Assembly (NCBI GenBank): GCA_045533905.1
Contig: JAZSIR010000003.1
Coordinates: 91,515-155,514, forward strand
Source of the DNA: Clostridia bacterium
GTDB lineage: Bacteria; Bacillota; Clostridia; UMGS1883; UMGS1540
Length of the DNA stretch: 64,000 bases
Direction of reading: 5' to 3'
Shown: positions 1 to 64,000 of the stretch, piece by piece
How positions within the stretch are numbered: position 1 is the first letter of the stretch
Layout of the letters: each line of letters begins with the position of its first letter
Notes under the pieces: generated by a model
The model's database searches: none
Seen by the model: only the letters and a program-made list of their open reading frames with translations
What the model was told of the DNA's origin: nothing
Translations under genes and position numbers: made by a program

Positions 1-2
1 TC

Positions 3-395
3 GGCATAGAAATGGACAGGCACATTGCAAAATACGGCAGGTTGTCTCCTTCAAAAGCACTTTTTATGCAGGCCATAGGCGCAGAACGCATCGAAAGCCT
101 TTGCGATGCATTTTCGAAAGAGATGGAAACGGAATACGCGGCAAAAGGCGCATACACGCGCCCGCGCTTCAGTCCCGGGTATGGAGACCTGCCGCTTTCC
201 GTGCAGGGAGATATATTCGCGGTCCTTTCGCCTCACCGCAAAATCGGCCTTTCATTAAATGAAAGCCTTCTGATGTCGCCCACAAAATCGGTGACGGCGT
301 TCATCGGCGTTTCAAAAACGGCATGTGCGGGCGAAGAAGAGCACAACTGCATAATTTGTGGGAAGAAGGACTGTGCATACAGGAGAGACGTATGA
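3..395 (+). CDS. Methionine synthase activation (AdoMet-binding) domain protein, 5'-truncated by window edge
   Basis: RFSPGYGDLPL and LMSPTKSVTA motifs, C-terminal CxxC-x3-C; frame open from the window start; stop overlaps the metH start (ATGA). Confidence 0.85.
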   Translation, partial: GIEMDRHIAKYGRLSPSKALFMQAIGAERIESLCDAFSKEMETEYAAKGAYTRPRFSPGYGDLPLSVQGDIFAVLSPHRKIGLSLNESLLMSPTKSVTAFIGVSKTACAGEEEHNCIICGKKDCAYRRDV

Positions 396-2791
396 ATATT
401 TTAGAGTATCTGAAAGAAAATATTGTATTTTTGGATGGCGGCACAGGCACGCTCTTGCAGGAAGCAGGGCTTCGCCCGGGGGAAAAGCCTGAAACCTGGA
501 ACCTTTCGCATCCTGATGTGGTGAAGAATATCCACAAAGCGTACTATGATGCCGGCAGTAATATCGTAAGCGCCAACACCTTCGGCGCAAACCTTCTGAA
601 GTTTTCGGAGGCGGAGCTTGAAGAAGTCATCCGTGCGGCGATGGAAAATGTAAAAGCAGCCAGGGATGAAAGCTGCGGCACACAGGAAAAATGGGTTGCC
701 TTTGACATTGGCCCCACCGGCCGTATGCTCGCCCCGTACGGCGATTTCGATTTTGAAGAGGCCGTTTCTGTCTTTGCGGCGAGTGTGCGCCTTGCCGAAA
801 AATACGGTGCTGAAATTCTGTTCATCCAGACGATGAATGATAGCTACGAAACAAAAGCCGCGGTTCTTGCGGCAAAAGAAAACAGCAGTCTCCCCGTTTT
901 TGTAGGGAATGCCTACGGGGAGGACGGCAAGCTTATGACGGGTGCATCCCCCGCCGCGATGGTGGCGATGCTTGAGGGGATGGGTGCCGATGCCATCGGC
1001 GTCAACTGTTCGCTCGGGCCGCGTGCCCTTTCGGGCGTTATCGAGGAATATCTCGCGCACGCCTCGGTGCCCGTGCTTTTAAAACCGAATGCAGGCCTTC
1101 CGCGTGCTGAAAGCGGCAAAACGGTCTACGATGTCCTGCCGGAGGAATTTGCGAAAGAATCTGCAAAGCTTATAGAAAAAGGCGTTCGCATCGCAGGCGG
1201 CTGCTGCGGCACAACGCCTCTCTATATAGAAGAACTCATAAAAAAAGCAAAGCGTTTGAAACCCGCGGAAATCGTGCCGAAACGCGAAACCGTGGTTTCT
1301 TCCTACACCCATACCGTTTCGTTTGGCGACAGCCCCGTTTTAATCGGGGAGCGCATTAATCCCACAGGGAAAAAGCGGTTCAAGGAAGCGCTCCTTCGGG
1401 GGGATATGGAATATATTCTCCGCGAAGGCGTAGCACAGAAAGAACGCGGGGTGCACATTCTGGATGTGAATGTGGGGCTTCCCGAAATTGACGAAGTATC
1501 TATGCTGCGCCGCGCCGTGTGCGAGCTGCAGGCGATTCTCGATTTGCCGCTCCAGATTGATTCGTCCGATCCCGTCGCGTTGGAAACTGCGCTTCGCCGC
1601 TATAACGGCAAAGCAATGGTCAATTCCGTAAACGGAAAAGAGGAGAGTATGGTGGCGGTATTTCCGCTCGTGAAAAAATACGGCGGCGTGGTGGTAGCGC
1701 TCACGCTTGACGAGGATGGCATCCCCGAAAAAGCGGAAGGTCGCCTCAAAATTGCGGAACGGATTCTGGCCACGGCGAAAAAATACGGTATCGACCAAAA
1801 GAATATCGTGTTTGACCCCCTCGCCCTTACAATAAGCGCCGATTCTTCTGCCGCGGTGGAAACGCTTCGCGCTGTGCAGCTTATCCGCTCGGCACTCGCC
1901 TGTCACACCTCGCTTGGGGTATCGAATGTGTCATTCGGGCTTCCTTCGCGCGAAATTATAAATTCAAATTTCTTTGCGCTTGCCCTCGCGCGTGGCCTTT
2001 CAGCGGCGATTATGAACCCGTATTCCGTGGAAATGATGAAAACGTATATGGCGTTTTGCGCGCTTATGGGCAAAGACGAAAACTGCGCCAATCTCATTGC
2101 ATTTGCAGAGACGTTACCGAGGCAGGAGGCCGAAGCGCCCGCTTCGGCAAAAGCCGGTACGGCGACGGGTGCAACCGCGCTTTCCGATGCCATCATAAAA
2201 GGCCTTCGGGATGCAGCGGCGTCCCTCGCCCGCGAGCTTCTCGAAAGCCGTGAGCCTCTCTCCGTTGTGCAGGAGGAAATTATCCCTGCGCTTGACACTG
2301 TGGGGCGCGGCTTTGAAGAAAAGACGGTATACCTTCCGCAGCTTCTTATGAGTGCGGAAGCGGCCAAGGCGGCCTTTGAAGAAGTGCGCGCGGCTTCCAA
2401 GAAAGAGGACGCGGCAGAAAAGTGCTCTGTTGTCATCGCCACCGTGCGCGGGGATATCCACGATATCGGCAAAAACATCGTAAAGCTCCTTCTTGAAAAT
2501 TACGGCTTTTCCGTGTATGATTTAGGTAAGGATGTAAAGCCGGAGACGATTGTCGAAGAAGTAAAGAAACGGCAAGCGCCGCTTGTCGGCCTCAGTGCGC
2601 TGATGACGACGACGGTTCCCGCCATGGAAGAAACGATACAGCTTCTTCGGAAGGAAGCGCCCGCTTGCCGCGTGGTCGTCGGCGGGGCGGTTCTCACAAA
2701 AGAATACGCCGAGGCTATCGGCGCCGACCGCTACGCGAAGGATGCGATGGAGTCGGTCCGCTATGCGGAAGAAATTTTTGCTTCTCTGTAA
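392..2791 (+). CDS. metH: Cobalamin-dependent methionine synthase (Hcy-binding, pterin-binding and B12-binding domains; activation domain split off upstream)
   Basis: LDGGTGT, GVNCSLGP, GGCCGT, GERINPTG, GDIHDIGKNIV motifs; AGGAG RBS before ATG 392. Confidence 0.93.
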   Translation: MNILEYLKENIVFLDGGTGTLLQEAGLRPGEKPETWNLSHPDVVKNIHKAYYDAGSNIVSANTFGANLLKFSEAELEEVIRAAMENVKAARDESCGTQEKWVAFDIGPTGRMLAPYGDFDFEEAVSVFAASVRLAEKYGAEILFIQTMNDSYETKAAVLAAKENSSLPVFVGNAYGEDGKLMTGASPAAMVAMLEGMGADAIGVNCSLGPRALSGVIEEYLAHASVPVLLKPNAGLPRAESGKTVYDVLPEEFAKESAKLIEKGVRIAGGCCGTTPLYIEELIKKAKRLKPAEIVPKRETVVSSYTHTVSFGDSPVLIGERINPTGKKRFKEALLRGDMEYILREGVAQKERGVHILDVNVGLPEIDEVSMLRRAVCELQAILDLPLQIDSSDPVALETALRRYNGKAMVNSVNGKEESMVAVFPLVKKYGGVVVALTLDEDGIPEKAEGRLKIAERILATAKKYGIDQKNIVFDPLALTISADSSAAVETLRAVQLIRSALACHTSLGVSNVSFGLPSREIINSNFFALALARGLSAAIMNPYSVEMMKTYMAFCALMGKDENCANLIAFAETLPRQEAEAPASAKAGTATGATALSDAIIKGLRDAAASLARELLESREPLSVVQEEIIPALDTVGRGFEEKTVYLPQLLMSAEAAKAAFEEVRAASKKEDAAEKCSVVIATVRGDIHDIGKNIVKLLLENYGFSVYDLGKDVKPETIVEEVKKRQAPLVGLSALMTTTVPAMEETIQLLRKEAPACRVVVGGAVLTKEYAEAIGADRYAKDAMESVRYAEEIFASL

Positions 2792-2826
2792 TTTTTGGGG
2801 TCTGTAAACTCGGGTTTACGGGCCCT

Positions 2827-3117
2827 TTAGCTTTCCATGCCTTCGGTCAGGAGAAAGATAAGAAGACCAAACCAGAGCATTTTTCCGATAATCTGCCCGT
2901 AGCCCATAAGTCCGGAGACGATGCAAAGAAAGAAAACGAGAGCAAGCGTTACCCCGCCGGCGAGGGAAATCCCGCCGGAAGAAGCGGCGACCGCTTCCTG
3001 CTTTTTTACGCGGGCGGTATAGGCACTTTGACGCGCACTGTGCCAGTTTCTCGCAATGTCCTCATAGTAAATCACATTGCCCTGCATATCCATTTTCCCG
3101 TTATAAATCCGTTCCAT
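2827..3117 (-). CDS. Small membrane protein, unknown function
   Basis: AGGAGGG RBS before ATG 3117; two C-terminal hydrophobic helices. Confidence 0.55.
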   Translation of the reverse strand: MERIYNGKMDMQGNVIYYEDIARNWHSARQSAYTARVKKQEAVAASSGGISLAGGVTLALVFFLCIVSGLMGYGQIIGKMLWFGLLIFLLTEGMES

Positions 3118-3214
3118 ACTGTACCCTCCTGTAAAAAGTGTTTTTCTTACTGGTACCAGTATATAAAAAGAGCTGTCCGATAAAACGGACAGCTCTTGGA
3201 GTTTTGCGAAGTTT

Positions 3215-3406
3215 TTATGCCATAATTTCCGAAATAGCATCTAAGATTTTATTGTAGCAGCCACCGCAGCCGGTGGAGCAATGGGTAATTGCCTGTACAT
3301 CGCGAAACGCATCGAGCACATCGTCAAACTTCTTTGTCTGATCGAGCGCATCTGCGATATCGAAGTAGCTTACCTGTTTGCAGTTACAGATGATTCGGTT
3401 TTCCAT
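3215..3406 (-). CDS. BFD-like [2Fe-2S]-binding protein
   Basis: ICNC...CSTGCGGC cysteine pattern, 63 aa, GGAGG RBS. Confidence 0.85.
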   Translation of the reverse strand: MENRIICNCKQVSYFDIADALDQTKKFDDVLDAFRDVQAITHCSTGCGGCYNKILDAISEIMA

Positions 3407-3437
3407 TTTCTATTCCTCCTAAGGCAATGGCTATGCC

Positions 3438-4880
3438 TTATAATTTTGCGATATAGTCGAGAAGAATTTTATTCAGAACCTGCGGATCGCAATTGCCGCG
3501 GAGCTCGCGCATACATTTGCCGAAAATGGACATAATGGCCTTTTCCTTACCGCCCTTGTAATCGGCAACGGCACCGGGATCCGCCGCTACGGCGGCCTTT
3601 ACAACCTCTTCAATTTTGCCGGTATCGTTTGAAACGATGAGCCCGTTTGCCTCGGCATAGGCGGCCGGACGGATTTCGGGATCGTCAAACATCGCAGAAA
3701 GGATGCGCTTTGCATTGGCACGGCCGACCTTTTTGTCGTTTACAAGGCGGATAAGCTCGCCGAGCGCCGCCCCGTCAATGCGAAGCATATCATATGTCAT
3801 TTTCTTGGCATTTAAGATGCTCATAATTTCCGAGGTAATCCAGTTGGCAACGTCCTTTGCCGCGATACCGTCAGCGCAGGCGGCTTCAAAGCATTCGCAG
3901 AGCCAGATGCTTCTCGAAAGCTGCTCGGCATCATATTCGCCAAGGCCGTATTCGTTCATATACTTGGCTTTTTTAACCTCGGGGAATTCGGGGAGAGAGC
4001 TCTTGATTTCGTCAAACCACGCGTCATCAATTACAACGGGCATTACGTTGGGATCGGGGAAGTAGCGATAGTCGCCCGAGGTTTCCTTTGTGCGCATCGC
4101 GTAGCTTTTACCCTTAAGGTCATCCCAGCGTCTCGTCTCCTGCCGGAGCTCTTCCGTGTTATTTTCGAGCGCGTCGATGTGTCTGGCTGTTTCGTATTCA
4201 ATGGCACGCTTGATCGCCTCTACGGAGTTCATATTCTTCATCTCGGTGCGAACGCCGAGCACATCGCTCCCTTCGGGGCGGACAGAGAGGTTTACGTCAC
4301 AGCGCATCGTGCCGTGCGCCATTTCGCATTCTGCAACCTTTGCATAGCGCAAAAGTGTCTTAAGACGCTCCAGATACGCTTCCACTTCCTCTGCGCTCGA
4401 AAGGTCAGGCTGGCTGACGATTTCAATGAGCGGCACGCTGGTGCGGTTGAAGTCAATGTGCGTAGTGTCCTCGCGAAGGTCGTGGACGAGCTTGCCCGCG
4501 TCCTCCTCCATATGAATCTGCTTTATGCGGACGTTTTTCTTCCCCGCGGCGGTTTCAATTTCCACGGTGCCGTTTACGGCAACGGGCTGGAACCACTGTG
4601 TCGTCTGATAGGCGGCGGGAAGGTCCGGATAATAGTAGCTCTTTTTGTCAAATGTAGTGGTGCGGTTGATGTGGCAGTTCAGCATCATACCGGCTTTCAT
4701 ACCAAAGTCCACCACGCGCCGGTTCACAACCGGAAGCATACCGGGCATACCGGAACAGGCGGGGCAGACGTGCGAGTTTTGCTCGGCACCGTAGGAGTGC
4801 GCAGAACAGGAACAGAAAATTTTGGCGTTGGTCGCAAGCTCTACGTGCACTTCAAGACCAATGACGGTTTCATATTTCAT
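3438..4880 (-). CDS. gatB: Asp-tRNA(Asn)/Glu-tRNA(Gln) amidotransferase subunit B
   Basis: IGLEVHVEL, YYYPD, HMEEDAGK, MRCDVNLS, DYRYFPDP motifs; C-terminal Yqey-like domain. Confidence 0.96.
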   Translation of the reverse strand: MKYETVIGLEVHVELATNAKIFCSCSAHSYGAEQNSHVCPACSGMPGMLPVVNRRVVDFGMKAGMMLNCHINRTTTFDKKSYYYPDLPAAYQTTQWFQPVAVNGTVEIETAAGKKNVRIKQIHMEEDAGKLVHDLREDTTHIDFNRTSVPLIEIVSQPDLSSAEEVEAYLERLKTLLRYAKVAECEMAHGTMRCDVNLSVRPEGSDVLGVRTEMKNMNSVEAIKRAIEYETARHIDALENNTEELRQETRRWDDLKGKSYAMRTKETSGDYRYFPDPNVMPVVIDDAWFDEIKSSLPEFPEVKKAKYMNEYGLGEYDAEQLSRSIWLCECFEAACADGIAAKDVANWITSEIMSILNAKKMTYDMLRIDGAALGELIRLVNDKKVGRANAKRILSAMFDDPEIRPAAYAEANGLIVSNDTGKIEEVVKAAVAADPGAVADYKGGKEKAIMSIFGKCMRELRGNCDPQVLNKILLDYIAKL

Positions 4881-4881
4881 A

Positions 4882-6081
4882 TTACTTGCCCTCCCCACTG
4901 AGTATTCTGGCCGCATCTAAAAGCGCGTGCTCGGAAAAGGCCTTTCCGATAAGCTGCACGCCGCCGGCAACTGCGGCGGGAAGCCCCGTGATGCTGGCCG
5001 GTGCGGTGTAGAAGTTTTCTTCAAATGCGATGTGCTTATTTGTAAGCAGCTCTTGTGTGTATGCCATCGAAGAGGTGGCAGGCAGAAGCACGGCATCTGT
5101 TTCCGTAAAGAGAGTTTCAAAGGCTTCGAGAATCACTCTTCGCATACGGAGGCATTTATCATATATGGGCATATAGTTTTTCGTCGAAAGTGTTTCCGAA
5201 CCGAAAAGGATGGCCATTTTGAGAAGCGCACCGAAGGCTTCCGTGCGGCTGTTTGTGTAAAGCTCGTCAATTCCCGAGAATTTCTCGGCGCGGTGGCCGT
5301 ATTTTACGCCGTCATACCGCGAAACGTTGTTGCAAAGCTCTGCGCTCATTAAAACGTTCCAGGCGGCACGCGCGGCGGCAATCGCTTCATTTTCTGAGGA
5401 GACAACTTCGATGCCGGCAGCCTCGAGCTTTTTCACGGCCGCATCCAGATTTTCGCGGACAGCGGCATCGATGCCCTCAGTCATTGAGGTCAGCACGGTC
5501 ACGCGGCGAAGGGGTGTATGCGCCGCATCTGCGCGGAGATTTGTGCAAAGCGCATCAGAAAGGCTGGTGCCGTCCTTATCGTCGTGCCCTGCAATATGGC
5601 CAAGAATTTCGCGGCAGATTTCAGCCGATGCAGAAAGTACGCTGACCGTCTCGCCCGAGCAGGCCACGGGAATCGTGCCGTAGCGGGAAACCGTGCCGTA
5701 GGTGGGTTTTAGACTTACAAGTCCGTTTTGCGCCGCAGCACGGCGCACGGCGCCGTTTACGTCAAGACAAATGGCGGCTGTCGCTTCGCCACTCTTTATA
5801 ATTTCTGCCGAGGCATTCCGGAGCGTTCCGTCTTCAAAAAGGGCGCCGTCTGCGGCGGTTTCGCCAAGTAAATCGATGGCAAATTCCCCGACGGCGGCTT
5901 TCCCGCAAACTGCATATCCTGCATTTTTGAGGCGGGTGAGCACTTCCGCTTCCAGAAGGCTCATAAAGCCGCGGAGCATATTCGAGCCTGCGGCGGTGGG
6001 CATATCCGTGGTGAGAAGCATATCCTCAGCCACGATTCTTTTCTCGGCGGTGATATCTTTTTTAACTGTATAGGCTTTCAT
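4882..6081 (-). CDS. gatA: GatA-like amidase-family subunit with degenerate catalytic triad
   Basis: LKPTYGTVSRYG and SRYDGVKYGHR retained; lies between gatC and gatB; KD, GGSSGGS and DTGGS motifs altered. Confidence 0.85.
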   Translation of the reverse strand: MKAYTVKKDITAEKRIVAEDMLLTTDMPTAAGSNMLRGFMSLLEAEVLTRLKNAGYAVCGKAAVGEFAIDLLGETAADGALFEDGTLRNASAEIIKSGEATAAICLDVNGAVRRAAAQNGLVSLKPTYGTVSRYGTIPVACSGETVSVLSASAEICREILGHIAGHDDKDGTSLSDALCTNLRADAAHTPLRRVTVLTSMTEGIDAAVRENLDAAVKKLEAAGIEVVSSENEAIAAARAAWNVLMSAELCNNVSRYDGVKYGHRAEKFSGIDELYTNSRTEAFGALLKMAILFGSETLSTKNYMPIYDKCLRMRRVILEAFETLFTETDAVLLPATSSMAYTQELLTNKHIAFEENFYTAPASITGLPAAVAGGVQLIGKAFSEHALLDAARILSGEGK

Positions 6082-6095
6082 TGCATATCCTCCCA

Positions 6096-6377
6096 TCATT
6101 CCAGAACCTTCGGGACGCACCAGTACCCTTCGTCCGTCTCGGGCGCGCCTTCCTGCAGCGCTTCCCGCGAGAAGAGCTGGCGGCTTTCGTCCTCGCGCAC
6201 GACTGTCATAATCGGCATGACATGCACCATTCTTTCCACGTCCGAAACATCGAACTTGTCAAGGCCGCCGAGGTCTTTTATCCTCTTTTCGAAGAAAGCA
6301 ATGAATTCTTCCTTCTGCGCCTCTGTAAGCTCTATATGATTCAGCATTTCCAGTAATCTGAGAATTTCTCTGTCCAT
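6096..6377 (-). CDS. gatC: Amidotransferase subunit C
   Basis: 93 aa, VRED and GAPETDEGYWCVPKV motifs, operon position. Confidence 0.88.
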   Translation of the reverse strand: MDREILRLLEMLNHIELTEAQKEEFIAFFEKRIKDLGGLDKFDVSDVERMVHVMPIMTVVREDESRQLFSREALQEGAPETDEGYWCVPKVLE

Positions 6378-6404
6378 ACTTATATCTCCTTTACTTTGAA
6401 GAGA

Positions 6405-8180
6405 CTAGTCTCTTACCCGGATGTGTACCTCACGGAGCTGCTGCTCGGTAACTTCGCCGGGCGCACCCATCATAAGGTCCTGCGCATTGCCGTTTAAGGG
6501 GAAGGCGATAACGTCGCGAATTGTATCTTCCTCCGCCAGAAGCATCACCATTCTGTCCACACCCGGTGCCATACCTGCGTGCGGCGGTGCGCCGTACGAG
6601 AAGGCGGTGTAAAGGGCGCCGAACTTCGCTTTTACATCCTCTTCGCCGTAGCCCGCAATTTCAAACGCCTTCTTCATAATTTCGGGGTTATGGTTTCTGA
6701 CAGCGCCGGAGGAAAGCTCTACGCCGTTGCATACGATATCATACTGGTATGCAAAAATTTCAAGCGGATCCTTCGTAAGAAGTGCTTCAAGGCCGCCCTG
6801 CGGCATAGAGAAGGGGTTATGGGTAAAGTCAATTTTGTTCGTGTCGGGATTGAGTTCATACATCGGGAAGTCCACGATAAAGCAGAATTCAAAGGCATCG
6901 TTTCGGACAAGGCCGAGCTCCGTGCCGATCCAGGTGCGCATTTCGCCTGCAAGGCGGTTGATGACGGAGGCTGCATCGCTGATAAAGAAGAGCGAATCGC
7001 CGTCCGAAATGCCGCAAAGCTCGCAAAGCTCTGCCTTCTGTTCTTCGGTGAGGAACTTCGCGATCGGGCCCTTGAATTCCCCGTCCTCGAGTGTGATGTA
7101 GCCGCAGCCGAACTTCATACCGATGCTTCTCGAATAGGCATCTATGGCCTTTTCAAATGCCTTCTTGCCGTCGCCGTCGCCATCCTTCTTTACGAGATAG
7201 TTGGCAACAATACCGCGGACAAGCTTGTTCTTGAAGGGCACGGTTCTGCCGTTGATATCTAAAAATTCGTGTTTGGCAAAGAAATCGGTAAGGTCCTTGA
7301 TTTCGAGGGGGTTACGGAGATCCGGCTTATCCGTGCCGTACTTCAGCATAGCGTCTGCAAAGGTAATTCTTCTGAAAGGCGGCTTGGAAACCTTTTTGTC
7401 CGTAAACTGCATAAAGGTGTTGTAAATAACCGTTTCCGCAACCTCAAATACATCCTCCTGTGTAGCGAAGGACATTTCAAAGTCCAGCTGATAGAATTCG
7501 CCGGGGGAACGGTCCTGCCGTGCATCTTCATCACGGAAGCAAGGCGCAATCTGGAAGTAGCGGTCAAAGCCCGATGCCATCAGAAGCTGCTTGAACTGCT
7601 GCGGTGCCTGGGGCAGGGCATAGAATTTGCCCTTGTGCTTGCGGCTGGGTACAAGATAGTCGCGTGCGCCTTCCGGCGAGGAAGCGGTGAGAATCGGCGT
7701 CTGCATTTCCAGAAAGCCGAGGGCTTCCATCTGTGCGCGGAGGTAGCTGATTACCTTGGAGCGCAGCACGATATTGTCGTGAATTTTTCTGTTACGAAGG
7801 TCAAGGAAGCGGTACTTAAGGCGGACCTCTTCGCGCGTCTGCGTGGAGGCATCAATGTCAAACGGGAGGCTTAAAAGGCAGGGGCCGAGCACCTCGATTT
7901 TTTCCGTCTTTACTTCAATCATACCGGTTGCGATTTTAGGGTTTACCGTCTCCGCATCGCGCTCGGCAACAACGCCTTCCACAAGCACAACCGTTTCCTT
8001 CGAAATGCCGTTTATCATCGAGTCATCCAAAAAAACGATCTGTACAACGCCGTAATGGTCACGAATGTCGGCAAACAGAACGCCGCCGTGGTCGCGGATA
8101 GTTTCAATCCAGCCGGTAATGGTCACCTTCTGACCGATGTGTTCCTTCGAAAGCTCGTTACAAGTGTGTGTTCTAAGCAT
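6405..8180 (-). CDS. aspS: Aspartyl-tRNA synthetase, probably non-discriminating
   Basis: RTHTC, RDHGG, EGARDYLVPSR, FRDED, GAPPHAG motifs; His in RDHGG plus gatCAB linkage; AAGGAGG RBS before ATG 8180. Confidence 0.96.
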   Translation of the reverse strand: MLRTHTCNELSKEHIGQKVTITGWIETIRDHGGVLFADIRDHYGVVQIVFLDDSMINGISKETVVLVEGVVAERDAETVNPKIATGMIEVKTEKIEVLGPCLLSLPFDIDASTQTREEVRLKYRFLDLRNRKIHDNIVLRSKVISYLRAQMEALGFLEMQTPILTASSPEGARDYLVPSRKHKGKFYALPQAPQQFKQLLMASGFDRYFQIAPCFRDEDARQDRSPGEFYQLDFEMSFATQEDVFEVAETVIYNTFMQFTDKKVSKPPFRRITFADAMLKYGTDKPDLRNPLEIKDLTDFFAKHEFLDINGRTVPFKNKLVRGIVANYLVKKDGDGDGKKAFEKAIDAYSRSIGMKFGCGYITLEDGEFKGPIAKFLTEEQKAELCELCGISDGDSLFFISDAASVINRLAGEMRTWIGTELGLVRNDAFEFCFIVDFPMYELNPDTNKIDFTHNPFSMPQGGLEALLTKDPLEIFAYQYDIVCNGVELSSGAVRNHNPEIMKKAFEIAGYGEEDVKAKFGALYTAFSYGAPPHAGMAPGVDRMVMLLAEEDTIRDVIAFPLNGNAQDLMMGAPGEVTEQQLREVHIRVRD

Positions 8181-8244
8181 AGTGTGATCCTCCTTATATG
8201 GTAAAATACTCTGAAAACAAAACGGATTTTCGGGGGATGCGGAA

Positions 8245-8490
8245 AAATAAAAAGTCTCCCGTCCCTCAGTATGGGACGAAAGACCTGTCTTCCGCGATAC
8301 CACCCAAATTGATCTATAAAAAGATCCTCTTCATTCAGTCTTTACGCGACCAACGTGCGGTTCTAATCACCCCGGGGGGCTTTCTTCCGCAGGCTCCGAA
8401 GTGTTTTTCCTGCACCCCTCATTACCGTCTTACAGCAACCGACGGCTCTCTGAGAATGAAAAAGTGCAGTACTCTCTCCATCAACGCCAC
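8245..8490 (-). promoter_or_regulatory. T-box riboswitch leader with probable Asn (AAC) specifier
   Basis: Minus strand: AGTA box, CAGAGAG and GCTG loop motifs in stem I, GAAAAACAC specifier region, AATTTGGGTGGTATCGCG T-box, then a CGTCCC/GGGACG terminator with T-run. Confidence 0.88.
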
Positions 8491-8505
8491 ATTAATAATG
8501 TAAAA

Positions 8506-8534
8506 AGTATATCATATCTTCCCGAAAATGTCAA
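8506..8534 (-). promoter_or_regulatory. SigA promoter of the aspS-gatCAB leader
   Basis: TTGACA-N17-TATACT immediately upstream of the T-box. Confidence 0.8.
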
Positions 8535-8568
8535 CTATTTTTGCCGTTCTTTTTGACTTTTCGGGAAA

Positions 8569-9654
8569 TTACGGCCGGTATACAAATTCGTGATTGATGC
8601 CCGACTCAAGGAATGACAGTAACGCTTCCCCGCTTTTTCCGAGTGAGAGCCCTAAAATCACCTTCGTATAGGCGAGGGGGAGCGTGGTACCCCAAAAGGC
8701 GCGGGCGCCAAAGTCCAGCGCGTTTTTCGTGGTGCCGTAGCGGCAGCTTTCCGCGCTGCACGGCGCGAGAATTACGGGAATACCGAGCGGCATACAGCGC
8801 GTAAGAAGCGAAAGGATGGAATACGGTCTGTCTGCCTCGGCCACTTCCGAAAGGGAGAGCACACGGTCCTTCGTTTTTTCGGGCGCCGCCGCGCGGCCGA
8901 TGCAAACACTTTCCGCGTGGTATGTGCCGTGCACGATTGCCCGCACGTTTTCGAGCGAAACGGCATCATAGAAAAGATTTGTATACGGCTGCAAAAGCAG
9001 CACACCCTCCGCCAAAGCATTGATATGGCGAAGGAGAAAGCCGTCCGTTTCAAAGGCGCGGCCGGAAAGCTTTGCATTTTTTTCATCCGGCACCGGCATC
9101 GCATCCGCACTTTCGAATTCATCGCTGTAATTCGGGCACGGGAGAAGGTGCGCCCCAAAGTGCACGAGAAGCTTTTCCGCATTTTTGTAGACGGCATACA
9201 CATTGGGCGCGATGCCGTTTACGATAAGCTCCACCGCCGCGCGGAAATTGGTAAATCCGTTTGTGCGCGGGTCGGTAAGAGGAAAGGCAGCCGAAACGAG
9301 GCATACGGGAATTTTATAGCCTGCCAGAAGAAGTGACAGGAGGGAAGATGTGTAGGCGAGCGTATCGGTACCGTGCAAAACGATTACGCCATCATATTTT
9401 TCCTGCACCGATTCGTCTCGGAATATGTCGAGAAGGGCATCCCAGGACCCGACCGTCATATTCTCGCTCAGAATATCCTGCGGCAGGAAGACGTTTTCAA
9501 ATACAACATCGGCACAAAAAGGCGAGTCGGACTTTCTGAAATCCGCTTCGAGTAAACTGCCCATTTCCTTCGCGTGGGACTGATTTTTCCCGCAGTCCGG
9601 AGAAAGGGAGGCGCAAATGGTGCCGCCCGTAAAAAGTAATAAAATTTTATGCAT
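8569..9654 (-). CDS. Asparaginase/glutaminase family protein (cytoplasmic type)
   Basis: FTGGTI and VLHGTDTLAY catalytic Thr motifs; no signal peptide. Confidence 0.88.
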   Translation of the reverse strand: MHKILLLFTGGTICASLSPDCGKNQSHAKEMGSLLEADFRKSDSPFCADVVFENVFLPQDILSENMTVGSWDALLDIFRDESVQEKYDGVIVLHGTDTLAYTSSLLSLLLAGYKIPVCLVSAAFPLTDPRTNGFTNFRAAVELIVNGIAPNVYAVYKNAEKLLVHFGAHLLPCPNYSDEFESADAMPVPDEKNAKLSGRAFETDGFLLRHINALAEGVLLLQPYTNLFYDAVSLENVRAIVHGTYHAESVCIGRAAAPEKTKDRVLSLSEVAEADRPYSILSLLTRCMPLGIPVILAPCSAESCRYGTTKNALDFGARAFWGTTLPLAYTKVILGLSLGKSGEALLSFLESGINHEFVYRP

Positions 9655-9664
9655 CCGGAGCCTC

Positions 9665-10005
9665 CTATATGCTCAGAAATAAAACGGCCACAAGACCGGA
9701 GAGAAGCCACATCGAAACGAGAATTAAGAGAATTCCGACAAGCTGCCGGAGTGAGAAGGGTTCATCCCAGAAAAGAAAGCCGGAAATGGCGGGCAGACTA
9801 AAACGGCGCAGAGCACCGTCGATACCGAAGGCAGGGAAGAAAGCCCGACAAACACGGCCGAGATAAGCGCTGCCCCGTAGCATACGGCATTGCATGCAAA
9901 GATGCCCCGCGTATCGGGGTTTTCCGCTTTTGCATAGTGGTTATAAAAAGCGCTTTCTAGAACAGTCAACAGAATAGAGACGGCTAAAAGCACATACTGT
10001 GTCAT
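9665..10005 (-). pseudogene. EamA/DMT transporter remnant (frameshifted and truncated)
   Basis: Hydrophobic N-terminus in one frame (MTQYVLLAV) and an EamA-like GFLFWDEPFSLRQLVGILLIL in another; total only ~340 bp. Confidence 0.6.
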
Positions 10006-10137
10006 TTGTCATTCCTCTTTCGTATTCTGCACAAAATTCCAAAAGTCATTCTATCATACACCGCAAAAAAATGCAAATACTTTCAAATTTTTATGCACAT
10101 AAAAAGAGCCGACCCAAAGGCCGACTCTTTTCTGTTT

Positions 10138-10527
10138 TCAGTTATCCTTTTCGAATGCCAGCACTTCGCCCGTTTCGGCGTGGATTTCGTATTCGTATTC
10201 CCAAATGCCTTCGCGAAACTGCACGTTATAGTGGAGAATACGGTCGTCCGCATCCAGCTCTGCGAAAAGCCCCGTCACCTGATTTTCGGAAAGGCCGGCG
10301 TGCCGGAGGGCAATAGTCTGCGCTTCCGCAGAGGCAATCCGGGTATCCGGGAGAAGGGCATCGGGAATAAGAGCATCCTTCGCCGCATTTTCGGCATTTT
10401 CCAGTTTTTGCTCCACGGCATTTTCTGCTTCCTGCAGTTTCTGCGCGGTTTTCTGTAAAGAACAACCGGCCGGAAGGGAAAATAGGGAAACTAAAAGCAA
10501 AAGAGAAAGATATTTTTTAGCTTTCAT
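10138..10527 (-). CDS. PepSY-domain lipoprotein
   Basis: Signal peptide with PAGC lipobox; ISxxxA...YEYEIHAETGEV PepSY pattern. Confidence 0.8.
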   Translation of the reverse strand: MKAKKYLSLLLLVSLFSLPAGCSLQKTAQKLQEAENAVEQKLENAENAAKDALIPDALLPDTRIASAEAQTIALRHAGLSENQVTGLFAELDADDRILHYNVQFREGIWEYEYEIHAETGEVLAFEKDN

Positions 10528-10557
10528 AGCGCGTCTCCTTTCTGTATCCGAATTTAC

Positions 10558-10586
10558 AAAAACAGGTGGGGCCTCCCCACCTGTTT
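10558..10586. terminator. Intrinsic terminator after rubrerythrin
   Basis: AAAACAGGTGGG/CCCACCTGTTTT inverted repeat. Confidence 0.75.
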
Positions 10587-10598
10587 TGTCTTTTGTTC

Positions 10599-11141
10599 TT
10601 AGCCGAAGTATCTCTTTAAAAGACCTTCAAATGCTTTGCCGTGGCGAGCTTCGTCTCTTGCCATTTCGTGTACCGTGTCGTGAATGGCATCGAGGTTCAG
10701 TTCCTTTGCGCGCTTTGCAAGCTCGAACTTGCCGGCGGTGGCGCCGTTTTCAGCGTCTACACGCATTTCGAGGTTCTTCTTTGTGCTGTCGGTTACAACT
10801 TCACCTAAAAGCTCTGCAAACTTTGCAGCGTGTTCGGCTTCTTCGTAAGCTGCCTTTTCCCAGTAGAGGCCGATTTCCGGATAGCCTTCGCGGTGGGCAA
10901 CGCGTGCCATAGCGAGGTACATACCAACTTCGGTGCATTCGCCTGTGAAGTTCATGCGAAGACCTTCAATGATTTCGGGATCCACACCACGTGCTACGCC
11001 GACTACGTGTTCAGCGGCCCATGTTTTTTCGCCGCCCTGTTCCTGGAACTTTTCTGCCGGAGCCTTGCACTGGGGGCAAGCTGCCGGTGCCTCAGCACCT
11101 TCGTGTACATAACCGCAGATAGAGCAAACAAATTTTTTCAT
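10599..11141 (-). CDS. Reverse rubrerythrin (NADH peroxidase)
   Basis: N-terminal rubredoxin CxxC...CPxC followed by a di-iron ferritin-like domain (GECTEVG, EEAEHA, DEARHG). Confidence 0.93.
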
Positions 11142-11168
11142 ATTCAAATACCTCCAAAAAATATTTTT

Positions 11169-11552
11169 TTATAAACTTCCCGTACAGGACGGGCATTTAC
11201 CATAGAATAAAAGAGAGTGACTCTGGATTTCGCATCCACCTGTTTTTTCCGCTTCGCGATTGAGCGTTTCCTCATAGGCCATCGGAAGGTCTACCACCGA
11301 GCCGCAGCCTCTGCACAGAAGATGATAATGCGGGGCGGCGCAGCCGTCAAACCTGTCGGCACTCTGGCCGGTATCAAGCCGGAGGATGATGCCTTCGTCT
11401 GCAAGAAGCGAAAGATTCCGGTACACCGTGCCGAGGCTTATGTTCGGCATTCTCTCGCGCATTTTGGAAAATACCCAATCGGCGTCCGGGTGGCAGGTTG
11501 TGCTTCGCAGAACCTCTAAAAGGAGCTCGCGTTGCCGGCTTCTTTTTTGCAT
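11169..11552 (-). CDS. Fur-family peroxide stress regulator (PerR-like)
   Basis: SRQR, HPDA, ISLGTVYRNL, HYHLLCxxC and CxxC motifs; co-oriented with rubrerythrin. Confidence 0.9.
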   Translation of the reverse strand: MQKRSRQRELLLEVLRSTTCHPDADWVFSKMRERMPNISLGTVYRNLSLLADEGIILRLDTGQSADRFDGCAAPHYHLLCRGCGSVVDLPMAYEETLNREAEKTGGCEIQSHSLLFYGKCPSCTGSL

Positions 11553-11574
11553 CTGACCACCTCCAAGATGAAAA

Positions 11575-11623
11575 TGATAACTATTACTGTTTTTAGTATA
11601 CAATACGAAAATCGCTTTGTCAA
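11575..11623 (-). promoter_or_regulatory. SigA promoter with adjacent Fur/PerR-like box
   Basis: TTGACA-N17-TATACT (11623-11595); TGATAACTATTACTG at 11575-11589 resembles the TGATAATnATTATCA 7-1-7 box. Confidence 0.65.
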
Positions 11624-11791
11624 GTATTTTTTTGAAAATTTTTCAAAAAATTTTTTGCAGGCGTTTTTCGAACATATTGACAGGATGGGGGAGAAAATGG
11701 TATACTATAAAATCGGGAAGGGACGGTACATATATATGCGGTATATCCGCGCGGTACGCGCCCGCTATTGTTAAAGGAAGAGGTTTTTCCT

Positions 11792-12679
11792 ATGCACAGC
11801 AAAAAGCTTCGGGCAAATCTGTTTCTTCTCCTTGCGGCCTTTATATGGGGTATGGCCTTTGTGGCACAGAGCAAGGGGATGGAAAGCTGCGGCCCGTTTC
11901 TCTTTAACGGGGTGCGGAGTATTCTCGGCGCACTCGTGCTTCTGCCGCTTATCGCGGTACTGGATAAAAAAGAAAAGAAAGAAAAAGGAAATACAAGCTG
12001 GCCCATTTTCGGCGGTATTTCCTGCGGAGTTGTCCTCTTTTTAGCCTCCTCGTTCCAGCAGATGGGGCTCCTCGAAACAGGCCCCGGAAAGGCCGGCTTT
12101 ATCACGGCGCTTTATGTGGTGCTTGTCCCCGTGTTCAGTCTTTTCCTCGGAAAGAAGATGACGGCGGTGACCTGGATAAGCGTGGCCATCGCCCTTTTCG
12201 GGATGTATCTTCTTTGTATGAACGGGGAATTGCTTACCCTCGCGAAAAGCGACCTTCTGGTTCTCCTTTGTGCGGTGCTTTTTACGGGGCATATTATGGT
12301 TATTGACCATTTTGCGCCGCATGTGGACTGCGTGCGTATGGCAAGCCTTCAGTTTTTCGTAAGCGGGATTCTTTCGCTTCTGGCAGCCCTATGTACAGAA
12401 GACATTCAAATTACATATATTCTGGACGCGGCGCTTCCGATTGCCTATACGGGCATTCTGTCAAGCGGTGTGGCGTATACCCTGCAGGTCGTGGCGCAAA
12501 AGGATACCGATCCTGCCTCCGCAGCGCTCATCTGCAGTCTGGAATCGGTGTTTGCACTTCTCGGCGGCGTGGTGCTTATGGGCGAGGTGTTTTCCGGCAG
12601 AGAGCTTTGGGGCTGCCTTTTAACCTTTGGTGCCATAATGCTTTCGCAGTTGCCTGAATTTAAGAAAAGAAAGGTTTGA
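11792..12679 (+). CDS. EamA/DMT family transporter
   Basis: AFIWGMAFVAQ, ~10 TM helices, SLESVFA; upstream TTGACA-N18-TATACT. Confidence 0.9.
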   Translation: MHSKKLRANLFLLLAAFIWGMAFVAQSKGMESCGPFLFNGVRSILGALVLLPLIAVLDKKEKKEKGNTSWPIFGGISCGVVLFLASSFQQMGLLETGPGKAGFITALYVVLVPVFSLFLGKKMTAVTWISVAIALFGMYLLCMNGELLTLAKSDLLVLLCAVLFTGHIMVIDHFAPHVDCVRMASLQFFVSGILSLLAALCTEDIQITYILDAALPIAYTGILSSGVAYTLQVVAQKDTDPASAALICSLESVFALLGGVVLMGEVFSGRELWGCLLTFGAIMLSQLPEFKKRKV

Positions 12680-12683
12680 TAGG

Positions 12684-13652
12684 ATGATTCGCATCGGTAT
12701 TTACGGATACGGAAATTTAGGGCGTGGCGTGGAAAGCGCCATCTCGCAAAATCCCGACATGGAGCTCGTCGGCATTTTCACGCGGCGTAACCCCGAGAGT
12801 GTAAAGGCAAACGCGCCCGTATATCGGGCGGAGGACGCCCTTTCCATGCAGGATAAAATTGACGTTATGATTCTCTGCGGCGGCAGTGCCACGGATTTGC
12901 CCGTGCAAACGCCCGCACTCGCGGAGCACTTTAATGTGGTGGATAGCTTTGACACACATGCCAAAATCCCGCAGCATTTTGAAAATGTGGATGCGGCCGC
13001 GAAAAAGGGCGGACATGTCGGCATTATTTCCGTCGGCTGGGATCCCGGTATGTTCTCCGTAAACCGCCTTTTCGGCGGTGCTATTTTGCCCGAGGGCGCG
13101 GACTATACGTTCTGGGGCAAGGGCGTAAGCCAAGGGCATTCCGATGCGATTCGCCGCATCGAAGGCGTGCTCGATGCGCGCCAGTATACGGTGCCGGTTC
13201 CCGCGGCGCTCGAAAGAGTGCGAAGCGGCGAAAACCCTGTGCTTTCCGTGCGCGAAAAGCACACGCGCGAATGTTTTGTAGTTGCCGAAGAGGGTGCAGA
13301 CACGGCTCGCATTGAAAAAGAAATCTGCGAAATGCCGAACTATTTTGCCGATTACGATACGACCGTGCACTTCATTTCGAAAGAAGAGCTTCTCGAAAAG
13401 CACAGCGGTCTTCCGCACGGCGGCATGGTGATTCGCACGGGCAAAACGGGCGACGGCGCCGCGCACACAATAGAATACCGCCTCACGCTCGAGTCAAACC
13501 CTGCCTTTACCTCGTCTGTCCTTTGCGCGTATGCACGCGCGGCGTACAGACTGCAGAAAGAGGGCGTCGCGGGCTGCAAAACGGTTCTTGACGTAGCCCC
13601 TTCCTATATTCATATTGAAGAGCCTGCGGCGCTTTGCAAAAAGCTTTTATAA
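12684..13652 (+). CDS. ddh: meso-Diaminopimelate D-dehydrogenase
   Basis: GYGNLG, CGGSATD, DSFDTH, GWDPG, TFWGKGVSQGHSDAIRRI. Confidence 0.95.
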   Translation: MIRIGIYGYGNLGRGVESAISQNPDMELVGIFTRRNPESVKANAPVYRAEDALSMQDKIDVMILCGGSATDLPVQTPALAEHFNVVDSFDTHAKIPQHFENVDAAAKKGGHVGIISVGWDPGMFSVNRLFGGAILPEGADYTFWGKGVSQGHSDAIRRIEGVLDARQYTVPVPAALERVRSGENPVLSVREKHTRECFVVAEEGADTARIEKEICEMPNYFADYDTTVHFISKEELLEKHSGLPHGGMVIRTGKTGDGAAHTIEYRLTLESNPAFTSSVLCAYARAAYRLQKEGVAGCKTVLDVAPSYIHIEEPAALCKKLL

Positions 13653-13667
13653 GGGGAGAGTGCGAAT

Positions 13668-14732
13668 ATGAATACCAGCATAAAAAACGGGATGCCTATG
13701 TATGACGTAAACGGGAATCGCATGCACGTCCAATTTCCGCATATCATTTTTCATAATGATAAGTATTATCTGTATGGAAGCAACAAGGAATTTTCGGATG
13801 GCAAAAGCGGCATCTGGCATTGGGGCATACGGATGTATGTGTCAGAGGATTTATATAATTGGGAGGATGTAGGGAGTATCCTTCCGCCGGACGAGGCGGA
13901 TACTGAGTCCCCGTTATATCCTCGGGCAACGATGGATGCACCGTGTATCGTTTATAATGCAAAAACCGATACATGGGTGTGCTGGGTGATTCATATGAGC
14001 AAGCAAATGGCGTTTACCTTTGTGTCGGATTCCTTGTTTGGTCCTTACAAAAGAACCGGCGAAGGATTTTTCCCTTGTGGCTTTCAAATCGGAGATTATG
14101 ATTTGGCCACAACGGAGGACGGCAAAGGATATATCTATTTCAATCATCCGCACAAGGAAATTGTTTGCGCGGAGCTTACGCCTGATTTCACCTCGGTCAC
14201 CGGAAAATATACTACGATGTTAGAACATCCGGAAAGTGTTCCGTTTTCGAGAGAAGCGCCTGCGTATTTCTGCAGAGAAGGGAAACACTATCTGATCACC
14301 TCCGGCACCACGTCCTTTTTCCCGAATCCCTCGGAAATTGCGGCCGGAGAGCGCCACATGGGCGAATATGTGACGCTTGGAAATCCGCACGTCGGCGATG
14401 AAACGAACACTTCTTTCCATACGCAAATCCGCAGTGTTTTCAAACACCCCAAAAAGAAGGACTTGTACATCGCGTTGGCAGACAGGTGGCTGCCGGAGTA
14501 TATGCATGTTACGTACGAAAGTGCCAGAGATTGGCATTATATTTGGTACCACGACAAAACACCGGAAAATCTGGAACTCGTCCGGAAACAGGGTGAAGAG
14601 TATAATATTATTCAAGGCTGTATGCAGCAGGATATTACGCGCGCCGAGTGTGTCTTCTTGCCGATAGTGTTTGATGAAGAAATGCCGAAGATTTACTGGC
14701 GCGATGAATGGAAAATAGAAGCATTTGCGTAA
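13668..14732 (+). CDS. Family 43 glycoside hydrolase (five-bladed beta-propeller)
   Basis: YYLYG, SEDLYNW, GPY, REAPA, YLITSG, ADRW motifs; no signal peptide. Confidence 0.8.
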   Translation: MNTSIKNGMPMYDVNGNRMHVQFPHIIFHNDKYYLYGSNKEFSDGKSGIWHWGIRMYVSEDLYNWEDVGSILPPDEADTESPLYPRATMDAPCIVYNAKTDTWVCWVIHMSKQMAFTFVSDSLFGPYKRTGEGFFPCGFQIGDYDLATTEDGKGYIYFNHPHKEIVCAELTPDFTSVTGKYTTMLEHPESVPFSREAPAYFCREGKHYLITSGTTSFFPNPSEIAAGERHMGEYVTLGNPHVGDETNTSFHTQIRSVFKHPKKKDLYIALADRWLPEYMHVTYESARDWHYIWYHDKTPENLELVRKQGEEYNIIQGCMQQDITRAECVFLPIVFDEEMPKIYWRDEWKIEAFA

Positions 14733-14876
14733 ATTTTGCCATCTCTGCCCACCTATGCGGAAAACGGCAAAATCCGCAGCACAAAGAGATGAACGATAAA
14801 AAGGGATGTAAAACTTGTTTTTACATCCCTTTTGTGGTATACTGAGAAAAACCGTTATTATAAAGGAGATATTCAA

Positions 14877-16124
14877 ATGGCGCTGCATATTTTGGAAGAG
14901 GCAAACCGCTGCCTCTTATGCAAAAATCCATCCTGCCAAAAGGGTTGCCCGATTGCTACGCCCATTCCGGAAGTCATCGGGCTTTTAAGAAAGAATCGTC
15001 TGGATGAAGCGGGCCAGCTTTTGTTTGAAAACAATCCGCTGACTACGGTATGCAGTCTCGTTTGTGACCATAAAAAGCAGTGCGAAGGGCATTGCGTACT
15101 GAACAAAACCGGCTCTCCGGTGCACTTTTCGGGGATTGAAGGGTATATCTCGGGCGCGTATGCACCGAAAATGACGACGGGGCCGGCAAAATCCAACGGG
15201 CGGAGAGTGGCGATTGTGGGCTCGGGACCGGCAGGTCTCACCATTGCCATCATTCTCGCACGCTACGGGTATCAGGTCACCATTTTTGAAGGCAAAGATA
15301 AAATCGGCGGCGTGTTACGGTACGGCATCCCCGAGTTTCGGCTTCCGAAAAGCGTGCTGGATGATCTTCAGTACCGCCACATAGAGCTCAAGGGCATTAA
15401 AATCCGCCCGAATATCCGTATCGGCGATGCAATCAGTATTGAAGATTTGTTCCGCGATGGGTATAAGGCCATTTTTATCGGCACAGGCGTATGGCGTCCA
15501 AGAACCCTGCATATTAAGGGCGAAACCTTTGGGAATGTGCATTTTGCAATCAATTATTTAAATAACCCGAGCGTGTACAAGCTTGGGAAACGTGTTACGA
15601 TTATAGGCGCCGGCAATGCCGCAATGGATGTGGCCCGCACGGCCGTTCGAAATGGTAGCAGAGAGGTTACGTGCTTTTCTCTTGACAAAACGGTCGCGGC
15701 GAGCGAGTATGAATTTGCGTATGCAAAGCTGGAGGGCGTACATTTCAGATATAATCTAAAGCCTGTAGAGATTCTCGATGATGGTGTGATTTTTAGAGAG
15801 GTCATCGAAAAAGAGGATGGCACACTGGAAGAAATAGAGGGAAGCGATAAAGTGTACCCTTCTGATTCTGTCATTATTGCCATTAGCCAAGGCCCGCGAA
15901 ACGTCATCGTGTCCACAACCACGGGCCTTAAAGTGAGTCAAAACGGTCTTTTGGAGGCCGACGAATTCGGCAATACAAGCCGCCCGGGAATCTTCGGTTC
16001 GGGCGACGTGGTAAACGGTTCGCGCACCGTTGTGGAAGCGGTTGCACATAGTAAAATCGTAGCTGAAACGATGCATCGGTATCTGCAAGGGCTAAAAAAT
16101 GATTTTTACAAGCTCGATATTTAG
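14877..16124 (+). CDS. GltD/SudA-like NAD(P)-dependent Fe-S flavoprotein oxidoreductase
   Basis: RCLLC...CQKGCP, GSGPAG, YGIPEFRLP, GAGNAAMD, GD motifs; AAAGGAG RBS before ATG 14877. Confidence 0.9.
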   Translation: MALHILEEANRCLLCKNPSCQKGCPIATPIPEVIGLLRKNRLDEAGQLLFENNPLTTVCSLVCDHKKQCEGHCVLNKTGSPVHFSGIEGYISGAYAPKMTTGPAKSNGRRVAIVGSGPAGLTIAIILARYGYQVTIFEGKDKIGGVLRYGIPEFRLPKSVLDDLQYRHIELKGIKIRPNIRIGDAISIEDLFRDGYKAIFIGTGVWRPRTLHIKGETFGNVHFAINYLNNPSVYKLGKRVTIIGAGNAAMDVARTAVRNGSREVTCFSLDKTVAASEYEFAYAKLEGVHFRYNLKPVEILDDGVIFREVIEKEDGTLEEIEGSDKVYPSDSVIIAISQGPRNVIVSTTTGLKVSQNGLLEADEFGNTSRPGIFGSGDVVNGSRTVVEAVAHSKIVAETMHRYLQGLKNDFYKLDI

Positions 16125-16182
16125 TCCTAACTTGATGCGAGCATAAAATAAACTTAATTAGAAAAATAAAAGGAGAATTGAA

Positions 16183-17865
16183 ATGAAAAAAAGAATTTAC
16201 ATTGACTTAATGGAACGTGTAATGTCTGCATATACCGATGAGCGTATTGCGAAATACACCGAAAACGTAATAAAAAACGGACTTGAGGAACATGGGTACC
16301 CTCGACTTACAGCGAATCTTGGGATTTTAATTGCTCACGGCAGGAAAACAAAGTATAAAGACGAGTTTCGCAAAATGATGGATTTGTGTTGCAGAGAAAT
16401 CCCCACTGCTTTGGGCAGAAATGGGGGGAGAGTGGGTAATGATTTTTCTGTAAAAGAGCTTGTCTTTTGCTTACTTGAAATTGAAAAAGCAGGTATTTTT
16501 GATAAATCAGTTACAGATGGCTGGCGAAATGAATTAGCAAAAATAAATCCATACGAAACATATTCTGTTATTGCATCTGTGCCACCTGAACGCATCAATA
16601 ACTGGGCGGCTTTTGGAGCTGCCAGCGAACAGGTGAGAAAATATGCCGGCATAGGTGACGAAAGTTCGTTTATTGAAAATCAGATTAAATCTCAGTTTTT
16701 CTCATTTGATGAAAATGGAATGTACCGCGATCCTAATGAACCGATGGTATACGATACTGTAACCCGTTTGCAACTAGCGTTAACGCTTTATTTTGGATTT
16801 GATGGCGAGAGCAAAGAAAAACTTGAAAAAGAATTGCTCAAATCTGCGGATATGACGCTTAATATGCAGTCAGTGACAGGAGAAATTCCTTTTGGTGGTC
16901 GCAGTGCTCAGTTTTTACATAATGAGGCGCATTTTGCGGCGCTTTGTGAATTCTATGCAGACCTTTTTGGGAAATGTGGCGATTTAAATAAAGCAGGTCA
17001 GTTTAAAAGTGCGGCAAGAATTGCACTTGAAAGTATTACTTACTGGCTAAAAATGAAGAAAATTTATCATGTGAAAAATTACTACGATAATGACAGTATG
17101 TATGGATGTGAAGAATATTCATATTTTGATAAATATATGGTAACTGCAAGTTCTATGCTTTATGCAGGATATATTATGGCAGATGACAATGTTGATGAAG
17201 TGGATTGCCCGGCAATATCTGAAAACGCCATCTGTGAAACGAGTGAATATTTTCACAAGGTGATGTGCAGATATAAGGATTATTTCGTTGAGTTTGAAAC
17301 AATGGCAGACCATCATTATGATGCGAGTGGAATTGGCAGAATACATAAAAGGGGTGTACCTTCGGCAATTTGCCTGTCAGTACCATTCAGTGAACACCCC
17401 AACTATGAGATTGATATAGAAAATCCGTCACATTTTTCTGTTTGTACCGGGATAAAAACGGGTGACGGATATGCTTATACTTTTGATGCGTCGACCAAGT
17501 ATAAGCTTGTTGAAAAGATGGTTAACGATGAATGTGTTCAGGTGAAATTTGAATGTGAAACACGTGACGGAGCCAAGGTTTTTCAGACATGTATTCTTTC
17601 AGATGACGGTGTTGAAGTTCGTGCATCAGGAAACGGCGATGTGAGAATTTTGTTTGTGTTATTTGATTATGATGGAGAACAAGAAACAAAAATTTCTGTG
17701 TCTGAAAAAAGTGCCATTGTGTCATATAAAGGAAGCCGATGTGTTTATTCTACAAATGGCGTTATAACAGATATGAATCGGATGTACGCAAATCGAAATG
17801 GACACTACAGAGCTATGGCAACGAATGGTAAAGATAGTGTTTCTTTGAAAATAGAGATGTTTTAA
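16183..17865 (+). CDS. Hypothetical protein (helical N-terminal part plus beta-rich C-terminal part; possibly lyase/hydrolase-like)
   Basis: 560-aa ORF with AAAAGGAG RBS; NNWAA, YRDP, GGRS, HNEA motifs; family not recognised. Confidence 0.75.
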   Translation: MKKRIYIDLMERVMSAYTDERIAKYTENVIKNGLEEHGYPRLTANLGILIAHGRKTKYKDEFRKMMDLCCREIPTALGRNGGRVGNDFSVKELVFCLLEIEKAGIFDKSVTDGWRNELAKINPYETYSVIASVPPERINNWAAFGAASEQVRKYAGIGDESSFIENQIKSQFFSFDENGMYRDPNEPMVYDTVTRLQLALTLYFGFDGESKEKLEKELLKSADMTLNMQSVTGEIPFGGRSAQFLHNEAHFAALCEFYADLFGKCGDLNKAGQFKSAARIALESITYWLKMKKIYHVKNYYDNDSMYGCEEYSYFDKYMVTASSMLYAGYIMADDNVDEVDCPAISENAICETSEYFHKVMCRYKDYFVEFETMADHHYDASGIGRIHKRGVPSAICLSVPFSEHPNYEIDIENPSHFSVCTGIKTGDGYAYTFDASTKYKLVEKMVNDECVQVKFECETRDGAKVFQTCILSDDGVEVRASGNGDVRILFVLFDYDGEQETKISVSEKSAIVSYKGSRCVYSTNGVITDMNRMYANRNGHYRAMATNGKDSVSLKIEMF

Positions 17866-17917
17866 AATGGAGATATGTTTTTGACGTTGATTGGCACAGG
17901 CTATCACCAAAAGAAGT

Positions 17918-17953
17918 TGCATCTAAACCTTATGTGTCGCAATTAATAGATGT
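17918..17953 (+). repeat. GCATCTAAACC junction palindrome, copy 1
   Basis: TGCATCTAAACCTTATGTGTCGCAA identical to 18664-18688; GCATCTA can pair with TAGATGT at 17947-17953. Confidence 0.85.
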
Positions 17954-17983
17954 CGAATTTTGTTGTTAAAAGGAGATGAAATT

Positions 17984-18619
17984 GTGTTTTGTAATGAGAT
18001 TGTAGAGGAAGTATTTGAATGTATGCCAGAATATGATGACGACAGCGTAAATTGGTTTTTTGACTGTTATCATGATATGGCACTGCATTTAACAAAAGGG
18101 TACAGAATTATATTAAAAACCAAATCTTATTTCATTTGTATCGGATATGACGGAGTTAAGATTGTACCTAATACAGAGAATGTTGTATTTGCCGGAGAGT
18201 ATATGGAATCGTGCATACATATAATTGACGAAAATGAAGAGCCTTGGATTGATTATGAAAGCACATTGTTTGTCGGAGAGCAACTTGTTGATGTAAAAAA
18301 AGGAAATGGTTGTTATATATTAACCTTTAATGATTTTGAATTAAAAATAATGCCCCACGATAATCCAGACGAAATAGAAGGACTTTATCAAGAAAGCCAC
18401 TGGTCGTATAATTATGTTTATGGTTTAGATAGATTGTTAACAAGAAAATGTAATTGTGGAGGGACAGGAGAAGTTTTATTGGATTTCGTTTCTGATTATG
18501 TTATTAGATGCAATAAGTGCAAAAAATCAACTTATGCAGAAATGATGGTTGTAAATGCTATAGATAATTGGAACAGAGGGGAAAACCCTTGCGATTTATC
18601 TGATATTGAAATCGAATGA
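17984..18619 (+). CDS. Hypothetical protein with C-terminal Lar-like zinc ribbon
   Basis: AAAGGAG RBS before GTG 17984; CNCGG...CNKC...AIDNWNR. Confidence 0.65.
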   Translation: MFCNEIVEEVFECMPEYDDDSVNWFFDCYHDMALHLTKGYRIILKTKSYFICIGYDGVKIVPNTENVVFAGEYMESCIHIIDENEEPWIDYESTLFVGEQLVDVKKGNGCYILTFNDFELKIMPHDNPDEIEGLYQESHWSYNYVYGLDRLLTRKCNCGGTGEVLLDFVSDYVIRCNKCKKSTYAEMMVVNAIDNWNRGENPCDLSDIEIE

Positions 18620-18663
18620 CTCTTTATTCATGACTTGGTGCGTGCAACTCTTGAAGAAAGTTC

Positions 18664-18699
18664 TGCATCTAAACCTTATGTGTCGCAAGTAGTTGGCGT
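18664..18699 (+). repeat. GCATCTAAACC junction palindrome, copy 2
   Basis: 25-bp exact repeat of 17918-17942 followed by degenerate TTGGCGT arm. Confidence 0.85.
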
Positions 18700-18751
18700 A
18701 TAAAGAATATTATTTTATAATTCATTTCATAAATTATTTGAGGATAAAAAA

Positions 18752-19459
18752 ATGTTAATTGATTTGCATGCACATACTGCAGGAATAAGCAAGTGTTGCC
18801 GTTATACAGCTTCAAAAGTTTTAGAAAGCGTATATGAGGCAGGGATTGACGGGATAGTTCTTACGAATCATTATCAAAAAAGTTATATTGATAATGAAAA
18901 AATAAATAGTTTTATAGATAAATATATAGAAGAATTCTATTTTACACAAGCACTTGGCGAGCAATTAGGACTAAAAGTTTTTTGGGGAATTGAGGTTACG
19001 ATGGAACTCTATCCTCATGTGCATATGTTGATTTATGGTGTTAATACGGACTTTCTTAAGAGTCATCCGTTAGTATTTGATTATACTCAAAAGGATTTAT
19101 ATACCGCAGTTAAAGATAATAATGGAGTGCTTATACAGGCACATCCTTTTAGAAATGGTACAACCATTTTGGATGTGGACTTCTTAGATGGTGTTGAAAT
19201 TAACTGTCATCCGCTATATAACAATTCGTATTCGCAGGAAATATTCAACATCGCAAATGAAAACAGGCTGGCTGTGACTTGTGGTGGAGATTTTCACGCG
19301 GATACTTACCGACCTAAGTGCGGAATGTACTTGCCTGACAACATCGTCAACAGTTGCGAGTTGGGTAAATATATTGAAAATGCCAAAAAAGTTAGTTTGT
19401 GTATGCATGAACCAAATGCAACTATGTGTCAAAAAATTGATTTTTATAGAGAATTATAA
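18752..19459 (+). CDS. PHP-domain metallophosphoesterase
   Basis: DLHAHT, LTNH, GIE, AHPFR, GGDFH motifs. Confidence 0.88.
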   Translation: MLIDLHAHTAGISKCCRYTASKVLESVYEAGIDGIVLTNHYQKSYIDNEKINSFIDKYIEEFYFTQALGEQLGLKVFWGIEVTMELYPHVHMLIYGVNTDFLKSHPLVFDYTQKDLYTAVKDNNGVLIQAHPFRNGTTILDVDFLDGVEINCHPLYNNSYSQEIFNIANENRLAVTCGGDFHADTYRPKCGMYLPDNIVNSCELGKYIENAKKVSLCMHEPNATMCQKIDFYREL

Positions 19460-19461
19460 TA

Positions 19462-19501
19462 TGCATCTAAACCGTCTGTCCTATATATGCGGTTGATGCG
19501 A
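19462..19501 (+). repeat. GCATCTAAACC junction palindrome, copy 3
   Basis: GCATCTAAACCG...CGGTTGATGC imperfect inverted repeat, 3 nt after the PHP stop codon. Confidence 0.8.
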
Positions 19502-19578
19502 AACTGCAGCGATATACATTTCTGACGGGCTTTGTGACATACCCGTTAGGATCAGAATGAAAAGGAAGAGGAGGATTT

Positions 19579-20313
19579 ATGGAAGAAAGAACAGAGCGCA
19601 TCCTGTGGATAGACGAGCTTCGCGGCTTTGCCATCTGCGTGATGATTCTCCATCATATTGCTTTCAATAGTATTTATTTTCTGGAGCTTCCGATAGCGTG
19701 GCTTTCCTCCTTTCTGGAAAGTGGCGCCTTCCGCGCGCTGCACCTTCTTTTTCTCGCTGTCTTTTTGGGGCTTTCGGGCGTTTGCTCACACTTTTCGTGC
19801 CACCCCTACAAACGGGCGGGGCGCGTATTTCTTGCAGCCCTCGCCGTGACGGCGGTCACCTGTATCGCCTATCCCGAGGAGGCTATATGGTTCGGCATTT
19901 TGCATCTGCTCGCGTTTTCGATGCTTCTCGCCGCGGCGCTTGGAAAATACGGGAAGAAGGTGTCGCCCGTATGGGGCATTACGCTCTCGCTCCTTCTTTT
20001 TATGCTGACCTATCGCGTGCCGGACGGCTTTCTTCTTTCGTTTCCGCTCCCGGCGGCGCTTTACCAAAGCGAATTTCTGGTGCCGCTCGGATTTGCACCC
20101 GTGTCTTTCGCGAGCCTTGATTATGACCCCATTCTGCCGTACTTTTTTCTTTTTGCGGCAGGCTTTTTCCTCGGCAACCTTCGCCTGCCCAAAGGGGGCG
20201 GCCGTTTCTCATTCTTCGGATTTTGCGGGCGGCACAGCCTTTTGGTGTATCTTTTGCACCAGCCGGTTGTTTTCGGTTTGTTTTTTCTGCTTACAAAAAT
20301 CTTTGTGAGGTGA
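19579..20313 (+). CDS. DUF1624 / heparan-alpha-glucosaminide N-acetyltransferase-like membrane protein
   Basis: RIxxIDELRGFAI...MILHH, FGILH, DYxPILP, GRHSLLVYLLHQP. Confidence 0.85.
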   Translation: MEERTERILWIDELRGFAICVMILHHIAFNSIYFLELPIAWLSSFLESGAFRALHLLFLAVFLGLSGVCSHFSCHPYKRAGRVFLAALAVTAVTCIAYPEEAIWFGILHLLAFSMLLAAALGKYGKKVSPVWGITLSLLLFMLTYRVPDGFLLSFPLPAALYQSEFLVPLGFAPVSFASLDYDPILPYFFLFAAGFFLGNLRLPKGGGRFSFFGFCGRHSLLVYLLHQPVVFGLFFLLTKIFVR

Positions 20314-20317
20314 CGTT

Positions 20318-21097
20318 ATGCTCTGGTACCGTATGAAAACCGTTTTGATTTTTTTGTTTATCGCGATTAATATTTTCCTTCTGGGCCTTCTCGGTGCGGA
20401 ACAAATGTCCGCACGGCGGGCGGAGAAAGAAAAGGCCGTTGCGGCTGTGGAAATGCTTGCAAAAAACGGCATCATTGTGGAGGCAGAGGTGCCCACGGTA
20501 AGGCGGCGGCTCGGCACGCTTACGCTTCAGAATCCGAAAGCCGATGCGGAAAATTTCGCGGCCGGCATTTTGGGCGGCCGCGCCGTGCAGATGGGCGAGG
20601 CTTTCCGCCGCGAGGGACGGGAGCTTACCTTTCTCGAACGCGGCTTTTCGTATGAAAGCGGTGCCACGCGCACGGAAGCTGCGCGCGGGAGCATCCGCGA
20701 GATGGAAAGCTGTCTTTCTGAAATGGGCTTTTCTATGGAATATGCCGTTGGCACCACAGAAAACGGCGCGGTAGTATTCCGGCAGGAGATCGACGGCGTG
20801 CGCCTTCTCGATATGCACCTTTCGGTATATCCTGCGGCCGACGGAACGATTGCGGCGATGGAAGGCGTGTGGCCCGGTGTGGCAGAAATCGCCGGGGAAA
20901 AGGCGTATATCAAAAGCGCGACCGATGCCCTTCTGACATTTCTCCGGGAAGCGACCGGCGCGCAGACGGTAACGGACATCACGCTCGGCTACGCCATCGG
21001 CATTTCGGAAAACGGCTATCGCACGGCCGACGCCGTTCCCGTATGGGTGATTGAAACGGCAGACGGCGGCCGTTTCACCTACGATGCCCGCCAATGA
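20318..21097 (+). CDS. YycI-like membrane-anchored regulatory protein
   Basis: MxWxRxKTxLIFLFIAINIFL N-terminus; ITLGY and AVPVW C-terminal motifs. Confidence 0.7.
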   Translation: MLWYRMKTVLIFLFIAINIFLLGLLGAEQMSARRAEKEKAVAAVEMLAKNGIIVEAEVPTVRRRLGTLTLQNPKADAENFAAGILGGRAVQMGEAFRREGRELTFLERGFSYESGATRTEAARGSIREMESCLSEMGFSMEYAVGTTENGAVVFRQEIDGVRLLDMHLSVYPAADGTIAAMEGVWPGVAEIAGEKAYIKSATDALLTFLREATGAQTVTDITLGYAIGISENGYRTADAVPVWVIETADGGRFTYDARQ

Positions 21098-21238
21098 TTT
21101 GTGCATTATAGACAAAAAAATAAAAAAATAATTGTATATTATAGGCATTTCGCAAAACTTCTTTTTATATTATAATAAATATATCGGGTTTTATCTATGA
21201 ATATACCGAGAAGATTATTATATAAGGAGGAAACGGAA

Positions 21239-23308
21239 ATGAATAAGTATGCAGTTGGAAAAATTAAGAACGTTGTGCTTATGGGCCACGGCGGGGCGGG
21301 TAAAACGTCTTTTGCCGAAGCGATGCTCTTTAATGCAGGCGTGGTGGATAGACTGGGTAAGATAGCCGACGGTGCGACCGTCTCGGACTATGACCCGGAA
21401 GAAATCAAGCGTTCTATTTCGATCAATACTACCATGGTACCGTACGAATGGAAAAACACCAAGGTAAACGTAATTGACACACCCGGATATTTCGACTTTG
21501 TCGGGGAAGTCAAAGAAGGCATTCGTGTAGCAGGCGCCGCCATCATTCTCGTTTCCGGACGAAGCGGTGTGGCCGTTGGCGCAGAAAAAGCATGGGAATA
21601 CGCCAAGGAACAGAATATTCCCGCCGCTTTCTTTATCAATAAAATGGACGATGAAAACGCCAATTTTGCCTCCACCATTGCGGCACTTGAAGAAAAGTTC
21701 GGCGTAGGTGTTGCGCCCTTCCAGGTACCGATTCAGGACAACGGCAAGCTCATCGGCGTTGTAGATACGATTGAGAAAAAGGCATACCGCTTTACGGGCG
21801 TGGAACTTGAAGAGTTCCCGATTCCCGATTTCGTAATGCCGGAAGTGGAAAGAAGCCGCGTAAGTCTTATGGAAGCTATCGCCGAAACGGGCGAGGAGCT
21901 TATGGAAAAATACTTTGCCGGCGAAGAATTCACAGCAGAGGAAATGGCCGCGGCCGTTAAAAAAGGCTTTAAAGCAGGTGACATTGTTCCTGTTTTCTGT
22001 GGTAGTGCCACGGCAAACCTCGGTATTCGCGTGGTTATGAACGCCATTGCAGAATACTTCCCGTCTCCCCTCATTGCCAATGAGGTAAAAGCGACAACGA
22101 AGGACGGCGGCGAAAAGGTGCTTCCGCATGAGCCGAATGGTCCTTTGGCGGCACTCGTATTTAAAACGGTTGCGGACCAGTTTGTAGGTAAAATTTCTAT
22201 TTTCCGCGTATATTCCGGCGTTTTGAAGGCGGATTCCACCGTTTTAAACCCGAACACGGGCACACAGGAAAAAATCGGTAAGCTCTATGTACTCCGCGGC
22301 AAAAAGCAGATAGAAGTGGATTCGATTTCTGCGGGCGATATCGGTGCTGTTACAAAGCTTGCCACCACACTTACGGGGCACACACTTTGCGATCCGGGCG
22401 AACCACTTACGCTCCCCGGCATTTTGTTCCCGCGCCCGAATCTTTCCCTCGCCATCGTGCCGAAGGCAAAGGGTGATGAAGAAAAAATCAGCAGCGGTCT
22501 CCATAAACTCGAAGAGGAAGATCCGTGCTTTAAGGTGGCAATCAACACCGAAACGCGCCAGCAGGTTATCTCGGGCGTCGGCGAACAGCATCTGGACGTT
22601 ATCGTCAGCAAGCTGAAAGCTAAATTCGGTGTAGATGTAGATTTGATTGAACCTCGCGTACCTTATCGCGAAACGCTTCGCAAGAAGGTTAAGGTGCAGG
22701 GTCGCCATAAGAAACAGTCCGGCGGGCACGGCCAGTTCGGCGATGTCTGGATTGAATTCGAACCGGGCGAAACGGATGATCTCATTTTCGAAACCAATAT
22801 TTTCGGCGGTGCCGTTCCGAAGAACTTCTTCCCGGCCGTTGAAAAGGGTCTTCGCGAATGTATCCAGAAGGGCGTACTCGCAGGCTATCCCGTTGTAGGG
22901 CTTAAGGCCACACTGGTAGACGGTTCCTACCACCCCGTTGACTCTTCCGAAATGGCCTTTAAGGTAGCCGCATCTCTTGCATATAAGGAAGGCCTTAAAG
23001 AGGCAGGCCCTGTTCTTCTCGAGCCTATCGGCAAGCTCGAGGTTGTCATTCCCGAAAGCTATATGGGCGATATCGTCGGCGATGCAAATAAGCGCCGCGG
23101 CCGAATTCTCGGCATGCACCACACGGGCAAGGGGATGGGCCTTGTAGAAGCGGAAGTTCCGATGAGCGAAATGCATAAGTACGCTACGGACCTTCGTTCG
23201 ATGACGCAGGGCCGCGGGCAGTTCACACTCGACTTTGAACGCTATGAAGAAGCTCCCGCAAATGTTGCGCAGGCGATTATAGCGCAGGCAGCAAAGGAAG
23301 AAGAATAA
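21239..23308 (+). CDS. fusA: Elongation factor G paralogue (EF-G2-like, outside the str operon)
   Basis: GHGGAGKT, DTPGYFDF, NKMD, KKQSGGHGQFG, DGSYHPVDSSEMAF. Confidence 0.92.
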   Translation: MNKYAVGKIKNVVLMGHGGAGKTSFAEAMLFNAGVVDRLGKIADGATVSDYDPEEIKRSISINTTMVPYEWKNTKVNVIDTPGYFDFVGEVKEGIRVAGAAIILVSGRSGVAVGAEKAWEYAKEQNIPAAFFINKMDDENANFASTIAALEEKFGVGVAPFQVPIQDNGKLIGVVDTIEKKAYRFTGVELEEFPIPDFVMPEVERSRVSLMEAIAETGEELMEKYFAGEEFTAEEMAAAVKKGFKAGDIVPVFCGSATANLGIRVVMNAIAEYFPSPLIANEVKATTKDGGEKVLPHEPNGPLAALVFKTVADQFVGKISIFRVYSGVLKADSTVLNPNTGTQEKIGKLYVLRGKKQIEVDSISAGDIGAVTKLATTLTGHTLCDPGEPLTLPGILFPRPNLSLAIVPKAKGDEEKISSGLHKLEEEDPCFKVAINTETRQQVISGVGEQHLDVIVSKLKAKFGVDVDLIEPRVPYRETLRKKVKVQGRHKKQSGGHGQFGDVWIEFEPGETDDLIFETNIFGGAVPKNFFPAVEKGLRECIQKGVLAGYPVVGLKATLVDGSYHPVDSSEMAFKVAASLAYKEGLKEAGPVLLEPIGKLEVVIPESYMGDIVGDANKRRGRILGMHHTGKGMGLVEAEVPMSEMHKYATDLRSMTQGRGQFTLDFERYEEAPANVAQAIIAQAAKEEE

Positions 23309-23315
23309 TCGCTTC

Positions 23316-23456
23316 GGGACATAAAAAAGCGCAGAACGCAAAGAGGCAAGAAAAATATTTGTCTTGGACTTTGTGCTAATTGGGAAGGGGCTCTCCAATT
23401 TGGAGAGCCCCTCTGTTTTTATTCCTTTTTACCTTATGCATCTTTTTTCCTATCCC
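23316..23456. repeat. MITE/REP-like intergenic element, copy 1
   Basis: GGGACATAAAAAAGCGCAG...TTTTTTCCTATCCC ends; central GGGGCTCTCCA/TGGAGAGCCCC hairpin. Confidence 0.65.
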
Positions 23457-23471
23457 TAAAGAAGAGGGATT

Positions 23472-24143
23472 CTACTTGGCCGTCCGCTTTGTTTCTTCTA
23501 TCAAAGAATATAGTTTCTCGATGGCATCTGAAAGGCCACCCACTGCATCCACAAGGCCTAAAGTGGCGGCCTCCTCTCCCATAATTACGCTGCCCACATC
23601 CCCTAAAAGCTCGCCCGTTTCCAGTATCAACCGGCGGAAGTCGGCGTCTGCGATGCGGGAGTGCGCCGTCACAAACGAAATGACGCGTTCCTGCATACGG
23701 GAAAGGTACGAGAAGGTCTGCGGGGCGGCAATGGCGGTGCCGCTGTAGCGGATGGGGTGGAGTGTCATGGAGGCTGTGGGTGCAATAAAGGCATAGTCGG
23801 CGGCGACGGCCAGCGGCACGCCGATGCTGTGCCCGCCGCCGAGAACGAGAGAAACGGAAGGTTTCCGCATCCCGGCAATCATCTCGGCGATGGCAAGGCC
23901 GGCCTCCACATCGCCGCCCATGGTGTTCAGAATAAGAAGAAGTCCATCTGTATCCGGGCTTTCTTCTATGGCGGCAAGGCGGGGGATGACGTGCTCATAT
24001 TTCGTCGTCTTATTTTGCGGCGGCAAAAGGATATGCCCTTCGATTTGCCCGATTACGGTCATACAATAAAAATTGCCGCGCGGCGCATGTATATAGGCGG
24101 CGCCGTCCTCCTGTATATCCGTTTGCAGAGGGGGTGTCTCCAA
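23472..24143 (-). CDS. tepA: ClpP-family protein TepA-like
   Basis: IGQIEGH, KTTKYEH, NTMGGDVEAG, GGGHSIGVP, TLHP. Confidence 0.85.
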   Translation of the reverse strand: METPPLQTDIQEDGAAYIHAPRGNFYCMTVIGQIEGHILLPPQNKTTKYEHVIPRLAAIEESPDTDGLLLILNTMGGDVEAGLAIAEMIAGMRKPSVSLVLGGGHSIGVPLAVAADYAFIAPTASMTLHPIRYSGTAIAAPQTFSYLSRMQERVISFVTAHSRIADADFRRLILETGELLGDVGSVIMGEEAATLGLVDAVGGLSDAIEKLYSLIEETKRTAK

Positions 24144-24207
24144 AAGAATCCCGCCTTTCCCTTAAAATATGTAGGCGCAAAGGCAAACGCCTGCCTTTGC
24201 GGACTGA

Positions 24208-24423
24208 TTATTCGCTTCGGTGCGCCGGGAGCTTCTCCTTAAAGAGAAGCGTAATGCTCCAAAGCCCCGCAAGACCGACTACGGAAAAGATGATGCGGGA
24301 GATGAGAGTGGCCTGTCCGCCGAAAATCGAGCCAATGATGTCTACGCCGAACAAACCGATGGCACCCCAGTTGAGAGCGCCGAGAATCACAAGTACAAGT
24401 GCGGTGTTATCCAAAAAATCCAA
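24208..24423 (-). CDS. DUF378 membrane protein
   Basis: LVILGALNWGAIGLFGVD...SRIIFSVVGLAG. Confidence 0.9.
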   Translation of the reverse strand: MDFLDNTALVLVILGALNWGAIGLFGVDIIGSIFGGQATLISRIIFSVVGLAGLWSITLLFKEKLPAHRSE

Positions 24424-24623
24424 CTCCTTTTTTGCGGCAAAACGTAAAGATGATTTTTACGCTTACCGTACTTGATTCCGCTTACATTTTATGTAACTTT
24501 GCGGAAAATACACGCGGGAAAATATGGAAAGCGCTAAAATTTGAAAAAAATGAAAAAATATCTTGCTTTTTGATTTTTTCTATGGTATACTAACGTAGTC
24601 ACTTAAAACCGGGAGGTGAAAAT

Positions 24624-24890
24624 ATGCCTAATATCAAGTCTGCAAAGAAGAGAGTTCTCGTAATTGAAAAGAAGACGCTGAGAAATCAGATGATTAAGTC
24701 TGCTCTGAAAACCGCTATCAAGCGTTTTGAAACTGCAGTTGCAAACAAGAATGCAGAAGAAGCTACAGTCGCATTCCGTTTTGCCGTAAAGAAGCTCGAC
24801 CAGGCTGTTGCAAAGGGCGTTCTCCACAAGAACACTGCTTCCAACAAGAAGTCGCAGATGGCTCTGAAGCTTAAAGCACTCGTTGCTTAA
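24624..24890 (+). CDS. rpsT: 30S ribosomal protein S20
   Basis: [10 protein letters not shown]...KGVLHKNTA. Confidence 0.97.
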
Positions 24891-24987
24891 TTTAATTTTC
24901 TGAGAGAAACAGCATGTAATCAGCCATAGCCGTAGGCTTATGGTTGATTTGTTGTATTCAAATTTAGAAAGAAATGCAGGATATCAT

Positions 24988-25686
24988 ATGAAAACACTGG
25001 TCATTACAGGCGGAGCCGGTGGCATCGGAAGCGCCATCGCGAGAAAGTTTCGGAAAGAGGGATATGAAGTTGTTATCGGTTATAACCGTTCCAAGGAAAA
25101 GGCCGAGGCACTTGCCCGCGAGATTTCCGCGCGTGCCCTTTTTGTGGATGTTTGCTCCCCCGCGTCCGTTTTCGCATTTTATGAAGCGGCAGGATCTGCC
25201 TCTGTGGTCATCCACGCCGCAGGCATCTCCCAGCAGAAGCTCTTTTGCGATATTACTGAGGAAGAGTGGGACCGGATGATGGATGTGCACGTCAAAGGGG
25301 CATACCGCCTTTATAAGGCCTTTCTGCCCGATATGATCCGCCGCAAGGAAGGGAGCCTCATTTCCGTTTCTTCGATGTGGGGGCAGGTCGGCGCCTCGTG
25401 CGAGGTGCATTATTCCACTGCCAAAGCGGCCCTTATCGGGATGACGCGCGCGCTCGCCAAAGAGCTTGGCCCTTCCAATATCCGCGTAAACTGCATAGCG
25501 CCGGGGGTAATCGAAACGGATATGATGGCCGCGTTTTCGGAAGAAGATAAAAAGGCGCTTATGGAAGAAACGCCGCTTGGCCGTATCGGCACGGGCGAAG
25601 ATGTGGCCGATGCCGCACTTTACGCCGCCGAAGCTTCGTTTTTAACAGGACAAGTGATAGCCCCCAATGGTGGTTTCGTCATATAG
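24988..25686 (+). CDS. Short-chain dehydrogenase/reductase, YmfI/FabG-like
   Basis: TGGAGGIG, SSMWGQVGASCEVHYSTAK (YxxxK), APGVIET. Confidence 0.88.
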   Translation: MKTLVITGGAGGIGSAIARKFRKEGYEVVIGYNRSKEKAEALAREISARALFVDVCSPASVFAFYEAAGSASVVIHAAGISQQKLFCDITEEEWDRMMDVHVKGAYRLYKAFLPDMIRRKEGSLISVSSMWGQVGASCEVHYSTAKAALIGMTRALAKELGPSNIRVNCIAPGVIETDMMAAFSEEDKKALMEETPLGRIGTGEDVADAALYAAEASFLTGQVIAPNGGFVI

Positions 25687-25844
25687 GGGTGTAAAAAAGG
25701 CGCAGGACACAAAAAGGCAAAGGAAATATTTAACATAGTTTGTGCGCTTATAAAAAGCAAGTTCAAACGGGTTGGGACTCTCCAAAATGGGAGAGTCCCT
25801 CTGTTTTTATGCCTTTTTGTGCCCCGCATCCTTTTTTCTACCCC
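25686..25844. repeat. MITE/REP-like intergenic element, copy 2
   Basis: ~40-bp imperfect terminal inverted repeats (GGGGTGTAAAAAAGG...CCTTTTTTCTACCCC); central GGGACTCTCC/GGAGAGTCCC hairpin. Confidence 0.7.
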
Positions 25845-25982
25845 TCGTCTGGAAGGCACAAATGCTTTTCTTCCGTGCGCGCCCTGTGGGGGTGTGGAGT
25901 GTCACATAACACCCCACAAAGAACAGACAAAGCGAACATAAAAAGGCTGAACGAAATCGTTCAGCCTTTACTATATGTATTT

Positions 25983-26912
25983 TTATTCTGCAAACATCGG
26001 GGTGGAAAGATACCGCTCGCCCGAGTCGGGAAGGAGCACCACAATCGTTTTGCCAATGTTTTCGGGTCGCGCGGCCACCGTGCATGCGGCCGAGAGCGCG
26101 GCACCCGAGGAAATCCCTACCAAAACGCCTTCAAGCTTTGCAAGGCTTCGCCCTGCCTCGTAGGCATCTTCTTCTTTTACGGGGATAATTTCGTCATAAA
26201 TTTCTGTATCGAGAACCTCCGGCACAAAGCCTGCGCCGATTCCCATAAGGCCGTGCGCACCGGGCGTGCCGCCCGATAAAACGGGGGAGCCCGCGGGCTC
26301 TACGCCCACAACGCGGATCGTGGGATTTTGTGCCTTCAGGTACGAGCCGATGCCCGAGATGGTGCCGCCCGTGCCGATGCCGCAAACAAAAATGTCAATC
26401 TGTCCGTCCGTATCCTCCCAGATTTCGGGGGCGGTGGTGGAAAGGTGCGCGGCAGGGTTCGCCGCGTTTGTAAACTGGCCGGGAATAAAGCTGCCCGGTA
26501 AAGATGCGGCAATTTCTTTTGCCTTGTCAATGGCGCCTTGCATTCCGCGCGCGCCGTCCGTCAAAACGATTTCCGCGCCGTATGCCGCGAGAAGGCGGCG
26601 GCGTTCTATACTCATCGTGTCCGGCATTGTCAAAATCACGCGGTAGCCGCGCGCGGCGCTCATCGCCGCGAGACCAATGCCCGTGTTACCGCTGGTGGGC
26701 TCCACGATGACGCTTCCGCTTTTGAGATAGCCGCGGTTTTCAGCATCCTCGAGCATCGAAAGCGCCACGCGATCTTTGGCGCTGCCGGCGGGATTGCACG
26801 CTTCGAGCTTTGCAAGAAGCGTGGCCGAAAGGCCAAGCTTTTTTTCGTAATTGCCGAGTCTTAAGAGCGGTGTGTGCCCGACAAGATCCTGAATATTTTC
26901 GTAAATTTTCAT
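25983..26912 (-). CDS. cysK: Cysteine synthase A
   Basis: NPAGSAKDR, EPTSGNTG, GTGGT, PDSGERYLS. Confidence 0.96.
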   Translation of the reverse strand: MKIYENIQDLVGHTPLLRLGNYEKKLGLSATLLAKLEACNPAGSAKDRVALSMLEDAENRGYLKSGSVIVEPTSGNTGIGLAAMSAARGYRVILTMPDTMSIERRRLLAAYGAEIVLTDGARGMQGAIDKAKEIAASLPGSFIPGQFTNAANPAAHLSTTAPEIWEDTDGQIDIFVCGIGTGGTISGIGSYLKAQNPTIRVVGVEPAGSPVLSGGTPGAHGLMGIGAGFVPEVLDTEIYDEIIPVKEEDAYEAGRSLAKLEGVLVGISSGAALSAACTVAARPENIGKTIVVLLPDSGERYLSTPMFAE

Positions 26913-26921
26913 TTGCGCCTC

Positions 26922-29093
26922 CTATTTGAATGCATTATAGATGTTCATCGCAATCTGCGCAACCTGCGCGCGTGTTGCCGTTTCTTCCATACTGAGCGTG
27001 TCATTGCCCATACCGCGCATAATGCTGTTTTCAATACAGAAGGCCGCGGCCGCCTGCATTGCATCAGAAAGGTCCTCAAAATCGGTGAAGGGCTTGCCCG
27101 CGGAGAGCGCGGCATCTGTATCCTTGCCCATATGGTCCGCAAGGAGATAGGCGGCCATTGCCATTTCGCCGCGTGTTACAGGCGCGGAGGGGCTGAACAT
27201 CGAGCCCTCCTCAAAAGGCAGGATGCCGTTTGTATACGCCCAGGCAACCGCTTCGGCATACCAGACCGCAGCATCAATATCCAGATACGGAAGCGCCGAA
27301 ATATCTGCGTGGAGCTTGCCGCCGAATTCCTTATAAAGGCGCGAAAGAACGGTGATGTACATCCCGCGCGTCATCAGCTCTTCCGGCGAGAAAACGCCTT
27401 CGGCCGTTCCGTTGAAGAGGCCCATATCTGCTACTTCCTCCGCCACCTCGCGTGCCCAGTGGTCGTGCATATCGTGGAAAGTGCCGGAAACGGAAACACA
27501 CACGGCGGCCATACCGCCGCCCGAGGTGAACGCGCGGAGAAGCGCCTTGCCGTTTTGCTTTGCGGTAATCACACCGCGGTCATTGACGGAAACAATGTCA
27601 CTATTCAGATTTTCCCAGTAGATTCTGCCTGCGCCGCGGTCGGCAACAGTTTCGAGGGAAAACTTCTCGCCCGCGCTAAGGCGCACGGAAGGGAGAATGT
27701 CTATGTACGCCGTGCTTACATAGCCGCGCACGTGCCCAAATTCAATTTCGTACCAGTATGGGTTTTCCAGCATATGCATCCGGTCGGTGGAATCTGTGCG
27801 CCGTCCGCCCAAAACCGTGACCGTATCCCCATAAGCAAGCTTGCCGCAGATATCGTGTAAAACGGAAGGACCGGAGCGCACATTCACGACTGTATAATTG
27901 CAGGTGCCCGTCGTCTCTTCCACGGCATCAAAGGCCACATCGGTATCAGCCGCGGGCATATCTTCGAAGGTGGGGATATAGAAAACCTTGGAATCGGCAA
28001 GCGTTCCTGCCGATTTGTACCCCTGATAGGTGCTGTGTGCCTGCCCGGCTGCACCGTATACATTCGTCATATACTGGTGGGTGTAGAGTGCGTAGCCACT
28101 GTCGGGCACTACGTTGAAACGCTCAAAATACATCGTGTTCTGCCCTTTGGAAATGTACAGTTCGCCAATCCAGATGGCGCCGTTTATAATGGAAGCTTCC
28201 GGCGTGGTCCACGGGCGGCCGTAGGAGGTGCCGAGGCTGGCCCAGTTGAGGCCATTTGCAATCGGATTCTTGCCGTCATTGGCGCCGATGTTATAGAAAT
28301 TGTAAAGCCCTTCGTAGCCGGGATACTTGCCCGTTACACTGCCTGAAGGTGAAATGCCGATTTCTGTACGGATTTTCGAGGCGAGATAATAGGGCGAAAC
28401 GCCGCTTTTTTCAGCGGCCTCCATAATGATCTCGGCGTAGGTTTTGCCTTTTTTGGGAGGCGTTTTCTCTTCGGCTTCTTCTGCGACAGTTTCCTCCTCG
28501 GCGGGCGCGCTTTCCTCGCTTTCCGAAAGGTCGCCTTCTTCCCCCTCTGCAGGCACGATAGCGGTCTCTTCGGAAGGCGTCTCTTCAGAAGGCGCTTCCT
28601 CTTCACCGGGGTGGGGAATCGGCGTCTCGTGCATAAAGGTGCCGTCTAAGATCAGTTCCACGCCTTCAAGCGTATGGTAGTCTTTATCGTAAGAAAGTGC
28701 TTCAAACTGGAAAATATAAATTTCATTCAGAAAGTTTGCGGGGTTCATAAAATAGTCCACAGTGGCGGCAGAGGCCGATACCCAGGTGGAAGCATCGTGG
28801 TATGTATATGTACCCTTCTGGGGATTATAGTGTCCCTCACCCGTGTTTCGAAGAAGCGGGCTGTAGTATTTCTCCACAAGGCTCTTTTTTCCGGTTTCGG
28901 CGCGTATCACATCATCCCAGGAAAGCCCCGTAGGCACAGCCACGAACACCCATTCGGGATACTTTTTGTGAAGCTTTGCAAGCGCCGTCTGCCAGGTTTT
29001 CGGGAAGGCGCGAAGTTCACTTTCATAGTCCGCCGAAACCGGCAGGGAAAGAAATAAAAAACATAAAAATACAGAAAGAATTCGTTTTATCAT
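26922..29093 (-). CDS. Secreted cell-wall hydrolase (glucosaminidase-like domain, SH3b, Ig-like, three SLH domains)
   Basis: Signal peptide at MIKRILS; YNFYNIGA, KGQNTMY, HQYMTN; VNVRSGP SH3b; TRG/TRA SLH repeats; acidic insert. Confidence 0.8.
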   Translation of the reverse strand: MIKRILSVFLCFLFLSLPVSADYESELRAFPKTWQTALAKLHKKYPEWVFVAVPTGLSWDDVIRAETGKKSLVEKYYSPLLRNTGEGHYNPQKGTYTYHDASTWVSASAATVDYFMNPANFLNEIYIFQFEALSYDKDYHTLEGVELILDGTFMHETPIPHPGEEEAPSEETPSEETAIVPAEGEEGDLSESEESAPAEEETVAEEAEEKTPPKKGKTYAEIIMEAAEKSGVSPYYLASKIRTEIGISPSGSVTGKYPGYEGLYNFYNIGANDGKNPIANGLNWASLGTSYGRPWTTPEASIINGAIWIGELYISKGQNTMYFERFNVVPDSGYALYTHQYMTNVYGAAGQAHSTYQGYKSAGTLADSKVFYIPTFEDMPAADTDVAFDAVEETTGTCNYTVVNVRSGPSVLHDICGKLAYGDTVTVLGGRRTDSTDRMHMLENPYWYEIEFGHVRGYVSTAYIDILPSVRLSAGEKFSLETVADRGAGRIYWENLNSDIVSVNDRGVITAKQNGKALLRAFTSGGGMAAVCVSVSGTFHDMHDHWAREVAEEVADMGLFNGTAEGVFSPEELMTRGMYITVLSRLYKEFGGKLHADISALPYLDIDAAVWYAEAVAWAYTNGILPFEEGSMFSPSAPVTRGEMAMAAYLLADHMGKDTDAALSAGKPFTDFEDLSDAMQAAAAFCIENSIMRGMGNDTLSMEETATRAQVAQIAMNIYNAFK

Positions 29094-29313
29094 TGGTAAG
29101 CATTCCTTTTGAAAAAATAGTGAGAAAAAGGTGAGTTTTTCACAATATATATCATAGAAGAACAAGGCGGCAAAGTCAATATAGTGAAGCGGTTTCTCAC
29201 AAAAAAAACATCCAGTTTTAACAAGTCTGTAACAAAAAGAAAAAGCGTGGCCGGACTTGACAACCGGCGCAGGATGTGATAGGATACAGGAGAAAAATAA
29301 GGAGGCGTTTTCT

Positions 29314-30156
29314 ATGAGTGAAACTTGTTCGCATAACTGCTCGTCCTGCGGGTCTGACTGCGCATCCAGAAAAGCGCCGCAGAGCTTTCTGGAAGAATTG
29401 CATCCGATGGCGAGCGTGAAAAAGGTTATCGGTATTGTAAGCGGAAAGGGCGGCGTCGGAAAGTCGCTTGTCACCTCGGCCCTCGCAGTTTTGCTGCAGA
29501 GAAAAGGGTTTACCGCGGGCATACTGGATGCCGATATTACCGGCCCTTCGATTCCGAAGGCATTCGGGCTTCACGAAAAAGCCCGTGCTATTGAAAACGG
29601 CATTTTGCCGTCGGTGACGAAAACAGGCATTGAAGTGATGTCCTTAAATCTCCTTCTCGAGAACGAAACGGACCCCGTTGTTTGGCGCGGCCCCGTCATT
29701 GCCGGTACCGTAAAGCAGTTCTGGACAGATGTAATCTGGGAGGATGTGGACTATTTATTTGTCGATATGCCCCCCGGAACAGGTGATGTGCCGCTTACGG
29801 TGTACCAGTCCCTGCCGCTGGACGGCATTGTCGTTGTTACCTCCCCGCAGGAGCTTGTGGAGATGATTGTAGGCAAAGCCGTACGTATGGCAGAGATGCT
29901 TTCCATTCCGATACTGGGCCTTGTGGAAAATATGTCCTATTTCGAATGTCCCGATTGCGGCGGCAGACACGCTGTGTTCGGCGAGAGCCGTATCGAAGGC
30001 TTTGCAGAGAAGTTTGGTGTTGACACGGTTGCACGTATTCCGATCAGCCCGCGCCTGGCCGCTTCGTGCGATAAGGGCGAAATCGAGGCATTTGAGGGAG
30101 ATTTCCTCGATGCTATGGCGGCAAAAATTGAGAAGGCCGTACCAATCGAAAGATAA
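29314..30156 (+). CDS. mrp: Mrp/NBP35 Fe-S cluster carrier ATPase
   Basis: N-terminal Cys cluster, SGKGGVGKS, DADITGPS, DMPPGTGD, ENMS...CPDC. Confidence 0.93.
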   Translation: MSETCSHNCSSCGSDCASRKAPQSFLEELHPMASVKKVIGIVSGKGGVGKSLVTSALAVLLQRKGFTAGILDADITGPSIPKAFGLHEKARAIENGILPSVTKTGIEVMSLNLLLENETDPVVWRGPVIAGTVKQFWTDVIWEDVDYLFVDMPPGTGDVPLTVYQSLPLDGIVVVTSPQELVEMIVGKAVRMAEMLSIPILGLVENMSYFECPDCGGRHAVFGESRIEGFAEKFGVDTVARIPISPRLAASCDKGEIEAFEGDFLDAMAAKIEKAVPIER

Positions 30157-30184
30157 AAAAAGGGATGCACCGCATCCCTTTTTT
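30155..30184 (+). terminator. Intrinsic terminator
   Basis: AAAAAAGGGATGC/GCATCCCTTTTTT. Confidence 0.75.
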
Positions 30185-30421
30185 GCTGTTTTTTCGGTGT
30201 ACATACGATTTGAGTACGGACAATTTCGACGCAATTCGAAAAAATATCTGCAAATAACAAATTTGTAGAAAAAATTTTTGCAGAATACGATTTTTGCGAA
30301 AAATGTAACAATATAAAAAATTTTTAAAATTTACTTGGAATTTTGTAAAAAATGTGCTATCATTATTACTGTATGGACTGTTTTGATGAAAAACATAAAA
30401 TGTTTTTAGGAGGATGAAGGT

Positions 30422-30910
30422 ATGGCTCATATTAGTGAGGCAGGCGTCAAGAAGATTTGCGAAATCTGCGAAAGATACGCAAACGAAAAAACACCACTTA
30501 TGATGATTTTGAGTGACATTCAGAATGAATACGGATATATTCCGCTGGATGTACAACAGATCGTATCGGAAAAGACCGGTATTTCCGTTGCGGAAATTTA
30601 CGGCGTGGTAACATTCTATTCGTTCTTCTCGCTTCAGCCGAAGGGCAAGTATGTTGTCGGTTGCTGCATGGGCACAGCGTGCTACGTAAAGGGCGCACAG
30701 CTTGTTATGGACAAGTTTTCCGAACTTCTCGGTATTCAGCCGGGCGAAACCACGGAAGACGGTATGTTCACCATTGATGCACTTCGTTGTATCGGTGCCT
30801 GCGGCATTGCACCGGCTGTTACGATCAACGGCAAGGTATATCCGAAGGTATCGGTTGCACAGGTTGCAGACATTGTAGACGAATATCGTACTATGGGAGG
30901 TGCCAACTAA
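30422..30910 (+). CDS. NuoE-like [2Fe-2S] subunit of trimeric [FeFe]-hydrogenase (HydC/HndA)
   Basis: VVTFYSFF, CMGTAC, CIGAC. Confidence 0.92.
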   Translation: MAHISEAGVKKICEICERYANEKTPLMMILSDIQNEYGYIPLDVQQIVSEKTGISVAEIYGVVTFYSFFSLQPKGKYVVGCCMGTACYVKGAQLVMDKFSELLGIQPGETTEDGMFTIDALRCIGACGIAPAVTINGKVYPKVSVAQVADIVDEYRTMGGAN

Positions 30911-32790
30911 TGAAAACATTTGCAGAACTCGATGCTAAGATTTGCAGCTGCGAAGAAGCGCTGACAAAGAAGATTGACGGCTCCTCCGGCAAGCGTGCCA
31001 TTCTTCTCTGTGGCGGTACGGGCTGTCTGTCCTCGAATTCGATGGACATTAAGGCTAAATTTGAAGAACTCATTAAGAAGAACAACCTCGAAGATAAAGT
31101 CACGGTAAACATTGTTGGTTGCTTCGGTTTTTGCTCGCAGGGTCCCTTCGTTAAGATTTTCCCGGAAGATACACTCTATCGCCTTGTAAAGGTTGAAGAT
31201 GTAGAGGAAATCTTTGAAAAGGACATTATGGGCGGCGAAATTATCGAAAGACTCCTGTATGTGGAACCGAACACAGGCGAAAAGGTTGTAAAGCAGGAAG
31301 ACATTAACTTCTATAAGAAGCAAAAGCGCGTTGCGCTCCACGGCTGTGGCGTTATCAATCCCGAAGATATCAACGAAGCTATCGGTGAAGGTGCATTCAA
31401 GGGTTTAAAGCGTGCACTTTCCATGGACCCGAAGGAAGTTATCGACGAAGTGCTCGCAGCAGGGCTTCGCGGCCGCGGCGGTGCAGGCTTCCCCACAGGT
31501 CGCAAATGGTCCTTCGCATATGCAAACGAAGCCGACCAGAAATATGTTGTATGTAACGGCGACGAAGGTGACCCGGGTGCATTTATGGACCGTTCCATTT
31601 TGGAAGGTAACCCCTTCGCTGTTTTGGAAGGTATGATGATTGCCGGGTATGCAATCGGCGCCACAGAAGGCTACTTCTATGTACGTGCTGAATACCCGAT
31701 CGCGGTAAACCGTCTCCGTCTCGCCATTTCCCAGATGGAAGAAATAGGCCTTCTCGGTGATGATATTTTAGGCACAGGCTTCAGCTTCCGCGCATACATC
31801 CGCCTCGGTGCAGGTGCTTTCGTATGCGGCGAAGAAACAGCCCTTCTCAATTCTATTGAAGGTAAGCGCGGTATGCCGCGTCCCCGTCCGCCGTTCCCGG
31901 CTGTCAAGGGTCTGTGGCAGAAGCCGACCATTGTAAATAACGTAGAAACCCTCGCCTGCGTACCGTATATTCTCCGTGAAGGCGCAGCTGCTTTCGCAGA
32001 ATGCGGTACGGAAAAATCGAAAGGTACAAAGGTATTTGCACTTGGCGGTAAGGTCAACAACGTAGGTCTTGTGGAAATCCCGATGGGTACAACGCTTCGC
32101 GAACTCATTTATGATATCGGCGGCGGCATCCCGAACGGCAAGGAATTCAAGGCCATTCAGACGGGCGGCCCCTCCGGCGGCTGTCTCACAGCTTCGAGCC
32201 TTGACGAACCGATTGACTTTGATAACCTCGTAGCCAAGGGCTCTATGATGGGAAGTGGCGGTGCTATCGTTATGGACGAAGACAACTGTATGGTTGACGT
32301 TGCCAAGTTCTATATGGAATTTATCTGCGACGAATCGTGCGGCAAGTGCTCGCCCTGCCGTATCGGCACCAAGAGAATGCTTGAAATCCTTACCCGCATC
32401 ACAGAGGGCAAGGGCACAATGCAGGATCTTGAGGAACTCGAGGAACTCGGCACAGCCGTAAAGGCCAACTCCCTCTGCGCACTCGGCCAGACGGCAGCGA
32501 ACCCCATCATCTCCACGCTCACACACTTTAAGGATGAATATCTTGCACACATCGTGGATAAGAAGTGTCCTGCAAAGGTTTGCAAGAAGCTGATTCAGTA
32601 CACCATTATCCAGGATCAGTGTATCGGCTGCGGTATGTGCTCCAGAGCTTGTCCGGCAGACTGCATCAAGCAGACCGATTACAAGGCACCCGGCAAGAAG
32701 CTGAATTCGTATCAGATCGATTCCGCCGCTTGCGTCAAGTGTGGTGCATGTATCTCCACATGTAAGTTTAAGGCAATCGTACAGAAGTAA
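30910..32790 (+). CDS. NuoF-like FMN/NADH-binding subunit of trimeric [FeFe]-hydrogenase (HydB/HndC)
   Basis: GLRGRGGAGFPTG, DEGDPGAFMDR, GAFVCGEET, ESCGKCxPCR; C-terminal 2x[4Fe-4S]. Confidence 0.93.
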   Translation: MKTFAELDAKICSCEEALTKKIDGSSGKRAILLCGGTGCLSSNSMDIKAKFEELIKKNNLEDKVTVNIVGCFGFCSQGPFVKIFPEDTLYRLVKVEDVEEIFEKDIMGGEIIERLLYVEPNTGEKVVKQEDINFYKKQKRVALHGCGVINPEDINEAIGEGAFKGLKRALSMDPKEVIDEVLAAGLRGRGGAGFPTGRKWSFAYANEADQKYVVCNGDEGDPGAFMDRSILEGNPFAVLEGMMIAGYAIGATEGYFYVRAEYPIAVNRLRLAISQMEEIGLLGDDILGTGFSFRAYIRLGAGAFVCGEETALLNSIEGKRGMPRPRPPFPAVKGLWQKPTIVNNVETLACVPYILREGAAAFAECGTEKSKGTKVFALGGKVNNVGLVEIPMGTTLRELIYDIGGGIPNGKEFKAIQTGGPSGGCLTASSLDEPIDFDNLVAKGSMMGSGGAIVMDEDNCMVDVAKFYMEFICDESCGKCSPCRIGTKRMLEILTRITEGKGTMQDLEELEELGTAVKANSLCALGQTAANPIISTLTHFKDEYLAHIVDKKCPAKVCKKLIQYTIIQDQCIGCGMCSRACPADCIKQTDYKAPGKKLNSYQIDSAACVKCGACISTCKFKAIVQK

Positions 32791-32809
32791 GGAATAGGAG
32801 GAGAAAGAA

Positions 32810-34576
32810 ATGGCTAAAGTAAATATTAAAATCGAAGGCATCTCCTACCAGGTTGAAGAAGGCTTAACCATTCTGGAAGCCGCGAAAAAGTGCGGCTATG
32901 AGATTCCTTCTCTGTGTGCATTTAATCACGGCGAATGCTCCAATGGCTCCTGCCGTGTATGTCTGGTAGAAGTTGCAGGCGCAAGAGGCCTTGTAGCCGC
33001 TTGTGTATACCCCGTAAACGAAGGTATGGAAATCCGCATTTCCACACCGAAGGCTGCGCAGGCACGCCGTGTATCGGTTGAGCTTTTGCTTTCCAACCAC
33101 AACCAGAACTGCCAGCAGTGCGATAAGAACGGCCAGTGCGAACTTTTAAATGTTGCGTACATCACCGGCGCACGTGAAGGCAGATACCAGGGGGTAAAAA
33201 CACCCGTTACGGTAGATGAACTCACGCCCTCCATCGTACGCGACACTTCGAAGTGCATCCTTTGCGGCCGCTGTGTTGCAAGATGTGAAAATGCACACGG
33301 CCTTGGTATCTTAGGGTTTGAAAACCGCGGCTTCCGCACAATCGTAGGTCCGGCAGAAAACCGCTCTATGAAGGACTCGCCCTGTATCCTTTGCGGTCAG
33401 TGCGTTTCCGTATGTCCCACAGGTGCACTCATGGAAAAATCGGAAATCGACAAGGTGGACGCTGCTTTCGCCGCCGGCAAGCACGTAGTTGTGCAGACGG
33501 CTCCGGCAGTTCGCGCAGCACTTGGTGAAGAATTCGGTATGCCCGTAGGCACAGCTGTTACCGGCAAGATGGTAGCCGCACTTCGTCGCCTCGGCTTCCA
33601 TAAAGTATATGATACAAACTTCGCAGCCGACCTTACCATTATGGAAGAAGGTACAGAACTTCTTTCCAGAATGAAAAACGGCGGCAAACTCCCGATGATT
33701 ACTTCCTGCTCGCCCGGCTGGGTAAACTACGCAGAGTATAACTATGGTGACCTTCTCGATCATCTTTCTACCTGCAAGTCGCCCCACCAGATGCAGGGTG
33801 CTATCATTAAGAGCTACTATGCAGAAAAGAACGGTCTCGACCCGAAGGATATCTTCGTTGTTTCCATCATGCCGTGTACTGCAAAGAAGGACGAAAAGGA
33901 ACGCGAGCAGATGCAGAAGGATGGTATCCGCGACGTCGATGCAGTTCTCACAACCCGCGAACTCGCCCGCATGATTAAGCGTGCAGGTATGCTCTTTACA
34001 AAGCTTCCGGACGAAGAATTCGACCAGGATCTCATGGGCGATTACACAGGTGCCGGCGTTATCTTTGGCGTAACCGGTGGTGTTATGGAAGCAGCTCTTC
34101 GCACCGTTTACTTTGTACTGACCGGTAAGGAACACGAAGGCATTAAATTCGAAGCTGTTCGCGGCTTTGACGGCATTCGTGAAGCTTCTATTGATATCAA
34201 TGGCCAGACCGTAAACGTAGCCATTGCCCACGGTATGAAGAACGCGAAGGTGCTTCTCGACGAAATCCGTGAAGGCAAGTCGAAGTATCACTTCATCGAG
34301 ATTATGGGTTGCCCCGGCGGCTGTATCGCCGGCGGCGGCCAGCCGATCGTTCGTTCCTGCTTCCTGCCGAACGAAGATGATGATATTCTCGACACCTACA
34401 AGGAAAAGAGAGCTGCAGCTCTTTACAGCGAGGATGAAAGACAGACGCTTCGTCAGTCGCACAACAACCCGCAGATCAAAGCGCTGTACGATGAGTTCCT
34501 CGGTAAGCCCAATTCCCATCGCGCCCACGAACTTCTGCACACCACGTACACGAAGAGAGTCGGCTTCAACGACTAA
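32810..34576 (+). CDS. hydA: [FeFe]-hydrogenase catalytic subunit (group A, electron-bifurcating type by context)
   Basis: H-cluster motifs TSCSPGW, MPCTAKKDE, EIMGCPGGCIAGGG; N-terminal Fe-S domains. Confidence 0.95.
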   Translation: MAKVNIKIEGISYQVEEGLTILEAAKKCGYEIPSLCAFNHGECSNGSCRVCLVEVAGARGLVAACVYPVNEGMEIRISTPKAAQARRVSVELLLSNHNQNCQQCDKNGQCELLNVAYITGAREGRYQGVKTPVTVDELTPSIVRDTSKCILCGRCVARCENAHGLGILGFENRGFRTIVGPAENRSMKDSPCILCGQCVSVCPTGALMEKSEIDKVDAAFAAGKHVVVQTAPAVRAALGEEFGMPVGTAVTGKMVAALRRLGFHKVYDTNFAADLTIMEEGTELLSRMKNGGKLPMITSCSPGWVNYAEYNYGDLLDHLSTCKSPHQMQGAIIKSYYAEKNGLDPKDIFVVSIMPCTAKKDEKEREQMQKDGIRDVDAVLTTRELARMIKRAGMLFTKLPDEEFDQDLMGDYTGAGVIFGVTGGVMEAALRTVYFVLTGKEHEGIKFEAVRGFDGIREASIDINGQTVNVAIAHGMKNAKVLLDEIREGKSKYHFIEIMGCPGGCIAGGGQPIVRSCFLPNEDDDILDTYKEKRAAALYSEDERQTLRQSHNNPQIKALYDEFLGKPNSHRAHELLHTTYTKRVGFND

Positions 34577-34586
34577 TCAAACCTAC

Positions 34587-34621
34587 AAAAAGGCAATACC
34601 CGTTTGGGTATTGCCTTTTTT
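34587..34621 (+). terminator. Intrinsic terminator of hydrogenase operon
   Basis: AAAAAGGCAATACC/GGTATTGCCTTTTT. Confidence 0.8.
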
Positions 34622-34639
34622 AATAAAATGTGCTATACT
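34611..34639 (+). promoter_or_regulatory. Candidate SigA promoter of the giant-protein operon
   Basis: TTGCCT-N17-TATACT with extended -10 TG. Confidence 0.55.
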
Positions 34640-34707
34640 AACTATATATATACTTTTTTTGGCAAGCAATCTGAAAACCGTGCAAATTGCGCGGAGGAGG
34701 TGGCGGT

Positions 34708-37700
34708 ATGCGTCCGGATAAAAAAGCGGCCTTTTGCGAGGCGCTTATTCCTATGCGGGGCAAAGCGGTACATATTATAAAAGAAAATGGAGACGAACTG
34801 GAAGGAATTGTGATGAGCGCAGAGCCAGAGGGCCTTGGGCTTATTTCCCTTTCGGGACCGGAGACGATTCCGTATGAAGAAATCGCAGCCTGCGATTCTT
34901 TCGGCGTTGTTCTTTTAGAGGCAGAGAAACCCGAGGTACGGGAGGGTGAAGCGCTTTTAGCCGAAGTGGAAAACGGTACGAAGGCGAGCTTTCTCGAAAA
35001 ACTTACAAAGCCTTCTTTTTATAAAGAAGCCGGTCTTTCTCGGGAAGAAGCTGAGGAGATACGTGCGCGTACCCAAAAGCATACGTATCCTTGGAAATCG
35101 GAGCCACTTGCCGTAGCCATCCGCTACAGTACGCTTTTGAAAGAAAAAGCACGTCCCGAGCTTACGGTCGGGTTATATATCCGCGCGCTTGAGAGCGATG
35201 AGCCGCGTAAGGACAAGGCGGTTTTAGAGCTTCTTCGTGCCTATATGCGTATGCAGGCGTATGAAAAGGTAATAGAAGCCTACGAAAAGTACGAGTCGCT
35301 TCTCGGGGAGGCGCCGTATGCCCATATGCAGTCGTATGCAGCTGCTATCGGTTATGTGCAGGGCGAGGTAGCGCTCTCTGCATTTTTGGAGGCGCACCCG
35401 GCGCTTTTGGATTATTCCACAAACCGTTTGTTTTTTGATAAGCTTATAAGAACACTTCGTGAAAAGAAGGAGATAGAGGTTGTTGCCTCGCTGCTTAAGA
35501 GTACGCCGAAGGTACAGCCGAATGCATTTGAGGCGGCGGTTTTATCCGGCAACATTCACAGAGCTCGCCAGCTTGCCGCAAATGTGGCAGAAATGCAGAA
35601 GATGGGGTATGCACGCCCGCACGAAATCGAAGCAATGCTTTTGGAGGAATCCGTTGCGGATATGGGCAAGAAACTGCCGTGGCAGCGCGCGTGCATCCTT
35701 GTGTATCTGGAAGGTAATCGCGGCCGCGTGGCGGAGCGCGCCCTTTTGGAGGCAGGGGAAGAAAGCGGCGCGAGAGCGGCACTTCTCCTTTTGTATGCCA
35801 AAGAAAAAGCACATGATAAGGTTCTCTGTTTGTATCAAAATATGGAAGATGCTGCCTTTGACCAAAAGTGTGCCGCATTTATCGCCTATAATACGCTCGG
35901 GGAGATTTGGAAGGCGGAAGAAATTTTAGAAGCCGCGCCGGAAATGTTTGCCGACCCCGATGTCCGCCTCGCGATTTTGGCTGCAGGCGACGCATACGGC
36001 GAGGAGGCAGAAGCCATCGCGCGGGAAGTCGAGGAAAAAGCTTCCCCGAAGGAAGGGCAAAATCCGCTTGAAAAAGCACTTATTAAAGGCAATGTAGCCG
36101 AAATTACGGCAATTTCCGAGGATGCGGCGGCGCTTTCATCCTACGGGTATACCGAAGCGGAAATTCGGCATATCGGGAAAGCGGCAACGAAGCCGTATCC
36201 GGATCTTAAAAATGACTTTTCTGCCGCTCGCCGCCTGCACGCTTTTCTGGGTGGCCGCGGTCTTTTGGCCCTTTCTTATCTCTGTCGGTATGCAACAGAG
36301 CAGAATACGGGCGAAATTCTCTCTTTAATGCATCTCAGCGGTCTTTCTGTATGGGGCATCCGCTTTTTTGAGGCGCGGCGCGAGGTTGCCGAAGGGCAGA
36401 GCGCGGCCTGTGCGGCCTATGCCTCGATGCTTTTGGCTACCCGTCCTCTGGAAGAAGCAATAAGGGAAATAGAGCCGTTTATTCACTGCATTTATGACCG
36501 CGAGCTTTTGGAAAAGGTGCGCGCAGGCCTTCCGGAAACGGGCAGGGATGCGCTCGCAGCAAGAATAGATGAAATTCTGGATGCCTATGAGCCGAATGCT
36601 TTCGAAAAGGCTGTTATCGGTGCGCATGGCTATAAGCAGATGGGAAAAGACGCGGAACTTCTTCTCTCTCTCGGCTATACCGAGGAAGAAGTGAAAAGCA
36701 TCGCGCGTGTATGCGACAATGCGCCAAAAGGGGAAAGTGAAGCCGATATCGGGCGCAGACTTTATCATATACAAGGGAATAAGAACGGCCTTGCCGAACG
36801 GTATCTCGCGCCGCACGCGTGCGAGGGCATAGGGATGGCGGAGCCGATGTTCCATATTTATGTAGGGAGCGGTCGCTATAAAGAGGCGATGGAGCTCTAT
36901 AATCAGGCAAAAGACATACTGGCACCCTATGAAACACAAATTCACAAGGAACATTTAAGCGCACTCTATTTTACAGGTGCGGCAGAAGAATTTATTGCGC
37001 TTTATGAAAACGAAGGCGGCGGTCGCGGCGTGCATCTTCCCATGTATGCCGAGGCGCTTCTGAAAACAGGAAATGCAAAGTTTTCCGAGGTGCTTTCTGC
37101 GCTGGCAATCGTAACCTATCAGAGCGCAGAAAAGGTTGTATGGGAAAATCTCTGCATGCTTCTTTCCGAAAAGGAAATGTATAAGGAACTTGGCATACTT
37201 TTGTGCGGCTTTTTCAGGACCGCTGTGCGCGGCGGCACATATGCAGATTTATTCCCGCTTCTTGAAAAGTGCGCCGGGGATGACAAAACGAAGGATGCTA
37301 TCATTGAAGCGGCGATTTCCGAGGGGCTTCCTATGTTCCTGCCCGTTTTCTGGATTATGCACAAAGAGGAGCATCCGCAGCGTGAGGCGGCCGAAAACTG
37401 GTGCGCCGATCAGCTCCTTTCCCTGCAGGAGGCGGTTTCGGTGACCGAGCCTGTCTACGCCTTCCTCGAAATGCTCTTCCCACAGAAAAAGACGGATATT
37501 CAGGAGGGGAAATTCCTGCAGCTTCTCGGCGGCGAGGGCCCGCATACGGGGGCGGCGGCATTCCTTACAAAGCTGTTTACAGACGGAGAACATCTGCTTT
37601 TAGAGCGTATGCTCCCGCATCTTGGTGCCAAAGCGGCAAGCCCGCTCATTTTGGCGGCACTTTCCCAGATTTTCCACGGCGGTGTTCTTTGCGATGAAAT

Positions 37701-40700
37701 CGTGCTGCTTTTGTCAGCATATATAAAGGAAGCACCGGAGGCTATCTGCGGCTTCTTTACGGATAATGTGGATATGGCTTCGTACCAAGAAAAAATCCCG
37801 GAAGAGAACCTTGCCGAAATGTACGAGGCGTACAGACAGTATGCACTTTCCGCAGGAACGGAGACGGCGCACCGCACAATGTATGCCTTCCTTTCCGATA
37901 CGAACCATCCGGATGCGCCGATATTGGCATCCGTGATTCTGCAGAACAGCCATATCTGGCAGTCAACCGAAACCCGCGCGGCGTTTGAATCTCTCTACAG
38001 AGAAAAGTACGGCAAAGCAGGAAAATCCGTACTTTCCGCTACCTTTGCGGCACTTCTGGCCGGCGAGAATCCTGAAAAAGTTTACACGTTCCTGCAAAAA
38101 TGGCATCCTTTCATAAATTGGAAGCCGCACGAAGTGCTTAAAATGCTTGGTCGTGCCCGCGGCGAAGGGGAAAGCGACGAAACGGTATGCAGTATGGCGG
38201 TAGTCTATAAGGAAGAGGCTGCCTGGAGAAGACTTCTGGAAATGTATCGCCATAAAGGCGTGGGAACAGAAGGGACGATCTATTATCTGATTGCCAAATG
38301 CAGCAGTGATCCGGATGATTTGAAAATTGCATACGGCTTTGCCGGCAAAAACGGTCTTTACACCCTGCAGACCTATGCTTCGGTTCTTGGGGCAGGCAAA
38401 GGCCGCGCGGATGCCCAGCTGGTCTGGCGCTGGGCACAAAATATCACACGCTTTGCAAAATCCGGCGCAGAGGTTTCAAAGGAGCTCTTTGCCTATGCTG
38501 TAGATACGGCACGGGCAGTCTTCGGAAGTAATCCGGAAGCCATTGCCATTTTGCACGCGGTACGTGCGCTCGCATTTGCGGGCAATTATATCCGCGAATA
38601 TACAGAGGGTCTTTCGGATGCGCTTTCGAAGAAACCGAATATACTGATTGCACTTTTATTGGAAGTGCTTCTCCACGCGCCGGAGGAGGAAATTATAGAA
38701 GAACTCATACGGCTTCTGGAGGAAAAAGTGCCGGATACCATCCCGTTCAAGGCGTTTGCACTATATGCGGCGGCAAAACGCGCTACTCTTTCGGAAGAAC
38801 CTGCGCTTTTGGCGGCAGTGCGGACGATTGCGCCCACAGGGCATAGCCTTACCGTTTCCGGCGTGCAGCATTTTGTGGCCGAAGCCGTAACGGCAGAGGC
38901 GGAAAACAGCGTCGAAGTTGCGCTGGGGGCACTTTCGGTACTGCATACCTATTTTGAAAACGACGGCCTTTTGCATGAGGCAGAGTATTTTCTCCTTGGT
39001 GCCGCCGGCGCGGATGAAGCGCGCGCGGAAGACTGCTACCGTGCGCTTACGAAATATCTGCAGTATGCAAAAATCGTAGATGCAGGCGTTTTGGTGCGGT
39101 ATTCGGAGTGTATGTACTGCGGTATCCGCTACCTTACCAAAAAGGGACTTTCCTTTGGCGACGGACCGAAAAACACAGAGGAACTTCTGGCGTTTTTTGC
39201 CGGCCTCTGTGAGGAGGAAGCCGCCCGTGCGGAGCTTTCGCAATTTATCCGACGCACGGAGATGCTCGGGTCTGCGGCAGAAATATACGATACGCTGATG
39301 CTGTGCGGGCTTTTTGGCTCGTGGCGGAAATTTATCGAAACGGTGGATACAGCGCTTTTGCCCGAACACGAAATTCTGGAAATAGATTCGTTTATCGGCA
39401 GCGTAGGCCGCGAGAACTTCCTGAATGCGGCTGCCACCACAGAAAAATGGCGAAATGTACGGGACTTTCTAACAGAGTCGAAGGCTGTGGCCTGCGAAGC
39501 TGCCGTGGAAGCGGCCCAAACGGCAGAGGCAAGGCAGAAGGCGGCAAACTACGCCCGCTTTATGCTTCTGGATGAAAAGAGCGGAAAAATTCTGGCAAAC
39601 AAAATTTTTGCAAGGATTACGCCCGATATTTTCGGGGAAATTTTCCCGATGCTTCGTATTCTGCTGCGGGACGATACCCTTCTGGATAAACTTTCGAAAA
39701 TGCCGGCAGAATTCTGGAGTGCGGCTTCGGCCTCGGTTCTTCGTCAGAAAGATACGGTGCCGGCGCTTTTGCAGCAGGCAGAGTATCGCGCTTTCCTGAA
39801 AGCGCTCTCTGAAAAAATGTTTAATGCGGGGATGTACAAAGAAGCATCACCTGTTTTTGCCGTGCGCTTTTCTTCGGATAACGTGACCGGAAAAAGCCCG
39901 AAGGAAAATGCAGAACACGCGAAAGTGCGGCAGTATACCAAAATCTGTGACCTGATGTGCCGCGTACCGGAAGAAGTGGAGAGGGTGCGCACAAGCACCG
40001 AGCACCAGAAGCTTATCAATATTTTCTCCGTGTTCTTCTCGACACCCTGTGTAAAAGAACTTCCACGTCTTGCTGCACTTCTCACAAAGCTGCAGAAAAA
40101 GCTGTGTGTAGCGGTATATTTTGCAATGCGCGGCGAATTTGAAGATTTTGAACTGCTCGCCGCCGATATTCAGGCAGAAAACGCCGCGATGGGTGAAACA
40201 CTATTCCGCTTCGGGGAATTCCGCTTCAGGGAAGGCGACCGGAAGGAACGTTGCCGTAAATATATCCAGAAGCTGCAGGGCGAAAACGGAGAGGAAATGC
40301 GGCTGTTCTTCCTGTATATGCCTGCGACCGAAATTTTGTCGCACTTCCGCATTTTTGATATGATTGACCTTGAAAATGACGGAGAAGAAGCCTTCACAGT
40401 GCGCCCGGATGCGACTGTGGAGGCCGCAGCGCCGGAGAAGAGCGACAGCGAGGCATTCCTTTCGCTTTCGTATGTACAGTATATACTTTCCATGGCGGCG
40501 GGAACGCCCGGCGCGCCTTCGGCACAGGAGGCTATGGAACGCTTTGAGGAAGAGGCGGGGATTGAAAATGCCGTGGCCGCTTTGAAGGCGCCCGATTTTA
40601 AAGAAGTTTCAGCTTCTGCCATGCAGGAATTCTTTGCAGACTTTGCCATCTGCGCCTATCAGACGATTCTGGCGAGCGATGCGGAGGAAACAGAAGCCTT

Positions 40701-42639
40701 TGCGGCTGAAATTTTCAGAACGCTTTCGGTGGTATCCGCCATATCGGCAGAGATGGCCAATATCCTTTGCGAAAGCCTGGCCATACAGCTTGCATCCTTT
40801 GAAAATCTTTCCGATATCCGCGCATGCCTCGGCAAAAACGGCGAAAAGCTTATGAAGCTTCTTTCGGCGGCGGACAGAGAGGATATCAAGGTACTTCGCC
40901 TTGCTATGAAGCTGTATATCGACACGGTTGGAAAGCTTTCGGATATTCGCTCGTATTGGGATGAGGGCAGAAAGATTAAAGAAACGGAAAAATATCTTGC
41001 ACGCCTTGAGACGGAGGGCGAAAAGCTTGCCGATGAAGCCGCAGGCGATATTTTAGGAAACCTTGCATACATTCTGGAAAGTGAGATTGAGGACCTCAAA
41101 CGGGTACCGCTTTTCCGGCTGCACCTGGATGAAACGGAAGTGCCGGAAGGTCTTTCGCTTACAGGCTTTGTGGAAAACTACGGGCAGGCCGTGGGCAAAG
41201 ACGTAACTCTTCTTTTAAGGACGCTTGACGGTGATTCGGCGACATTTTGGATGGAGACATTCCACGGTGGCTGGAAGGCACCCTTTGCATTCCGACTGCC
41301 GCCAAGGGCGCCGGGTGAGGAGGTTAGCTTCACCGCGCAGATTACATACACCTTTTCGGACGACGGGAAAGGCGGTGAAGCGAGCCGCCGCAAGAGTCTC
41401 GGTGCACATGCCGTTCGCATTGTGCCGCGCGTGGTATACGAGGCCGATCCCATCGGAGATGCCACGATTTCGGTAGAAAACATCGAAACGGATTTCATCG
41501 GCCGCTTTACAGAGGTACAGGGATTCAAAAATGTGTTTTACCTCCATAAAGATATAGACGGACAGATGCAGAAGGTCCCACGTCCTCCGGAAAAGGTAGA
41601 CGCTATGGTGATAAACGGGCCGAAGCGCGTTGGCAAATCCTCTCTTCTGCACTATCTGGAAAAGATTGTACTGGAGATACCGGACAAGTGGGTCTGTGTC
41701 TACTTTGATCCTATGGGCAACAAGACAATAGAGGATATTTTCATCGGCGGCTTTGTGAACGCGTGGGAAAAACGGTACGGTGCAGTTTCGGAAAGTGAAG
41801 CGTATCGCCGTATTCTCGAAAAGCTGCCTTCGGGCAAATTCTCTGCAACAACGATGGAAAACTTCTACCGCGCCTTCCGGGATACATTCGCTCCCGGAAG
41901 GAAGATTCTGTTCATCATAGATGAATTTGAAAAGGCAATGCGACTTGTGGACCCCGGCACGGTTTTTGATCTTTTGCAGCATGCCACTAAAAACCACCGT
42001 GATCTTATCAGCTTTGCCGTTTGCGGGTCGGATGATCTTGCCGGCTATATCTTTGACAGAGAACATGATACGCAGTTTTTCTCGCTTGCAAAGCTCTTCC
42101 GTGTCGGCCTTATGCCGCGGGAGGAATATGACCTTCTTTTGGCTGCCTACCAAAAGCTTACAAAGCTGACGCTCGATGCCCAGGCGCGAGAAGCACTCTG
42201 GCAGCTCACGCGCGGGCAGGTGTACTATACACAGCGCATATTCGACAAGATTGTAGATAATTACGGCGTTCATCCCATTTCGGGCGCACGGAACCAAATA
42301 CACCTTTACGATGTTTATTGGGCGTTCGGGCAGCTTCGGAAGGAAGGAACTATGTTTATCGATATCGTCGGGATGTTCGATAAGTACAAATCGGGCGAGC
42401 GTGAGGTAATGGAAGCCCTTTCCACGTATGCCACCGCGCCCGGCGCGTGTGTAAGCCTCGGCTTGATTCAGCGAAAAGCGGGAAATGTGGATGTGGATAT
42501 GGCACTCTCAAGGCTTACTATGCGCGGCTTTGTGGAGAGAGTGGGAGAAGACTATCGCTTCACATCGGAAATATACCGCATGGTCTTCGCGGACTATGCG
42601 CCCGAGGCGTTTTACTTCATAGAAAACGGAGGAAACTGA
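34708..42639 (+). CDS. Giant (2,643 aa) helical-repeat protein with C-terminal STAND-type P-loop NTPase
   Basis: GGAGG RBS; ~180-aa internal repeats; FIGR, Walker A GPKRVGKS, Walker B LFIIDEFE, LTRGQV, C-terminal wHTH-like segment. Confidence 0.85.
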   Translation: MRPDKKAAFCEALIPMRGKAVHIIKENGDELEGIVMSAEPEGLGLISLSGPETIPYEEIAACDSFGVVLLEAEKPEVREGEALLAEVENGTKASFLEKLTKPSFYKEAGLSREEAEEIRARTQKHTYPWKSEPLAVAIRYSTLLKEKARPELTVGLYIRALESDEPRKDKAVLELLRAYMRMQAYEKVIEAYEKYESLLGEAPYAHMQSYAAAIGYVQGEVALSAFLEAHPALLDYSTNRLFFDKLIRTLREKKEIEVVASLLKSTPKVQPNAFEAAVLSGNIHRARQLAANVAEMQKMGYARPHEIEAMLLEESVADMGKKLPWQRACILVYLEGNRGRVAERALLEAGEESGARAALLLLYAKEKAHDKVLCLYQNMEDAAFDQKCAAFIAYNTLGEIWKAEEILEAAPEMFADPDVRLAILAAGDAYGEEAEAIAREVEEKASPKEGQNPLEKALIKGNVAEITAISEDAAALSSYGYTEAEIRHIGKAATKPYPDLKNDFSAARRLHAFLGGRGLLALSYLCRYATEQNTGEILSLMHLSGLSVWGIRFFEARREVAEGQSAACAAYASMLLATRPLEEAIREIEPFIHCIYDRELLEKVRAGLPETGRDALAARIDEILDAYEPNAFEKAVIGAHGYKQMGKDAELLLSLGYTEEEVKSIARVCDNAPKGESEADIGRRLYHIQGNKNGLAERYLAPHACEGIGMAEPMFHIYVGSGRYKEAMELYNQAKDILAPYETQIHKEHLSALYFTGAAEEFIALYENEGGGRGVHLPMYAEALLKTGNAKFSEVLSALAIVTYQSAEKVVWENLCMLLSEKEMYKELGILLCGFFRTAVRGGTYADLFPLLEKCAGDDKTKDAIIEAAISEGLPMFLPVFWIMHKEEHPQREAAENWCADQLLSLQEAVSVTEPVYAFLEMLFPQKKTDIQEGKFLQLLGGEGPHTGAAAFLTKLFTDGEHLLLERMLPHLGAKAASPLILAALSQIFHGGVLCDEIVLLLSAYIKEAPEAICGFFTDNVDMASYQEKIPEENLAEMYEAYRQYALSAGTETAHRTMYAFLSDTNHPDAPILASVILQNSHIWQSTETRAAFESLYREKYGKAGKSVLSATFAALLAGENPEKVYTFLQKWHPFINWKPHEVLKMLGRARGEGESDETVCSMAVVYKEEAAWRRLLEMYRHKGVGTEGTIYYLIAKCSSDPDDLKIAYGFAGKNGLYTLQTYASVLGAGKGRADAQLVWRWAQNITRFAKSGAEVSKELFAYAVDTARAVFGSNPEAIAILHAVRALAFAGNYIREYTEGLSDALSKKPNILIALLLEVLLHAPEEEIIEELIRLLEEKVPDTIPFKAFALYAAAKRATLSEEPALLAAVRTIAPTGHSLTVSGVQHFVAEAVTAEAENSVEVALGALSVLHTYFENDGLLHEAEYFLLGAAGADEARAEDCYRALTKYLQYAKIVDAGVLVRYSECMYCGIRYLTKKGLSFGDGPKNTEELLAFFAGLCEEEAARAELSQFIRRTEMLGSAAEIYDTLMLCGLFGSWRKFIETVDTALLPEHEILEIDSFIGSVGRENFLNAAATTEKWRNVRDFLTESKAVACEAAVEAAQTAEARQKAANYARFMLLDEKSGKILANKIFARITPDIFGEIFPMLRILLRDDTLLDKLSKMPAEFWSAASASVLRQKDTVPALLQQAEYRAFLKALSEKMFNAGMYKEASPVFAVRFSSDNVTGKSPKENAEHAKVRQYTKICDLMCRVPEEVERVRTSTEHQKLINIFSVFFSTPCVKELPRLAALLTKLQKKLCVAVYFAMRGEFEDFELLAADIQAENAAMGETLFRFGEFRFREGDRKERCRKYIQKLQGENGEEMRLFFLYMPATEILSHFRIFDMIDLENDGEEAFTVRPDATVEAAAPEKSDSEAFLSLSYVQYILSMAAGTPGAPSAQEAMERFEEEAGIENAVAALKAPDFKEVSASAMQEFFADFAICAYQTILASDAEETEAFAAEIFRTLSVVSAISAEMANILCESLAIQLASFENLSDIRACLGKNGEKLMKLLSAADREDIKVLRLAMKLYIDTVGKLSDIRSYWDEGRKIKETEKYLARLETEGEKLADEAAGDILGNLAYILESEIEDLKRVPLFRLHLDETEVPEGLSLTGFVENYGQAVGKDVTLLLRTLDGDSATFWMETFHGGWKAPFAFRLPPRAPGEEVSFTAQITYTFSDDGKGGEASRRKSLGAHAVRIVPRVVYEADPIGDATISVENIETDFIGRFTEVQGFKNVFYLHKDIDGQMQKVPRPPEKVDAMVINGPKRVGKSSLLHYLEKIVLEIPDKWVCVYFDPMGNKTIEDIFIGGFVNAWEKRYGAVSESEAYRRILEKLPSGKFSATTMENFYRAFRDTFAPGRKILFIIDEFEKAMRLVDPGTVFDLLQHATKNHRDLISFAVCGSDDLAGYIFDREHDTQFFSLAKLFRVGLMPREEYDLLLAAYQKLTKLTLDAQAREALWQLTRGQVYYTQRIFDKIVDNYGVHPISGARNQIHLYDVYWAFGQLRKEGTMFIDIVGMFDKYKSGEREVMEALSTYATAPGACVSLGLIQRKAGNVDVDMALSRLTMRGFVERVGEDYRFTSEIYRMVFADYAPEAFYFIENGGN

Positions 42640-42640
42640 A

Positions 42641-44026
42641 ATGTGCAATCCATTTGATTACGAAAGCGGACATACGCTATCCTGCAAAAATATTACCGAG
42701 CGGCTTGACCGCCTCGGCAAGGCAAAGACGGAGCGGGAGATATTTTCGAGCGGTATATACGGCCTTTTCGGCTCCGGTAAAACGAATTTTCTGGAGAGCT
42801 ATTTTTCGCCGGAGCGTTGCCGTGCGCTGGCAGAGGGAGAAGGCCGCCAGCTGTACCCTAAAGTTATGCCAACACGAAGCCCGAAGTCGGAGGAGCTGTT
42901 TGCAGATATCTATGAGGCGATCCGTGCATATATCGAAAAGTATGTGCCCAGAGGGGCCTTACCGTCGTTCCCGAAGCTTGGCAAGGATATAGCGGACAGC
43001 ACCGAGAAGCTGAAGGCAATGGCACAGAAGATCCGCGAAGGAGGGTACCACCTTTTTCTTGTCATCGATGAGTTCCACCGTATTTCGCAGTGTGAAACGA
43101 TTCGGGAGGATGATTACGAGGAGTTTCGTCAGCTCAAGGAAAACAGTGAAATAAAGATGCAGTATGTCGTAGCAACCGACTGTGACTTTGACCCGCAGAA
43201 CACAAGCCATACCACCCCCTTTACAACATCGTTTTTCGTACATGCCTTTGACGGGAATTCCGAAACGGTCGGCGGGATGAGCCGCACAGAAATGGATGCG
43301 TTTCTCGCGGGCTTTCTGGAAGAAGGCGCAGAGCCGGTCTTTACAAAGGAAGAAACGGATATGCTGTATGCGCTTACGGGGGGCCTTCCGCATATTACAC
43401 GGAAAACAGCGCAGGTTCTGTATGAATACAAAGATAGCAATATGACAGAGGAGGAGTTGCGGGCGAAGGCGGGTGCTGCGGTGCAGGATCAGTTTGAGTG
43501 CTGGTGCGAAAGCCTTACAATGGCACAGAAGGCGCTTCTTCGGAAAATGGTGACCGAGGGTTTTTCCAAAATATATCAGAAGAAGGAAAATCGGCCGTAT
43601 AACGGGCTTGTAAACCGCGGCTTTGTGCTGGAGGGCAATGAGAAATCCAAAGACAGAAACGTCGACACAAAGCGGTTTTGTTGCGAGCTCTTTGCCGATT
43701 ATGTACAGGAATCCTTTGAGGAGGAATACGCGGCGGTGTACGGCGCAAGCCCGGAAGTACGTTTGGATCCGGAAGGTCAGCAAGAATGTCTCCAGGAGGC
43801 ACGACGGGTGCGGGAAATGATCGTGCAGAAGCTGAAGGAGCTGGAGGAGAAACAGGGCATCACCGTAAAAATAACCATCCGCACCTTCAAAAAACTGGAG
43901 TCCGAACTCCGGAAAATCGTGGAAGAACTGGGAGATCGGCAGTATGATGCGGAAATGATTGTGGAATACACCCGGCAGGTTGAAGCGATTAGGAGAGAAT
44001 ACAAGGGGAGAATGATATGGAAATAA
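42641..44026 (+). CDS. Second STAND-type P-loop NTPase with C-terminal coiled coil
   Basis: Walker A GLFGSGKT, Walker B LFLVIDEFH, LTGGLP (GxP), LVNRGFV; starts 1 nt after upstream stop. Confidence 0.85.
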   Translation: MCNPFDYESGHTLSCKNITERLDRLGKAKTEREIFSSGIYGLFGSGKTNFLESYFSPERCRALAEGEGRQLYPKVMPTRSPKSEELFADIYEAIRAYIEKYVPRGALPSFPKLGKDIADSTEKLKAMAQKIREGGYHLFLVIDEFHRISQCETIREDDYEEFRQLKENSEIKMQYVVATDCDFDPQNTSHTTPFTTSFFVHAFDGNSETVGGMSRTEMDAFLAGFLEEGAEPVFTKEETDMLYALTGGLPHITRKTAQVLYEYKDSNMTEEELRAKAGAAVQDQFECWCESLTMAQKALLRKMVTEGFSKIYQKKENRPYNGLVNRGFVLEGNEKSKDRNVDTKRFCCELFADYVQESFEEEYAAVYGASPEVRLDPEGQQECLQEARRVREMIVQKLKELEEKQGITVKITIRTFKKLESELRKIVEELGDRQYDAEMIVEYTRQVEAIRREYKGRMIWK

Positions 44027-44493
44027 AAAGTGCACATCGGGAAGGCACGGCGGCCGGTGGCGGCAGAGAGGTATCCTTCCTGAAAAAGATACTCTGCGAC
44101 ATATTCGAGATGGACACAAACTACAGTCTTTTCATTGCCGGTATCATTGCCAGCATTCCCGCAACGCTCCTTCTGGATCTTGCGAGCAACAGCATTGCGG
44201 AGATCCGGCACAAATGGATGTATGGCGGTGCGTATATTTTCACATTTGTCGCCTCGCTTTACTGCTGCATTGCGATGTTCCGTTTTGCCGTCCGCCATAT
44301 TGAGGTGCGCGGCGCCGCGGAGACAGAGGCACGTGAGAACACCGGTACGCGGGAGGAATTTGAAAATGCAGTGCTTGCCGAAGTGAACTTTACCTATACT
44401 GCGAAAATCCGCCCGGTTGTACATATGCTTCTCTGGAGCGCGGGTGCGACTGTGGCCGGGATTTTAGCACTCTTTGTTCTTATGAATATATAA
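44017..44493 (+). CDS. Three-TM membrane protein, unknown function
   Basis: Overlaps upstream stop; GGGGAG RBS; three hydrophobic helices. Confidence 0.7.
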   Translation: MEIKSAHREGTAAGGGREVSFLKKILCDIFEMDTNYSLFIAGIIASIPATLLLDLASNSIAEIRHKWMYGGAYIFTFVASLYCCIAMFRFAVRHIEVRGAAETEARENTGTREEFENAVLAEVNFTYTAKIRPVVHMLLWSAGATVAGILALFVLMNI

Positions 44494-44509
44494 ATTTTTG
44501 AAAAAAGAC

Positions 44510-44568
44510 TTGACAAACAGGGAAAAATACTGTATACTAACAAAGCTGTAAACAGTTTTTTGTTTACA
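44510..44568 (+). promoter_or_regulatory. SigA promoter of ylxM-ffh with downstream palindrome
   Basis: TTGACA-N17-TATACT (44510-44538); TGTAAACA-N6-TGTTTACA (44547-44568). Confidence 0.7.
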
Positions 44569-44592
44569 CCACTTCAAAAAGTCAGGTGCAGT

Positions 44593-44919
44593 ATGAAGAA
44601 AAAGCTGGACACAGGCTACCTTCTTGATTTTTACGGTCCGCTTCTTACCAAGCGGCAGAGGGAAGCCCTCGATATGTATTATAATATGGATTATTCTCTC
44701 TCGGAGATTGCGGCAGATGAGGGCGTTACGCGTCAGGGCGTGCACCGTACCATTTTGCAGGGCGAAAAACGTCTTTTGGAGCTGGAAGCCGTGCTTGGAC
44801 ACGCGGCCTTGTATGCCGCCGCCGGAAAAGTTCTTTCGGCAATCGAGACCGGGGAGGGCATCCGGGAAGCTGCCGAAAAGCTTCGTGACTGTATGGAAAG
44901 GGAACCCGATGGCATTTGA
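44593..44919 (+). CDS. ylxM: YlxM/p13 family protein
   Basis: LLDFYGPLLTKRQ, DYSLSEIA, TRQGVH; upstream of ffh. Confidence 0.9.
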   Translation: MKKKLDTGYLLDFYGPLLTKRQREALDMYYNMDYSLSEIAADEGVTRQGVHRTILQGEKRLLELEAVLGHAALYAAAGKVLSAIETGEGIREAAEKLRDCMEREPDGI

Positions 44920-46237
44920 AAGTTTAGGCGATAAACTGCAAACTGTATTTAAGAAGCTCCGCGGCCGTGGCCGCGTGGGCGAGGCAGATATAAAGGAAGC
45001 GATGCGCGAGGTGCGCATGGCGCTTCTTGAGGCGGACGTAAACTTTAAAGTTGCCCGCGATTTTATTAAGGTAGTCAGCGAAAAGGCGATGGGGGCGGAT
45101 GTTCTCGAGAGTCTCACGCCCGGTCAGCAGATTATCAAGATTGTGCGAGATGAACTTGTGGAGCTTATGGGCGGCGCAAATGCAAAGCTCGCGGTATCCT
45201 CGAAATTGCCTACTGTTTTTATGATGGTGGGTCTAAACGGTGCCGGTAAAACGACCACGAGTGCAAAGCTCGCAGGCTATCTGAAGAAGCAAGGCAAACG
45301 GCCGCTTTTGGTCGCTTGTGACGTATATAGACCCGCTGCCGTCCGCCAGCTTATGGTGGTAGGCGAGAGTGTAGGCGTACCCGTGTTCCAAAAGGAAGGG
45401 GCCACGGATCCCGTTGAGATTGCAAAGGAAGCCGTTTTGAAATGTGACACGTCTTTGTACGATACTGTCATTTTGGATACGGCGGGCCGGCTGCAGGTGG
45501 ACGAGGTTTTAATGGATGAGCTTGTTCGCATGAAGGCGACCGTGCATCCCACCGAGGTGCTCCTTGTGGTCGACGCGATGACGGGGCAGGACGCTGTGAA
45601 TATTGCCGAAGGCTTTGAGGGCGCAGTCGGAATTGACGGCATCATCCTCACAAAGATGGATGGCGATGCCCGCGGCGGTGCCGCGCTCAGCGTAAAGGCT
45701 GTAACGGGAAAACCGATCAAGTTTTCCTGCATCGGCGAAAAGCTGCAGGATATTGAGCCATTCCATCCGGATAGAGTCGCCTCCCGTATTCTCGGGATGG
45801 GCGATATGCTGACGCTGATTGACAAGGCGCAGGAAGCATTTGATGAGAAAAAAGCCGCAGAGCTTACGGAGAAACTCCGCAAACAGCAGTTTGACCTGCA
45901 GGATTTTCTCGAACAGATGCAGCAGATGAAAAATATGGGTCCGCTTTCGAATGTGTTGGGAATGCTGCCGGGCGTAAATGCCAAAGCACTTTCCGGTGCG
46001 CAGATTGATGAGAAGCAGCTGGCCCGCACGGAAGCGATTATTCAGTCTATGACAAAGCGCGAGCGCGAACATCCCTCTCTTATGGATGCTTCCCGCAAAC
46101 GGCGCGTAGCCGCAGGCAGCGGCACTACGGTACAGGACGTAAACCGGCTTTTAAAGCAGTTTGACGATATGCAGAAACTGATGAAGCAGTTTATGGGCAA
46201 AGGGAAAAAGAAACCACGGTTTCCCTTTGGAATGTGA
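44909..46237 (+). CDS. ffh: Signal recognition particle protein
   Basis: ALLEADV, GLNGAGKTT, DTAGR, TKMDGDARGG, Met-rich M domain. Confidence 0.97.
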   Translation: MAFESLGDKLQTVFKKLRGRGRVGEADIKEAMREVRMALLEADVNFKVARDFIKVVSEKAMGADVLESLTPGQQIIKIVRDELVELMGGANAKLAVSSKLPTVFMMVGLNGAGKTTTSAKLAGYLKKQGKRPLLVACDVYRPAAVRQLMVVGESVGVPVFQKEGATDPVEIAKEAVLKCDTSLYDTVILDTAGRLQVDEVLMDELVRMKATVHPTEVLLVVDAMTGQDAVNIAEGFEGAVGIDGIILTKMDGDARGGAALSVKAVTGKPIKFSCIGEKLQDIEPFHPDRVASRILGMGDMLTLIDKAQEAFDEKKAAELTEKLRKQQFDLQDFLEQMQQMKNMGPLSNVLGMLPGVNAKALSGAQIDEKQLARTEAIIQSMTKREREHPSLMDASRKRRVAAGSGTTVQDVNRLLKQFDDMQKLMKQFMGKGKKKPRFPFGM

Positions 46238-46255
46238 TGAAGGAGGTGAAAGAAA

Positions 46256-46501
46256 ATGGCAGTAAAGATCAGACTTAGAAGAATGGGCGCAAAGAAAGCT
46301 CCGTTTTACAGAGTAGTAGTAGCAGATTCCAGATATCCGCGTGATGGCAGATTCATTGAAGAAATCGGTACGTACAATCCTATGACAGAACCCTCTGAAA
46401 TTAAGATTGACGGCGAAAAGGCACAGAAGTGGATTGCCAACGGTGCACAGCCGACAGACAGTGTGAAGGCACTTCTGAAGAAAAGCGGCATCGTAGACTA
46501 A
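46256..46501 (+). CDS. rpsP: 30S ribosomal protein S16
   Basis: [19 protein letters not shown]. Confidence 0.97.
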
Positions 46502-46518
46502 TTTTGAGGAGAAACGCT

Positions 46519-46746
46519 ATGAAAGAGCTGCTCGAATTTATTGTAAAATCTCTGGTAACATGCCCGGAAGACGTTGAGATTACCGAAAAGACGGAAGGCA
46601 ACATCATTACGCTGGAAGTCCGTGTAAACGAAAGCGATATGGGCAAAATCATCGGCAAACAGGGAAAAATTGCAAAAGCAATCCGCTCGCTGATGAAGGC
46701 GGCTGCAGCACGTAAAGATGTTAAGGTGAATGTAGACATTATTTAA
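46519..46746 (+). CDS. khpA: KH-domain RNA-binding protein
   Basis: DMGKIIGKQGKIAKAIR; follows rpsP. Confidence 0.92.
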   Translation: MKELLEFIVKSLVTCPEDVEITEKTEGNIITLEVRVNESDMGKIIGKQGKIAKAIRSLMKAAAARKDVKVNVDII

Positions 46747-46826
46747 CGATTGCGGCATGTAAAGGGGCCGTCTCCGGAAAGGAGGCGTCCCCCGATTCTG
46801 CTCTCGGGCCAAATGGAGGGATTCTT

Positions 46827-47321
46827 TTGCTACAATGCGGTAAAATCGTAAATACGCACGGGCTTCGCGGCGAAGTAAAGGCACTTTACTATACCGATGG
46901 GCCGGACTTTTTCGATGCCGTGAAAAAGATTCACCTTGCAGATGGTCGGGTGCTCACGCTCTCGGGCTGGCGCACCACTCGCGGGGCTATCCTTCTGCGC
47001 TTTCGGGAAATCGGAACTGTGGAAGAGGCTGAAAAGCTTGTAGGGCAGGAACTCCGCGTTTCGCGCGATGATCTTCCGCCTTTGCCGGAAGGCCGGTTTT
47101 ATATTGCCGACATCCTGGGGATGGAGGTTGTGACCGATGCGGGTCAGAATCTTGGCCGCGTGGTCGATGTTTTCAAAACCGGCAGTAACGATGTGTACAC
47201 GGTGAAAGGCGAGAGGGAACATCTTATTCCCGTAATTGACGAGGTCATTTTGTCTACGGACCTTACCGAAAAGCGGATTACCATTAAACCTTTGAAGGGA
47301 CTTTTGGACAATGAAGATTGA
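46827..47321 (+). CDS. rimM: 16S rRNA processing protein
   Basis: [24 protein letters not shown]. Confidence 0.93.
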
Positions 47322-48006
47322 TGTGTTGACCCTATTTCCCGGCATGTTCGAGGCTGTTCTTGGGGACAGTATTATTGGGCGTGCGGCGGAGAAGGGTCTT
47401 TTGCATTTACGATACATAAATATACGGGATTTTTCCGAAGATAAACACAGACGGGTGGATGACTATCCGTACGGTGCAGGCGGCGGTATGGTGATGGCCC
47501 CGGGGCCGATATACCGCGCGTGGCAGTTTGCAACGGATGGGCTTCAGACACGCCCGCACGTGATCTACCTTTCGCCGCAGGGCAAAGTGTTTTCGCAGGC
47601 GAAAGCAAAGGAACTTGCGGAAAACTACGAACACCTCATTTTGCTCTGTGGGCATTATGAGGGTGTGGATGAACGCATTCTGGAAGAAATTGTGGATGAA
47701 GAAATTTCTATTGGGGACTATGTACTGACGGGCGGGGAAATTCCGGCCATGGCTATCGTCGATGCGGTGGCCCGTATGGTGCCGGGCGTTGTGCAACACG
47801 GCAACAGTGAAAGCGAATCGCTTTCCGACGGGCTCCTCGAATACCCGCAGTATACAAGACCTCCAGAATTTCTCGGTCGTCGCGTGCCGGAGATTCTCTT
47901 AAGCGGCCATCAGGCGAAAATCGCCGCGTGGCGAAAGGAGCAGTCTCTGGAAAGAACGCGCAGAAAGCGGCCCGACCTTTTAGAAAGGAAAGAAAAGGAT
48001 GGATAA
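47311..48006 (+). CDS. trmD: tRNA (guanine37-N1)-methyltransferase
   Basis: [33 protein letters not shown]. Confidence 0.97.
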
Positions 48007-49081
48007 GAAAAAAGCATTTCGCATCGGCACCGTGGCATTCCTTTCGGTTTTGGCGGCACTCTTTGTCGCCTTGCTTCTGCCGCGTTTGCTTCTTTGGTTT
48101 CTGCCGTTTGTGCTGGCGTACATTTTAACAAAAATCATAGAGCCCGCCGTTTCGTTTTTGGAAACACGGCTTAAAATTCCGCGCCCCGTAGGCTCCATTC
48201 TCAGCATCGTTCTGGCCATCGGCGTAATCGGCGGCGCGGTCACATTGGTGGTGGAAAGACTGGTGGCAGAGGCTAATGCAATTGTGCAGCAGAGTGATGC
48301 CATTATCAAATCCGTTTCCGCGCGCATCGCGGCACTTCGTGATACTTTCGCGGCCAACATCGGCATTATGGAAAACATCGAGGAGATTTTCTCGGATTTC
48401 GGCACAAAGCTTTCTTCGTTTATGGCGTCCTACACAGTACCTGCGCTTCGCGGCGCGGTGGACGTGGTGCGCGCTGTGCCGAGCGCCATCGTATTTGTGG
48501 TTGTATTTATGATGGCCTCCTATTTTATGAGTCGCGACCGTGCCCGGATCCGCGAAGGCATCCGCCGCACAATGCCGGCAGGGCTTGTGCATTTTGGTGA
48601 GGATGTTTTGCAGAACCTCCTGAAAGCCCTTGGCGCGTATATCCGTGCGCAGTTACTTCTTATATGTATCACCTTTCTGGAGCTCACAATCGGCTTTCTG
48701 GCCATCGGCGGCAGCGTTGCGGAATATGCGCTTTTACTGGCACTCGTCATAAGCCTTATTGATGCCGTTCCGATTTTAGGTACGGGCGCTGTGCTGATTC
48801 CGTGGGGCGTATATGCACTTTTGATCGGCGAAATCCGCCTCGGCGTGATGCTTTTGGTTCTGTATCTTATATGCCTCGCCGTTCGGCAGATTGTGGAGCC
48901 GCACCTTGTGGCATATCAGATCGGCCTTCATCCGCTCGTAATTCTGTTTGCGATGTATGCAGGCCTTCGCCTTCTCGGCTTCTTCGGTATGATTTTAGGG
49001 CCGATTGTGGCGCTCGTCATCCGTCAGCTTTCAGAAAGCGGCGCCTTCCGCGCAATTCAGAACTATATCCGCGGAGATTAA
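47999..49081 (+). CDS. ytvI: YtvI-like AI-2E family integral membrane protein
   Basis: [31 protein letters not shown]. Confidence 0.85.
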
Positions 49082-49103
49082 AATACGAACAAGGAGAAAA
49101 ACA

Positions 49104-49406
49104 ATGATAAAGCACGTAATTTTATGGAATCTCAAAGAGGAATATTCGGCTGAGGAAAAAACTATTATTAAGGAAGGAATCCGCGAGGGGCTTGAAGGCC
49201 TCCTCGGGGAAATCCCGGGCCTTTTGGAAATCCACGTGTATACGGAGGGGCTTGCAAGCTCCACGGCAGACCTGATGCTTGATTCCACATTTGAAAGCGA
49301 AGAAGCACTCAAAGGCTATGCTGTGCATCCTTTGCACGTAGCGGTGGCAGATGGTAAGGTACGTCCGCATACGGCAGTCAGAAGCTGTCTGGATTTCGAG
49401 ATATAG
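49104..49406 (+). CDS. Dabb family stress-responsive A/B barrel protein
   Basis: MIKHVILW...YAVHPLH...DFE. Confidence 0.88.
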   Translation: MIKHVILWNLKEEYSAEEKTIIKEGIREGLEGLLGEIPGLLEIHVYTEGLASSTADLMLDSTFESEEALKGYAVHPLHVAVADGKVRPHTAVRSCLDFEI

Positions 49407-49601
49407 GCAAAAATAAAACGAAAAATAGAGCGAAATATGCAGTTCTGCCATAGTCCGCAGAAAAAACAGAAAAATCACAATAAAATTATGCTGATATCAA
49501 AATAAGCATAGAAAATACATCTATTCTCTGGTAATATTTTAGTACGTGGAAAAATTATGCTTTACATAAGGCATATCTGATTTCAAAAAGAATTAAAGGA
49601 G

Positions 49602-49784
49602 ATGCGCAAAATGAAGGAAAAAAGATGCTACGAAGTTCCGAACATCACAGTTATCCGCGTTGATGCTCAGAACGACATTATTCAAACAAGCGGTGAAATT
49701 CCGCCGCAGCCGGCAGCAACGCTGGGTAACCTCGAGAACACGAGATCTCGTCTGAGAATTTCTATCGACGGTTTGTTCAACTAA
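49602..49784 (+). CDS. Small protein with YxxP...DIIxTS leader-like motif
   Basis: AAAGGAG RBS; KRCYEVPNITVIRVDAQNDIIQTSG. Confidence 0.65.
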   Translation: MRKMKEKRCYEVPNITVIRVDAQNDIIQTSGEIPPQPAATLGNLENTRSRLRISIDGLFN

Positions 49785-49805
49785 GAGAAAGGAAGGATTA
49801 TTGAA

Positions 49806-50585
49806 ATGAAAAAGTTTAGTATTGCACTTATGGTGCTTGCACTCTGCCTGATTTCTCTTGCTGTTTCCGCAAGCACGATCGATGCTACTGCCGTTAAAGA
49901 CGCTAATGGCGTAGTTACCGTAACGATTGGCGAGATGCCCGCAGGCGCAACCGGTGAAAACGTTGTTGTTATTGCAATGCGTGACAGTGCTGCATTTGAT
50001 GCTGCAAACCTTGTATCCCTTAAGGATGCTACAAGCAAAATTGTTTTTGTAGACCAGGTTCCGGCAAACAACACTGTAAGCTTCATCCCGAGAGAAGACG
50101 CTGACAACGGCGATGCAATCACTGTATTCATTGGTGCTGCAGGTGCTGATGTAAAGGCGATTACACTCGTAGATGGTGGTATTTCTGTTGGTGAAGCCAT
50201 CGGCACTGATGCTGATGCAGGCTTCTATATGAACGAGTTAGTTAAGGAATATGCAATTTCTGTTACTGCAGAAATTGATACAGAGGCTATTTCGGTAGCT
50301 GGTGTTGCAAAGTATGGTTTCTGCATTTACGATGTAGCAGGTAGCGCAGCTGCAATTCAGGAAAACAGCGACGAAGGTCTTGAAGCCGGCGATTCTTCTT
50401 TCGCAGTAATCGCAACCGGTATTCCGGAAGGCCAGGAAGAAACTGAAATCTTCTTCAAGCCGTATATCATTATGGAAAATGGTAACACATTCTGGGGTGA
50501 CGGCCGTGCATTCTCCGTATGGGGTCTTGATGCTGTAGAAAAGGATCTCGGCACTCTGGCTGATGTTGAAGCTCTGTTGGATTAA
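49806..50585 (+). CDS. Secreted acidic beta-rich protein, unknown function
   Basis: Signal peptide (AVSA); strong RBS; codon usage resembling highly expressed genes; downstream terminator. Confidence 0.75.
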   Translation: MKKFSIALMVLALCLISLAVSASTIDATAVKDANGVVTVTIGEMPAGATGENVVVIAMRDSAAFDAANLVSLKDATSKIVFVDQVPANNTVSFIPREDADNGDAITVFIGAAGADVKAITLVDGGISVGEAIGTDADAGFYMNELVKEYAISVTAEIDTEAISVAGVAKYGFCIYDVAGSAAAIQENSDEGLEAGDSSFAVIATGIPEGQEETEIFFKPYIIMENGNTFWGDGRAFSVWGLDAVEKDLGTLADVEALLD

Positions 50586-50611
50586 TTTCGTAGCATAATA
50601 AAAGATATATA

Positions 50612-50641
50612 AAAAGAGGACAGAATATTCTGTCCTCTTTT
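50612..50641 (+). terminator. Intrinsic terminator
   Basis: AAAAGAGGACAGA/TCTGTCCTCTTTT. Confidence 0.75.
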
Positions 50642-50728
50642 GTATTCTCCGAAAGTTCGTCAATGGCTACCGCGCGGCTGCGGAATTTTTGGCAATGAGA
50701 AAACCGCCGCTCTTACGAACGACGGTTT

Positions 50729-50805
50729 TGGTCTGAGTGGGGAGAGTCGAACTCCCGGCCTCTTGAACCCCATTCAAGCACGCTACCAAACTGCGCTACA
50801 CCCAG
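50729..50805 (-). tRNA. tRNA-Pro(GGG)
   Basis: Cloverleaf, CTTGA/TCAAG anticodon stem with GGG, encoded CCA; consensus TTGACA-N17-TATAAT promoter at 50851-50823. Confidence 0.93.
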
Positions 50806-50992
50806 ATTTTTATTACGTTACTATTATAACCGCTGCCACGTCTTTTGTCAAGCCTTTTTTTATTTTTCTTCGTGCGGAGATACTGCGGGGCTTGTTTTTA
50901 TACCTTTTTCAGAATACGAACGGCAAGAAAAGCCGAAAATACGGACAAAATGAAAAGCCTCCATAAAAAAATAAAAAAATTCTAAAAAAGTG

Positions 50993-51021
50993 TTGACACA
51001 GAGAGAAAAGTCTGCTATAAT
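50993..51021 (+). promoter_or_regulatory. SigA promoter of tRNA cluster
   Basis: TTGACA-N17-TATAAT with A-rich UP element. Confidence 0.85.
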
Positions 51022-51051
51022 ATTCCTTGTCGTCACGGACGACACCGAATT

Positions 51052-51127
51052 GGGCGCATAGCTCAGCTGGGAGAGCACCTGCCTTACAAGCAGGGGGTCA
51101 CAGGTTCGAGCCCTGTTGTGCCCACCA
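51052..51127 (+). tRNA. tRNA-Val(TAC)
   Basis: Cloverleaf, TAC anticodon, GGTTCGAG T-arm, CCA. Confidence 0.95.
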
Positions 51128-51131
51128 ATTC

Positions 51132-51208
51132 GGCCCGGTAGTTCAGTTGGTTAGAACGCCAGCCTGTCACGCTGGAGGTCGTGGGTTCGAGCCCCATCCG
51201 GGTCGCCA
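51132..51208 (+). tRNA. tRNA-Asp(GTC)
   Basis: Cloverleaf, GTC anticodon, CCA. Confidence 0.95.
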
Positions 51209-51213
51209 AATTT

Positions 51214-51289
<76 letters not shown>

Positions 51290-51293
51290 TTGC

Positions 51294-51369
51294 GCGAATG
51301 TAGCTCATCTGGTAGAGCGCCACCTTGCCAAGGTGGAGGTAGCGAGTTCGAGCCTCGTCATTCGCTCCA
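51294..51369 (+). tRNA. tRNA-Gly(GCC)
   Basis: Cloverleaf, GCC anticodon, CCA. Confidence 0.95.
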
Positions 51370-51420
51370 ACCAAAGAGACGCATATTGCGTCTCTTTGTA
51401 GCATAAGAATAAAATATCGT

Positions 51421-51495
51421 GGCACCATAGCCAAGTGGTAAGGCATGGGTCTGCAACACCCTGATTCCCCGGTTCAAATCCGGGTGGTGCCTCCA
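51421..51495 (+). tRNA. tRNA-Cys(GCA)
   Basis: Cloverleaf, GCA anticodon, U73-CCA. Confidence 0.95.
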
Positions 51496-51536
51496 AAAAG
51501 CAAGAATTACACAAAGTGTGGTTCTTGCTTTTTTTC
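51496..51536. terminator. Bidirectional terminator between the tRNA cluster and the DeoR gene
   Basis: AAAAGCAAGAA...TTCTTGCTTTTT. Confidence 0.7.
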
Positions 51537-51544
51537 TTTTACAC

Positions 51545-52258
51545 CTATTCCCAAGGCATTTTTTTATCACATATTATCAAATCTACATCATCCTTGTTAC
51601 ATAATGTAAACGTTTTTTGAAGTCCTAGTTTTGACGAGTCGCAAAGAAAGATTTTCTTTTTTGAGCGATTAAGCATAGCTTTTCGTAGTGATGTTTCTTC
51701 TTCTGATATGTCGCTTATTTCACCGCCATCTGAAATTGCCTGACTGGAGAAGAAAAAAATGTCTGCGTTTGTATTGTTGATATATTTTTCGGCAGTGCTG
51801 CCAAAGAAGATGCTGTTTTGACTGTCAAAAAGTCCACCTGTACAGTAGAGTTTTATGTGAGAATGAGTACATTCTGAGAAAATACGTTGATTGTTTGTTA
51901 TTATTTTAAGGTCTTTAAATTTACCAATATACTTTATAATTCGTCTTACGGTAGAAGAACCGTCCATAAATACAGTTGCACCGTCAAATATGTAATTTGC
52001 GGCTTTTTTTGCGAGGTCCTCCTTTGTTGAAACGTTGGAAGAATCTCTTAAATTTACAGGAACAACATTGTTTTCATATTCTGCTGCAACTACACCGCCG
52101 TATATCTGCTTTACATAGCCTTTTTGCTCAAGAGCCTTTATATCTCTTCTTACAGACGATTCGCTCGACCATACAATCTTTGAAAGCTCTTTAATTGTAG
52201 AACATCTGTTTTGTTTCAGATGATTTAAAATTGTTTCTTGCCGTTCGTATACAATCAT
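51545..52258 (-). CDS. DeoR/GlpR family transcriptional regulator
   Basis: ERQ..I, SESSVRRDI, FMDGSST, ITNN, CTGG, CDSSK. Confidence 0.92.
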   Translation of the reverse strand: MIVYERQETILNHLKQNRCSTIKELSKIVWSSESSVRRDIKALEQKGYVKQIYGGVVAAEYENNVVPVNLRDSSNVSTKEDLAKKAANYIFDGATVFMDGSSTVRRIIKYIGKFKDLKIITNNQRIFSECTHSHIKLYCTGGLFDSQNSIFFGSTAEKYINNTNADIFFFSSQAISDGGEISDISEEETSLRKAMLNRSKKKIFLCDSSKLGLQKTFTLCNKDDVDLIICDKKMPWE

Positions 52259-52269
52259 GTTTTGCTCCT

Positions 52270-52390
52270 TTGTGAAAAAGTTTGAAAAGATTTCAATATC
52301 GGCACCAACGATTGACTTCTGATAGCATTGATAATATAATTATAATGTAATTTTCAAAAAGTTTCAAGTATTTTCAAATCTTTTCAGGAG
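52270..52390. promoter_or_regulatory. Divergent promoter region with DeoR-type operator repeats
   Basis: TGAAAAAGTTTGAAAAGATTTCAA and the reverse-oriented TTTTCAAAAAGTTTCA and TTTTCAAATCTTTTCA; TTGACT and TATAAT-like boxes between them. Confidence 0.5.
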
Positions 52391-52400
52391 GTAATTATAA

Positions 52401-54746
52401 ATGGCAGTTATAACAATCGTAGGAGCCGGAATGATGGGAAGTGCACTTGCATTTCCGGCAAGAGAGAATAAAAACGAGGTAAGAGTTGTAGGAACACATT
52501 TAGACAGAGAGATTATTGATGGTTGCATAAAAAACAACAGACATCCGAAGGTTGAAAAAGATTTTCCTGCAGGGATAGAATTTTATCAGATAGAACAGCT
52601 TGCAGAAGCTATTGATGGCACGGATGTTGTTATTGGTGGTGTGAGTAGTTTTGGAGTAGAATGGTTTGCAGAAGAAGTGATTCCTGTGATTCCCGATAGC
52701 GTTCCTGTTCTTACAGTAACAAAAGGACTTATGGATACAGATGACGGGAAGCTTCTGACATATCCTGATGTTTGGAAACAAAAGCTTGAGTCGATTGGAA
52801 AGAAGCTGTCTCTTAACGCAATCGGAGGTCCTTGTACAAGCTATGAGCTTGTGGCACACGACCAGACAGAGGTTGCTTTTTGCGGTGATGACATTAAAAC
52901 CCTTACGTATCTTAAAGAACTTATGCAGACTGATTATTACCATATAAGCATCACAACCGATGTTACAGGTATAGAAAGTGCAGTTGCACTGAAAAACGGT
53001 TATGCACTTGGTATTGCTCTCACAATCGGACTTAATCAGAAAAACTTTGGAAATGATGAACTTCATTTTAACTCTCAGGCGGCAGTATTTGGTCAGGCAT
53101 CAAAGGAAATGTACAGACTTTTGAAATTCCAGAATGCATTGACGCTTGATAACCTTTGTGTTGGTGTAGGCGACCTTTATGTTACGGTTTATGGTGGTCG
53201 TACACGTCTTGTTGGTATTCTTCTTGGTAAGGGGCTTAATATTGACGAAGCAAAAGCCGAATTAAACGGAGTAACATTAGAATCACTCGTTGTTGCAGAG
53301 AGAGTTGCAAGAGCAGTGAAGTTAAATATTAAAAAAGGTATTTTGCATGAAGAAGATTTTCCGCTTCTTTTACACATTGATGAAATTTTGTCAGACAAAA
53401 AGGAAGTTAACATTCCATGGGAAAAATTTACATTTGGAAAGGTGAATAATATGGAGAACACCATTCAGTTTTCAAAGAATATACCGTATTATGGGCATTT
53501 TGATATTATTGTTTTCGGAGGCGGACCTGCGGGTGTCTGCGCAGCCATAGAAGCTGCAGAGGCGAAAAAAAGTGTGTTATTGGTTGAAACAACGGGAATG
53601 CTTGGCGGTATGGCAACATCGGGTTTAGTAGGTCCTTTTATGACATGCTATGACCGGGATGGTAATATTCCTGTGGTTGGAGGTCTTTTTAGAAAAATTG
53701 TTGATAAATTGGCAGAGTACAACGCAGTATATAAGCCTGAAGAACTCGATTCGCCAAGTATTCATACATCATTTATTGAAAGATATCATCGTCATGTAAC
53801 GGCATTTGATTCGTTTTCGTTACAGGTTGTTCTTGACGAAATGACACAGAATGCGGGTGTTAATGTTATGCTATACACTCGCTTTGTGGACTGTATCTGT
53901 GAAAATGGCAAAATACAGAAAGTTATTCTTTCGGCACTCGAAGGACTCGTTGCAGTTGACGCTGAAATTTATCTTGATTGTACGGGGAATGCTGATGTTG
54001 CGGCATCTGCGGGCGTACACACATATAAAGGAGAAGAACAAAGCGGTGTGCCTCAGCCAGCTACTTTGATGTTTGAGGTAAGTGGTGTGGAGGATGAAGG
54101 CTTTATTGAAAGAAGTGAAAGACCTGAAAGACCGGTCAAAGCCTTCAGAACACCTATAGATGGAAAATATAAGGTTAATCATTACCATGTATTTGATGTG
54201 GATGCAACCAATTCAGAGAGTATGACGAACGCGCATATAAAAGCACGAAAACAGGTTTTAGATGCTTATAATGTTCTTCGCAATCGGACACGAGGCTTTG
54301 AGAATGCGGAAATTGCACAGGTTGCATCTGTTCTTGGAGTGCGCGAAAGCCGTCATATTGCAGGAAAATACAAAATTACGGTTGATGATATTGTAAACGG
54401 AACGAAATTTCCCGACCGCATAGCAACCTATGGTTACGGAATGGATGTTCATCCAAGAAACGACAAGGAATTCGGTAATTTTAAAATTGAGGTCGCAGAA
54501 AGATACTATATCCCATACAGAAGCCTTATTCCGGAGGGATGCGATAACTTAATTGTCGCGGGCAAAACAATCTCCTGTGAATCGCAGGCAGCAGGTGGAC
54601 TTCGCTGTATGCCTTGTGCAATGGCTATGGGACAAGCGGCAGGTGCTGCTGCTGGGTTGGCTGTAACCAACAATAGTGCACCGGGAAACATCAACATTGA
54701 TGAGCTACAGGCAAATCTTAGAGAAAAAGGTGCGATTTTAGACTGA
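52401..54746 (+). CDS. Fusion of NAD(P)H-dependent glycerol-3-phosphate dehydrogenase-like domain and FAD-dependent oxidoreductase
   Basis: GAGMMG, TKG, ALKN, GVGDL in the first ~350 aa; GGGPAG, LGGMATSG, DCTGNAD, VRESR, IPYRSL, MGQAAG after Met at 53451. Confidence 0.85.
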   Translation: MAVITIVGAGMMGSALAFPARENKNEVRVVGTHLDREIIDGCIKNNRHPKVEKDFPAGIEFYQIEQLAEAIDGTDVVIGGVSSFGVEWFAEEVIPVIPDSVPVLTVTKGLMDTDDGKLLTYPDVWKQKLESIGKKLSLNAIGGPCTSYELVAHDQTEVAFCGDDIKTLTYLKELMQTDYYHISITTDVTGIESAVALKNGYALGIALTIGLNQKNFGNDELHFNSQAAVFGQASKEMYRLLKFQNALTLDNLCVGVGDLYVTVYGGRTRLVGILLGKGLNIDEAKAELNGVTLESLVVAERVARAVKLNIKKGILHEEDFPLLLHIDEILSDKKEVNIPWEKFTFGKVNNMENTIQFSKNIPYYGHFDIIVFGGGPAGVCAAIEAAEAKKSVLLVETTGMLGGMATSGLVGPFMTCYDRDGNIPVVGGLFRKIVDKLAEYNAVYKPEELDSPSIHTSFIERYHRHVTAFDSFSLQVVLDEMTQNAGVNVMLYTRFVDCICENGKIQKVILSALEGLVAVDAEIYLDCTGNADVAASAGVHTYKGEEQSGVPQPATLMFEVSGVEDEGFIERSERPERPVKAFRTPIDGKYKVNHYHVFDVDATNSESMTNAHIKARKQVLDAYNVLRNRTRGFENAEIAQVASVLGVRESRHIAGKYKITVDDIVNGTKFPDRIATYGYGMDVHPRNDKEFGNFKIEVAERYYIPYRSLIPEGCDNLIVAGKTISCESQAAGGLRCMPCAMAMGQAAGAAAGLAVTNNSAPGNINIDELQANLREKGAILD

Positions 54747-54770
54747 TTGCGGAAAGTATAAGAGATCTAA

Positions 54771-54881
54771 AAAGATGAAGATGGTGTTAAACTTGCAATT
54801 GCAAACGGAGCAGGGTTGATTACATGTAATGATCCTGATGTGATATTAGATTTGCTTCGTAAAATAGGATACCATAAATAA
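54771..54881 (+). pseudogene. 3' remnant of a glycerophosphodiester phosphodiesterase-like gene
   Basis: Reads KDEDGVKLAIANGAGLITCNDPDVILDLLRKIGYHK*, resembling the GDPD C-terminal G-x-x-x-I-T-x-N/D-x-P motif; no start codon. Confidence 0.45.
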
Positions 54882-54883
54882 TG

Positions 54884-55047
54884 GCATCTAAACCATTCGG
54901 ATCTTCCAAAAATCGACAAGGTTCGTCAGAATCTTGTCGATTTATTTATTACCTATTCACTATTCACTTTTCCCTAAAATACCTTGTTGATTTTTGAAAA
55001 GTAATCGGTAATAGTGAAAAAGGAAGAAGCAAGGTGTGCATCAAGCC
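54884..55047 (+). repeat. Structured element starting with GCATCTAAACC and ending with GCATCAAGCC
   Basis: Same 11-mer as in the 16-19.5 kb island; perfect 11-bp hairpin 54910-54943; second imperfect hairpin 54956-55018. Confidence 0.65.
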
Positions 55048-55455
55048 ATCCAGAGGCTGCGCCGGGCAAGGGGTGGCGCAAAAGGCGCTTTCAATGATAA
55101 CAGCATCACGGCTGACGGAAAAGGGATGATTGTAGTCGGCGTGGATACAGAAAGCGGGGAATTAGCCGATAAAGGATATTATTCTTGCGGTATTTCTCTG
55201 GATAAGGCGCCGAATGGAGAGGCGTTTGCTGGAATGCAGCTTCCTAATTTTGAAAAAGCACTTGAAATTGCGACACATATACATAGTCAGATGCCTTTTG
55301 CTGTGTTTGTCGGTTTTGATATAGCGTTCGATAAAGATGGCGAACCCACGGTTATGGAATATAATTTGAATGCACCCGGTGTTTATTATTATCAGTTGAC
55401 CGGCGGCCCCGTTTTCGGCGCGCGTACAAAGGAAATTATGGATACATATTTTTGA
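55036..55455 (+). pseudogene. C-terminal fragment of a sugar-transfer-associated ATP-grasp protein
   Basis: DN...G..VGVD..SGEL, LPNFE, VGFDIAFD..G.P.VMEYN; the N-terminal portion is missing. Confidence 0.6.
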
Positions 55456-55685
55456 TGCGCGCTACGAAAAAAGTCTGTGCATATAAAATCCGGAAAAGAC
55501 TACCCGCAGGTAGTCTTTTTCTGCTATAAAAAGGGGTATCACACGCTGTGAAGCTTCTATTTCGTCAAATTGGCGAATACGAGGGCAGAAATCGTCGTTT
55601 TTTCAGTATGTATGTATCTTGACACCCTTCGCCTTTGGGCGTACAATTATGTGCGGTAAAATAAGAATCACCCAAAGGAGAAGAC

Positions 55686-56255
55686 ATGAAGATACTCGCG
55701 CTTTTAGCACTTTTTATGATTGCCGCACTTTCGCTGTGGAATCTGCGCCTTGTGCGTGTAAACCGCAGCCTTTTGGCAAAAATCAAAAATAATGAGGAGA
55801 CGAGACGGCTCGAGGCGCTTGCCTTTACGGACGCGCTGACGGGTATTGCCAACAGAACGGCGTACGCCGCCCATATCGATAAGCTGGAAAAAGAAAAAAC
55901 GCGGAAAGAACTCGGCATTGTGCTTTTTGATGTGGATAATTTCAAAGAGATCAATGATACAAAGGGCCACCTTACAGGCGATGCGGTTTTGAAAATGGTT
56001 GCAGATGCACTTACGCGTGCTTTTCTGCCACCGCATCACACGGTGTACCGAATCGGTGGGGATGAATTCGCAGTGATCTCCAAGGATGTCGCCGAGGAGG
56101 AAATGATAGAGGGGATGCTCGCCGTCCGTAAGATTTTAGAAAATGAAGGCGACACGCGCCTTTCCGGCGGCTATGCTACGATTCGGGGCGATATAAATAT
56201 TGCTTTTTGTGCGGCGGATGAAATGCTTTATGCAGATAAATTCTCCAGAAAATAG
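55686..56255 (+). CDS. Membrane-anchored GGDEF diguanylate cyclase
   Basis: N-terminal TM helix; DALTGIANR, DVDNFKEIND, GH..GD, YRIGGDEF; no RxxD I-site. Confidence 0.92.
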   Translation: MKILALLALFMIAALSLWNLRLVRVNRSLLAKIKNNEETRRLEALAFTDALTGIANRTAYAAHIDKLEKEKTRKELGIVLFDVDNFKEINDTKGHLTGDAVLKMVADALTRAFLPPHHTVYRIGGDEFAVISKDVAEEEMIEGMLAVRKILENEGDTRLSGGYATIRGDINIAFCAADEMLYADKFSRK

Positions 56256-56393
56256 AAATCAACCTCCGGAAAATCCCGGAGGTTTTTATTTGCCGTTGAT
56301 TCTTTTATAAATCTATGGTAAAATAAAAACAAAAAGCGGAGAAAGGGGGTTCCGGCCTTCTCTGCGGGATAGTGATAGTATGGAAGTGAAACT

Positions 56394-57110
56394 ATGAAGA
56401 AAAACAGTGCATTTATAAAGGGGCTCTATGACGGGCTCCCCATCGGCCTTGGGTACCTCTCTGTTTCCTTCGCATTCGGGATTTTTGCCGTCGGAAGCGG
56501 ACTGCATATTCTGGAAGCGCTCTTTCTTTCTATGACGAATGTCACAAGTGCCGGCCAGTTTGCCGCCGTGCCCGTGATTGCGATGGGGAAAAGCGCTCTG
56601 GAGCTTGCACTTTTGCAGCTTGTCATCAATGCGCGGTATGCGCTTATGTCCCTCTCGCTTTCGCAGAAACTTGCGGGCGATATCCGCACAAGGGACCGGT
56701 TCCTCATTTCGTTTCTTAATACCGATGAGGTATTTGCCGTAGCCTCTTCGCAGAAGGAGGAGGTAACACGGCGGTATATGTTTGGCCTTATTTTACTGCC
56801 GTATATCGGCTGGAGCCTCGGTACGCTCCTCGGCGCCGTAGCGGGGGATATCCTGCCGCGTATCCTCGTTTCTGCGCTTGGTATTGCCATTTACGGGATG
56901 TTTGTCGCAATTGTACTGCCCGGGGCAAAGAAAAACCGCCCGACGGCGGCCTGCGCCCTTCTCGCTGCCTTTTTAAGCTGTCTTTTTTACTATGCGCCGG
57001 CACTAAAAGGGGTCCCCTCGGGATTTTCCCTGATTCTGTGCGCCGTCCTCTCCAGCGCCGTTTTGGCGGCTGTAGCACCGATTGGACAGGAGGATGGGGA
57101 AAATGCATAA
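56394..57110 (+). CDS. azlC: AzlC family branched-chain amino acid exporter subunit
   Basis: PIGLGY, SAGQF, INARY, TDEVF. Confidence 0.9.
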   Translation: MKKNSAFIKGLYDGLPIGLGYLSVSFAFGIFAVGSGLHILEALFLSMTNVTSAGQFAAVPVIAMGKSALELALLQLVINARYALMSLSLSQKLAGDIRTRDRFLISFLNTDEVFAVASSQKEEVTRRYMFGLILLPYIGWSLGTLLGAVAGDILPRILVSALGIAIYGMFVAIVLPGAKKNRPTAACALLAAFLSCLFYYAPALKGVPSGFSLILCAVLSSAVLAAVAPIGQEDGENA

Positions 57111-57432
57111 TCTGCAGTTTTGGGGCTATTTATTGATTTGTGCAGGCGTTACCTATCTGATCCGTATGGTACCGCTGGTGCTTGTACGGAAGAAAATTAC
57201 GAATCGTTTCCTTTTGTCCTTTTTGTATTATATTCCGTATGCCGTTCTTTCGGCGATGACCGTGCCTGCCATTTTCTATGCTACGGACAGCGTGCCGGCC
57301 GCATTTGTCGGATTTCTCGCCGCGCTTTTTTCGGCATACTTTGAAAAGAGCCTTTTGTTTGTGGCTTCTGCCGCCTCCGTCGCGGCATTTCTGGCAGAGC
57401 TTTGCCTGAGTCTTTTGCAAGGAAAAACTTGA
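57103..57432 (+). CDS. azlD: AzlD family subunit
   Basis: VTYLIR, FLYYIPYAVLSAM; overlaps azlC. Confidence 0.88.
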   Translation: MHNLQFWGYLLICAGVTYLIRMVPLVLVRKKITNRFLLSFLYYIPYAVLSAMTVPAIFYATDSVPAAFVGFLAALFSAYFEKSLLFVASAASVAAFLAELCLSLLQGKT

Positions 57433-57518
57433 CATTTTCTTTCCGGTGTGGTACACTTGCAAGGAGCAGTAAAGACCACGGAAACCGGAAGCTTTTGTAT
57501 AAATAGAAGGAGCAGAAT

Positions 57519-58793
57519 ATGGAACAGTTTGTAAGAATCTTCAATTTATGCCTGTTTATTGCTTTTACCGTATTATATGCATATCAGATAGTCTATGCCA
57601 TCGTTGGCTTTATGCACAGAAAACCCGCACCGATAACGGAGCCGCCCTCCGCCTTTCATAAGTTTGCCGTCATCATTGCGGCGCGGAATGAAAGAACGGT
57701 TGTCGGGCATCTGATTACCAGTATCCAGAATCAGAACTACCCGGCGGATAAGCTCGATATCATCGTGATTGCCGATAATTGCACAGATGATACGGCCGCG
57801 ATCTGCCGCGAAAAAGGCGCGGTGGTGTATGAGAGGGAGGATACGAAGCGGATTGGCAAAGGGTACGCGCTCGATTTTCTCTTCAAGGCGATGATGGCAA
57901 ACGGCACCTTCGAAAACTACGAGGGCTACTGTGTTCTCGATGCAGATAACCTTCTCGATGAAAACTTCATCGCGGAAATGAATAAGATGTTTGACCACGG
58001 TCACCGCATCCTCACAAGCTACAGAAACTCTAAAAACTATGGCGATAACTGGATCTCCGCAGGCTACGCGCTCTGGTTTATGCGCGAGGCCCGGTATCTG
58101 AATAACCCCCGTATGCGTCTCGGTTCCAGCTGTGCCATTTCCGGCACGGGCTTTTTGGTGCATCGCGATATCATTGCAAAAAACAACGGCTGGAAGCACC
58201 ACCTTCTTACGGAGGATATTGAATTTACGATTGACAGCGTAATTCACGGCGAGAAGATCGGCTATTGTGAATACGCGGTTTTGTATGACGAGCAGCCCAC
58301 CACGATGAAGCAGTCGTGGGATCAGCGACTGCGCTGGGCAAAGGGATTTTATCAGGTTGTCGGCCGATACGGCGGCAAGCTCTGTAAGAACATCTTCACG
58401 AGCCGCGAAAAGGCGCTTCCGTGCTTCGATATGTTTATGACCGTGGCGCCCGCGTATCTTATCACGCTTTTGTCGATTCTGATAAATTTTGTAATCTTTG
58501 TCATATCCTTCTTTACGCCGTCGTTTGGCGTAGAGGTCAGAGAGGCCACGCTGGGCTCCATTTTCGGCGCGCTCGGCAGCTTTTATGCGATGTTTATGAT
58601 GATGGGTACCCTCACGGTTATCACCGAGTGGGACGTGATTAAATCAACGCCGAAGAAGAAAATCGGGTATCTTCTTCTGTTCCCCATCTTCCTCTTTACA
58701 TATGTGCCGATTTCTGTCATCGCCCTTTTTAAGAAGGTTGTATGGCGTCCGGTAGAGCATACGGAGGCGAAGACGCTCGACGAAGTCAGGTAA
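57519..58793 (+). CDS. Processive GT2 family membrane glycosyltransferase
   Basis: AARNE, ADNCTD, GKG, DAD, TED, QRLRW (QxxRW); TTGACA promoter at 57429. Confidence 0.92.
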   Translation: MEQFVRIFNLCLFIAFTVLYAYQIVYAIVGFMHRKPAPITEPPSAFHKFAVIIAARNERTVVGHLITSIQNQNYPADKLDIIVIADNCTDDTAAICREKGAVVYEREDTKRIGKGYALDFLFKAMMANGTFENYEGYCVLDADNLLDENFIAEMNKMFDHGHRILTSYRNSKNYGDNWISAGYALWFMREARYLNNPRMRLGSSCAISGTGFLVHRDIIAKNNGWKHHLLTEDIEFTIDSVIHGEKIGYCEYAVLYDEQPTTMKQSWDQRLRWAKGFYQVVGRYGGKLCKNIFTSREKALPCFDMFMTVAPAYLITLLSILINFVIFVISFFTPSFGVEVREATLGSIFGALGSFYAMFMMMGTLTVITEWDVIKSTPKKKIGYLLLFPIFLFTYVPISVIALFKKVVWRPVEHTEAKTLDEVR

Positions 58794-58796
58794 GCA

Positions 58797-58946
58797 GGGG
58801 ATGTAAAAAAGCGCTGATCACCAAAAGGCAGCGAAAGTATTCTCAAAGGCTTTCAATGCAGACAAAAGAGAAGCAAATATGTAGGGACTCTCCATTATGG
58901 AGAGTCCCTTTGCTATATGCCCTTTTTGCCTATTTTTTCTATCCTC
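58797..58946. repeat. MITE/REP-like intergenic element, copy 3
   Basis: GGGGATGTAAAAAAGCGC...TTTTTTCTATCCTC ends; central GGGACTCTCCA/TGGAGAGTCCC hairpin. Confidence 0.65.
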
Positions 58947-58967
58947 TATGAAAAGTAGGGCAAAATT

Positions 58968-59000
58968 AAAAGAGGTTCTCCAAAACGGAGAACCTCTTTT
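58968..59000 (-). terminator. Terminator after pyrR
   Basis: AAAAGAGGTTCTCC/GGAGAACCTCTTTT. Confidence 0.75.
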
Positions 59001-59009
59001 AATTTCGTA

Positions 59010-59591
<582 letters not shown>

Positions 59592-59598
59592 CTATGCA

Positions 59599-60918
59599 TT
59601 AGTCCTCTGCCTTGCAAAGGAGAAGGTTTGTAAGGATACCCAAAATCAAAGCAGTCGCAATATTTGTGATCTGCACCTTTCCGAAGGTGAGGGAAAGACC
59701 GCCGATACCGGCAATCAAAATGACGCTCACAACGAAGAGGTTGCGGTTTTTGTCAAGGTCGATATCGCGGATCATCTTAAGACCGGATACAGCGATAAAG
59801 CCGTAAAGTGCCATACAAACGCCGCCCATTACGCAGGAGGGGATGGTGTTTACAAAGGCAACGAAGGGGCTTACAAAAGAGATGAGGAGCGCACCGATAG
59901 CCGCCGTAATGATGGTGGCAACGGAAGCGTTCTTCGTAATCGCAACACAGCCAACAGATTCACCGTATGTGGTGTTCGGACAACCGCCGAAGATAGCACC
60001 TGCCAAAGAGCCGATACCGTCACCCAAAAGCGTGCGGTGGAGCCCCGGGTTTTCAAGAAGGTCAGATTCAATAATGGAGCTTAAGTTTTTGTGGTCAGCA
60101 ATATGCTCTGCAAATACAACGAAGGCAACCGGGATGTATGCAACAGCTACAGTACCGATATAAGCGCCATCAATCGCCTTAAAGCCTTCCATAGCCGTCA
60201 GGAATGTGAAGTCCGGAAGTGCAAAAATGCTTTCCATAGCGGAGAAAGCGGAAAAGTCAATTACGATAAGGGCGGGGTTCGCGGTAGCCGTACCGATGAA
60301 ATAGAAGATGGTAGCAGCGGCGTAGCCGGCAACAATACCGATGATGAAAGGAATAAGCTTTACCATTTTCTTACCGTATGTAGAGGAAACCATAGTCACG
60401 GCAAGTGTGATAAGACCGCAGATAAGTGCTACATAGGGAGAACCGGTAGCGGCAGGGGTCTTTGTCAAGTCACCGATGGCATTGCCTGCAAGGGAAAGAC
60501 CGATAATCGCAACCGTAGGCCCGATAACAACAGCCGGCATAATCTTGTTAATCCAGCGAACACCGGCAAACTTTACGATAATAGCGATTATGACGTATAC
60601 GAGTGCGGCAAAAGCGGCGCCGATTAAGAGACCTGCGTAGCCCACCTGCACGCTCACAGCACCTGCAAAAGCTGCGGCCATCGAGCCGATAAAGGCGAAA
60701 GAGCTACCGAGGAAAACGGGGCTGTTTGCGCGTGTGAAAAGTACGTACACGAGGGTACCGATACCGGCACCAAACAGAGCTGCCGACGGCTGCATGCCAT
60801 TACCTACGATTACAGGAACAACGAGAGTTGCCGCCATGATGGCGAGGAGCTGCTGCAGTGCAAAAATAATGAGCTGCCCGAACTTGGGTTTGTCCTTGAC
60901 ACCGAAAACCATTTTCAT
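59599..60918 (-). CDS. uraA: Uracil/xanthine permease (NCS2)
   Basis: FLGSSFAF, EHIADH, PNTTYGE, GFIAVSG. Confidence 0.92.
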   Translation of the reverse strand: MKMVFGVKDKPKFGQLIIFALQQLLAIMAATLVVPVIVGNGMQPSAALFGAGIGTLVYVLFTRANSPVFLGSSFAFIGSMAAAFAGAVSVQVGYAGLLIGAAFAALVYVIIAIIVKFAGVRWINKIMPAVVIGPTVAIIGLSLAGNAIGDLTKTPAATGSPYVALICGLITLAVTMVSSTYGKKMVKLIPFIIGIVAGYAAATIFYFIGTATANPALIVIDFSAFSAMESIFALPDFTFLTAMEGFKAIDGAYIGTVAVAYIPVAFVVFAEHIADHKNLSSIIESDLLENPGLHRTLLGDGIGSLAGAIFGGCPNTTYGESVGCVAITKNASVATIITAAIGALLISFVSPFVAFVNTIPSCVMGGVCMALYGFIAVSGLKMIRDIDLDKNRNLFVVSVILIAGIGGLSLTFGKVQITNIATALILGILTNLLLCKAED

Positions 60919-60940
60919 TTTCAAAATTCCTCCTTTTACT

Positions 60941-61020
60941 AAAAACACCTTGTTTCCGGACAGAAACAAGGCATACTTTTTCATTTCCCTCTTGCCGATG
61001 TCACTGCACCGAATTAAAGA
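60941..61020 (-). promoter_or_regulatory. PyrR-binding attenuator
   Basis: Minus strand CTTTAA, CGGTG/CATCG stem with CAGTGA (CNGNGA) loop, then CCTTGTTTC/GAAACAAGG terminator with T-run. Confidence 0.75.
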
Positions 61021-61130
61021 TATTTTCGTTTCGACTTATTATACCATATTTCGCGTGCGTTTGTAAAGAGATTTTTACATTTTTGCCCTTTTTTTGCAAT
61101 ATTGAAAATGAAAACTGTTCAAAGTACACA

Positions 61131-61166
61131 AAAAAGCGCCGCAAAGTGGAGGATGCGGCGCTTTTT
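61131..61166 (-). terminator. Terminator after spo0A
   Basis: AAAAAGCGCCGCA/TGCGGCGCTTTTT. Confidence 0.75.
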
Positions 61167-61186
61167 GGGAAAGTGAGAAAAAGAGA

Positions 61187-61969
61187 TCAGCTGACCTCTA
61201 AATCGAGGCGTAATTTGTCGGCAATGAGGGCAATGAATTCTGAGTTTGTCGGTTTGCCCTTGTTGTTATTGACGGTGTAGCCGAAAAGGCGGTAGAGGAC
61301 TTCGTCGTTTCCGCGCATACAGGCCACCTCAATCGCGTGGCGGATGGCGCGCTCTACGCGCGAGGGAGAGGTGTTGTGCCGTCCGGCCACCTTGGGATAT
61401 AGCTGCTTTGTGATGGCTCCGATAAGCTCCGTGTCGGCAATCGACATCATAATCGCATCCCGGAGGTACTGATAGCCTTTAATATTTGCGGGGATGCCCA
61501 CGGAATGGATGGTGTCGGTAACGGAGCGCTCAATGGCGCGCCGCATAGTTTCTTCACTGTTTGGCGTATCCTTTTCCGAAGGGGCGGGGTGCGATGTGAA
61601 GAGACGGCGGAGTCTTTCGGGCAGATGCTCCGCATCAATCGGCTTCATCATACAAAAATCGGCGCCTTCGGCAATGCACATCCGCATCGTTGCATCCTGC
61701 ATGGCGGCAGAAAGCATCACCACACGCGGCCGCACCTTGGACGGAAGCTTGCGGATTTCGCAAAGCGCGCTGATGCCGTCCGTCTTCGGCATTACGATGT
61801 CCATAAGTATAAGGTCAGGCCCGAGCTTTTCTGCCGCACGGATGGCCTCCTGCCCGTCCCGCGCGGTGCCCACCACCACAAAATCCGAAGTTTTTTCGAG
61901 CGTATCTTTTATAGAAGCTACAAAGCGTATGTCATCATCTGTAAGTAAGACGCGAATCTTATCTGCCAT
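61187..61969 (-). CDS. spo0A: Sporulation master regulator
   Basis: Receiver domain (DDD, MDIVMP, KP); [41 protein letters not shown]. Confidence 0.92.
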
Positions 61970-62111
61970 TTTCAAAACCTCCTCTGGAAATATTTTCCAA
62001 TAATATTTTACAATATTTTCCAATTGATTGCAAGCTTTTTTTGAAAAAAAGCTAAAAAACCTCGTAAAACCCAAAAACAGGGCGTTACGAGGTTTCTTTT
62101 TCGGTTTGTAA

Positions 62112-63464
62112 TCAGTTTTTGAGGCTGTGCATCGGGGCCGGAATACGGCCGCCGCGGGCAATCATCGCATCACAGCGGAAGGGATTTACGGGCATAACGG
62201 GCGCGGTGCCGAGTAGGCCGCCAAAATCCACCATATCGCCGACCTTTTTGCCGGGAGCCGGGATAATGCGAAGCGCCGTGGTTTTCGTGTTGACAACGCC
62301 GAGCGCCACTTCGTCGGCCAGAATACCGGAAATCGTTTCGGCGGAAGTATCGCCCGGAACGGCCACCATATCAATACCGACCGAGCACACACACGTCATC
62401 GCTTCGAGCTTTTCGAGGGAGAGCGCGCCGAGCTTTACGGCTTCAATCATACCAGCATCCTCGCTTACGGGAATAAAAGCGCCGCTGAGACCGCCAACGT
62501 AGGAGGAAGCCATAACGCCGCCTTTTTTCACAGCGTCATTCAGAAGTGCAAGTGCTGCAGTAGTTCCCGGCGCACCGCACTTTTCAAGGCCGATTTCTTC
62601 CAGAATATAGGCCACACTGTCACCAACGGCGGGAGTCGGTGCAAGGGAAAGGTCCACAATGCCGAACGGAACGCCGAGACGGCGGGAGGCCTCTGTTGCC
62701 ACAAGCTGCCCCATTCTGGTGATTTTGAAGGCCGTTTTCTTAATCGTTTCGGCCACGGTGCCAAGGTCAGCCCCGCGTACCTTTTCGAGGGCGCATTTTA
62801 CAACGCCCGGGCCGCTTACGCCGACGTTGATAACACATTCCGGCTCGCCTGCACCGTGGAAAGCGCCGGCCATAAAGGGGTTATCCTCCACCGCGTTTGC
62901 AAAGACCACGAGCTTTGCGCAGCCCATACCGCCGCTGTCAGCGGTGCGTGCGGCTGTTTCCTTTATAATACGCCCCATGCGGGCAACGGCATCCATATTG
63001 ATGCCGGCTTTTGTAGAAGCGACGTTTACGCTCGAGCACACAAGCTTCGTTTCGGCAAGTGCCTCAGGGATAGTCTCGAGAAAATCTTCCTCGCCGCCCG
63101 TGAAGCCTTTTTGCACAAGCGCGGAATAGCCGCCGATAAAGTTTATGCCGGTACCTTCTGCCGCACGGTCGAGTGCGCGTGCAAGGCCAACATAATTGCC
63201 CGAAGCCTGTCCTACAATGGAAATGGGCGTAACAGAAACGCGCTTGTTGATAATCGGAATCCCGTATTCTTTTTCGATGGATTCGCCCGTTTCGACAAGA
63301 CGGCCTGCGCGGCGCATAATCTTGTCGTATACAGCATCGGCCGTGCGCGTAGCATCGCTGTGGATGCAGTCGAGAAGCGAGATGCCCATCGTAATGGTGC
63401 GAACATCGAGATGCTCCTGGCGAATCATCGAAATGGTTTCTAAAATTTCAGATGTATTAATCAC
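62112..63464 (-). CDS. UPF0210/DUF711 (PFL-family) protein
   Basis: [45 protein letters not shown]. Confidence 0.92.
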
Positions 63465-63476
63465 GGCAGTGCCCCC

Positions 63477-63746
63477 TTAAATTCTGTGCATAGAGTGGAA
63501 AAGGTCAGCATGCTGCACAGTGATGGAAACGCCGATTTCTGCCCCGAGCTTTTCCATTTCTTCTTCCACCTCGGTGAGTGTTTTCTGGCTTTCGGAAATA
63601 TCCGTCAGCATAATCATCGTGAAAATATCCTGCATAATCGTCTGGCTGATGTCCAGAATATTAATGTTGTTTTTTGCGAGCGCGGCCGTAACACCTGCAA
63701 TAATACCGATGCGGTCACACCCTAAAACAGTAATAATAGCTTTCAT
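63477..63746 (-). CDS. UPF0237 ACT-domain protein
   Basis: MKAIITVLG.DRIGII, NILDISQT, MHRI; the usual partner of DUF711. Confidence 0.9.
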   Translation of the reverse strand: MKAIITVLGCDRIGIIAGVTAALAKNNINILDISQTIMQDIFTMIMLTDISESQKTLTEVEEEMEKLGAEIGVSITVQHADLFHSMHRI

Positions 63747-63867
63747 ACGAAAGGCTCCTTCCTATAAATCAAATACATTCTAATTGTACCAAGAAAAGGC
63801 AAGAAAGTCAAGGCATTCCACACACAAAAAGGCGCTGTAAAAAACTTGGTTTTTTACGCCCCTTTTG

Positions 63868-64000
63868 GGGAATAGGAAAAAAAGAGGCAGAACGCGAAAA
63901 CTCCACCCGACGCTGTACGTCGTCAAAACAAAGTCCACTCGCTCCGGTTTTGCTTTACTGGCAAAACCCTCCGCTCAGTTTCCTTGTTTTTCCTATTCCC
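63868..64000. repeat. MITE-like element with perfect 14-bp terminal inverted repeats (reaches window edge)
   Basis: GGGAATAGGAAAAA (63868-63881) / TTTTTCCTATTCCC (63987-64000); internal GTTTTGC/GCAAAAC hairpin. Confidence 0.6.

Follow-up and report, generated by a model that had tools for sequence, protein, structure and literature searches.

A real but decayed copy of a tRNA-anchored cassette stack, probably built by a large serine recombinase, in a Clostridia genome

Among the systems closest to the locus reported here are integrons, with their tyrosine integrase IntI and attC hairpins, and the composite islands of SCC, which stack at a gene end and include members without ccr. Like integrons, the locus has small cassettes, mostly co-oriented, that end in a conserved site just 3′ of a stop codon; unlike them it has no IntI, its site is not an attC hairpin and its anchor is a tRNA end. 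With SCC composite islands it shares cassettes, here probably moved by a large serine recombinase (LSR), that stack at a gene end and include recombinase-less members. SCC has a single protein-gene target, whereas the CCA of tRNAs is used here, by units as small as 185 bp. The SCC recombinases CcrA/B/C act at rlmH (PMC13739063, in the portion used here), and the LSR of locus L166, described below, scored 119 bits against the NCBIfam CcrB model, for which the cut-off is 900, placing it outside SCC.

The ssrA islands of Dehalococcoides (DsiB/DsiA) have ssrA as target, a T-loop crossover and a 20-bp direct repeat, according to the sections of PMC3146451 drawn on here. As in the present system, an LSR (of ~540 aa there) is encoded by the left end and accompanied by a small accessory recombinase ORF, the units are stacked in tandem behind a tRNA-like gene end, and many of them lack an enzyme. 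The islands differ in that the present elements insert at CCA, in no fewer than six kinds of tRNA and in tmRNA, and in that the right end here is element-specific, with no copy of the target; with many tRNA kinds having only CCA in common, the locus is not an ssrA-GI, which is ssrA-specific and has the 20-bp repeat. The accretion of CIMEs and IMEs likewise gives tandem arrays with enzyme-less units that retain att sites, but in the part of PMC5704250 consulted the tRNA-end IMEs use tyrosine integrases, with one tRNA kind each, and the site-specific serine IMEs disrupt protein genes. Tycheposons, too, are cargo elements that form islands behind several tRNA genes; as far as the excerpted preprint goes, theirs are mostly tyrosine integrases, one per tRNA, and their boundaries are partial tRNA copies (bioRxiv 10.1101/2020.12.28.424599). 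Multi-targeting LSRs such as Cp36, also found in Clostridia, provide the precedent of one LSR cluster with many targets, but these targets are protein-gene clusters, the main text makes no mention of tRNA, and DUF4368, present in 63% of multi-targeting LSRs (PMC10083194), is not among the Pfam matches of the L166 LSR. Targeting of many tRNA kinds and the lack of a duplicated tRNA end are the differences that set the present system apart from the known SCC, ssrA-island and CIME systems. No such element is described in the part of PMC12884075 consulted, and we found no description of the site or the family in a literature search that left subscription journals mostly outside, although supplements and databases (the att tables of PMC10083194, TIGER/Islander) may list elements.

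The window, by which we mean the whole 64,000-nt stretch of DNA analysed, belongs to a 1.57-Mb genome (G000). Judged from sequence, it is quite probable that 54884-54908 is the right end, likely attR, of a cassette starting at the CCA of a tRNA-Cys gene, and that the hairpins following it are a truncated, gene-less second cassette, likely fused by deletion to an ATP-grasp gene.

The anchor of this cassette stack is tRNA-Cys(GCA) (51421..51495, + strand; ARAGORN and Rfam), the last gene of a Val-Asp-Phe-Gly-Cys cluster, with its CCA at 51493-51495. A tRNA-Cys was recognised in 12 of the 16 loci examined (11 from relatives, one with only 6 bases beyond). In all 11 relatives, DNA unlike that of the window begins at the first bases past the CCA, and the site lies within 250 bp of the tRNA in three. 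The far ends of units show no repeat of tRNA sequence beyond the CCA. Because the CCA of tRNA-Cys is the junction, with no such repeat at the far ends, 51496-54908 is taken as a single cassette (cassette 1; + strand, 3.4 kb, ~39% GC), which starts at the tRNA-Cys CCA and ends at the 25-nt right end. In order, it holds a terminator-like hairpin, a DeoR regulator (51545-52258, minus strand), a glycerol-3-phosphate-dehydrogenase/FAD-oxidoreductase ORF (52401-54746), a remnant of a GDPD phosphodiesterase (54771..54881, +) and the right end.

The cargo of cassette 1 (DeoR, dehydrogenase and oxidoreductase) also occurs in the genome G349, which belongs to another family, with 89% identity across 3,219 bp, the one such match among 399 scored. 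There it is flanked by the same sites, and the next site is then followed by the window's hairpin sequence (85% over 139 bp); finding so similar a cargo amid stacked sites in another family would speak for cargo mobility. The ORF at 52401-54746 encodes 781 aa in the window vs two genes (349 and 431 aa) in G349, and public contigs have an extra base near 53436 within it, so that the long ORF is either a recent frameshift fusion or an assembly slip. Alignment with the homologous cargo in G349 and the public contigs ends at 54748-54759. Of the GDPD gene only the C-terminal 36 codons are left, the remainder being deleted. By itself the 36-aa piece gave no family match, yet the label given to it in a preliminary description, made from the sequence alone, was right: it has matches at the C-terminal ends of proteins from 6 of 300 other genomes, and all four full proteins scanned are PF03009. 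The missing N-terminus is on the side away from the motif.

The right end of cassette 1, GCATCTAAACCATTCGGATCTTCCA (54884..54908, +), opens with the 11-mer GCATCTAAACC (54884-54894) and closes with CCA (54906-54908), and has the length and register of a tRNA end from T-arm to CCA. It is likely an attR half-site of a serine recombinase, with the crossover probably at the final CA. In folds the 25 nt are largely unpaired and form no hairpin of their own. As described before, the motif begins 2 nt past the stop codon at 54881, and another copy, at 19463, lies 3 nt past the stop of a PHP gene. The 11-mer has four exact copies in the window and eight in the genome vs 0.3-0.4 expected from order-2 to order-4 Markov models (P ~1e-8); when two mismatches are allowed, the count (20 vs 17.5) is at background level. 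BLAST and a PWM found two more copies of the longer form of the site. All three full sites of the genome are 3′ of a tRNA on the same strand: tRNA-Cys (3.4 kb), tRNA-Lys (4.3 kb) and tRNA-Trp (70 bp). One 11-mer copy (C11:7009) is antisense within a gene and was taken as chance.

The first 17 bases of the site, used as a query against species genomes, gave at least 122 loci, mostly from Clostridia as judged from 80 record titles. A full site, which required at least five of eight matches to a consensus ending in CCA, was present in 103, and 19 were set aside; conservation at site positions 18-25 thus partly served to define the 103, a few of which overlap or share a genome. Among full-site loci with at least 2.9 kb upstream, a same-strand tRNA was found there in 15/36, vs 1/59 downstream; eight tRNA kinds are represented among the nearest ones. 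The site is followed by a hairpin of -8 kcal/mol or lower in 91/99, vs 22% on its 5′ side. In the order of the window's genome, 35 of 87 genomes have the site pattern and none has the reversed control, and among 20 regions fetched it was common to find two to four sites stacked behind one tRNA. Phage and plasmid collections yielded no match; a viral scan gave one, within a coding region, taken as chance. The motif is a true marker of recombination junctions, as the preliminary description had proposed, with copies far above chance, the site behind tRNAs and the junction at CCA.

Past the junction lie the hairpins. The 11-bp inverted repeat that had been noted at 54910-54943 (54910-54920/54933-54943) is present, making 15 pairs including wobbles, as is the second hairpin on CTATTCA units; it is an imperfect one of TATTCAC repeats, with CTATTCA occurring twice at 54953-54966. 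The hairpin region folds with z = -6.0 (DNA) and -4.1 (RNA) relative to shuffles. Homologues, which the preliminary description had suggested looking for, exist in other loci: 54909-55029 is 81-89% identical to copies that start directly 3′ of a tRNA CCA or of the same site. Such a start was seen in 12 of 14 full-length copies (seven tRNA ends, four right ends and one partial tRNA copy), and in seven loci the copy is closed ~185 bp on by a site of its own. In public contigs, too, the first hairpin is joined to tRNA T-arms at 54905-54909. We therefore read 54909..55029 (+) as the first two-thirds of a ~185-bp gene-less unit, here called a mini-cassette, whose own right end is lost and which is probably immobile in the window. 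A longer version of it carries a 23S_rRNA_IVP four-helix gene (L010), and the units that directly follow either a CCA, in many kinds of tRNA, or the 25-nt end range from 0.18 to >5 kb. The first hairpin, which is terminator-like (a terminator scan gave two matches vs 1.0 expected, weak on that alone), most likely replaces the terminator of the tRNA. The earlier proposal of a ~160-bp element at 54884-55047 thus holds as regards a non-autonomous mobile element but not as regards its boundaries, since the motif ends the upstream cassette, the junction is 14 nt past the motif and the hairpins open the next unit.

Homology to other mini-cassettes stops at 55029-55036, with an overlap of a few bases with the ATP-grasp piece that follows. 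This ORF had been described as N-terminally truncated at the motif, but it is split in two, with a change of frame and a loss of ~193 nt between the pieces. Fragment A (55034..55081, +; residues ~154-170 of the homolog), with the V-C-I-K-P motif, shares a short GTG overlap with the mini-cassette to which it is fused; fragment B (55084..55455, +; residues ~235-352) matches ATPgrasp_ST (PF14397). The intact homolog has 358 aa (PF14397), with 61% identity over the C-terminal part. TGCATCAAGCC (55037-55047) is located where the preliminary description had placed a variant of the motif, but 13 of 14 bases there are identical in the intact homolog, where they code for V-C-I-K-P at residues ~154-158, and its 10-mer has four copies in the genome; it was ruled out as a second site. 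The fusion of mini-cassette and ATP-grasp piece is likely a deletion scar, and it and the ~193-nt frame-shifting deletion are both products of decay. The truncation points, for which coincidence with the motif had been suggested as a check, do not coincide with it: neither the GDPD nor the ATP-grasp break is at the site, and the GDPD loss is on the far side.

A terminator-like hairpin at 55494..55519 is the probable far edge of the stack, with no intact right end before it. No PWM score above 14 was obtained in this region, and no match to the hairpin was found. Nor was the tRNA-Cys locus found in an empty form, with the tRNA next to the GGDEF/azlC side: L131, an azlC-matching relative, has tRNAs but none for Cys, and none of the 10 other azlC-matching loci has a tRNA in the DNA examined. 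Since neither an empty allele nor a match to the far-edge terminator was found, the far boundary is uncertain.

The window's cassettes encode no LSR, and cassettes of this kind seldom carry an enzyme: a crude flag for recombinase motifs found none in the cassettes of 80 loci. Intersecting the positions of sites and recombinases across the order gave, among the recombinase matches listed, one case in which the two are close, L166, with the order tRNA-Met, left end, Recombinase-only ORF, KilA-N, 521-aa LSR, cargo and site. The LSR matches PF00239+PF07508+PF13408 (Resolvase, Recombinase and zinc-ribbon). Its relatives (a clade of ~515 aa) have a common left end ~1.25 kb upstream. Of 22 distinct contexts of this left end, 17 are preceded by CCA, four by TA, and one is probably spurious. 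The 17 comprise 11 tRNA or tmRNA genes of seven kinds (tRNA-Met, Asn, Cys, Arg, Leu, Lys and tmRNA), three site-like 25-mers, two degenerate tRNA ends and one contig edge. In a quick tree search (n = 50) the CCA group (11 rows, SH-aLRT 99) and the TA group (five rows) were sister clades, with the LSRs of this genome outside both. The exact site is found downstream in 3 of 11 loci of the LSR clade and variants in three, with none in five within 8-13 kb; at L331, too, none was found. None of 10 more distant control loci scored above 14. Distant elements with an LSR triplet (L337-L339; 44-46% identity) also close with similar 25-mers, and the cognate enzyme is therefore not unique. The cargo of the LSR elements L166, L167, L266, L267 and L331 seems defence-rich (Panacea antitoxin, TIR, YhcG, RES).

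Of the 87 genomes in the order, 35 have the site, 8 the left end of the CCA LSR clade and 2 a member of that clade. In the present genome, 95.5% complete, no member of the clade was found (best match 38%), and neither was the left end. Its own recombinases were rejected as drivers: the five PF00589 tyrosine recombinase genes are on other contigs, and the four LSR genes fall outside the CCA clade; between the C8 LSR and a nearby tRNA-Leu lies a MATE-like gene, with no site. By its association with the site and the left end, an LSR is likely to have built the cassettes.

The left end of the LSR elements matches the site in inverted orientation, with CA as the centre (14/24 positions; 19/24 in L042), and the right and left ends form a ~50-bp imperfect palindrome around a central CA. 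Counted from this centre, GCATCTAAA, the distal 9 bp of the site, occupies positions 16-24, which in the attP half-site of a serine integrase hold the motif for the zinc-ribbon domain (PMC3783163, in the part drawn on). This position would explain why the 11-mer is common to the ends at 17919, 18665 and 19463. By inspection, the T-loop of the tRNA lies at the same distance from CCA as GCATCTAAA, that is, unshifted; in the attB half-sites of serine integrases, the distal motif is shifted 5 bp inwards and attP x attB recombination is one-way. Past the junction, conservation is limited to an A-rich run.

These features suggest a mechanism. In an element circle the right end would be joined to the left end, giving an attP in the form of the ~50-bp imperfect palindrome centred on CA. 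The LSR would read GCATCTAAA on the site and, on the target, the T-loop, which is universal to tRNA kinds; since the enzyme would read the T-loop in place of the motif, many tRNA kinds would be usable. The cut would fall at CA, so that the tRNA would stay intact and acquire a new terminator. With every insertion, a right end and a terminator would be left in the layout of the original target, and hence stacking would be allowed. Enzyme-less units would move only with the LSR supplied in trans. Movement of the mini-cassette, whose left end matches the inverted site at just 7 of 24 positions and so is not an inverted copy of it, would need a relaxed, non-classical pairing of sites.

An alternative is that the units are decayed remnants (CIMEs) of complete LSR elements, never mobile alone, and that terminator modules spread between tRNA loci by homologous recombination. 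LSR-deleted derivatives do occur (L167, L332, L333), the window's copy is plainly eroded, and in L178 and L181 one terminator sequence stands after the tRNA and again after the downstream site, so that it is the terminator, not the tRNA end, that is duplicated. Against it, tRNA-Asn, Cys and Met in different genomes are followed by ~185-bp units that are nearly identical and complete at both ends, and these units lack the LSR-type left end that simple deletion would leave; we regard this explanation as unlikely. Quite unlikely as well, and ranked just after it, is that the mini-cassettes are REP/PATE-like single-strand elements inserted 3′ of CCA by a Y1 HUH transposase, with the LSR elements merely sharing the target. 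Their bodies are hairpin arrays, target duplication is absent and their left ends are not inverted site copies, behaviour that we take to resemble that of REP/IS200. However, the LSR-bearing elements close with the same site, which forms a dyad with their left end; the right-end site has no hairpin; and the genome has just a broken 36-codon Y1 match, with a crude motif flag giving two ORFs in the 80 loci.

Recombination of the site by a tyrosine enzyme, Xer-like or integron-like, is very improbable. Such enzymes normally need a 6-8-bp overlap, and the targets here have only CCA in common, which is too short. The genome's five PF00589 genes and the usual choice of tRNA ends by tyrosine integrases (PMC5704250, in its consulted part) would suit this reading, but a crude flag found no tyrosine-recombinase motif within 3 kb in the 80 loci, and the site shows the geometry of a 25-bp half-site. 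One palindromic C11 copy had suggested a tyrosine core, Xer/dif-like or palindromic, but the 25-nt register and the CCA junction ruled it out. That 54884-55047 forms a single structured ncRNA, or a complete recombination site with a motif copy on either side, is hardly credible despite the strong folding and the small shares of it found in contigs of two RNA libraries (contigs cannot show transcription), since its halves occur separately in relatives, its right-hand motif is coding, copies starting at CCA lack the motif, Rfam 15 covariance models gave no match at E <= 1 in 54.7-55.5 kb, and two-sided changes amount to three pairs of the first stem (in two of six sequences, likely from a single event) and, in the second stem, two single cells.

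Related ends occur elsewhere in the window and the genome. In the window, 17919..17943 (+) is a 25-nt end of another sub-type, which has the distal 11-mer in common and does not end in CCA; it lies in an AT-rich island at 16.1-19.5 kb together with a second end of its sub-type, also with the distal 11-mer (18665..18689, +), and a 25-nt end closing in TA (19463..19487, +), like ends downstream of related serine recombinases. The island (16120-19487) starts after a 26-mer similar to the targets with a TA end that the sister LSR clade uses (L269-L271, L335) and looks like a second, non-tRNA stack system. There are at least six TA-type ends elsewhere in the genome, on C11, C17 and C18, and several TA-type targets have TTGAC, resembling a -35 box, ~10 nt before the junction. 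A 122-aa gene in C11:88598-89170 has a REP-like palindrome pair around it, and this arrangement is flanked by three ends of the 17919 sub-type, of which two are separated by 44 bp. The tRNA-Lys (C3), tRNA-Ser (C1, C4) and tRNA-Arg (C15) genes of the genome, and L023, have a different small structured trailer with an inverted T-arm copy, and at C13:6419-6540 a partial diverged copy of tRNA-Trp lies 5′ of the intact gene. A second motif-like 25-mer is found 87 bp upstream of the site in L028, L040, L062/L063 and L352, after the same two-gene sugar-utilisation cargo. Window positions 34687-44026 hold a 2,650-aa ORF followed by an AAA_22/TniB-like ATPase.

Beyond the window, a genome-wide analogue of the integron in gut Clostridia can be put forward tentatively, as a proposal somewhat less likely to be right than wrong. 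One family of serine recombinases would read the stretch from T-loop to CCA of any tRNA, which would make each tRNA end a docking site, every insertion would rebuild such a site, and any DNA between CCA junctions, down to 185 bp, would be mobile in trans; the sister clade, with the same ends and a TA-ending, non-tRNA target, would represent a natural switch of specificity. The window's own copy is a decayed junction only. Island finders keyed to duplicated tRNA ends plus an integrase would likely overlook units of this kind. A serine integrase able to use many kinds of tRNA, with insertion 3′ of CCA and no damage to the tRNAs, would be a useful integration tool, and the CCA and TA sister clades offer a clean test of target change in these enzymes. 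If the mechanism is true, it accounts for a common source of strain-level turnover of genes, with both metabolic and defence cargo, in uncultured gut Clostridia.
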